This document shows positions 1 to 22,089 of a stretch of 22,089 bases of DNA, piece by piece. The DNA comes from Methanobacteriota archaeon (GTDB lineage: Archaea; Thermoplasmatota; E2; DHVEG-1). Numbering within the stretch: position 1 is the stretch's first letter; each line of letters opens with the position of its first letter. The position numbers and the translations under genes are program-made. The DNA is taken from positions 1 through 22,089 of the forward strand of contig CAVYNH010000002.1 of NCBI GenBank assembly GCA_963769885.1, given 5' to 3'. The notes under the pieces were generated by a model. It was not told where the DNA came from. It searched no databases and saw only the letters and a list, made by a program, of their open reading frames with translations.

Positions 1-761
1 CATATAATCCCTTGTTTTATGCCGTTGATTTCTTGGTATATCACCGGTGATTTCTCGGAAAATAGACCAAACCGGGTCTCTATCGCAAGGTCACCATCTG
101 ATGTTACCCTCATGTTATCAACACCATCATATCGAATAAGAATCGTATCTGGGTCTCCACCAGAATAGACAATGAAATCGTATTTCAACGTGTTCTCAAT
201 GAAATGGTACTGTAAATCAATTCCAGGGTAGATACCCTTGTACACAACCTCTTGGTAATTCGGAACATCGGTATACCACTTCTCAGGGTTATTTCCAATG
301 AAATAGTTGTTATTGTTAGGAAGTCGACGCTCACCGGTAACGACTGCACTGGGGTTTGCGCCAACAAACTCCGCGACCGTAGAAATCATCTCCATCTGTT
401 GCGGTTCTCTTACTTGTATTCGTTCCATCGGGTTTTTGTTATCCTTCAAATCGGCACTCTTAGAATCGTTTAATTCTCTGGTGAACACTGAGACGATTTT
501 GTTCTTGCAGAGATAGACGGTTGCCCCGGGGGCATGCGTCTGAAACAGTACTTCTTCCGGGAATTGGCCTTTATTCTCTGTAAAATACATTGAGGCTGCT
601 AGGGCTTGCTCGAGAATTTTTTCTCTTTGCAAGTTTTTGTTCTCGACAACTCCGGCACCATACATTTCTTTAATACCCATGATGCTCGGCATAACACTTG
701 CTCCAAGGAATAAGATTATTATTCCAAACACTAGCCCTTTCATAAATAGATTATTTTTCAT
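1..761 (-). CDS. Secreted protein with the N-terminal domain typical of SBBP beta-propeller surface proteins (DUF7948-like); 3' part runs off the window
   Basis: Not in the ORF track. Manual translation from ATG 761 is open to the window edge: MKNNLFMKGLVFGIIILFLGASVMP (signal peptide)...YFTENKGQFPEEVLF...NNYFIGNNPEKWYTDVPNYQEVVYKGIYPGIDLQY...LKYDFIVYSGGDP...GDLAIETRFG...PVIYQ. These motifs are characteristic of that domain. Confidence 0.8.
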   Translation of the reverse strand, partial: MKNNLFMKGLVFGIIILFLGASVMPSIMGIKEMYGAGVVENKNLQREKILEQALAASMYFTENKGQFPEEVLFQTHAPGATVYLCKNKIVSVFTRELNDSKSADLKDNKNPMERIQVREPQQMEMISTVAEFVGANPSAVVTGERRLPNNNNYFIGNNPEKWYTDVPNYQEVVYKGIYPGIDLQYHFIENTLKYDFIVYSGGDPDTILIRYDGVDNMRVTSDGDLAIETRFGLFSEKSPVIYQEINGIKQGII

Positions 762-965
762 TTTCCTCTTTGCCTCCCCAAATAAAGATTTTACGCTAAT
801 CATCATCCGAGAAAAGTATATGAATATTTCGATACAAATTTTATTGCAACGAATGTTATGAAAATTTAAGACTGGAAAGCCTGCCGAGAACCACCCAGCA
901 TGAGAAAAGGGCGTTCTCTGGAAACCTTAATCTGCCATATACCAGGTATGGATACCCCCGTCATT

Positions 966-2315
966 TTATTCCCAAGACGCGTACCCCGAGGGATTCCCAG
1001 GGACCCATTCCGGGGGAACACGGTACGCTCGATAGATCTGCTGAACCCTGGTGGGGGTCGTGTACTCCCACACGACTTTCGAGGTGTTGGTGACCTCAAT
1101 GACCCGCCCGTTCGTCGCCTCAGTGATTAACGTGTTTCCATTGGGTAACCGCTGGGCAGAACTCATGTAGAAGCTGTACAGCTTATGGTTGTCACCGGTA
1201 CGGGGGATCAACCAGTGCAAGACACGATGGGAGTACTGCCAGACGATGTCGTAGGTCACGGGGTTGAACTCGATCACGCGGGACCACAGCCTGCAGTTCC
1301 GTGGCATCCCGAAATACCCGTATCCCGCCATGCCACCATTATCGAATAGCAGGATGTTGCCTTCCCCAGGAAGCCCTTGGGGAATCATGTGCGCGTGATG
1401 CAAACCGATGAGTTGACCAAGTTTTCGGCCAGCCTCGGTGTTCTTGAAATCAGGGCCGACCCTCCAGACGATATCCCCGGTGTCTCGACTGATGATGGCA
1501 AGAAAATTGGTATTCCGCGTACTGATGATAATGTTCTGGGGGTTGAAGCAGGAGTACGTGACCGGGTCTGTGGAGTACCATTTGTTGGGGCCGAGCAGTG
1601 ACATGGAGTTGGTGTGGAGGAGATCCCCGTCGCCGAGGACGCCGGGATTCACATAGATCCCATGTTTTATCTCCGCAGTAAAGCCGAATTGGTTGAAATG
1701 TTCCGAGGCACGCCACACAAACCCGGTGGGAGTCCCATTCCAGTCAATCTCGTAGATGATATCATCGGCAAACGGCCTTCTGCTGATGCTTGTATTAAAG
1801 ACTTCATGGTGGGCAAGAATCAAGGTTTTTCCTTGAGGGACAAAGTCCTGACCGGGGGCATAGTAGCCGACTGGGTTTCCCTCGCGCTCAAAATCATGAT
1901 GCTGCCGGGCTCGGTTATCCTCCCAGCCGTGGTAACTCCAGACGATGCTCCCGTTCCAGGCGATCTCATTGAGAGACGTAAAATCGCCGATCCCATCAAT
2001 GCCGCATAACCGGTACTCGCTCCCTGCAAGGATGGATCCTCCCGGCAGCATCTTCGCAGGCTGTGAGAAGAACGACGGCCAGCGATGGATCACGGTTCCG
2101 TTCATGTCCACCAGGATGGTCTGCGTGAATCGACTCAGCAACGTATATCCATCGCAACACCCTTGAGAATGGACCGATACGAATCCGGGTGTGCCCGCAT
2201 TTTCCTGAAGAGAAGGCAAAGGGGCTCCAGCATTCCCGTAGGACAAAACGGGGAGGAGCACAATGAGACACAGGACCATCGTGAATCGTCCGCCCTTAAA
2301 TCTCGATGCCGCCAT
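966..2315 (-). CDS. Secreted aryl-sulfate sulfotransferase (ASST, PAPS-independent)
   Basis: 449 aa with a hydrophobic N-terminus. Motifs QHHD, HTNS, STRN, HHAH, LLFDNG, SRVIEF and SSAQRLPNGNTLITE match the ASST His/Asn/Arg catalytic pattern. Confidence 0.88.
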   Translation of the reverse strand: MAASRFKGGRFTMVLCLIVLLPVLSYGNAGAPLPSLQENAGTPGFVSVHSQGCCDGYTLLSRFTQTILVDMNGTVIHRWPSFFSQPAKMLPGGSILAGSEYRLCGIDGIGDFTSLNEIAWNGSIVWSYHGWEDNRARQHHDFEREGNPVGYYAPGQDFVPQGKTLILAHHEVFNTSISRRPFADDIIYEIDWNGTPTGFVWRASEHFNQFGFTAEIKHGIYVNPGVLGDGDLLHTNSMSLLGPNKWYSTDPVTYSCFNPQNIIISTRNTNFLAIISRDTGDIVWRVGPDFKNTEAGRKLGQLIGLHHAHMIPQGLPGEGNILLFDNGGMAGYGYFGMPRNCRLWSRVIEFNPVTYDIVWQYSHRVLHWLIPRTGDNHKLYSFYMSSAQRLPNGNTLITEATNGRVIEVTNTSKVVWEYTTPTRVQQIYRAYRVPPEWVPGNPSGYASWE

Positions 2316-2355
2316 GATATTCCTCTTAGGAAGGATAGGAAAATAATCCTCATTC

Positions 2356-2365
2356 TAATATAAAA
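2356..2365 (-). promoter_or_regulatory. TATA box for the ASST gene
   Basis: TTTTATATTA on the minus strand, ~40 nt upstream of ATG 2315, with A-rich BRE-like sequence upstream. Confidence 0.5.
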
Positions 2366-2485
2366 TATTTCTTACGAACGAAGAAACCTGAGTTTCGTAC
2401 TTAAATAGAGAAAGTGGGAAACTTCGACTGGTCAGCAACATCCAAGAAGAGGCACGGCGATACGTCGAGTGTGAGGTGAATCCGT

Positions 2486-2710
2486 TTGAGCCGCCTGGAC
2501 TCTCTCTATAGCCTTATGCGTCGATTGAAATATCCTGAGTTCATCTGGATGTTTTTCCTCATCATCTATGGAGTATCTGCCCTTGTCGCCGTCGTGTCCG
2601 ACCGACTAGGGGTTCATGGGTCTGCACAGATGCTTTTGGGTCTTGTCGTATTGATTATCATGATGGCCCTGAGCGTGTTTCTCTTGCTCTTGTTTCTCAT
2701 CAAAAGTTGA
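2486..2710 (+). CDS. Small hypothetical membrane protein (2 predicted TM helices)
   Basis: 74 aa. TTG start preceded by SD-like GAGGTGA; two long hydrophobic segments (FIWMFFLIIYGVSALVAVV; MLLGLVVLIIMMALSVFLLLLFLI). Confidence 0.55.
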   Translation: MSRLDSLYSLMRRLKYPEFIWMFFLIIYGVSALVAVVSDRLGVHGSAQMLLGLVVLIIMMALSVFLLLLFLIKS

Positions 2711-2755
2711 AAAAGTGGGGCCAGGAAGGCCGATTTCCATGCGTTTTGTAGCAAA

Positions 2756-2764
2756 TTATAAATA
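2756..2764 (+). promoter_or_regulatory. TATA box upstream of the ACT-like gene
   Basis: TTATAAATA preceded by GCAAA, at the left edge of the C-rich segment. Confidence 0.5.
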
Positions 2765-2775
2765 GGCTAACACCT

Positions 2776-2797
2776 ATATTCCCACAATATTCCCACA
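2776..2797 (+). repeat. Perfect 11-bp tandem repeat ATATTCCCACA x2 (possible operator)
   Basis: Copies at 2776-2786 and 2787-2797, starting 12 nt downstream of the TATA box. Confidence 0.75.
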
Positions 2798-2959
2798 AAC
2801 TCAGGGGGACCATCCCGATGACGACACCACCCACCACCAAACCCGCGAGCGCCACCACCGCGCCTCGTGATCGCCTTCATCCCTAACCCCACCTCCATCC
2901 TGGAAATTTTGAAAAACACCTCCGCGGCCCCAGCGGACGCACGGACCAGGAGTACCACC

Positions 2960-3286
2960 ATGACCCCGGACCCTAAAAAAACAATCCACCTCGACATCGA
3001 GTTCGACGGCAGCCCCCGCAGCCTCGCCCAGATCGCCACCATCCTCGACAAGACCCGCATCAAGATCATCTCCTCCTTCTCCCACCGCAGCCTCCAGCGA
3101 AACAGCACCCGCTGGGGCATCATTGCCGACACCACCCCCTCGCCCTACGGCCTCCAAGAGATCCAAGCCACCCTCGCCCAGCTTCCCGAAATCTACAACG
3201 TCACCATCACCACCGCCACCCAAGGCCGCTTCATCTGCAAGGTCCCCCCCTTCCCGGAAACGACTTCGTTTGCACCACCGTACTAG
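2960..3286 (+). CDS. Stand-alone ACT-like domain protein (108 aa)
   Basis: In frame with track ORF 2867..3286; ATG 2960 has an AGGAG SD. The pattern IHLDIEFDGSPRSLAQIATILDKTRIKIISSFS...LQEIQATLAQLPEIYNVTI fits the beta-alpha-beta-beta-alpha-beta ACT fold. Confidence 0.6.
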   Translation: MTPDPKKTIHLDIEFDGSPRSLAQIATILDKTRIKIISSFSHRSLQRNSTRWGIIADTTPSPYGLQEIQATLAQLPEIYNVTITTATQGRFICKVPPFPETTSFAPPY

Positions 3287-3326
3287 AGTTGGAGAAGATG
3301 CAAGAAAAAGGAGGCACTTATCGGGA

Positions 3327-4346
3327 TTAGGTTAATTCACCCTTCCGCTTCGTAATAGTGTCCAACGCCTCTTTCATCTCTTTCTTATCGAAGGATCGGG
3401 CAGCGCCCTGCTCCTCTTCTTTTTTCGGCGCGGCAAGCCCCAGGTAGACCTCAGGCGTCTTCCACACAAACTCAGGGATAAGCACCGGCATCTCCCTCCC
3501 CGGCACCATCAAGGGATCCAGCTTCCCCCCCATCTCAGCACCGATGAACCGCTCCTGCTTGAACTGCTTACTCAACAGCTTGGTATGGAGAAAAACCGGC
3601 CGCGGATAATACACATCCCGGCGGAACAACGTGTTAAAGAACCCCTGCGCCTGCTGCACCGGGAACTGGTACCACCGCCCCGGGTACGCCAAATGCACCG
3701 GCCCCTGGTACGAATGGCTATCGACCTCCCCGTAAAAAAATCGGTACTGGTCGACCTTAAAGAACCGCGGCTCCGGCCCCTGAATCGGCCACAGCTTCGA
3801 CAGGAACTTGAAATCTTTCGTCGCCACGTTAAAGCCCGTCACATTCACCACCGACTTCGACACGATCAAATCATGGAACCGCGGGGTTCCGAACCGCGGC
3901 AGCAACCACATATCCGCGTCCCACTTCGGCGCCACATGCGAGAACCGGGTCTTTGACATCCCCCAGTTCGTGTAATACGAAAAAATATGCACCGATGCGT
4001 CCCCCGGGAACTGGGGGTACATGATGCGCTCGAACTTCCGCTTCGGGGTCCGATCCGTCACCTTCGCAAACGAAAACGGATACCGCAACAGCCGCAGCTT
4101 CGGCGACCGAAAACTCTTCACAATCTCCTCGGTCCGATCCCCCTCCTTCTCCGTCATCGTCACCAGAATCTCATCGCACAACGGCAGCATGCTCTCCAGA
4201 CACGGCCCAATCCACCGCTCCTCCCCAAAGCAACGGATGACCACAGACAACCCAGGTTTCCTATGCTTGTACCACTCTGGGTCTATGTTAAAATCCGAAT
4301 ACCCCTCCGTATTCTCCAAAATCATCTCACTAGGATGAAGCGGCAT
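3327..4346 (-). CDS. GT-A/GT2 glycosyltransferase, CgtA (beta-1,4-GalNAc transferase)-like; paralog A
   Basis: GLSVVIRCFGEERWIGPCLES...DEILV...DRTEEI GT2 N-terminus, RYPF...SYYTNW and KWDADM DxD motif. AGGAG SD before ATG 4346. Confidence 0.8.
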   Translation of the reverse strand: MPLHPSEMILENTEGYSDFNIDPEWYKHRKPGLSVVIRCFGEERWIGPCLESMLPLCDEILVTMTEKEGDRTEEIVKSFRSPKLRLLRYPFSFAKVTDRTPKRKFERIMYPQFPGDASVHIFSYYTNWGMSKTRFSHVAPKWDADMWLLPRFGTPRFHDLIVSKSVVNVTGFNVATKDFKFLSKLWPIQGPEPRFFKVDQYRFFYGEVDSHSYQGPVHLAYPGRWYQFPVQQAQGFFNTLFRRDVYYPRPVFLHTKLLSKQFKQERFIGAEMGGKLDPLMVPGREMPVLIPEFVWKTPEVYLGLAAPKKEEEQGAARSFDKKEMKEALDTITKRKGELT

Positions 4347-4426
4347 CACGATACTCCTAGAAATCTCTCACAACGCCCGGACCGACCGACGCACATTGCT
4401 CTGAGCCGATCCCATCACCCTGACGT

Positions 4427-4434
4427 TATTTAAA
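4427..4434 (-). promoter_or_regulatory. TATA box for GT paralog A in the divergent intergenic region
   Basis: TTTAAATA on the minus strand, ~80 nt upstream of ATG 4346. Confidence 0.4.
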
Positions 4435-4528
4435 CATTCTCCACACGTCCCCCCTCGACGCAAACAACGCACCATGCATCGAAGAGAACAAAAGTTCTTA
4501 GAATCCGAATGATTACCAGTGCACTGCA

Positions 4529-5482
4529 ATGCCGCTGAACCGCTGCCCCATGATCCTGGAGAACACCGAAGGATACTCCGACTACAACATCCGCGACGAC
4601 TGGTACACCCACCGCACCCCCGGCCTCTCCATCGTCCTGCGCTGCTACGGCGAAGAACGCTGGATCGGCCCCTGCCTCCAAAGCGTCCTCCCCCTCTTCG
4701 ACGAAATCCTCATCACCCTCACCGACAAAGAAGGCGACCGCACCGAAGCCATCGCCAACAGCTTCCACTCCCCCAAAATCCGCATCCTCAAATACCCCTT
4801 CAAAATCAACACCATCACCACCAAAACCTACGGCACCAAACGACAACACATCTTCCACAAAAAATACCCGGGCGCCCCCTCCGTCCACAGCTTCTCCTAC
4901 TACACCAACTGGGGCATGGCCCAAACCCACCACACCCACGTCAGCCCAAAATGGGACGCCGACATGCTCCTCCTCCCCCACTACGCCACCACCGACTTCA
5001 AACACCTCATCCTCACCAAATCCATGGTCTACGTCCTCGGCTACAACGTCGCCACCCCCGACCTCCGCTACCTCTCCAAACTCTGGCCCCTCATCGGCCC
5101 CGAACAACGCTTCTTCAAAGTCGACAAATACCGCTACCACATCGGCGAAGTCGACGAACTCACCTACCAAGGCATCGTCAAGCTCGGCTACCCCGCCCGC
5201 TGGCAACAATTCCCCATCCAACAAACCCAATGCCTCTTCAACGCCCTCCTCCACCGCGACATCTACTACCCCACCCCCATCTTCATCCACACCAAACTCC
5301 TCAAAAACACCCACGACGACGGCCGCTTCGTCGGCAAACGCCTCTACGACACCCAATACCCCGGCTGGTGGCAAACCCTCCGCGACCAAACCCACCCCGG
5401 CAACCCCACCCCCACCCCCATCCCACCCTTCTTCCACAACCCCCCAGAAACCTACCTCAACCATACCCCCACCACACCATAA
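4529..5482 (+). CDS. GT-A/GT2 glycosyltransferase, CgtA-like; paralog B
   Basis: 317 aa with the same motifs as paralog A (GLSIVLRCYGEERWIGPCL, KYPF, SYYTNW, KWDADM). 38 of the first 52 residues are identical to paralog A. Confidence 0.8.
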   Translation: MPLNRCPMILENTEGYSDYNIRDDWYTHRTPGLSIVLRCYGEERWIGPCLQSVLPLFDEILITLTDKEGDRTEAIANSFHSPKIRILKYPFKINTITTKTYGTKRQHIFHKKYPGAPSVHSFSYYTNWGMAQTHHTHVSPKWDADMLLLPHYATTDFKHLILTKSMVYVLGYNVATPDLRYLSKLWPLIGPEQRFFKVDKYRYHIGEVDELTYQGIVKLGYPARWQQFPIQQTQCLFNALLHRDIYYPTPIFIHTKLLKNTHDDGRFVGKRLYDTQYPGWWQTLRDQTHPGNPTPTPIPPFFHNPPETYLNHTPTTP

Positions 5483-5527
5483 TCTTTTCATACCACCCAA
5501 CGAATAAACCCCAACCCGGGGGAGACC

Positions 5528-7321
5528 ATGCCACGCACCCTCATCCAAAAAATCTTCGCCACCCACACAAAAGACCCCGCCACCGTCGACGCCATCATCG
5601 AACTCGCCATCGACCTCAGAACCGCCCGCGACTTCGGCGGCGCCAACGTCGTCAAACACCTCCAAGACCACCACCTCACCCCCCAAGACCCCACCAAAAC
5701 CCTCTTCACCTTCGACTGCAACCCCGGCGGCTGCGACCAAAAATACGCCATCAACCAACACCTCTGCCGCCAATACGCCCGCACCCACCACATCCCCATC
5801 ACCGACATCAACCAAGGCATCGGCACCCACCTCGTCATCGACCACCACCTCATCACACCGGGCGACACCTTCGTCTCCACCGACAGCCACGCCAACATCC
5901 TCGGCGCCATCGGCGCCTTCGGCCAAGGCATGGGCGACATCGACATCGCCTACGCTTTCGCCCACGGCACCACCTGGTTCAAAGTCCCCCCCACCACACG
6001 CCTCACCCTCAAAGGAACACCCAGCCCCCACGCCACCGCCAAAGACGTCACCCTCAAACTCGCCAAAGACCTCGGCGCCAACGGCCTCCTCGGCTCCGCC
6101 GCCGAACTGACCGGCCCCTACACCGACCGCCTCACCCTCGACCAACGCATCACCATCGCCTCCATGGGCACCGAAATGGGCGCCATCGCCCTCCTCCTCA
6201 CCCCCAACAAACCCATCATCGACTACTACCATCACTCCCACCACCACACCATCCCCCCACTCGCCCCAGACCCAGACGCGACCTATAACCAAATCGTCAC
6301 TATCGATATCAACGGCCTGACCCCCCAACTCTCCCGTCCCGGCCACCCCGAAGACGTCACCAGCGTCCACGACTGCGAAGGCACCCCAATCGACTCCGGC
6401 TTCATCGGCTCCTGCACCAACGGCCGACTCGAAGACCTCAGAGCCGCCGCCGCCATCCTCAAGGGACGGCACATCGCACCCGGCCGCATCCTCAAAATCG
6501 TCCCCGCCACCGACGACATCTGGAACACCTGCCTCCAGGAAGGCCTCCTTAAAATCTTCAAGAACGCCGGCGCCCTCATCGGCTCCGCCGGCTGCGCCGG
6601 CTGCGCCGCCGGACAGATCGGCCAGACCGGCGCCGGCGAAGTCACGGTCTCCACCGGCAACCGCAACTTCACCGGCAAACAAGGCAAAGGAGACATCTAC
6701 CTCGCCTCCCCCCAGACCGCCGCCGCCAGCCTCATCGCCGGCTATATCACCACCGCCGATGCCATCCCCCGGTCCCCCGCGCCACTCCCGCAAAGCACCC
6801 CACCAGCCATCCAGAAGAAACCAGAATCAGCCAAGCATCCATCCCTACAACTGCAGGGGAAAGCCTGGGTCATCAATCAGGATAACATCGACACCGACGC
6901 CATCTACCACAACCGCCACCTCACCGTCACCAACATCGCTGAAATGGGCCAGTTCACCTTCGCCAGCTTCAAAGGCTACGAACAGTTCTCCAAAAACGCG
7001 GCCCCCGGCGACATCGTCGTCACCGGTAAGAATTTCGGCTGCGGCAGCAGCCGCCAACAGGCAGTCGACTGTTTCAAGTCCCTAGGCATCAGCCTCATCA
7101 TCGCCGACTCCTTCGGCGCCATCTACGAACGCAACGCCATCAACAGTGCCTTCCCCATCTTCACCCTCCGCAACGCCACCGCCTCCATCGCCACCGGCGA
7201 CCACCTCACCGTCGACCTCACCACCGGCACCATCATAAACACAACCACAGGAACTCGGCTGCAGGCCAAACCTTTTTCCCAGGTACAACGCTCCATCTAC
7301 GAACGAGGAGGACTCCTGTAA
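5528..7321 (+). CDS. Aconitase-family (LeuC/HacA + LeuD/HacB) large-small subunit fusion with an atypical active site
   Basis: 597 aa: STDSH, NMG-like SMGTEMGA, GSCTNGR, GCAGC (three Fe-S Cys) and STGNRNF. A Pro-rich linker leads to a swivel domain with DNIDTD and GKNFGCGSSR. Confidence 0.88.
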   Translation: MPRTLIQKIFATHTKDPATVDAIIELAIDLRTARDFGGANVVKHLQDHHLTPQDPTKTLFTFDCNPGGCDQKYAINQHLCRQYARTHHIPITDINQGIGTHLVIDHHLITPGDTFVSTDSHANILGAIGAFGQGMGDIDIAYAFAHGTTWFKVPPTTRLTLKGTPSPHATAKDVTLKLAKDLGANGLLGSAAELTGPYTDRLTLDQRITIASMGTEMGAIALLLTPNKPIIDYYHHSHHHTIPPLAPDPDATYNQIVTIDINGLTPQLSRPGHPEDVTSVHDCEGTPIDSGFIGSCTNGRLEDLRAAAAILKGRHIAPGRILKIVPATDDIWNTCLQEGLLKIFKNAGALIGSAGCAGCAAGQIGQTGAGEVTVSTGNRNFTGKQGKGDIYLASPQTAAASLIAGYITTADAIPRSPAPLPQSTPPAIQKKPESAKHPSLQLQGKAWVINQDNIDTDAIYHNRHLTVTNIAEMGQFTFASFKGYEQFSKNAAPGDIVVTGKNFGCGSSRQQAVDCFKSLGISLIIADSFGAIYERNAINSAFPIFTLRNATASIATGDHLTVDLTTGTIINTTTGTRLQAKPFSQVQRSIYERGGLL

Positions 7322-7335
7322 GGAGGTATACGTTT

Positions 7336-8604
7336 ATGGGTAAGACATTCGCTGAAAAAATCCTCGCCCACTACGGGAAAAAAGACGATGTGGTCCCAGG
7401 AGAGATCGTGACCGTCCACCCGGACCATCTTCTCATGCACGACAACGCCGCACCAATCATCAAGAAGATCACCGCCGATCTTGACTCCTACGGTATCTGC
7501 GCACCAAACCTCCCTATTATCGTCCTCGACCATGTCATCCCTGCAGTCGATGAGAAGACTGCGACTAATCATCAGTTGATTCGTGGGTTCGTCAACAAAT
7601 ACAACCTCCCCTTTTTCTACGATGTCGGCGAAGGCGTGTGCCATCAGATCGTCGTCGAAAAAGGACTCGCCCTCCCCGGGACGCTCCTGCTGGGAAGCGA
7701 TAGCCATACCTGCAGCTATGGAGCCGTCGGTGCGTTTTCTACCGGCATCGATCGGACCGAGGCCGCCGCCCTCTTGCTCACGGGTGAGACCTGGCTGAAG
7801 GTCCCGAAGAGCATCCGCGTCAACCTTAACGGGATGATGCAGCCTATGGTCTGTGCCAAGGATGTCGTCCTCTGGATTATTGGGCAGCTCGGCGCGAGTG
7901 GTGCCGACTACTGCTCGGTCGAATACCATGGGGATATCGCCCAGTTCTCCGTTGATGATCGGTTCGCCATCGCCAACATGGGCGTCGAGATGGGGGCGAA
8001 GAACGCCGTGTTCCCCGTAGATAAGATTACCACGAAATATCTCCGCGGCATTGGCATAGAGGCCTCGAAATATACCCCGGTTTCTCCTGACCACGACGCC
8101 GGGTATGCGTCCACATTGGATGTTCCTCTCGAAGAGATCCCGCCGATGGTCGCGGTCCCTCATCATGTCGACACGGTCAAACCGGTCACTGAGGTCGCCG
8201 GCATCGCCATCCAGCAGTGCTTGTTGGGGACTTGCACGAACGGGCGGCTGTCTGATCTTCGGGTTGCTGCGCGGGTGCTGAAGGGCAAGACTGTGCATAA
8301 GGGCGTCCGTCTCTTGGTGCTGCCGGCATCGCGGCAGGTCTATCTGGATGCGGTTAAGGAGGGCTACATTGATGTCCTCGTCAAGGCTGGTGGGCTGGTG
8401 CTGCCGCCCGGGTGTGGTCCCTGTCTGGGGGCGCATCAGGGGGTGTTGGCGCCGGGTGAACGGTGCCTGAGTACGTCGAATCGGAATTTTAAGGGTCGGA
8501 TGGGCTGCAAGGACGCGGAAATCTATCTGGCGGGTCCGGCGACGGTCGCCGCCTCGGCTATCCATGGGGTCATCACGGACCCGCGTGCGGAGGTGAAGCC
8601 ATGA
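7336..8604 (+). CDS. leuC: 3-isopropylmalate dehydratase/homoaconitase-type large subunit (LeuC/HacA family; substrate not determinable)
   Basis: 422 aa with canonical MHD, LDH, GVCHQ, DSHT, CTNGR, CGPCLG and STSNRNFKGRMG. AGGAGGT SD at 7321. Confidence 0.9.
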   Translation: MGKTFAEKILAHYGKKDDVVPGEIVTVHPDHLLMHDNAAPIIKKITADLDSYGICAPNLPIIVLDHVIPAVDEKTATNHQLIRGFVNKYNLPFFYDVGEGVCHQIVVEKGLALPGTLLLGSDSHTCSYGAVGAFSTGIDRTEAAALLLTGETWLKVPKSIRVNLNGMMQPMVCAKDVVLWIIGQLGASGADYCSVEYHGDIAQFSVDDRFAIANMGVEMGAKNAVFPVDKITTKYLRGIGIEASKYTPVSPDHDAGYASTLDVPLEEIPPMVAVPHHVDTVKPVTEVAGIAIQQCLLGTCTNGRLSDLRVAARVLKGKTVHKGVRLLVLPASRQVYLDAVKEGYIDVLVKAGGLVLPPGCGPCLGAHQGVLAPGERCLSTSNRNFKGRMGCKDAEIYLAGPATVAASAIHGVITDPRAEVKP

Positions 8605-9119
8605 AGGTTTGGCGGTATGGCGATGATGTGAACACGGACATGTTGTTTCCTGGGAAGTATACCTATACCTGTAGTACGCCTGATGAGATTAAGCCGCATC
8701 TCCTAGAGGATCTTGATCCGTTGTTCGCGAAGGGTGTGCAGCGGGGGGATCTCATCGTGGCGGGGCGGAATTTCGGCTGCGGCAGCAGCCGCGAGCAGCC
8801 GGTGCTCGGGCTGGTGGCGGTCGGGGTGAGCGCGGTGGTCGCGGAGAGTTTCGCGCGGATTTTCTATCGTGCGGCGATCAACCAGGGGTTGCTGCTGATA
8901 GAGTGTCCGGCGGCGGTCAAGGCGTATCGGACTGGTGCTGCGATTGTGGTGGATGTGCAGTCGGGAATGGTCCATGTGGGGTCTGCGTCGTTTCCGTTCC
9001 CGCGGCTTCCGGCAGAGATTCTGGCGATCCGTGAGGCGGGTGGGCTGTTGCCGTACACGCGGGCGCGGTTGAAGAAGGGGAAGGTGTGTGTTGGGGAAAA
9101 AGAGGGAAATAAAGGGTGA
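8601..9119 (+). CDS. leuD: 3-isopropylmalate dehydratase/homoaconitase-type small subunit (LeuD/HacB family)
   Basis: 172 aa: GDDVNTD, GRNFGCGSSRE, SFARIFYR.AIN.G and AGGLL. ATGA overlap with the large-subunit stop. Confidence 0.9.
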   Translation: MKVWRYGDDVNTDMLFPGKYTYTCSTPDEIKPHLLEDLDPLFAKGVQRGDLIVAGRNFGCGSSREQPVLGLVAVGVSAVVAESFARIFYRAAINQGLLLIECPAAVKAYRTGAAIVVDVQSGMVHVGSASFPFPRLPAEILAIREAGGLLPYTRARLKKGKVCVGEKEGNKG

Positions 9120-9132
9120 GCTGGGGGATTGT

Positions 9133-9309
9133 TTATTCTTGGTCGTAGAGGGCTAGGGTGTCGAAGAATTCGGGTTTGAAGTAGTAGCCGGCGCTGGTTT
9201 TTTCGATGAGGCCGGTGCGCAGGCAGCGGTCGAAGAGTTCGTCGTAGTGAGGGGTGTCCTCGTGGGTCGGGGTTTTTTTACGGGGTGGGGTTTTTTTCTT
9301 GGTGGGCAT
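9133..9309 (-). CDS. Small basic hypothetical protein (58 aa), possible winged-helix-like fragment
   Basis: Below the track length cutoff. MPTKKKTPPRKKTPTHEDTPHYDELFDRCLRTGLIEKTSAGYYFKPEFFDTLALYDQE*. GAGGA SD, TTTAAATA TATA at 9362-9369 and codon usage matching the neighbouring minus-strand gene. Confidence 0.7.
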   Translation of the reverse strand: MPTKKKTPPRKKTPTHEDTPHYDELFDRCLRTGLIEKTSAGYYFKPEFFDTLALYDQE

Positions 9310-9361
9310 GGTGGTGACGTTCCTCGCTATGTTTTAGCATGCGAGGTTTTGGCAGTGATGG

Positions 9362-9369
9362 TATTTAAA
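9362..9369 (-). promoter_or_regulatory. TATA box for the 58-aa ORF
   Basis: TTTAAATA on the minus strand, ~53 nt upstream of ATG 9309. Confidence 0.5.
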
Positions 9370-9424
9370 CGTAGGCGGGGAAAACGTCATCCTGGCAGAA
9401 CGGGGCTGGTGGACAGACGTGATG

Positions 9425-10402
9425 TTAGGGGGCGTCGGTGACGAGGAGTTCTTTGACCGGGGTGCCGTCGCTCCAGAGGCCCATGTACCGCTGCTGGGTG
9501 GTGTTGCCGAGGGCATAGTCGTGGTTGGTGCCGTAGAAGGCGTAGTCGGTGAGGGCGTCGAAGAGCTTCCAGGTGGAGTAGTAGTCCATGGCGTTGACCT
9601 GGGTGGAGTTCTCTGGGCAGACGGGGGCGAGGTGGTCGGCGATGAGGGCGGGGGCGCCGTAGCGGTCGGTACGCTGGATGACGTAGTCCTTGTTCTCCAG
9701 GGGGATCTGGTCGGCGGTGGTGAAGATGAGCTTGGCGGAGGCGTTGCCGGCGATGTGGTCGTCTGCGCCGACGACGAGCAACAGGAGTGTCTGGGCTGGG
9801 ATGTCATGGTAGTCGGTGAGCATGACGTCGGTGCGGACGTAGGGCTGCACGGGCATGACCGCCTTCGGCACCGGGAGTCCGACGGAGGCTGCTTTCGCGG
9901 CCATCTCGGCGGTGATGCCGCCGCCGAGGGAGTGACCGACGATCGCGAACTTGTTGGTGTCCGGGTGGACGTGGCCGCTGGTCTGCAGGATGCGGAGGGC
10001 GTGGTGGACGGCGCGGATCGCATGCACGGTGGAGTAACGGAGGCCGATGATCATGCCGAGCTGGTAGCGGGGGTAGATGACGATGTTGCCGCGGCGGACG
10101 AGGTGTGTGATCCAGGCCTGGTAGTAGTGGGGGGTGACGGCGGAGTAGCCGTGGTTGAAGACGATGACGGGAGCCTGTACGGGGGCGGGGTCGGCGGGTT
10201 CAAAGAGCCAGAACGACCATGCGCCGATGCCGTACTGATGCTCGGTGACTGCGGCGTGCGAGTAGTTGGACGAGCCGGGCCCGTCCGTGGGCTGGCCGGG
10301 CGGGGTCGGCGTAAGCGGCTGTGCCATGGCCAGTGGCGACAGGGTGCTGGGGACGAGGAAAAGCATGACTGACAGGGCCAAGGCCGTGAGACGGTAGTGC
10401 AT
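9425..10402 (-). CDS. Secreted alpha/beta hydrolase (chlorophyllase/cutinase-like esterase)
   Basis: Signal peptide MHYRLTALALSVMLFLVPSTLSPLAMA, VIVFNHGY oxyanion motif, GHSLGG nucleophile, GADD acid and ADH His. ATG 10402 is preferred over the track's upstream TTG. Confidence 0.85.
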   Translation of the reverse strand: MHYRLTALALSVMLFLVPSTLSPLAMAQPLTPTPPGQPTDGPGSSNYSHAAVTEHQYGIGAWSFWLFEPADPAPVQAPVIVFNHGYSAVTPHYYQAWITHLVRRGNIVIYPRYQLGMIIGLRYSTVHAIRAVHHALRILQTSGHVHPDTNKFAIVGHSLGGGITAEMAAKAASVGLPVPKAVMPVQPYVRTDVMLTDYHDIPAQTLLLLVVGADDHIAGNASAKLIFTTADQIPLENKDYVIQRTDRYGAPALIADHLAPVCPENSTQVNAMDYYSTWKLFDALTDYAFYGTNHDYALGNTTQQRYMGLWSDGTPVKELLVTDAP

Positions 10403-10455
10403 AACGTAGCCTCTACTCAAAGAATGAATCCGGTTTGGTTAATAATGTTTTGTGC

Positions 10456-10539
10456 AAGGTAGGCAGATGGGGGCGAACATAGGAGGTGGTGAGGAGAGAT
10501 GGGAAAAATTTAGACCATGTACCCCCATCTAGCAACCTT
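10456..10539 (-). ncRNA. Candidate 84-nt hairpin RNA or structured leader
   Basis: Arms 10456-10473 and 10522-10539 are inverted repeats (15/18 Watson-Crick, plus G-U wobbles only in the minus orientation). A TTTATATA box at 10562-10569 predicts a start at about 10539. Confidence 0.4.
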
Positions 10540-10561
10540 ACGAGGATAGTATACATTTTAG

Positions 10562-10569
10562 TATATAAA
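10562..10569 (-). promoter_or_regulatory. TATA box preceding the candidate hairpin RNA
   Basis: TTTATATA on the minus strand within an AT-rich patch. Confidence 0.5.
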
Positions 10570-10674
10570 TATTATTATGGTTATTTAAAAAAGGGGTTGC
10601 GAAAACGGGGGGTAGCGGAACCAGGCAGCCTTCGCGACAGACCCTCCGTCGACCGTAACAAAAGAACACTGTTT

Positions 10675-12202
10675 TCACGGCATGGCCCGCAGCAGCAGCA
10701 TCGTCCCCACGATTTTCTTCTCACCGTTCACCCACGGTAACAGGGTTTGGGAGAACCGTCGCGACTTGCCGTCTGCACCCGCAAGCTCGACGCGCGCCGT
10801 CCGCGGCGCGCAAGTTGACAGCACCAGCAGCTCCACCGCAGCCAGCTGTGCCGCGTACTCAGCGCCAAGGAATCCGTACTCGCGGCGGTCCAGCAGCTGG
10901 TCCATCGGCAGGTTCGCCCACTTGGCCATCGCCGCGTTCACCACCACGAGTCCGCGCATTTCATCCTTGACGGCGACCAAGTCAGGCAGTGCATCCAGCA
11001 GCAGCCGCAGCAAACTTTGCGAACGTTCCAGCTCCTGCTCCGCCTGCCACCAAATCGTAATATCCCGCGAGATCCCCATCGTTCCGATCACCTCGCCATC
11101 CACCGAGTACCCGTGGGATCTTCGTCACCATCACCCACCGCTCACCGAACGAGTCTACGACTTTCTCTACCTTGTTGACGATTGGCACCCCTGACAGGAG
11201 CACCTGTTGGTCGTCCTCCTGCATCTGTGTCGCCACTTCAGATGGCAAGAAATCCGCGTCCGTCTTGCCGACCATCTGATCCGGCCGGACGCGCGCACGG
11301 TCCGCCTTCGCCGTGTTCACCAGGATGAATCGATGCTGGGCATCCTTGAAGTACACCGAATCCGGGATGTTGTCCAGCAATGTGTGGAACAGCTCATGCT
11401 CACGGGCCCGGGCCCGCTCCGCCTCGTTGCGCGCCGTGATATCCCGGATGATCAACACGAAATTATCCACCTCATTGTCCTTCTTCACCAGGAAGAACGA
11501 GCTGATCTCCACCTCCAGCACCTGCCGCTTCGTCGTCTGAATCTCCGTCGTATAGCACGCGGCCTGCTTCTCCGAATGCAGCTGCTCAAACTCACTGACC
11601 ACCACCGGCAACGACCGAGCCGTCAACAGCTCCATATTGAACAGGTTCTTCGACAGCAGATCCTGCTTCGCGATGTCCAGCAGCTCACACACCCGCGTGT
11701 TCACATCCACGATGTCCCCACGCGCATCCAAGACGATGATGCCATCAGTCGCATACTCAAACAGGCCCCGATACTTCTTCTCGCTCTCCTTCAGCCGCTG
11801 CTCCGCGGTCCGTCGCACCTGGATATCCCAGAGCAGCACGAACATCACGATCCGCGCCTCCATCCGGAACACCGACAGGCTCACCTCCACCGGCCGGCGC
11901 GACCCATCCTTACAGACGCACTCCGTCTCCACGTTCAACCCGCCGCGGGCAGCCAGCTCATCCCGAATCCCCATCCAATCCGTCTCCGGCGGCAGCACAT
12001 CCTGCAGCGACAACCGCGGCAGCTCCCCCCACTCATACCCCAAGAACTCGGACGACCGATGGTTCGCCTCAAGGATCCGCCCGGACAAATCAGCAAGGAA
12101 CGCTGACGCATTCACCCGCTCAAATAACGTCTTGTACCGGTCATGCGCCACCGACGACCGCGGCACATCCTCCGGAGAAAAACTACCCACTGCCTCGGGC
12201 AT
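10675..12202 (-). pseudogene. Multi-PAS (about 4 PAS/PAC) protein with no output domain, split by a +1 frameshift (pseudogene or assembly error)
   Basis: Track ORFs 10982..12208 and 10675..11103 join if one C is removed from the CCC at 11110-11112, giving the PAC motif WVMVTKIPRYSVDGEVIGTMGISRDIT. Repeats seen: YKTLFE..A, YRGLFEYATDGI, LLDNIPDSVYFKD, LLDALPDLVAVKD. Confidence 0.75.
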
Positions 12203-12250
12203 CACCACTCACGCATCCCAACCAACTGGTGCAATAAATCTGCCAGCGGT

Positions 12251-13282
12251 TTATAAACCTGCGGACTCGACCGCCACCCGCCAGACGTCCCCCTGATTCA
12301 GCAGCTCCAGCCGCCGCGGCATGAACTGCTGCAGCACCCAGATGTTCGTCTTCATATGACTGCTGCACTCCCGGACCAGACAGGCCGACGTCTCACGACA
12401 GGCGACCATGTACGGCAGCAGCTGATCCACCGCGTGCGGATCTAACGTCGCCCCCGCTTTGATGTCGGAGATCAACCGTCGCATCGCCGTCTTGCCTACC
12501 TGCTCCGCTGGGAGCTGCCGCTCGCCGAGGACGCCGGCCCCTAAGACCGTCTCCTCGGTGGAAGACCACACCGTAATCCCCACGCCCTGGGACGGTGACG
12601 ACGCCTGCTCCGTCTTCAAGCTCGCTCGGAGATTAGCGGCCGTTGCTTCCTTGATTGCCGCGTGCTTCATCCGCGTCGTGATATGTTCGGGGAGCCCTGA
12701 GCTGTGGATGATGCCCTCAATAACCGAGAATGTCTGCGGGGTATCAACGAGGAATGGCTGCAGCTGGCTCTCAGGCGAGACTGTTAACTCGGCGCGACCG
12801 CCGCCTTTGGGGTAGTAACCGCGTTGCAGGAGGCGCACCTCCGCTCTCACACCCATGCGGCGGGCTAACGGTAGGAACACATGTGCAAAATAGTCCCAGG
12901 ATGGCGCCCAGAGCACGTCTGTGCCGCCAGTCAGCGAAATCGTGAGTGGCCCGGTCGTTCGCAGCCCTCCCAGGAGGCATGCCTGCAGGATCAGGGTGAT
13001 GTTCCCCGCAGTGCCGATGTCAAAGGTATAAGTGCCTGGCCGGACAAGGCCAGGGGAGAATCTAATGGTTCTGGAGCCGATGGACAGCCCGGTGACCTCC
13101 GCGTTGCAGATGGCCTGCAGGCAGGAGATTGCGGTGTAATGCTGTGGGCGTAGGCCGGGGATCGGCCGGTTCGCCCGGATGTTGTTGACCTCGATGGGCG
13201 TCTGGGTGTACACAGAGTACGCGATGGCGGTGCGTAGGATCTGTCCGCCGCCTTCACCGAAGGAGCCATCAATTGTCAGCAT
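12251..13282 (-). CDS. rtcA: RNA 3'-terminal phosphate cyclase
   Basis: True start ATG 13282 (343 aa): IDGSFGEGGGQILRTA, NIRANRP.PGLRPQH, GGTDV, RGYYPKGGG and catalytic LDPHAVDQLL. Confidence 0.95.
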   Translation of the reverse strand: MLTIDGSFGEGGGQILRTAIAYSVYTQTPIEVNNIRANRPIPGLRPQHYTAISCLQAICNAEVTGLSIGSRTIRFSPGLVRPGTYTFDIGTAGNITLILQACLLGGLRTTGPLTISLTGGTDVLWAPSWDYFAHVFLPLARRMGVRAEVRLLQRGYYPKGGGRAELTVSPESQLQPFLVDTPQTFSVIEGIIHSSGLPEHITTRMKHAAIKEATAANLRASLKTEQASSPSQGVGITVWSSTEETVLGAGVLGERQLPAEQVGKTAMRRLISDIKAGATLDPHAVDQLLPYMVACRETSACLVRECSSHMKTNIWVLQQFMPRRLELLNQGDVWRVAVESAGL

Positions 13283-13778
13283 TCGGGCACCGTAAGGGGA
13301 GCAGTTCGTTAAGAAGGATGAGAGCTTCGGTGCAGGCACTGTCTTTGTTCTGCAGCCTGTCACCATGGAACAGGAATCGGCGGACGACGATGGTCTGGGG
13401 GGTGGCGACGGCGACGTAGACGAGGCCGACGGGTTTAGTCGGGGTGCCGCCGGTCGGACCGGCGATGCCGGTGGTGGCGATGCCGTAGTCGACCTTGGCG
13501 CGGGTGCGGATGCCGGTGGCCATGGCTCTGGCGGTTTCTTCGCTGACGGCGCCGTGTTCTTGGATGGTGTGTGTGGGGACGCCGAGGAGTTCGTGTTTTG
13601 CGGTGTTGCTGTAGGTGATGACTCCGCGGTCGAAGTAGTCTGAGCTTCCGGAGATGTTGGTGAGGGTGCTGGCGAGGAGGCCGCCGGTGCAGGATTCGGC
13701 GGTTGCGACTGTGGCGTGGAGTGCTCGGAGTCGTTCAGAGGTTTTATTAAGAAGTTGTTCATCTACCACTTGCGTCAC
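13269..13778 (-). CDS. cinA: CinA/PncC family nicotinamide-mononucleotide deamidase (C-terminal CinA domain only)
   Basis: 169 aa: TAESCTGG, SGSSDYF, YSN.AK, GAVS, TGIAGPTGG and KPVGLV. Overlaps the rtcA start by 14 nt. Confidence 0.92.
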   Translation of the reverse strand: MTQVVDEQLLNKTSERLRALHATVATAESCTGGLLASTLTNISGSSDYFDRGVITYSNTAKHELLGVPTHTIQEHGAVSEETARAMATGIRTRAKVDYGIATTGIAGPTGGTPTKPVGLVYVAVATPQTIVVRRFLFHGDRLQNKDSACTEALILLNELLPLRCPNADN

Positions 13779-13802
13779 CAGCAGGTGGAATCCGTTATTT
13801 GT

Positions 13803-13810
13803 GATATAAA
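13803..13810. promoter_or_regulatory. TATA element between divergent cinA and tRNA-Glu (possibly serving both)
   Basis: GATATAAA (TTTATATC on minus, with GAAACC upstream), ~25 nt before the cinA start and ~50 nt before the tRNA. Confidence 0.5.
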
Positions 13811-13859
13811 GGGTTTCACTCTTTCATCCTTTGTTGTGAGGGTCTGGTGCGCATGGTTT

Positions 13860-13934
13860 GCTCCTGTAGTGTAGTCCGGCCAATCATTCCAGCCTTTCGA
13901 GCTGGTGACTCGGGTTCGAATCCCGACAGGAGCA
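13860..13934 (+). tRNA. tRNA-Glu (anticodon TTC), no intron, CCA not encoded
   Basis: Acceptor stem GCTCCTG/CAGGAGC+A, anticodon arm CCAGC-CTTTCGA-GCTGG and T arm TCGGG-TTCGAAT-CCCGA. Confidence 0.97.
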
Positions 13935-14028
13935 TGCTATTAATTAACACGGTTAGTTTTAAGAAGAAAATGACTATGATTTCAATATCTAAAAGTTCTC
14001 ATCCCTCTTCCCCAGCAATAACTTTTTT

Positions 14029-14919
14029 TCAAAGCTGTTCTTTGGTTGATTGGTAACCAAGTCGACCACGGGTTAGGATGAGAATCAATATTGCTGGTAC
14101 CCCAAAGCCTATCAGGCTTGCCAGGTTCAGTGTGGTCTCGTTAACAGCAAGAAAGAGTGGTATCCAAACAAGTTGTGGGGTATCGATACTGGCATGCATC
14201 AAATTGGAGATGAAAACGCTTCCTCTGGTGTGGTTGAAGACCCAAGTAAAAATGATTGCAAACGCCACAACAATCAGAAAAAAAATTGAGAAGTTTATGA
14301 GGGAGGTAGTCAAGCTGGTGCCTGGTCCTCCTCCATGATTAGGTGTTATGAAGTACAGTAAATGCCAAAAGGCCCACAGGACTCCTAGAAGAAGGGTGCC
14401 CCACAGCGGCCCATAGCGTGGTTGCATACGAGGCAGTGCGAATCCACGCCACCCGATTTCCTCAGGCAGCGCAACTCCAAAAAAGACTACAAAAAAGTAT
14501 GAAGGATAACTAACCAATAAAACAGGTGTTAGACCCTTAAAACTCGCCAACAGGCCTGGCTGAATAATGACCCCAATCAGGATCAGCGTTGGAATGCCTA
14601 GCAGGATGAACATATACCACTGCCAGCCAGCTCTCCGCGGTTTCAGGCGGTCCCGTAAGCGTCGAAGACCCGATTTTCCTTCAGTAATACCAGTCATTAT
14701 AATAGCAGCAAAGGTCGGCCCTACAAAGGGCTTTATGATGTATAGGATTGAGTAATCTCCTGGCAATATACCCCAAACCGAGAGCACATAGGGAAGCGTA
14801 ACAATCCAGGAAAATGCGTATGCCATGAAAAAGAAGAAGAATAGAGGATATCTTTGCATCAACTGTTTTGCGCTGTTTGAACCGGAAACTGATTTACTTG
14901 ATATCTCTGAAGTTTCCAT
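14029..14919 (-). CDS. CPBP/Abi family (CAAX prenyl protease 2-like) intramembrane metalloprotease
   Basis: 296 aa, multi-TM, with EEIGWRG, WAFWH and HASID motifs. A TTTTAAGTAT TATA-like element lies 22-31 nt upstream. Confidence 0.9.
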   Translation of the reverse strand: METSEISSKSVSGSNSAKQLMQRYPLFFFFFMAYAFSWIVTLPYVLSVWGILPGDYSILYIIKPFVGPTFAAIIMTGITEGKSGLRRLRDRLKPRRAGWQWYMFILLGIPTLILIGVIIQPGLLASFKGLTPVLLVSYPSYFFVVFFGVALPEEIGWRGFALPRMQPRYGPLWGTLLLGVLWAFWHLLYFITPNHGGGPGTSLTTSLINFSIFFLIVVAFAIIFTWVFNHTRGSVFISNLMHASIDTPQLVWIPLFLAVNETTLNLASLIGFGVPAILILILTRGRLGYQSTKEQL

Positions 14920-15002
14920 TAAAAAAATAATTGCATCCGTATACTTAAAACTACCTTATCAAAAAATAGTCAAAATCGGGAGATTTATACCCGTGGGTGC
15001 CA

Positions 15003-15018
15003 AATCCCGACAGGAGCA
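15003..15018 (+). repeat. Duplicated tRNA-Glu 3' end (att-like site)
   Basis: Exact 16-nt match to 13919-13934. Confidence 0.85.
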
Positions 15019-15185
15019 CTTGCAAAGGATAAGGCGCATAGAGATAATAATAGAATCGACACGATTCATAACGAAATGAGGATCAAGCGGGTGCACCTGT
15101 TCAAGAGTAAATCCAATTCTAGAAAAAATGATTCAAAATCAATGTAAGAACATAAAAAGATGGATTCAAATGAGCTACGTTTCTC

Positions 15186-18100
15186 CTATGGATGTCTCGC
15201 GGGAAGCGTGACGATGACGGCACAATCAACTCGCTGTACGATTTGACGATCTCGCTTCGCGAGAAAACCGTTTTTCTCTTGAGACCAGTCTCCTGTCAAA
15301 ATGATTATCTGAACCTTTCTTTGCCGAACGAATTTTGCTATGCCTCTACTAATATCTTGGACATAGAGGACTAACGGAGTGATACGACGACGGAGAGCCT
15401 GGATAGGCGCGCGTCTAAAGAGACCGAAGTCCAGGGTTCTGGTCTCAATATACTCCGGGTTATACAGGGAGTAGAGTGGGGCGTTTTGCGGAAATTCGAT
15501 GACCTTCGCCGCAATCACATTCACATCAGGAATGAACGAGGATGAAGTCAAGGCCGCTGCGAACTCAAAAGGCTCGTTTTCAAAAGAATGCAGGACTGGG
15601 ATGAGGACCCGGAATGGCGGCTGCAACTTCTCCGCCTGTTTTTTGGCGAGACCGACCAAAATCAGAGCAGTATCGGGCAATTCATCTATCCATGAGGCAG
15701 ATCGAGTCACCGCATGAGACCCAGCGAGAAGGATCTTCTGAGGGATGCAGGAGATAATCATGTGCGCCTTGACGTTCTTCGCCATCTCAAGCATCGTTGT
15801 TGATAGCTGCGTGGCATCATGGATATCGATGTAGTCAAGAGGAAGATCGATGTCTGCCGCATAATCACGCATATAACGTTCCATGTCATAGTCAACCGTT
15901 GTCTTGAGTTCCTGACTAAGGACCCGCAGGACCACGAGCCGGGAACCGACATTACGGGCATACGTCATAGCGATGATCGCCACATCGTCCTCCCCCGGCT
16001 CAGACGTGACTGGGAAGAGGATCGGCGCCGCGCGTTCAACGAAGGGGGTCGGAATCTTTCGCTCCTTCGGGATTTCAAGCTCACCAAACTCTGGAAGGGC
16101 CGTCACGTGACGAAGTGTCGGTGCCTTCTCCACAAGAACATAATGACGGAGAATGAACTTCCGCACCTCCTCCATGACAATGACAGCAGGAGCAATCCCG
16201 AGAAGAATCACCCAATCGGTCCATGGAATAGCCGTAATGTTCAATACAGGGCCAATCCCAGGAATGTAGACGACCAAAAGGAGAATTGCGAACTCGATAA
16301 TCAAGGCACCAATCAGCCAGCGATTGCGGAACCGGACTGAAAAGGTGGATTTAATGTTGGTCCGAGTCGCGAGCAGCATGCCGAGTTGACCCATCATTAT
16401 CCCAACGAGGACGATGGTGGTGCCATGCAGGTACACTGCCATGTTGCTCAGGGTGAGTTCCCCAAAGTGCCATCCTCCTTGCATCCAGACAAGAAAGCAC
16501 CAAAAGAGGGCGAAGACTCCGACAATAAACCCGACATATCCCGAGCGGACCAAGGTCGGGAGGCTGAAGAGCCGTTCTTCCCGTTTCCGTGGTTGTCGCT
16601 CCATGATGCCAGGCTCTGGAGGCTCAAGGCTGAGGGCCAAGGACGGCGGGATTTCCAACACTAGGTCGATGAGGAGGACGCCGACCACTGCAAGCGGCAA
16701 CGGCGTCCGGAGAAGGACGAAGGCGATAAACGTGGCAAGCTCCGCCCAGTTGTGGGTGAAGACATAGACGATGAATTTTTTGAGGTTGTCAAAGACGGAG
16801 CGGCCTTCTTCGATTCCATTGACAATCGAGGCGAAATTGTCGTCCATGAGGATCATGTCTGCCGATTCCCGCGCCACATCCGTGCCGGAGATCCCCATAG
16901 CGATGCCGATGTCAGCCTCCAGCAATGCTGGGGCGTCGTTAGCGCCATCACCCGTGACTGCAACGGTCTCCCCTTTTTTGCGCAAGACCCGAACGATGCG
17001 TAGTTTCTGTTCAGGGGTGATACGGGCGAACACAACGTCTGGGGTGTTGAGTGCTGAGTCAAGCTCGTCATCGGAAATCGTTGCCAGTTTGTATCCGGTC
17101 ATAATCAGATAAGCCTTTGAGGTGATGATGCCGACTTTCCGAGCGATGGCCTCCGCAGTCAATTCATGATCGCCGGTAATCATGATAATACGAATCCCAG
17201 CGCTCTGAGCCTTTTGCACTGCGAGTGGCACATCGCGGCGGGGAGGATCGTAGATGGCTGCAAGGCCGACGAACATGAGGTTGTTCTCGACGGCTTCGGA
17301 ATCGAACTTTTTCAGATCAGCTGGCAGGTCACGGATGGCCAGGGCAATCACTCGGTAGGTTTGCCTTGCAAAAAAATCGATCTCGTCACTGATTTTTTTC
17401 TGCAACTCCGAGGTCATCGGAAGTACTTGGTCCTTCCATTGCACACGTGTACACCGGGAGAGGATTTCGTTTCCCGCGCCTTTCACGTAGGCGGTGGTCT
17501 TTCCATGCTCGTCCTTGTGGATGCTCGTCATCATTTTCCGGTGCGAATCAAACGGGATGAGGGCGACTCGGGGGTTCGAGTTTACCAGTTGTTTGTACTG
17601 GATGCCTGCTTTACCTGAAAAGACGAGGAGAGCTGCATCGGTGGAATCCCCCAGGGCCGTCCATCGAGCCTTTTTTTGATCAACCGGGGGCAGTAAGGTC
17701 GCCTTATTATCCAGCGCGGCAACCTTCGCGAACCCGAGGAGATCCTGTTGGTCCCCTATTGAAAGCCTGCGGTTTCCGTTGAAGACGGCACCCTGAGGAT
17801 TGAAGCCTTCACCGGAGACGTTGTAGATTGTGTCCGCCATCCAGATTTTCTGCACCATCATCTGCCCTGTGGTGATCGTGCCGGTCTTGTCGCTGCAGAT
17901 GACGGTCGTCGACCCGAGGGTTTCCACGGAGGAGAGTTTTTTCACGACCACGTTTCTTCTGGACATGGCCAGGGAACTCAAGGCAAGGGAGAGGGTGACG
18001 GTAATCTGGAGTCCTTCAGGGACCAGCGAAACCATGACTCCAATCATGAAGAGAAGGCTATCGCCGATCTCTAAGTGTAAGATAAAGAAAGCAATGGAAA

Positions 18101-18920
18101 GGAAGAGGACGCCGAGTGCGATGGCTACAACGAAATTGATTTTGGCGGTGTAGTTGATTTCACGCTGCAATGGGCTGGGTGGTTCCTCGATCGTCTGCGT
18201 CATAGTGACGATCTTTCCGAAAACGGTGTTTGGACCCGTTGAGAACACCACGGCCGTGGCTGACCCTGAGGAGGCCGTGGTGCTTGCGAACACGAGGTTG
18301 GAACATTCGATTATTTGGCCGTTGAATGTCTCAGGGATTGGGTCGCAGGATCGCGGCTGCGGTTCTGCCTCCCCTGTCAAGCTCGAGTTGTCCACGGAGA
18401 ATTGGTAGCAGCAGACGAGGCGTGCATCCGCGGGAATTTTGTCTCCTTCTTCCAGACTGATGATATCGCCGGGCACTATGTTGACAATGGGTATCTGCTT
18501 GGTCTGCCCGTCTCGGATTACTCGTGCGGTTGCAGGAACGAGCTCCCGGATGGCTTCGACGGCGCGCTCAGCGCGATGCTCCTGGAAGAGATTGAAAATG
18601 ACGCTTATCAAGACCACGATGATGATGGCGAATCCCATTTGAATTGAGGATGCGTCGTTCGAGCTAATACCGGTGATAAAAGACAGCAGGGCCGCGACGA
18701 GCAGCAAGATGTTGAATAGATTCTTGAACTGCGAGAAAATGCGGCTGAGAAGCCGAAACTGCTTCTTCTCCGGAATCAGGTTTGGGCCGTACTGCTGCAG
18801 AAGCTGAGTTGCCTCGTTTTCTGAGAGACCATCGTCGTTCGTGTTGAGCTTCTCAAAGGTCTGTTGAAGCGTACCGCTAACCCATTGTTGCATGGAAGGA
18901 TCTGAGGGGCAACTTTCCAT
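15186..18920 (-). CDS. P2-type cation-transporting P-type ATPase with a C-terminal tandem USP-like extension
   Basis: 1244 aa: LTGE, PEGL, DKTGT, KGA, DPPR, MITGD, TGDGAND and DDNF. The C-terminal ~300 aa show USP-like patterns (ILFPV...A...A....SRLVVLRV; VLIPV; GIAKFVRQRKVQIIIL...IVQRVDCAVIV). Confidence 0.9.
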   Translation of the reverse strand: MESCPSDPSMQQWVSGTLQQTFEKLNTNDDGLSENEATQLLQQYGPNLIPEKKQFRLLSRIFSQFKNLFNILLLVAALLSFITGISSNDASSIQMGFAIIIVVLISVIFNLFQEHRAERAVEAIRELVPATARVIRDGQTKQIPIVNIVPGDIISLEEGDKIPADARLVCCYQFSVDNSSLTGEAEPQPRSCDPIPETFNGQIIECSNLVFASTTASSGSATAVVFSTGPNTVFGKIVTMTQTIEEPPSPLQREINYTAKINFVVAIALGVLFLSIAFFILHLEIGDSLLFMIGVMVSLVPEGLQITVTLSLALSSLAMSRRNVVVKKLSSVETLGSTTVICSDKTGTITTGQMMVQKIWMADTIYNVSGEGFNPQGAVFNGNRRLSIGDQQDLLGFAKVAALDNKATLLPPVDQKKARWTALGDSTDAALLVFSGKAGIQYKQLVNSNPRVALIPFDSHRKMMTSIHKDEHGKTTAYVKGAGNEILSRCTRVQWKDQVLPMTSELQKKISDEIDFFARQTYRVIALAIRDLPADLKKFDSEAVENNLMFVGLAAIYDPPRRDVPLAVQKAQSAGIRIIMITGDHELTAEAIARKVGIITSKAYLIMTGYKLATISDDELDSALNTPDVVFARITPEQKLRIVRVLRKKGETVAVTGDGANDAPALLEADIGIAMGISGTDVARESADMILMDDNFASIVNGIEEGRSVFDNLKKFIVYVFTHNWAELATFIAFVLLRTPLPLAVVGVLLIDLVLEIPPSLALSLEPPEPGIMERQPRKREERLFSLPTLVRSGYVGFIVGVFALFWCFLVWMQGGWHFGELTLSNMAVYLHGTTIVLVGIMMGQLGMLLATRTNIKSTFSVRFRNRWLIGALIIEFAILLLVVYIPGIGPVLNITAIPWTDWVILLGIAPAVIVMEEVRKFILRHYVLVEKAPTLRHVTALPEFGELEIPKERKIPTPFVERAAPILFPVTSEPGEDDVAIIAMTYARNVGSRLVVLRVLSQELKTTVDYDMERYMRDYAADIDLPLDYIDIHDATQLSTTMLEMAKNVKAHMIISCIPQKILLAGSHAVTRSASWIDELPDTALILVGLAKKQAEKLQPPFRVLIPVLHSFENEPFEFAAALTSSSFIPDVNVIAAKVIEFPQNAPLYSLYNPEYIETRTLDFGLFRRAPIQALRRRITPLVLYVQDISRGIAKFVRQRKVQIIILTGDWSQEKNGFLAKRDRQIVQRVDCAVIVTLPARHP

Positions 18921-19355
18921 TGGCTCATCGCCTTCTTGGGTAGTCTTTTTGAGCGCGACAGGCTACCGGTCATTTGAGGCTCGTAGCTGTATCCAATATA
19001 TCAAGATTCCGTTCAGGCAAACGCGCCCCTGGTGGAAAACGAAGCATAAACGCAAGCAACCGAAAAAAGGGCCAATTTGATTGAAAGCTCAATAGAGGAT
19101 AGCACTTGAAACCAGGAACCCGCACAGCAGCATTCAGCCTCGAGTCCTGGTGTTCGGAACCCCACAAAACCAGACATCCATGTAAAAAGAGAGGGCACGG
19201 GATTGCGTCACTCGAACAGATTTGAAAACCAATATTTAATACGCTTCTTAAAAATTTTACGCCTTTTTTGTCAAAATGACCAAAAAACCCGACGAAACTC
19301 CTAAATAAACGCGAGGTCTGAATATCATTCATTGATACAGAGAGGGAGAAAACAG

Positions 19356-21263
19356 ATGAGAAATACATACTTCGTAATCATGGTAGGGCTGCTGTTCATC
19401 ACCGGCATCGGCACTAGCATCGGAAAACAAACCACCACGTCACCTATCACTCAAACCACCACGGACAGTTTCAACATCGCTATGCCGCGGTTCACCACAC
19501 AAGACCAAACACTCACCATAGCGGTGGACGGCTCAGACGCCCGGCTGCTCGAACCCGGACGACCCATACTCCCCATCATCACCAAAACCTACGAATTCCC
19601 CTTTGGAACCCGCATCACCGGCGTCACCGTCGACCTCACGACCCATGACTACCCCCTGCAATACAAGGTCGCCCCAACCCCAGCCATGGTTATCAAAGAC
19701 CCCCAGTACGCCGCCCCGGAGAATCTACACCCCATCGACGAATCCATCTACACATCCACCGCATGGTACCCCGCGACATCGTACACCATCGACCAGACCG
19801 TCGGCCTCTCTCACGGCATCGACCAGCTCTCCGTCGCCATCCAAATCATCCCGCAGTATGCGCCCGCCAGGGACCTCCTGCGCATGCCCACCACCGCCAC
19901 CGTACACATTTCCTACATCCTGCCTCAGACCAAACAGTCAACAACTGACACCTATGACCTGCTCATCATCACGGACGAGAAGTTCGTCTCCGCCCTCCAA
20001 CCCCTCGCCCAGCACAAGAACGACACCGGCATCCGCACCAGAATCGTCACCACCCAAAGCATCTACGCCACCTACCATGGCCGTGACGACGCAGAATCCA
20101 TCAAACTTCGGATCAAGGACGCCAAAGAACAAAACGACATCCAGTACGTGCTGCTCGCTGGCGGACGCAAAGGGCAGACCCGCAACTGGATCATCCCTGA
20201 ACGCGTCACCCACAACCCCGATGATTTCGAGAACGGCACCGCAAGCGACCTCTACTTCAGCGATCTCTACCGCGTCAACCACACCACCAACCTCACCGAG
20301 TTCGAGGACTGGGACTCCAACCACAACAACATTTTCGCCGAATTCTCTCAGATAATCAACAAGAAAGACGTCATCGACTACGTTCCTGACGTCCTCGTCG
20401 GCCGATTGCCGTTCCGCACCGTCAATGATATCAAACCCGTCGTCAACAAGATCATCACCTATGAGAACGGCGTGAGCGAATCCTGGTTCAAGACCGCCGA
20501 AGTCTTCGCTGGTGACACCTCGCCGCCTTCCCGCGGACCCTGCACCCTTGGGATTTACGAAGGCGAGATTGCGACTAACATCTCCGCAAACCTCCTTGAG
20601 CACATCGGATTCACCGTCGACCGCTACTGGCTGTCGCGGGAAGACTGGACCGGCCGCCAAGACGTCGTCAAAGACTTCAACGAAGGCTGCGGGTTCATCC
20701 ACTTCGCTGGCCATGGGAACCCTGCGTACTGGGGCAACTTCAAACCCGACGCCCAGACAGAAGACGGCATGGTCGATGGACTCCTTCTCCGAGACATGCT
20801 GAAGTTGCACAACGGGGAGAAACTGCCGGTCGTCGTGGTTGGCGGTTGTCATAACGCCCAGTTCAACGTCACGATGTGGAACCTCATCGTCGGCCTCATG
20901 AAATACGGGTTCAAAGGCATGTTCCTGGAGAAGCCGTACCGCTTCTTCTATAAAGAATGGGTGCCCCGGGACTGGTGCTCCGAGCTCGTGTTCAAGAAAG
21001 GCGGTGGGGGGATCGGCTCCATCGGCTGCTCAGGCCTCGGGCTCGGATACGTCGACGTCATCGGCCTAGGCGATTGGCTCGAGAACCGGTTTTTCCATGC
21101 GTATGCCAACCAAAGCATCCACATCCTCGGCGGTACCCATGCGGCCGCAATCAGCGACTACATCCATCTCTACGGTCATGTCAACAGCAAGTACAATGAC
21201 CGCAAGACCGTGGAGGAGTTCACCCTCATCGGCGACCCAAGCTTGAGGATTGGTGGCGTCTAA
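19356..21263 (+). CDS. Secreted C25 family cysteine peptidase (gingipain-like) with propeptide
   Basis: ATG 19356 with a signal peptide; PGRPILP propeptide, YDLLII, YVLLAG, SDLYF, VGRLP, catalytic FAGHG and GGCHN, and terminal LIGDPSL. Confidence 0.92.
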   Translation: MRNTYFVIMVGLLFITGIGTSIGKQTTTSPITQTTTDSFNIAMPRFTTQDQTLTIAVDGSDARLLEPGRPILPIITKTYEFPFGTRITGVTVDLTTHDYPLQYKVAPTPAMVIKDPQYAAPENLHPIDESIYTSTAWYPATSYTIDQTVGLSHGIDQLSVAIQIIPQYAPARDLLRMPTTATVHISYILPQTKQSTTDTYDLLIITDEKFVSALQPLAQHKNDTGIRTRIVTTQSIYATYHGRDDAESIKLRIKDAKEQNDIQYVLLAGGRKGQTRNWIIPERVTHNPDDFENGTASDLYFSDLYRVNHTTNLTEFEDWDSNHNNIFAEFSQIINKKDVIDYVPDVLVGRLPFRTVNDIKPVVNKIITYENGVSESWFKTAEVFAGDTSPPSRGPCTLGIYEGEIATNISANLLEHIGFTVDRYWLSREDWTGRQDVVKDFNEGCGFIHFAGHGNPAYWGNFKPDAQTEDGMVDGLLLRDMLKLHNGEKLPVVVVGGCHNAQFNVTMWNLIVGLMKYGFKGMFLEKPYRFFYKEWVPRDWCSELVFKKGGGGIGSIGCSGLGLGYVDVIGLGDWLENRFFHAYANQSIHILGGTHAAAISDYIHLYGHVNSKYNDRKTVEEFTLIGDPSLRIGGV

Positions 21264-21272
21264 CCAACCACC

Positions 21273-21301
21273 CCTCTCTTTTTTCTTCTCCTTTCGTTCT
21301 T
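21273..21301 (+). terminator. Pyrimidine/T-rich archaeal-type terminator after the C25 gene
   Basis: CTCTCTTTTTTCTTCTCCTTTCGTTCT within ~10-40 nt of the stop codon. Confidence 0.45.
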
Positions 21302-21477
21302 GAAAAACAGTGAATGCGTCCATTCTTCGTCGGTCATTTTGCTTTCTCTCATGCCATGATTTCAGGAGCAGAAGAGAGTAGAATATTTCTCAAGACCACA
21401 GCATAACCGGCCTTCTTTTTATGGACCCCCCTTTTTGGGTAAAACTAAAAATCCTGAATCGGATATCTCATGGCACC

Positions 21478-22089
21478 ATGAAGATCCTCTTCACAACGGA
21501 ATCCTATTTTCCGATCATCGATGGTGGCGCCGTCGCCCAGCATCGCCTCGTCCAAGAGCTCCGGAAACGAGGCCATGATGTCCGCGTCATCGCGCCAGGG
21601 ACATCCCTGCGGTCGACGATTGACGATGACCAGGGCGGCCCAATCTATCGCCCCAGCAGCGTTACCCTGCCGTTTTATATGAACGGGAAGTACCATTTCT
21701 GCCCCTTCCCACTCCCGTATGTTCGCAGGGTCGTCGACGAGTTCTCCCCCGAGGTTATCAATGCGTGTTCCCCGTATCCCATCAGCTTATCCGCGTTGTT
21801 TCTAGCGAAACGACGCCAGATCCCCTGTGTCGGGTCCATTCATATCCTCCCGGAGAACATGCTCGCCCCTATCCTCGATTCGTTTCTCTATCATAGGGCG
21901 CTGAAGGTGACCTGGTCGTTCCTCATCTATTTCTACAATCATGTCGATTGGGCGACCGCCCCGACGCAGACCGGCGCGGAGATGTACCTCTCCCGGGGGC
22001 TAAAGACGCCGATTACGCCTATCTCAAACGGCGTGGACACCGCGCTTTTTCACCCGAAAAACGATGGCAGTTACCTGAGGGAAAAGCTT
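21478..22089 (+). CDS. GT4 (GT-B) glycosyltransferase, 3' truncated by the window
   Basis: Not in the track. MKILFTTESYFPIIDGGAVAQHRLVQELRKRGHDVRVIAP...PEVINACSP...IPCVGSIH...ISNGVDTALFHP is open to the window end. Confidence 0.88.
   Translation, partial: MKILFTTESYFPIIDGGAVAQHRLVQELRKRGHDVRVIAPGTSLRSTIDDDQGGPIYRPSSVTLPFYMNGKYHFCPFPLPYVRRVVDEFSPEVINACSPYPISLSALFLAKRRQIPCVGSIHILPENMLAPILDSFLYHRALKVTWSFLIYFYNHVDWATAPTQTGAEMYLSRGLKTPITPISNGVDTALFHPKNDGSYLREKL

Follow-up and report, generated by a model that had tools for sequence, protein, structure and literature searches.

The 22,089-nt window examined here, the whole of contig C2 in the 2.09-Mb, 7-contig genome of an uncultured Thermoplasmatota archaeon, very probably bears the mark of a lineage-specific and very strong strand-asymmetric mutation pressure, which drives freely evolving sites towards C (with A second) on one strand and towards G (with T second) on the other. 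With the same high confidence, the C-rich strand is taken to alternate along the chromosome, switching from G to C (a down switch) in regions where transcription units start and from C to G (an up switch) roughly halfway from one such region to the next, in many cases at gene 3' ends and in some inside genes, with most genes having their sense strand on the C-rich side. Full-text literature searches turned up no account of skew domains on the kilobase scale in archaea, and archaeal strand skews are generally reported to be weak (PMC12999951).

Skew domains along the window

Four 60-mers of the + strand had been singled out in the first-pass annotation, and their base counts were all exact on recount: 36 C and 1 G at 5401-5460, 30 G and 2 C at 9061-9120, 29 C and 10 G at 11881-11940, and 28 G and 6 C at 13561-13620. 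The kilobase-scale oscillating domains proposed from them are real, as GC skew in 500-nt steps runs from -0.60 to +0.42 against a binomial sd of about 0.06, giving excursions of up to about 10 sd. Between 2.75 and 7.5 kb the skew stays at roughly -0.2 to -0.6, with its lowest value (-0.597) at 5001-5500; it is +0.24 to +0.42 over 8.25-10.5 kb, -0.11 to -0.33 over 10.5-12.5 kb and +0.29 at 13.25-13.75 kb. It crosses zero at about 7.8 kb within the LeuC-like gene and at about 12.6 kb within the rtcA ORF, which agrees with the gradual sign changes first noticed inside these two genes. Likewise the third C-rich stretch, placed from about 19.4 kb, appears as a skew of about -0.2 to -0.4 across most of 19.25-20.75 kb. 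AT skew mirrors GC skew (r = -0.79 on the window contig).

Third codon positions swing more widely than the 500-nt values. The + strand GC3 skew is -0.98 to -0.62 in the fused aconitase-like gene, and -0.80 to -0.98 over 4529-6700 as a whole; it passes through -0.48, -0.27, -0.01 and +0.39 along the LeuC-like gene and reaches +0.34/+0.73 in LeuD. Among minus-strand genes it is +0.67 to +0.40 in the hydrolase gene and -0.29 to -0.62 in the PAS gene. The minus-strand orf340 has a G-rich sense strand, with a + strand GC3 skew of about -0.5 and the greatest skew at codon position 3, and the polarity of its domain continues unbroken through the divergent spacer at 4350-4528 (GC skew -0.36).

Table 1. 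Polarity domains, switches and genes of the window
Feature	Positions	Strand	Content and composition	Basis
Down switch (G to C), left edge of first C/A-rich domain	1700..2900		includes 551-nt intergenic 2316-2866	neutral-site segmentation, intergenic composition
C/A-rich + strand domain	2770..7650		orf139 (+), orf340 (-), orf317 (+), fused aconitase-like gene 5528-7321 (+)	
Up switch (C to G)	7650..8400		within intact LeuC-like gene 7336-8604 (+)	
G/T-rich + strand domain	8400..10420		LeuC 3' end, LeuD, convergent spacer, alpha/beta hydrolase	
LeuD	8601-9119	+	sense G-rich	
Convergent spacer	9120-9424		GC skew +0.45	
Alpha/beta hydrolase	9425-10420	-	sense C-rich	
Down switch (G to C)	10300..11450		spans 561-nt intergenic 10421-10981 (skew ~0, 45% AT)	
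C/A-rich + strand domain	10982..12500		PAS sensor gene and 3' part of rtcA	
PAS sensor gene	10982-12208	-	sense G-rich, +0.44	
Up switch (C to G)	12500..13200		within RNA 3'-phosphate cyclase (rtcA) ORF 12251-13762 (-)	
Short G/T-rich + strand arm	13200..13800		ends at intergenic 13763-14028; +0.29 at 13251-13750	
Low-skew, lower-GC3 stretch	13800..19300		CAAX protease (GC3 0.46), P-type ATPase (GC3 0.64)	
Down switch (G to C)	18500..19450		at C25 peptidase gene start	neutral-site segmentation
C25 peptidase gene, third C/A-rich arm	19332..21263	+	sense C-rich, GC3 skew -0.48 to -0.70	

The intergenic stretch within the second down switch adjoins the 5' end of the hydrolase gene and the 3' end of the PAS gene. 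The gaps bounding the domains had been called AT-rich; they are so only mildly, with 45-56% AT where the genome averages 46%. A sawtooth of sharp drops and slow rises, also proposed at first, did not prove robust. Measured at neutral sites with thresholds of ±0.35, the drops in the window are 1200, 1150 and 950 nt wide and the rises only 750 and 700 nt; the asymmetry is weak genome-wide, and the shape is reversed at the RNA polymerase operon, where skew is near 0 at the 5' end, strongest 7 kb downstream and then flips over 1.5 kb. Other genomic islands with GC3 of 0.25-0.48 resemble the low-skew stretch of the window in having no skew.

Domain geometry across the genome and its relatives

The pattern is genome-wide, with about 190 two-armed polarity domains in 2.09 Mb and an sd of 0.24 for the 1-kb GC skew over the whole genome. 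Neutral-site segmentation gave 191 down and 189 up switches, successive down switches being a median of 9.3 kb apart. Arms are about 5 kb long and switches about 1 kb wide, so that the profile resembles a square wave more than a linear ramp. Up-crossings fall at a relative position of 0.50 ± 0.18 between successive down switches, a value that, like any position between borders, depends on borders that were themselves drawn from the skew. Averaged around the sharpest drops, the profile is two-armed and largest beside the switch; many individual arms peak 1-3 kb from the boundary, and in long domains plateaus persist 5-8 kb from it. Nowhere in the genome does the keto score change by 1.15 or more when 70 neutral sites per side are compared.

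The trait is shared with a sister species, the same-genus genome G001, in which orthologous third positions correlate with r = 0.84 (slope 0.59, sign agreement 95%). Two further genera have it in a weaker form, while most relatives lack it. The best metagenome contig sought for strain variants was 83% identical at the protein level. In 20 family genomes we searched for a gene tracking the trait among EndoV, Orc1/Cdc6, RNase HI, NucS and family Y polymerase, and none did so: EndoV, NucS and a pair of Orc1/Cdc6 copies occur irrespective of the trait, RNase HI was detected in 3 of the 20 and family Y polymerase in none.

At first sight, alternating one-strand blocks might be taken for an assembly or binning artefact, or for the patchwork that frequent inversions would leave where replichore skew is strong. 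Either origin is extremely improbable. Switches lie within LeuC and RtcA, intact genes with Pfam support, and recent inversions cannot yield gradients inside genes; moreover, an inversion moves gene and skew together and so cannot produce a sense-G gene. No replichore-scale skew was found around the canonical oriC. The sister species was assembled independently and has the same domains at orthologous sites, which excludes misassembly, including misassembly breakpoints at the domain edges.

Neutral-site composition and the share of transcription

The sd of the skew is 0.39 at codon position 3 and 0.15 at positions 1 and 2, which are shifted too, and hence protein composition with them. Intergenic skew follows that of flanking third positions (r = 0.6-0.8), divergent spacers inside domains included. 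At fourfold sites, sense-C segments hold C.83, A.08, G.04 and T.04, and sense-G segments G.78, T.13, C.05 and A.04; two-fold purine sites in strongly sense-C segments are 78% A. That the two classes are mirror images indicates a mutational cause acting on the DNA strand rather than selection of codons, and with one base at 83% of fourfold sites this strand-specific process overwhelms all other mutational inputs. The suggestion of a local strand-asymmetric process acting on DNA is thus upheld by the mirrored fourfold classes, the intergenic skew and the switches within intact genes.

Selection at the translational or mRNA level, for example for C- or A-ending codons matching G34 and U34 anticodons, would account for the average preference of the sense strand for such codons (mean sense GC3 skew -0.22). 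It is nevertheless barely credible, since G- or T-ending codons are preferred in 19% of coding segments, in mirror image and with equal strength, intergenic DNA carries the skew as well, and the preference switches within single genes. Ribosomal-protein genes fall in both classes, with L3 (-0.8), L4 (-0.6) and S8 (-0.56) sense-C and S5 (0/+0.17), L30 (+0.39) and S2 (+0.35) of the other polarity; as they flip with position, codon selection is excluded and a pure transcription model becomes awkward.

The skew had been described as independent of gene orientation, which is wrong: orientation accounts for 31% of its variance, and 100-codon segments have a C-rich sense strand in 68% of cases and a G-rich one in 19%. 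With orientation removed, a residual sd of 0.35 is left, with negative autocorrelation at 4-8 kb, where the autocorrelation of orientation itself is not negative. A transcription-unit start lies within 85% of down switches (45% expected) and a gene 3' end within 83% of up switches (66% expected), and only 6% of down switches lie inside one gene (24% expected); in all, 24 up and 12 down switches are inside single genes. Models of transcription-unit layout reach R2 = 0.34 at most, so that position within transcription units does not fully explain the skew.

Passage of RNA polymerase might itself make the non-template strand C/A-rich, sense-G genes then being those where antisense, read-through or divergent-promoter transcription dominates. 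We consider such a transcription-driven origin unlikely, though a serious candidate. The orientation effect and the links of switches to unit starts and 3' ends are as it predicts, the 1-kb switches and long plateaus suit a machine with defined start and stop sites, and the regression terms "beyond the unit" and "upstream of the promoter" have the predicted signs. Read-through from next door might also reach each sense-G gene of the window: from orf139 it would enter orf340, from the hydrolase gene leuD/leuC, and from the 10.5-kb spacer PAS. However, the sign is opposite to that of documented transcription-associated mutation, which hits the non-template strand, with C to T changes there in E. 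coli (studies cited in PMC12999951). A non-template damage signature of C loss is not seen, the sense strand being C-rich on average. Nor does polarity follow the putative direction of transcription throughout units, LeuD, PAS, S5, L30 and S2 being among the sense-G exceptions; for S5, L30 and S2, a ribosomal operon would have to be transcribed more in antisense than in sense. The aconitase-like genes of the window are more strongly skewed than the thermosome and RNA polymerase genes. Sense-G 3' ends are no commoner beside convergent than beside tandem neighbours, with gap size no stratifier either, promoter-distance and layout terms add only about 3% of variance, and 27 of the 192 divergent spacers analysed (14%) hold one strong polarity on both sides.

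Outward synthesis, strand breaks and comparable systems

A single canonical oriC, an AT-rich stretch flanked by two inverted ORB boxes, lies upstream of orc1/cdc6 at C6:261.74-261.93 kb. It is located on a down switch (+0.7 to -0.2), which is weak support for replication starting at such switches because its own cdc6 promoter is there (chance about 0.2). A genome scan for the ORB core TTCCAGTGGAAA with at most 1 mismatch gave 17 matches at 16 sites, those at C6:261745 and 261903 being oriC. The remaining matches are genic or away from down switches, except for one palindromic near-match at C7:507.9 kb, which is intergenic and falls within a down switch. Apart from these two places, the ORB core (at most 1 mismatch) is absent from the roughly 190 switches. 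A motif at the sharp G-to-C jumps had also been proposed as a thing to look for; when k-mers (k = 6-8) were compared between sharp-drop spacers, which are the longer ones, and other spacers, nothing survived multiple testing and no k-mer set the former apart.

The mechanism that we tentatively favour, at less than even confidence, is outward DNA synthesis from many promoter-proximal sites without ORB boxes. Processive synthesis of the replication-fork type would start at these sites, which may be initiation zones or places of restart primed by R-loops or recombination, and would travel outward both ways, the strand made as leading strand becoming C/A-rich. Forks from adjacent sites would meet about midway and so give the up switches, and genes would become co-oriented with forks over time, giving the sense-strand bias. 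In yeasts the leading strand is A/C-rich (PMC3459929), and in Haloferax the cumulative GC skew of third positions and non-coding DNA peaks locally at the mapped origin Ori3 (PMC12999951). If that sign holds here, 68% of coding segments are co-directional and 19% head-on.

Several points stand against outward synthesis. Archaea are known to have one to four origins, and about 190 start sites are far above such numbers. Amplitudes of ±0.8 are far above usual replication skews, those of yeasts being tiny by comparison. The RNA polymerase operon has a reversed profile, those repair and replication genes that were checked are the same as in relatives without the trait, and the promoter and 3'-end links and the sense-strand bias are equally expected from transcription. 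In bacteria, too, replication skews are usually slight (PMC8256042). It is possible, though rather doubtful, that chromosome copying or re-copying in this archaeon, in its sister species and in two or more other genera of the family begins at hundreds of Orc/ORB-independent sites near promoters and about 10 kb apart.

Alternatively, breaks or nicks near promoters could be followed by 5'-to-3' resection, with the surviving single-stranded 3' tails losing amino bases (A and C to G and T), so that the + strand would be G/T-rich to the left of the site and C/A-rich to the right. We think this improbable. The observed sign would follow from ordinary single-strand deamination chemistry, and the average profile of the sharpest drops is two-armed with its maximum beside the switch. 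Insertion of C opposite abasic sites on the damaged strand could also give the largest net species difference at skewed third positions, where the present genome (G000) has C and G001 has G (2368 versus 483 sites). However, decaying exposure should give short arms or broad switches, whereas plateaus reach 5-8 kb from the boundary and switches are about 1 kb wide. Many arms peak 1-3 kb off the boundary, and sharp-drop spacers yielded no site motif. No known mechanism fits fully, which bears out the initial remark that none could be assigned.

Were outward synthesis from many sites true, the skew map would preserve, at kilobase resolution, a fossil trace of the way forks travel, and would imply a eukaryote-like, or recombination- or R-loop-driven, programme of replication in a prokaryote that has retained a canonical oriC as well. 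This would bear on how archaea replicate when origins are dispensable. More generally, if polarity records the start and stop of some DNA transaction, it provides a map at kilobase resolution for an uncultured organism.

Skew amplitudes in human DNA are a few percent, whereas here neutral-site amplitude reaches about 0.9, in a 2-Mb archaeon with one recognisable ORB-type origin. Human skew N-domains, which go with gradients of replication fork polarity, share with the present domains abrupt-jump borders, a change of skew sign across the domain, co-orientation of genes near borders with polarity, and borders in open or promoter-rich DNA (PMC3320577, PMC2764438). They differ in being about 1 Mb and not about 10 kb long, in the opposite sign of the jump, and in their linear ramp, where the form here is nearer to a square wave with 1-kb switches. 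Yeasts (PMC3459929) and Haloferax volcanii origins (PMC12999951) have the same A+C versus G+T axis, the same sign and a G-to-C switch at the origin; their skews are tied to mapped origins, unlike the roughly 190 switches here that have no ORB core besides oriC and the C7 near-match.

GRINS are duplicated regions longer than 500 bp that share more than 80% identity with a second region in their own gene cluster (PMC8256042). In common with the window they have strong GC and TA skews that correlate along the keto/amino axis, in coding sequence and with both signs per strand, as well as recoded proteins. The window has the skew of GRINS (mean absolute GC and TA skew above 0.15 and correlated, with absolute GC skew up to 0.6) and lacks their duplication (>500 bp, >80% DNA identity). 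Positions 2770-13790 matched, in the whole genome, only themselves and two stretches shorter than 60 nt, and no repeats of at least 40 nt were found in the window beyond composition-level matches. The skewed DNA is thus single-copy, and unlike GRINS it tiles the whole chromosome and includes intergenic DNA.

In vertebrate mitochondrial DNA, as here, one strand is depleted in A and C at fourfold sites, and its near-saturating amplitudes are attributed to time spent single-stranded. That DNA has one polarity per genome and one replication mode, in contrast to hundreds of alternating domains.

The skew makes codon usage unreliable for inferring expression level or horizontal transfer. It also strips stop codons from the wrong frames, so that long shadow ORFs arise and gene callers are misled; those in the window reach 787 aa and 589 aa. 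Three home-made gene callers misled by shadow ORFs were dropped, and the gene set used here comes from a composition-distance (Kullback-Leibler) caller that reproduced all Pfam-supported genes.

The strand-skew wave along the window and across the genome

On the + strand of the window, GC skew in 500-nt windows (sd expected by chance ~0.06) lies between about -0.2 and -0.6 over 2.75-7.5 kb, crosses zero at ~7.8 kb and stands at +0.24 to +0.42 between 8.25 and 10.5 kb. Between 10.5 and 12.5 kb it is negative again (-0.11 to -0.33), then passes zero at ~12.6 kb to attain +0.29 by 13.7 kb; most of the stretch 19.25-20.75 kb is back at about -0.2 to -0.4. AT skew is the mirror of GC skew. Every figure given in the first-pass annotation was reproduced by the composition profile and direct counts. 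Read directly, nearly all codons in 4529-6000 end in C, with A taking its place where the synonymous choice is between purines only. A conserved stretch of the aconitase family is present twice, at 7007-7065 and 8745-8803 (76% identity), the first copy being written partly in C-ending codons and the same part of the second in G-ending codons.

The window is one entire contig of a 2.09 Mb archaeal genome (7 contigs) whose nearest named relatives are uncultured Thermoplasmatota. Genome-wide, GC skew in 1-kb steps has an sd of 0.24 and correlates with AT skew at about -0.8. Codon statistics were taken genome-wide from the 1650 calls of a composition-distance gene caller, which recovered all Pfam-supported genes. 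The sd of sense-strand GC skew is 0.39 at codon position 3 versus 0.15 at positions 1 and 2, which are shifted in the same direction. Segments with a C-rich sense strand (sense-C) carry C.83, A.08, G.04 and T.04 at fourfold sites, with C at 94% of NNY sites and A at 78% of NNR sites. Those with a G-rich sense strand (sense-G) carry G.78, T.13, C.05 and A.04, with T at 84% of NNY and G at 91% of NNR sites, and the two classes are mutual reverse complements. Intergenic DNA has the polarity of the flanking third positions (r = 0.6-0.8) at about half the amplitude, as do divergent spacers inside a domain with respect to polarity. Because the classes are reverse complements, positions 1 and 2 drift along and intergenic DNA is skewed, the cause acts on the DNA strand and not on codons; the skew is not codon selection. 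Nearly skew-free islands with a third-position GC (GC3) of 0.25-0.48 are set within DNA of GC3 0.7-0.9 (see the table). Since their composition is that of low-GC relatives, these islands are probably recent arrivals whose DNA has not yet been reworked.

Switches of polarity, called where neutral-site skew passes thresholds of +-0.35, comprise 191 downs (G to C on the + strand) and 189 ups (C to G). Successive downs are spaced by a median of 9.3 kb (10th-90th percentile 4.9-16.6 kb), and the up-crossing falls at relative position 0.50 +- 0.18 between them. The first-pass annotation had described a sawtooth of sharp drops and gradual rises. Genome-wide this asymmetry is weak: downs have a median width of 950 nt and ups of 1200 nt, jumps >1.0 comprise 44 drops versus 20 rises, and at a finer scale drops and rises number 126 versus 89 at threshold 0.7 and 7 versus 11 at 0.9. 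No flips within ~200 nt were found in the genome. In the window the asymmetry is opposite, the drops (1200, 1150 and 950 nt) being wider than the rises (750 and 700 nt), and at the RNA polymerase operon the sawtooth is likewise reversed. The wave is better described as two-state, with ~1-kb switches and ~5-kb arms.

Conservation among relatives and likeness to known systems

In a sister species of the same genus (G001), 236 kb could be aligned at ~76% identity, and skew at aligned third positions agrees between the two genomes (r = 0.84, slope 0.59, 95% same sign). At the orthologous leuCD locus the wave recurs with smaller amplitude. Since the same domains recur in the sister species, their positions are stable and misassembly at domain edges, raised as a concern in the initial reading, is excluded. 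As explanations of the wave, codon selection, inversions and artefact are all contradicted. At skewed sites the largest net difference is C in this genome against G in the sister (2368 vs 483); further ones are C against T (1749 vs 562), C against A (1312 vs 609) and A against G (1207 vs 460).

Another 18 genomes of the family were sampled, and a keto/amino (G+T vs A+C) wave of intermediate strength is also present in members of two other genera, G014 (GC 0.43, keto sd 0.159; loci L123 and L132) and G015 (GC 0.41, keto sd 0.116; loci L088, L126 and L127), with GC/AT skew r about -0.7. G016 gives a hint of it. Most of the others (GC 0.29-0.37) show the usual purine loading instead. Keto sd exceeds 0.10 in 4 of 111 further loci from relatives, none near the 0.206 of the genome studied here. 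The feature is real, strong, heritable and confined to a few lineages. None of the repair and replication genes examined in the family genomes tracks the trait.

Literature searches turned up no account of kilobase-scale skew domains for archaea, and a 2026 survey reports archaeal GC skews to be limited (PMC12999951). The nearest likeness in shape is to human N-domains (PMC3320577, PMC2764438), in axis and sign to the replication skews of yeast and Haloferax, and in intensity within genes to GRINS (PMC8256042). Duplication, the defining feature of GRINS, is missing from the skewed DNA of the window.

Gene layout, replication landmarks and possible sources

The skew is partly tied to gene layout. 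To call it independent of gene orientation, as was done initially, was an overstatement: orientation accounts for 31% of neutral-site skew variance (slope -0.29), and among segments of 100 codons 68% are sense-C and 19% sense-G, the rest (13%) being neutral. The residual after removal of orientation (sd 0.35) has negative autocorrelation at 4-8 kb, whereas that of orientation itself is not negative at this range. Nor is the skew fully explained by position in transcription units, as R2 is only 0.34 after distances to unit starts (inside, beyond and upstream) are added. A unit start lies within 85% of downs versus 45% of random intervals, and 6% of downs versus 24% at random fall inside one gene. 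Of the ups, 83% include the 3' end of a gene (random intervals 66%) and 31% a unit start (random intervals 50%). The data show a mutational pressure at the level of the DNA strand, with its polarity arranged in domains of two arms that are anchored at regions with transcription-unit starts; any mechanism beyond this we infer.

Transcription as the source would account for the tie to gene starts and ends and for the sense-strand bias, yet the sign is opposite to documented mutation of the non-template strand, and antisense transcription would have to dominate over ribosomal-protein genes. We regard it as rather unlikely, and transcription alone hardly suffices. In the ribosomal-protein cluster of contig 4, skew is -0.8 in L3, -0.6 in L4, -0.56 in S8 and -0.5/-0.8 in L32e, and 0/+0.17 in S5, +0.39 in L30 and +0.35 in S2. 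A down switch (+0.10 to -0.53) lies within a gene in the middle of this cluster (C4:279438-279992), with no intergenic gap.

Two Orc1/Cdc6 genes are present in 20/20 family genomes. At C6:261740-261930, two inverted origin recognition boxes (ORBs), with cores TTCGAGTGGAAAC and TTCCAGTGGAAAT and each with a G-run, surround an AT-rich stretch of ~45 nt, and an orc1/cdc6 gene (C6:260359-261630, -) is directly downstream; judged by sequence, this is a canonical archaeal oriC. A NucS gene (C6:259613-259930) adjoins the orc1/cdc6 gene. The oriC coincides with a down switch, as skew there falls from +0.7 to about -0.2, and the arms extend only 3-4 kb. It behaves like other downs, and no replichore-scale skew was found on either side of it. 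Elsewhere in the genome, matches to the ORB core (<=1 mismatch) are genic or away from down switches, bar one intergenic palindromic near-match within a down switch at C7:507.9 kb. With replichore skew lacking and ORB cores nearly absent from other downs, the wave does not originate in replication from the canonical oriC. Should its switches be start sites, almost all of them would be independent of ORBs.

The reading we tentatively favour, as possible rather than probable, is replication-type synthesis outward from many promoter-proximal sites. Synthesis would start at many sites near promoters and travel outward, so that it would meet midway between neighbouring sites, giving the up switches. 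With an A/C-rich leading strand, most genes would be co-directional with forks. This sign has precedent: yeasts have a leading strand rich in A and C (PMC3459929), and in Haloferax the cumulative skew of third positions and non-coding DNA reaches a local maximum at the mapped origin Ori3 (PMC12999951). Promoter breaks followed by resection would yield the correct sign from ordinary deamination but fit poorly with 5-8-kb plateaus together with 1-kb switches, and appear improbable. Some mechanism not yet conceived, though unlikely in itself, takes up a substantial remainder.

Genes and shadow ORFs of the window

Long shadow ORFs occur in the window because the skew strips stop codons from wrong frames, and they endanger gene callers. 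Three simple callers were misled by them and discarded. Apart from orf340 and the 169-aa ORF, the genes in the table are backed by Pfam scans.

Features of the window, with low-GC3, low-skew islands of the genome
Feature	Position	Strand	Support
DUF7948	3-806	-	Pfam
Arylsulfotransferase	966-2315	-	Pfam
orf340	3327-4349	-	no Pfam match; composition protein-like
Fused aconitase-family protein (large + small subunit, 597 aa)	5528-7321	+	Pfam
LeuC-like	7336-8604	+	Pfam
LeuD-like	8601-9119	+	Pfam
Alpha/beta hydrolase	9425-10420	-	Pfam
PAS sensor	10982-12208	-	Pfam
RtcA	12251-13762	-	Pfam
ORF, 169 aa	13269-13778	-	composition protein-like
CAAX protease	14029-14919	-	Pfam
P-type ATPase	15186-18920	-	Pfam
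C25 peptidase	19332-21263	+	Pfam
GT4 glycosyltransferase	21421- (start only)	+	Pfam
Shadow ORF, 787 aa	4430-6793	-	no Pfam match; composition not protein-like
Shadow ORF, 589 aa	4519-6288	+	no Pfam match; composition not protein-like
Shadow ORF, 422 aa	7297-8565	-	no Pfam match; composition not protein-like
Shadow ORF, 317 aa	9419-10372	+	no Pfam match; composition not protein-like
Low-GC3, low-skew island	C4:264547-271430
Low-GC3, low-skew island	C1:13976-18554
Low-GC3, low-skew island (partly)	window 13800-19300

In orf340 skew is greatest at codon position 3, and its sense strand is G-rich from the first codon on despite facing a divergent promoter spacer. About 168 residues precede the Pfam RTC domain in the RtcA ORF, and the 169-aa ORF lies in another frame. 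The start of rtcA is probably at around 13.26 kb, and a small gene of its own would then lie upstream. Two adjoining aconitase-family sets, the fused protein and then the split LeuC-like and LeuD-like genes, occupy 5528-9119, and the same order is found in the sister species (G001:C22:37991-40866).

Follow-up and report, generated by a model that had tools for sequence, protein, structure and literature searches.

The locus described here raises the question of what an aconitase-family enzyme does once the histidine that serves as its catalytic acid has been replaced. In the textbook mechanism of aconitase, Ser642 acts as the base and His101 as the acid, together with the free iron of the cluster. 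Within the window, i.e., the whole 22,089-nt stretch of DNA that was analyzed, a stop-free ORF of 597 amino acids (5528..7321; this and all other features below lie on the + strand) encodes a fusion of LeuC and LeuD that lacks the Asp100-His101 pair of aconitase and has Asp63-Cys64 instead. Such genes, referred to here as FDC-type, currently carry the labels ‘isopropylmalate dehydratase’, ‘homoaconitase’, or ‘aconitase’, and literature searches found no characterized member. From sequence and gene context, the protein probably carries out one half of a citrate-type isomerization in anaerobes, since its gene usually adjoins that of a normal aconitase-type enzyme and genes for citrate splitting.

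The gene is preceded by a Shine-Dalgarno-like GGGGGAG, read from the sequence (5518..5524), which lies 3 nt 5' of the ATG. Its product consists of a LeuC-like domain (residues 1-410), a Pro/Ser/Thr-rich linker (residues ~411-440), and a LeuD-like swivel domain (residues 441-597). Membership in the aconitase superfamily is confirmed: both Pfam gathering thresholds are passed (Aconitase, PF00330, 248.1 bits against a cut-off of 28.7, E = 2.5e-73; Aconitase_C, PF00694, 55 bits against 22.8, E = 1.4e-14), and the fold agrees. In an AF2 model with a mean pLDDT of 81.7, which has low confidence in the cluster-surrounding loops (residues 67-69 and 353-387), the large domain resembles PDB 4KP1 and 4KP2 (TM 0.87) and the small domain PDB 3VBA (TM 0.9, rmsd 1.2 Å). 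The first and last of these structures represent Methanocaldococcus jannaschii MJ0499/MJ1277, the isopropylmalate/citramalate isomerase (IPMI; PDB 4KP1, 3VBA), and the other represents MJ1003/MJ1271, the homoaconitase (HACN; PDB 4KP2, 2PKP). The M. jannaschii pairs are the best match to the FDC-type protein in sequence (E = 3.6e-65) as well as in fold. Scores against curated models fall below the NCBIfam cut-offs for archaeal-type IPMI/homoaconitase large subunits (NF001614, 380.3 against 385; TIGR01343, 347.7 against 385.7; TIGR02086, 348.3 against 410.15) and for fused aconitate hydratases (NF005558, 287.2 against 612; TIGR01342, 232.4 against 719); the neighboring LeuC passes NF001614, TIGR01343, and TIGR02086. 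Phosphomevalonate dehydratase/aconitase X was considered and rejected, being a different family with weak fold matches.

Active-site motifs were compared through alignments to the neighboring LeuC/LeuD, to M. jannaschii IPMI/HACN, and to pig aconitase. The N-terminal 85 residues of the FDC-type protein are without a direct alignment to pig aconitase, and Cys64 and Arg34 are matched to pig His101 and Gln72, respectively, by way of the LeuC/HACN alignment and textbook knowledge. The alignments bear out the initial annotation, which had read the three Fe-S cysteines, DSH, NRNF, and GSSR as kept in the fusion and MHD, LDH, GVCHQ, and SSRE as changed to ARD, FDC, GIGTH, and SSRQ. The first [4Fe-4S] ligand by alignment is Cys296 (6413..6415; aconitase Cys358), and the second and third are Cys356 and Cys359 of a CAGC motif (6593..6604; aconitase Cys421 and Cys424). 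The DSH motif, Asp119-Ser120-His121 (5882..5890), corresponds to aconitase Asp165-Ser166-His167, and the NRNFTGK segment (6659..6679) keeps Asn378-Arg379 (aconitase Asn446-Arg447). In GSSRQ (7043..7057), the base, Ser507 (aconitase Ser642), is retained along with Ser508 and Arg509, while Gln510 replaces Glu.

The altered positions begin with ARD (5624-5632), which stands where the canonical neighbor has MHD and contains Arg34 (5627..5629) at the position of aconitase Gln72, a His in LeuC/HACN. The neighbor's LDH is replaced in FDCNPGGC (5711-5734), in which Asp63-Cys64 (5714..5719, Cys64 at 5717-5719) occupies the Asp100-His101 position; in aconitase, His101 protonates the leaving hydroxyl (PMC8184944). 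Beyond the changes listed in the initial annotation, aconitase Asn258 is replaced by Ser212 within SMGTEM (6161-6178), which keeps Glu216 at the Glu262 position (Ser212...Glu216, 6161..6175), and Arg452 is replaced by Lys384. The swivel domain carries IYHNRH (6902..6919), its substrate-recognition loop, in place of the P-G/A-x-Y-L loop of LeuD/HacB. The reading of GIGTH (5816..5830; GVCHQ in the neighbor) depends on the alignment. In an ungapped alignment, Thr100 falls at aconitase His147, whereas a HMMER profile alignment with a one-residue insertion sets His101 of the window protein opposite both pig His147 and the M. jannaschii HACN His, so the equivalent of His147 may be retained and GIGTH may be GI-CHQ with one inserted residue. 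Judged by these alignments, only aconitase His101 is clearly lost.

The FDC-type protein thus shares the three cluster cysteines, DSH, NRNF, and GSSR with M. jannaschii IPMI/HACN, which are two-subunit enzymes with His-Asp, Asp-His, and Cys-His-Gln motifs, and differs from them in that one chain carries Arg-Asp, Asp-Cys, GIGTH, Ser in place of Asn258, Lys in place of Arg452, and the HNR recognition loop. Mitochondrial aconitase (PDB 7ACN/5ACN) has the same fold in a different domain order. Equivalents of its Asp100, Asp165-Ser166-His167, Glu262, Cys358/421/424, Asn446-Arg447, and Ser642-Ser643-Arg644 are present, but His101 is changed to Cys, Gln72 to Arg, Asn258 to Ser, and Arg452 to Lys, and His147 is either displaced or preceded by an insertion. 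The PRK07229-type aconitate hydratase of the window genome (~650 amino acids, contig 6) is likewise a LeuC-LeuD-like single chain, yet it belongs to a separate clade with canonical Asp-His and scores 947 bits where the window protein reaches 287 (cut-off 612).

These substitutions are not peculiar to one genome, as the initial annotation had allowed they might be. They are invariant in 120 Thermoplasmatota relatives at 64-83% identity, which places them beyond chance, and are common to 78 copies from other species of many phyla; a scan for the gene matched at least 585 species, and the clade extends over archaea and many bacterial phyla. Among the 78 copies, the Arg-Asp, Asp-Cys, and Gly-Thr-His motifs held, with Cys64 in 75 and Thr in the other three. 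Arg34, Ser212, Glu216, Lys384, and the three cluster cysteines were each found in 78/78, the Ser base, DSH, Asn378-Arg379, and Arg509 were invariant, and so was His461-Asn462 of the swivel-domain loop, followed by Arg at position 463 in 73/78. The signature of the clade can be written as ARDF / FD[CT] / GIG[TS]H / S-M-x-T-E / NRN[FY]xGKQ / GSSRQQ / HN[RK] loop. In a superfamily tree the FDC clade is monophyletic (SH-aLRT 100 with its sister branches, 99 for the core), and the window protein, which carries the signature, falls within it. It is therefore strongly supported by these sequence comparisons that the changes are features of a clade, i.e., of the distinct subfamily that had been proposed, rather than decay. 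That the gene is a duplicate in decay, with selection relaxed and local strand bias distorting it, might seem to be suggested by its extreme composition (C makes up 76% and T 3% of third codon positions), its skewed amino-acid make-up, and a terminal branch longer than that of its sister, and strand bias does account for many replacements of Lys, Val, and Glu by Thr, His, Pro, and Gln in the window copy. However, the frame is intact, 186/188 family-invariant columns are kept despite the mutational bias, and the motifs recur in hundreds of species, which refutes a pseudogene and leaves this explanation a negligible probability. Strand bias as the source of the motif changes was rejected as well, since relatives free of it share every one of them. 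A large natural clade without His101, under strong purifying selection, offers a test of the necessity of this His and of how it can be replaced.

Another explanation, raised initially as an extra metal ligand, is that Cys64, by itself or jointly with Cys80 and Cys515, serves as a ligand to the fourth iron of the cluster or to a second metal in a redox, sensor, or regulatory protein that would not be a hydro-lyase. Cys64 would be placed beside the substrate site, Cys80 and Cys515 are specific to the clade (77/78 copies, none in canonical partners), and in one copy (L063) Cys64 and Cys80 are both lost. The Thr at position 64 occurs, however, in intact copies, and sister branches that keep Cys80 have Leu or Tyr there, so that Cys64 is not an obligatory metal ligand; Cys69, the second Cys of NPGGC, is archaeal only (Cys in 18 and Ser in 60 of the 78 copies) and is Ser in bacteria. 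An invariant Ser base and carboxylate-binding residues would also be needless in a noncatalytic protein. This explanation is disfavored by these observations and is very improbable.

The surroundings of the gene bear on its function. The gene for a canonical LeuC/HacA-type large subunit of 422 amino acids (7336..8604; hacA_fam 518.7 bits against a cut-off of 385.7) starts 14 nt past the FDC-type gene, preceded by a strong AGGAGGT (7321-7327), and overlaps by 4 nt the gene for a canonical LeuD/HacB-type small subunit of 172 amino acids (8601..9119). Neighborhoods were sampled at 80 loci, one per species. A canonical aconitase-family partner is present in 38 of them and directly downstream in 36, an arrangement found across archaea and many bacterial phyla with the partner either split or fused; 31 of the 62 loci with room downstream have no adjacent partner. 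The canonical partners, split and fused, form separate clades of the superfamily tree, with branching that visibly parallels that of the FDC clade. Citrate-cleaving genes occur in 34/80 loci (CitF in 24, citryl-CoA lyase in 19, CitD-E in 14, and ACL-beta-like genes in 5), an HD protein in 35/80, and an AksF-like dehydrogenase in 17/80. Because three alternative and only partly homologous citrate-cleaving systems share the same slot beside FDC-type genes, citrate is suggested as the substrate. The order KorA-KorB-IsoDH-HD-FDC-LeuC-LeuD-ACL at a Planctomycetota locus (L026) reads as consecutive steps of the reductive TCA cycle. In Thermoplasmatota HD-CitF-CCL-FDC operons, it is the FDC gene that is linked to citrate lyase, and genomes with this arrangement still have a LeuC-like gene elsewhere. 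Distant branches of the clade adjoin ATP-citrate-lyase-like genes (P0128) and AcnB (P0135).

A role in leucine biosynthesis was rejected for the window genome and for two others, a complete 4.1-Mb chromosome (G002) and a MAG (G005), all three of which are without a LeuA-type synthase. In the latter two, the FDC-type gene and one LeuC are the sole aconitase-family genes, and there is a single Iso_dh and no free citrate synthase; with one Iso_dh and no LeuA-type synthase, the partner in these genomes is not a leucine enzyme. A close relative (G022, 97% complete) has neither FDC nor LeuC. Elsewhere in the window genome, an AksF-like beta-decarboxylating dehydrogenase is encoded on contig 7, and contig 6 carries the HD protein with an SCS-like/citryl-CoA-lyase enzyme.

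The reading favored here, with a probability of roughly 35%, is that the FDC-type enzyme and its canonical partner split the citrate-isocitrate isomerization between them. From these residues and neighborhoods we infer that the FDC-type protein would be a competent [4Fe-4S] hydro-lyase of a distinct and widespread clade of the aconitase superfamily, interconverting citrate, a tertiary alcohol, and cis-aconitate, while the LeuCD/HacAB-type partner would interconvert cis-aconitate and isocitrate. Ser507 would serve as the base and the free cluster iron as the Lewis acid, and the leaving hydroxyl would be protonated by Cys64 or by His101 of GIGTH, which is invariant. Together with the AksF-like dehydrogenase, the HD protein, and the SCS-like lyase, the two enzymes would connect 2-oxoglutarate with citrate and with oxaloacetate plus an acetyl unit. 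Given microscopic reversibility, loss of His101 alone does not predict a single half-reaction; this option of the initial annotation does fit a protein whose pairing with a canonical aconitase-family enzyme is conserved. A precedent exists in the fungal and Thermus homoaconitases, which catalyze the second half-reaction only, a separate aconitase dehydrating homocitrate (PMC3556520). In that alpha-aminoadipate pathway, the aconitase Aco2/AcoA and the homoaconitase Lys4 (also in Thermus) perform one half-reaction each, as proposed for the FDC-type protein and its partner (PMC3556520), but both active sites are canonical and the genes are not encoded together, whereas in the FDC pair one member comes from a clade without His101 and the two usually form an operon next to a lyase. 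It is tentatively suggested, as a wider claim, that citrate-type isomerization is an obligate two-enzyme process in many anaerobes (Thermoplasmatota, Planctomycetota, Cloacimonadota, Bacteroidales, Gemmatimonadota, and others), in which the His101-less member uses the Cys64 thiol or a relocated His as donor. If true, this would mean that the aconitase superfamily has arrived at a new catalytic solution and that reductive or fermentative metabolism of citrate (or homocitrate) contains a step not recognized before.

Two other readings assign the chemistry differently. The FDC-type protein might be a complete aconitase or IPMI/HACN-like isomerase acting alone, with Cys64, His101 of GIGTH, or Arg34 as the acid, and the neighboring LeuCD might have an unrelated job. 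The remaining catalytic and cluster residues are indeed intact, the equivalent of His147 is perhaps kept, many loci, HD-CitF-CCL-FDC operons included, are without an adjacent partner, and a MAG paper annotates such genes as aconitase within an ACL-IDH cluster (PMC8542988). Against this stand the frequent placement of the partner directly downstream, the parallel trees, the retention of a LeuC-like gene elsewhere in Thermoplasmatota genomes with those operons, and the lack of a LeuA-type synthase for the partner to serve in the window genome, G002, and G005; the reading is unlikely, if far from negligible. Different chemistry or another class of substrate, such as hydration of trans-aconitate or a further stereoisomer, 2-methylcitrate-type dehydration of altered stereochemistry, or cis/trans isomerization, would suit the joint change of the substrate-contacting positions Arg34, Ser212, Lys384, and the HNR loop and the conserved company of an HD protein. 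In the methylcitrate cycle, a dedicated 2-methylcitrate dehydratase (AcnD/PrpF or PrpD), of which AcnD is a large AcnA-like protein, shares one isomerization with AcnB, and the distant clade member beside AcnB recalls this pairing with a bona fide aconitase. Yet no methylcitrate-cycle genes occur in FDC neighborhoods; genes for an isomerase, a methylisocitrate lyase, or a methylcitrate synthase do not recur among the 80 loci, where the recurring neighbors are citrate-cleaving enzymes and an isocitrate-type dehydrogenase, and the basic residue kept in the HNR loop fits a tricarboxylate. Such chemistry is quite improbable, and nothing spoke for the cis/trans isomerization raised initially.

The same two-enzyme logic could instead apply to a citrate homologue, of which homocitrate is the most plausible; this is possible but doubtful. 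The FDC-type enzyme would then interconvert homocitrate and cis-homoaconitate, the HacAB-like partner cis-homoaconitate and homoisocitrate, and the AksF-like dehydrogenase homoisocitrate and 2-oxoadipate, and the lyase would cleave homocitrate to 2-oxoglutarate and an acetyl unit, which would constitute a new route for breaking down lysine or 2-oxoadipate through 2-oxoacid chain shortening. The best-scoring families of the partner enzymes and the dehydrogenase are ‘homo’ families (HacA/B, AksF), the partner lying above the hacA_fam cut-off, and known isomerization of homocitrate takes two aconitase-family enzymes (PMC3556520). The window genome also has a separate, complete citrate set, comprising an ACL with Citrate_bind, the PRK07229-type aconitase, and NADP-IDH, which adjoin one another on contig 6, and because of this bona fide set a second citrate route would be redundant; the SCS-like lyase of the module is without the Citrate_bind domain. 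At a Cloacimonadota locus (L081), the genes immediately preceding CitDE-CitF-FDC-partner encode a saccharopine dehydrogenase and a LOR-like protein. On the other side, a tblastn search of the window genome with these L081 proteins detected no genes of the saccharopine pathway, and neither a LysX-type gene for lysine synthesis via aminoadipate nor a LysA gene was found there. The substrate motif of the AksF-like dehydrogenase is ambiguous, with Ser as in ICDH followed by Ile-Val where ICDH has Asn, and the KorAB-IsoDH-...-ACL order matches the reductive TCA cycle directly. No substrate other than citrate is known for CitF, CitE, citryl-CoA lyase, and ACL-type enzymes, apart from citramalate in the case of CitDEF-like complexes.

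Counting against the favored reading, as do the loci that lack an adjacent partner, is the situation in Bacteroidales, where the two genes occur by themselves behind an AraC-type regulator in otherwise uninformative neighborhoods; at least one such genome (G003) also has AcnA and a mitochondrial-type aconitase. The function of the FDC-type enzyme and its partner decides how the metabolism of sediment archaea and candidate phyla is to be reconstructed, and with it the standing of claims of carbon fixation by the reductive TCA cycle.

The fused gene occupies positions 5528-7321 of the plus strand as an uninterrupted ORF of 597 codons, preceded by the Shine-Dalgarno-like sequence GGGGGAG. Its product matches both Pfam Aconitase and Aconitase_C and is a LeuC-LeuD fusion with a Pro/Ser/Thr-rich linker. 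A canonical leuC-like gene (7336-8604, plus strand) begins 14 nt past it and is overlapped by a leuD-like gene (8601-9119, plus strand). An AlphaFold2 model of the fused protein, for which the input alignment comprised 120 relatives, had a mean pLDDT of 81.7. When this model was superposed on known structures, the large domain resembled the large subunits of Methanocaldococcus jannaschii isopropylmalate isomerase (IPMI) and homoaconitase (TM 0.87), and the C-terminal domain the IPMI small subunit (TM 0.9, rmsd 1.2 Å).

Alignment of the fused protein to the neighboring LeuC and LeuD, to 4KP1/4KP2 and to pig aconitase bore out, at their coordinates, all of the motifs from which the initial annotation had described an aconitase-family enzyme with its catalytic His replaced by Cys. 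In aconitase, Ser642 is the base and His101 the proton donor to the leaving hydroxyl (PMC8184944). The fused protein keeps the three cluster Cys residues, Asp-Ser-His, Glu216, the Asn-Arg of NRNF and Ser-Ser-Arg. Its Arg34 corresponds to His in LeuC and Gln72 in aconitase, and its Asp63-Cys64 to an Asp-His pair found in all characterized members (aconitase Asp100-His101). Two further changes, aconitase Asn258 to Ser212 and Arg452 to Lys384, were absent from the earlier list. The GIGTH motif is present as described, but the HMMER profile alignment sets the invariant His of this motif opposite His147 with a one-residue insertion; on this alignment, His147 may be kept rather than replaced.

A word-indexed search gathered 120 relatives (identity 64-83%), nearly all ~600 aa in length and, where named, from Thermoplasmatota or Thermoplasmatales. 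The substitutions noted in the single window copy proved to be general, as Arg34-Asp, Asp63-Cys64, Gly-Ile-Gly-Thr-His, Ser212, Lys384, GSSRQQ and the HN of the swivel-domain loop are invariant throughout. Of the 188 alignment columns that show no variation among the other 119, the window copy also conforms to 186, despite a strand bias that gives its third codon positions 76% C and 3% T (39% and 21% in the adjoining leuC) and has left many Lys/Val/Glu to Thr/His/Pro/Gln swaps at unconstrained sites. The active-site changes are thus a family trait, and decay is ruled out. Scanning a single genome from each species for the pattern extended the group to at least 585 species, including Planctomycetota, Gemmatimonadota, Bacteroidales, Cloacimonadota, Krumholzibacteriota, Fermentibacteria and others (identity 53-67%). 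Among 78 copies from these species' loci, position 64 is Cys in 75 and Thr in 3, position 69 is Ser in 60 and Cys in 18 (only archaea), and Arg34, His101, Ser212, Lys384, His461 and Asn462 of the FDC-type proteins are invariant. More distant representatives, some of them two-subunit, carry the same signature but have Leu or Tyr as residue 64. A superfamily tree unites the FDC-type proteins and their sister branches in a single clade (SH-aLRT 100), distinct from both the canonical partners, whether split or fused, and the PRK07229-type aconitases; together with the shared motifs, this upholds the proposal of a distinct subfamily. Within the window's own family, the gene is present in 36 of 38 genomes. 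One close relative (G022, 97% complete) has neither FDC nor LeuC. Two other cysteines, Cys80 (window 5765-5767) and Cys515 (7070-7072), are clade-specific, each occurring in 77 of the 78 proteins where canonical partners have Ile and Gly; the copy at locus L063 has lost both Cys64 and Cys80.

The fused protein missed the curated cut-offs for IPMI and homoaconitase (380.3 vs. 385, 347.7 vs. 385.7, and 348.3 vs. 410) and for fused aconitate hydratase (287 vs. 612). Since, in addition, it lacks the His101 conserved in all characterized aconitase-family members, its sequence places it within the superfamily and outside every characterized family. The literature searched contained no paper characterizing such a protein. 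A genome survey of the reductive TCA cycle used H101, D165 and residue 167 (presumably His167) to define aconitase A and a separate residue set for aconitase B (PMC13147460), and a study of a Cloacimonadota MAG named the genes of such a cluster simply aconitase (PMC8542988).

Neighboring genes were clustered and annotated at 80 loci, each from a different species. At 38 of these there is a canonical aconitase-family partner, which is a split LeuCD-type enzyme or a fused 590-aa protein with His-Asp/Asp-His/Cys-His-Gln motifs and at 36 lies directly downstream; the fused-leuC-leuD order is syntenic in Thermoplasmatota. An HD-domain protein of 180-190 aa occurs at 35 loci, mostly directly upstream of the FDC-type gene, an AksF/LeuB-like β-decarboxylating dehydrogenase at 17, and citrate-cleaving genes at 34. 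The latter take three alternative forms: CitF with citryl-CoA lyase (CCL), a CitD-E fusion with CitF, or an ATP-citrate lyase (ACL)-like pair related to SCS and citryl-CoA lyase. The planctomycete locus L026 has the order KorA-KorB-dehydrogenase-HD-FDC-LeuC-LeuD-ACLβ-ACLα. Of two distant clade members, P0128 adjoins HD and ACL-like genes and P0135 adjoins AcnB. In archaea and bacteria alike, the small HD/HDIG protein (e.g., L026:7411-7986, L031:7364-7978) is conserved either directly before the FDC-type gene or as the first gene of HD-CitF-CCL-FDC operons; a citrate-isocitrate route has no obvious place for such a phosphohydrolase. Two bacterial loci of identical order (L032:506-14801 and L036) have no adjacent canonical partner; genes for a PEPCK-like protein, an aminotransferase fusion and an aromatic-amino-acid ammonia-lyase lie upstream of FDC, and CitD-E, CitF and phosphotransacetylase downstream, a setting that suggests amino-acid fermentation.

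In the window genome (2.09 Mb, 92% complete), the remaining module genes are a dehydrogenase on contig 7 and an HD-ACLβ'-ACLα' operon on contig 6 (534485-538433, minus strand; L089:1983-5934), which encodes a second, non-canonical ACL-like enzyme in addition to the canonical ACL and shares 62-64% identity with the ACL-like genes downstream of FDC-LeuCD in L026. Its products are, in order, the HD protein (178 aa), an SCS-β-like subunit (427 aa) that lacks a Citrate_bind domain, and an SCS-α/citryl-CoA-lyase fusion (715 aa). A canonical citrate block on the same contig (~299000-305600, minus strand; L004:3263-9596) comprises a PRK07229-type aconitase (654 aa, 947 bits), NADP-isocitrate dehydrogenase, and ACL β, with a Citrate_bind domain, and α; an acetyl-CoA synthetase gene lies nearby on the opposite strand. 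No LeuA-type synthase was found in the window genome. The complete 4.1-Mb chromosome G002 and a second genome, G005, contain no aconitase-family genes other than FDC and one LeuC; with one Iso_dh gene each and neither a LeuA-type synthase nor a free citrate synthase found in either, the partner there is therefore no leucine enzyme.

That the cluster ligands, Ser base and carboxylate-binding residues are invariant speaks for an active Fe-S hydro-lyase, and the basic residue of the HNR loop for a tricarboxylate substrate. Pairing with a canonical paralog suggests that isomerization is shared between the two enzymes, as in fungi and Thermus, where conversion of homocitrate to homoisocitrate is divided in this way (PMC3556520). 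The FDC-type enzyme would act on the tertiary-alcohol side, from citrate to cis-aconitate, since it is its gene that accompanies the lyase in HD-CitF-CCL-FDC operons, and the canonical partner would act on the isocitrate side. Widespread and mechanistically unexpected, the clade would belong to central carbon metabolism.

In the main rival, the same two-enzyme logic would serve homocitrate, homoisocitrate and 2-oxoadipate instead. In its favor, a complete citrate set is already encoded elsewhere in the window genome, the module's own lyase lacks Citrate_bind, the top-scoring models are HacA/B for the partner and AksF for the dehydrogenase, and saccharopine-pathway genes lie directly upstream in the Cloacimonadota locus L081. 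However, saccharopine genes and LysX- and LysA-type lysine genes were not found in the window genome, and three different citrate-cleaving systems hold the same slot across lineages. Weaker than either the citrate or the homocitrate reading is the possibility that the FDC-type protein is a full aconitase acting alone. A role for Cys64, by itself or together with Cys80 and Cys515, as an extra metal ligand is disfavored because position 64 can be Thr, Leu or Tyr, though the conservation of the other two cysteines may speak for it.

Between 2800 and 13800, the window contains kilobase-scale strand-skew domains that are independent of gene orientation: the plus strand is C/A-rich at ~3-7.3 kb (GC skew to -0.53), G-rich at ~8-10.5 kb, and C-rich thereafter. 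Neighboring genes are therefore opposed in third-position usage, as calculated for 3327-4349, 4529-5482, 5528-7321, 7336-9119, 9425-10420 and 10982-12208. C reaches 76-78% and T 0-3% in 4529-5482 and 5528-7321, and G 54-58% in leuD, the PAS gene and 3327-4349. An antisense ORF of 787 codons (4430-6793, minus strand), which overlaps with both the fused gene and the gene before it and consists almost entirely of Gly/Val/Ala/Glu/Asp codons, was rejected as a by-product of this skew. The RNA 3'-phosphate cyclase ORF (12251-13762, minus strand) spans 503 aa, with its RTC domain starting at residue 169 and syntenic relatives of 339-348 aa; the extra N-terminal stretch is probably not genuine but the product of an ORF that runs on too far in skewed sequence.

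Follow-up and report, generated by a model that had tools for sequence, protein, structure and literature searches.

Two linked aconitase-superfamily hydro-lyases, one with a remodelled active site, as a candidate metabolic module of archaea and bacteria

The locus

The window analysed here is a stretch of 22,089 nucleotides (contig CAVYNH010000002.1, assembly GCA_963769885.1) from a Methanobacteriota archaeon of the GTDB lineage Thermoplasmatota, E2, DHVEG-1. Three adjacent genes on its forward strand encode members of the aconitase superfamily:

5528..7321, forward strand: P0001, 597 aa, type-X aconitase-superfamily hydro-lyase with large and swivel domains fused
7322..7335, forward strand: intergenic spacer, 14 nt, containing a GGAGG ribosome-binding site
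7336..8604, forward strand: P0002, 422 aa, large subunit of a canonical LeuCD/HacAB-type hydro-lyase
8601..9119, forward strand: P0003, 172 aa, small (swivel) subunit

The TAA stop of P0001 (7319-7321) is followed by 14 nt and then by the ATG of P0002 at 7336, and the ATG of P0003 at 8601 overlaps the TGA stop of P0002 (8602-8604) as ATGA, so the tight linkage described in an earlier, sequence-only reading of this DNA holds at both junctions. That reading also called P0001 an atypical fusion, and Pfam does find Aconitase (2.5e-73, 248 bits) and Aconitase_C (1.4e-14, 55 bits) in its single chain; P0002 scores 320 bits and P0003 64.7 bits, placing all three proteins in the superfamily (PF00330 and PF00694, above the Pfam gathering scores). 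The remaining ORFs of the window encode DUF7948, arylsulfotransferase-like, alpha/beta-hydrolase, PAS sensor, RtcA, CAAX protease, P-type ATPase and peptidase C25 proteins, and none of those scanned is of LeuA, LeuB, Lys or Aks type, as that reading stated. P0001-P0003 form a conserved module of two different enzymes, both predicted to be [4Fe-4S] hydro-lyases.

Family assignment

P0002 exceeds the cut-offs of NF001614 for LeuC/HacA-type large subunits (528 bits against 385) and of TIGR01343 (518.7 against 385.7). P0003 exceeds that of TIGR02087 for LeuD/DmdB (158.8 against 108.95), as does the swivel part of P0001 (126.1 against 108.95), and the large part of P0001 comes just below the subfamily cut-off (380.3 against 385). 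The equivalog cut-offs were missed throughout, be it for aconitate hydratase (NF005558, TIGR01342, AcnA and AcnB models; 287 bits for P0001 and 344 for P0002 against 612), for LeuCD (TIGR02083, TIGR02084 and TIGR00170/171; 449 against 610.65, 139 against 245.85, 217 against 560 and 43.5 against 116) or for homoaconitase (460 against 550 for HacA_Meth and 130-132 against 230 for HacB).

The closest solved relatives of both enzymes (224 bits for P0001, 133 bits for P0003) are the isopropylmalate isomerase (IPMI)/citramalate isomerase of M. jannaschii (MJ0499/MJ1277; 4kp1, 4nqy, 3vba) and its homoaconitase (HACN; MJ1003/MJ1271; 4kp2, 2pkp). Shared features are a two-subunit architecture, the ligands of the [4Fe-4S] cluster and the GSSR base motif, and in both cases specificity is expected to depend on four loop residues of the small subunit. 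Unlike the M. jannaschii enzymes, however, the pair has the loop YTYT, scores below the equivalog cut-offs and comes from a genome with no LeuA/AksA-type synthase, and type X is fused and altered at five active-site positions. P0001 resembles the fused aconitases of PRK07229/TIGR01342 type (about 650 aa, found in anaerobes and archaea) in size and in domain order, large then swivel in one chain, but it reaches less than half of their cut-off score and branches apart from them in the tree, and this genome has a true member too.

Active sites and specificity loops

In P0002 the catalytic residues are all present (H35-D36, D65-H66, C102-H103-Q104, D122-S123-H124, N214, E218, C300, C360, C363, N382-R383 and R388), and P0003 carries the invariant loop NTDMLFPGKYTYTCS as well as GCGSSREQP. 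The canonical set (HD, DH, CHQ, DSH, N214, E218, NRNFKGR, GSSRE) runs through the 38/37 sequences of the pair. Its small-subunit loop lies in the context NTDMLFPGKYTYTC, with the core PGKYTYT, and that of P0001 in the context DTDAIYHNRHLTVT, with the core HNRHLTV. A HMMER alignment sets YTYT opposite YLVY of M. jannaschii IPMI (3vba), YLRT of HACN (2pkp) and YNLT of the P. horikoshii protein (1v7l), and HLTV of P0001 opposite YLVY of 3vba, which confirms that both loops are unlike YLRT and YLVY: neither YTYT in P0003 nor HLTV in P0001 is a YLVY-type hydrophobic loop as in LeuCD, and neither four-residue loop has the Arg of homoaconitase. This Arg marks recognition of a carboxylate side chain in methanogen homoaconitase, and its lack in both small-domain loops counts against the split isomerisation of a tricarboxylate proposed below. 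By its residues the pair is a catalytically complete LeuCD/HacAB-type enzyme, and it forms an orthologous group of its own, recognisable by the loop FPGKYTYTC.

P0001 retains the cluster cysteines C296, C356 and C359 along with DSH and GSSR, and the three [4Fe-4S] ligands (CTNGR, CxxC) and the Ser-Ser-Arg base motif are invariant in 79 type-X and 38/37 pair sequences. It does not have the residue set of canonical isomerases (Asp100-His101, His147, Asn258, Arg452 and Gln72/His in pig-aconitase numbering), whose roles are set out in PMC8184944. Instead, Arg34-Asp35 stands at Gln72, Asp63-Cys64 at His101 and Thr100-His101 at His147, where the position itself is Thr with a His one position on, and Ser212 and Lys384 replace Asn258 and Arg452. 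These five changes are invariant or nearly so among 79 fused and 6 split members, with Cys at the His101 position in 73 of 79 orthologues and Thr in 6, and the remodelled site is confined to type X, the split pair being canonical. The type-X loop follows the pattern (Y/H)L(A/S/T)(I/V), uncharged and resembling the IPMI loop YLVY. Type X forms a separate, deep and so far undescribed clade of the superfamily, with SH-aLRT support of 100% and with fused or split members. Because split forms exist, fusion as such is not a defining trait of the clade, a point that the earlier reading overlooked. A fumarase role for type X was considered and rejected, as class I fumarase is present in 5/5 genomes tested; a Lyase_1 (PF00206) member, from the family that includes class II fumarase, is also present in 5/5.

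A precedent for such remodelling is AcnX, in which canonical His positions are replaced (with Cys at the His147 position) and whose members are mono-functional dehydratases (PMC8184944, PMC5144071, PMC10040528). AcnX differs from type X in belonging to another family (PF04412/PF01989) with another domain order, and this genome has an AcnX pair of its own, near the operon for the HD protein and the ACL-like lyase described below.

Conservation of the module

The linkage of the three genes is far beyond chance, because the order fusion-large-small recurs in dozens of genomes from two domains. Of 80 related loci, about 40 have the three side by side, and these come from Thermoplasmatota and at least six bacterial phyla (among them Planctomycetota, WOR-3, Gemmatimonadota, Krumholzibacteriota and KSB1/Zhuqueibacterota). 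Chloroflexota and Desulfuromonas MAGs encode the second enzyme, too, as a fusion, and two complete chromosomes that seemed to hold only the fusion encode the pair elsewhere, at 66-68% identity. In a sample of 301 genomes of the phylum, both enzymes occur in 53, the fusion only in 6 (all MAGs, 69-92% complete) and the pair only in 10, of which 6 contain a split type X. The suggested co-occurrence of the fusion with a YTYT-type pair is therefore seen both in gene order and in genome content (53/59 fusion-bearing genomes). Another family of the class, f3 with 11 genomes, has a split type X and an IsoDH' gene and no close orthologue of the pair, so type X does not strictly need a P0002/P0003-type pair. 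Full-text searches of the literature found no description of the module, the single match for a 'novel aconitase' being the 2003 prediction of AcnX, and among sequencing runs we found no RNA run with the module and only partial DNA matches, in wetland and freshwater-sediment metagenomes.

Partner genes

The sequence-only reading saw no synthase or dehydrogenase partner, which is true of the window but does not extend beyond it. Elsewhere the module shares operons with genes for an AksF-like Iso_dh protein (IsoDH'), an HD protein and citrate-cleavage enzymes: of the 80 loci, 36 include HD, about 10 include IsoDH' and about 41 include one of four kinds of citrate-cleavage system. The kind found in this genome is a succinyl-CoA-synthetase-like/citryl-CoA-lyase fusion, and other genomes have CitF+CCL, CCS+CCL or CitDEF. 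CitF scores above the citF equivalog cut-off and CCL above the citryl-CoA lyase cut-offs, and the CCL domains retain the catalytic and oxaloacetate-binding residues of citrate synthase. In the archaeon studied here the module adjoins none of its partners, which lie on contigs C6 (HD, ACL-beta' and ACL-alpha', C6:534483-538434) and C7 (IsoDH', C7:115914-117035) and are 51-64% identical to the genes of the bacterial clusters.

IsoDH' has lost Asn115 of isocitrate dehydrogenases, which neighbouring true IDHs retain. Two complete chromosomes with an aconitase have IsoDH' as their sole member of the Iso_dh family, and there it therefore probably serves as isocitrate dehydrogenase. For the HD protein we found neither a solved relative nor a specific family; the atlas gives only 'HD domain' clusters. 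In one locus (L081) a canonical set of ACL, NADP-IDH and aconitase lies in one supercluster with the module; biotin enzymes in the same locus were tried as a 2-oxoglutarate carboxylase and rejected, as they score as pyruvate carboxylase PycB and biotin carboxylase. Because the pair travels elsewhere with citrate-splitting and isocitrate-dehydrogenase-like genes, the module is probably the mark of a step in central carbon metabolism that has yet to be characterised.

Parallels to the lyase partners exist in Hydrogenobacter thermophilus, whose reductive TCA cycle uses citryl-CoA synthetase and citryl-CoA lyase in two steps, according to the account of Aoshima et al. 2004 given in PMC12743299. 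The lyase partners of the module are of the same SucCD-like plus CCL type, except that here they are fused into the 715-aa alpha chain of a predicted ACL-like enzyme, and the idea of one reaction done stepwise by separate enzymes would also apply to the module. We know of no two-step aconitase in Hydrogenobacter.

A possible split isomerisation and its alternatives

Our preferred reading, to which we give a little less than an even chance, is that the module belongs to a second, parallel 'citrate-to-2-oxoacid' gene set with IsoDH', the small HD protein and a citrate-cleavage enzyme, in which the two hydro-lyases may carry out two consecutive steps. They would dehydrate and then hydrate an oxaloacetate-derived tricarboxylate, citrate or a close analogue, between the lyase and IsoDH'. 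Type X would take the tertiary-alcohol (citrate-side) step with Cys64 as proton donor, and the canonical pair the secondary-alcohol (isocitrate-side) step; substrate and direction, like the sharing of the work and the function of Cys64, are our inference.

Such a division has models. In the 2-methylcitrate cycle the work is shared between PrpD, or AcnD with PrpF, and AcnB. In the fungal alpha-aminoadipate pathway homocitrate is isomerised by aconitase and homoaconitase together (PMC3556520). Both systems split dehydration and rehydration over two enzymes, at least one of them of the aconitase family, and the arrangement proposed here would be comparable; neither is encoded as an operonic pair, however, and none of their enzymes has the Asp-Cys / Thr-His / Ser / Lys signature. 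The idea of a split isomerisation gains some weight because the remodelled catalytic site is found only in the fusion. Against it, the pair has every catalytic residue and could perform both half-reactions alone. This genome, moreover, already encodes a 654-aa aconitase of PRK07229 type (946.6 bits, where the NF005558 cut-off is 612), with IDH and ACL as its neighbours. A canonical aconitase is present in 36 of the 41 family genomes, so a second route between citrate and isocitrate would be superfluous if it did not differ in substrate, direction or regulation. The missing Asn115 of IsoDH', the f3 genomes and the distance of the module from its partners in this genome also count against the proposal. 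A bolder form, which we consider rather unlikely, is that type X is a new functional class (Cys for His101) and with the YTYT pair an obligate two-step isomerase, and that with IsoDH', HD and the SucCD-like/CCL lyase these make up a full second 'citrate branch', widespread among uncultured anaerobes in two domains and either an all-two-step (ancestral-style) segment of a reductive or oxidative TCA cycle or a citrate-analogue pathway.

It is also conceivable, if on balance doubtful, that the two enzymes share a pathway neighbourhood without splitting an isomerisation. The pair, with its full catalytic set, would then isomerise citrate and isocitrate (or a homologue) by itself, and type X would be a mono-functional hydratase/dehydratase, as AcnX members with altered His positions became, or another lyase or isomerase on a different intermediate, possibly linked to HD. 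Acn, IPMI and HACN are identical at more than 15 of 20 active-site positions (PMC8184944), and type X, altered at 5 of about 20, sits at the edge of what canonical isomerases tolerate. Most Thermoplasmatales loci have type X beside HD-CitF-CCL without the pair, which like the f3 genomes fits separate functions. Yet the recurrent gene order with gaps of a few bases in two domains and the high genome-level co-occurrence argue against such independence, and the neighbourhoods yield no candidate for an alternative substrate.

Alternatively, the module might serve a citrate analogue and not citrate, which we judge improbable: (S)-citramalate, homocitrate or a methylcitrate-type acid from a si-type lyase or synthase, with two hydro-lyases since a LeuCD-type enzyme could not dehydrate the configuration or substitution of the product. 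The methylcitrate enzymes above would be its precedent, and the complete canonical ACL, NADP-IDH and aconitase set in the same genome (in L081 in the same supercluster), the missing Asn115 of IsoDH' and the IPMI-like, uncharged type-X loop are in its favour. But the four interchangeable lyase systems beside the module are all known for citrate, CitF and CCL score as citrate enzymes with oxaloacetate-site residues intact, IsoDH' probably acts on isocitrate, and there is no lysine, leucine or isoleucine pathway to use such products.

The proposal that fusion and pair jointly replace aconitase in a TCA or rTCA cycle is, in its strong form, very unlikely: two genomes (a WOR-3 chromosome, where one more LeuCD-like set lies next to a true IDH, and a 5.2-Mb chromosome) have no AcnA-, AcnB- or PRK07229-type aconitase besides the module, but the 654-aa enzyme contradicts replacement for this lineage, and the aconitases in 36/41 family genomes mean that the expected anticorrelation is absent. 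Least credible of all is a role for the pair in making leucine, lysine or coenzyme B, as isopropylmalate isomerase or as homoaconitase; its best NCBIfam models (HacA/LeuC for P0002, LeuD/HacB for P0003) and nearest structures point that way, but every equivalog score and the loop do not. Neither IlvD nor a synthase of LeuA/AksA/HCS type was found in this genome (92% complete), so the pair does not belong to ordinary leucine synthesis, and a leucine/isoleucine role was rejected. The sole HMGL-like match here is of pyruvate-carboxylase type, and no HMGL-like synthase was found in this genome, a further archaeal and a bacterial one (G000, G004, G002); a Gemmatimonadota chromosome has a true leu operon with separate LeuCD besides the pair. 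A lysine (AAA) role was likewise rejected, with no LysX match over cut-off in three archaeal (G000, G004, G005) and two bacterial (G001, G002) genomes; DapA is present in both bacteria, which thus have the DAP route to lysine, and in none of the three archaea.

Implications

The module is carried by some of the most abundant heterotrophs in anoxic sediments, including Thermoprofundales/MBG-D archaea, WOR-3, KSB1, Planctomycetota and Anaerolineae. Genome-based models of carbon flow label its genes 'isopropylmalate dehydratase' or 'homoaconitase', and therefore invent absent amino-acid pathways or miss a central-metabolic step. A Cys replacing the textbook general acid in a distinct clade of the aconitase superfamily would be a new case in the enzymology of Fe-S hydro-lyases. 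If isomerisation is indeed split, prokaryotes would have, encoded in an operon, a counterpart of what fungi do with aconitase and homoaconitase, and the reductive TCA cycle would gain a third 'two-step' reaction besides its CCS/CCL and carboxylase/reductase variants.

A conserved two-enzyme module

Positions 5528-9119 of the window are taken up by three genes.

5528-7321, plus strand: P0001, 597 aa, aconitase catalytic domains and swivel domain in a single chain
7336-8604, plus strand: P0002, 422 aa, large subunit of LeuC/HacA type
8601-9119, plus strand: P0003, 172 aa, small subunit of LeuD type

Between the stop codon of P0001 and the ATG of P0002 lie 14 nt containing GGAGG, and the stop of P0002 overlaps the start of P0003 as ATGA. 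The observation made in the sequence-only reading of this stretch is confirmed: the loops quoted for P0001 and P0003 are present as stated, and the other ORFs scanned in the window include no LeuA-, LeuB-, Lys- or Aks-type genes. When P0003 is aligned to solved structures with HMMER, its YTYT falls opposite YLVY in Methanocaldococcus jannaschii IPMI (3vba), YLRT in HACN (2pkp) and YNLT in the Pyrococcus horikoshii protein (1v7l). The host genome (2.09 Mb, 7 contigs, 92% complete), of which the window is contig C2, has sediment-derived Thermoplasmatota MAGs as relatives.

We call the clade of the aconitase superfamily that holds P0001 type X, whether its members are fused or split, and P0002 and P0003 the pair. 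Among 80 loci fetched around relatives of P0001, about 40 have the three parts arranged as in the window, fusion first, then large and small subunit; their P0002 orthologues share 60-85% identity with P0002. The arrangement is seen in Thermoplasmatota, Planctomycetota, WOR-3, Gemmatimonadota and Krumholzibacteriota, and in KSB1/Zhuqueibacterota-type genomes it is interrupted by a few other genes. In MAGs of Desulfuromonas (L080:4337-6127), Anaerolineaceae (L082:5980-7761) and Chloroflexota (L087:2742-4523), the second enzyme beside type X is a single LeuC-LeuD chain of 593-596 aa as well. Its loop is of LTYT type, AG(S/N)LTY(T/A), and our tree places it as sister to the YTYT pair clade. In two complete Thermoplasmatales chromosomes the pair is missing at the fusion locus but present at another site, not near any leu gene and at 66-68% identity. 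Whether the fusion and the YTYT-type pair co-occur was a question raised from the sequence alone, and they do: among 301 genomes from the phylum of the window's archaeon, 59 have a fused orthologue (at least 56% identity), 63 a pair orthologue (at least 59%) and 53 both, although positive genomes are concentrated in few families, so that these counts are not independent events. The fusion occurs by itself in 6 of the 301 genomes, MAGs 69-92% complete, and the pair in 10, of which 6 have a split type X.

P0001 lies within a strand-skew domain. Such domains, kilobase-scale and independent of gene orientation, mark window positions 3000-10000: GC skew is negative over 3-7 kb (-0.26 to -0.53) and positive over 8-10 kb (+0.18 to +0.37). 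Third codon positions change from C/A-rich in P0001 and the ORF at 4529-5482 to G/T-rich in P0003 of the same operon (GC skew -0.83 and AT skew +0.62 in P0001; +0.53 and -0.64 in P0003). P0001 is rich in His (4.2% vs an orthologue median of 1.5%), Thr (10.4% vs 5.3%) and Pro, and poor in Glu, Val, Lys and Met; the tree program flagged its composition as deviant, yet its functional motifs are all intact. A 787-aa open frame at 4430-6793 on the minus strand, antisense to P0001 and the ORF at 4529-5482, is most likely not a gene but a result of the extreme skew, which leaves the G/T-rich strand with few stop codons. Two further ORFs lie on the minus strand of the window: as predicted, the RtcA-like one (12251-13762, 503 aa) has its cyclase domain only from residue 169, and the P-type ATPase (15186-18920, 1244 aa) continues for about 320 residues past its last Pfam domain.

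A canonical pair beside a remodelled active site

All catalytic and binding residues of aconitase, IPMI and HACN are invariant in the 38 large and 37 small subunits of the pair, the small-subunit loop NTDMLFPGKYTYTCS is nearly invariant across archaea and bacteria, and the pair is predicted to be catalytically canonical. Type X forms a clade on a long branch with 100% SH-aLRT support in a maximum-likelihood tree, apart from a group comprising the pair clade, true LeuC, the LeuC-like gene beside a true IDH and the PRK07229 aconitases. A remodelled active site is common to all type X proteins examined (79 fused, 6 split).

Active-site replacements in type X, by position in pig aconitase
Gln72: Arg34 (with Asp35)
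Asp100-His101: Asp63-Cys64 (Cys in 73 of 79, Thr in 6)
His147: Thr100, then His101
Asn258: Ser212
Arg452: Lys384

Retained are the three Cys ligands, Asp165-Ser166-His167, Glu262, Asn446-Arg447 and Ser642-Ser643-Arg644. In the canonical enzymes, whose active sites agree at more than 15 of 20 residues, His101 protonates the leaving hydroxyl and His147 belongs to the network around the unique iron (PMC8184944). Fused type X is a single subclade, sister to the split forms, which occur in related Thermoplasmatota families (L098:6424-8170, L099:934-2729, L100:6744-8539, L102:1477-3221, L103:6578-8340) and show the same signature (RD / DC / GTH / SM / GKQG) with the loop HN(K/Q/R)(Y/H)LHIT. At these five loci the split type X genes stand by themselves, lacking the other partners. 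Because the clade includes split forms and the remodelled site is common to both, type X is defined by its active-site signature and not by fusion. Full-text literature searches returned no description of type X as a clade, of the YTYT pair or of the module as a whole.

Partner genes

The view that the module has no synthase or dehydrogenase partner holds for the window copy, which has no pathway neighbours, but fails at other loci. There a small HD/HDIG protein of about 190 aa lies directly upstream in 36 of the 80 loci, an AksF/LeuB-like dehydrogenase of the Iso_dh family (IsoDH') is found in about 10, and about 41 contain a citrate-cleavage system of one of four interchangeable kinds.

Kind 1: CitF and a 256-aa citryl-CoA lyase (CCL), in most Thermoplasmatales, order HD-CitF-CCL-type X
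Kind 2: SucC-like beta chain and SucD-like/CCL-fused alpha chain
Kind 3: citryl-CoA synthetase-like protein and CCL, separate
Kind 4: CitD-CitE fusion and CitF

Three Planctomycetota loci additionally have a 2-oxoacid:ferredoxin oxidoreductase. The CCL domains retain citrate-synthase catalytic and oxaloacetate-site residues, and IsoDH' reads S-P-I-V-G-L-R where adjacent true IDHs read S-A-N-V-A-x-R. The host genome has its own partners on other contigs.

C6:534483-538434 (L097:6483-10434), minus strand: operon of HD (178 aa), SucC-like beta' (427 aa) and alpha' (715 aa, SucD-like with citrate-synthase fold)
C7:115914-117035: IsoDH'

The operon's products are 60-64% identical to those of Planctomycetota clusters. 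It lies about 4.4 kb from genes for both aconitase X (AcnX) subunits, at the position that HD-CitF-CCL-type X occupies in relatives, with UbiD-like and AcnX genes upstream. The operon encodes a second, non-canonical enzyme resembling ATP-citrate lyase (ACL), beside the canonical AclB/AclA of the host.

Roles excluded

The proposal that fusion and pair jointly replace aconitase does not hold here, as the host owns a 654-aa PRK07229-type aconitase (946 bits against a cut-off of 612), as do 36 of 41 genomes of its family; the anticorrelation with aconitase that replacement would entail is absent. In the host this aconitase is accompanied by NADP-IDH, AclB/AclA, acetyl-CoA synthetase and class I fumarase.

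Leucine, isoleucine and lysine biosynthesis are likewise ruled out. The host has no LeuA/CimA/HCS-type synthase and no IlvD; the WOR-3 chromosome and one complete Thermoplasmatales chromosome also lack such a synthase. Five genomes searched gave no LysX-level match (DapA was found in the bacterial ones, not in the archaeal ones), a Gemmatimonadota chromosome has separate LeuCD in a leu operon besides the pair, and no module protein reaches the LeuC, LeuD, HacA or HacB equivalog cut-offs. On the WOR-3 chromosome a further LeuC-like/LeuD-like set (L094:6725-11336) is followed directly by a true IDH (S-A-N-V-A-I-R), whose open frame opens with a Lys/Ala-rich stretch of about 90 residues; because that genome is without an HMGL-like synthase, this additional set may encode a two-subunit aconitase.

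Proposed function

Given that both hydro-lyases are constantly associated with enzymes that form or cleave citrate by way of citryl-CoA and with a beta-decarboxylating dehydrogenase, they most likely sit between two malate-type acids derived from oxaloacetate, one 2-substituted and the other 3-substituted. In two complete chromosomes that hold an aconitase as well, IsoDH' is the sole gene of the Iso_dh family. It is therefore probably able to act as an isocitrate dehydrogenase, even though its motif departs from that of the adjacent true IDHs. Our preferred, still tentative, reading is that type X and the pair divide between them two successive reactions of citrate or of a close analogue: type X would work on the tertiary-alcohol side with Cys64 as proton donor, and the canonical pair would take the secondary-alcohol side. 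The fungal division of labour between aconitase and homoaconitase is a precedent for such split isomerisation (PMC3556520).

The CitF and CCL partner would favour the cleavage direction. ACL-type enzymes are reversible. A passage in PMC12743299 cites ACL in Desulfobacter as an enzyme of ATP-yielding citrate synthesis.

The main rival, which we rate as less likely, has the two enzymes acting on different intermediates, with type X a mono-functional hydro-lyase. Somewhat less likely again is a whole second gene set for a citrate analogue, a possibility that overlaps our preferred reading. On a Thermoplasmatales MAG contig (L081:45-14791), one strand carries the canonical and the second gene set next to each other: aconitase, AclB, AclA, true IDH, IsoDH', HD, type X, pair, PycB and biotin carboxylase. 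CitF scores above the citF equivalog cut-off and CCL above the citryl-CoA-lyase cut-offs, and these citrate-type scores speak against a distant analogue. That a full canonical set is present as well points to some difference in substrate, direction or regulation.
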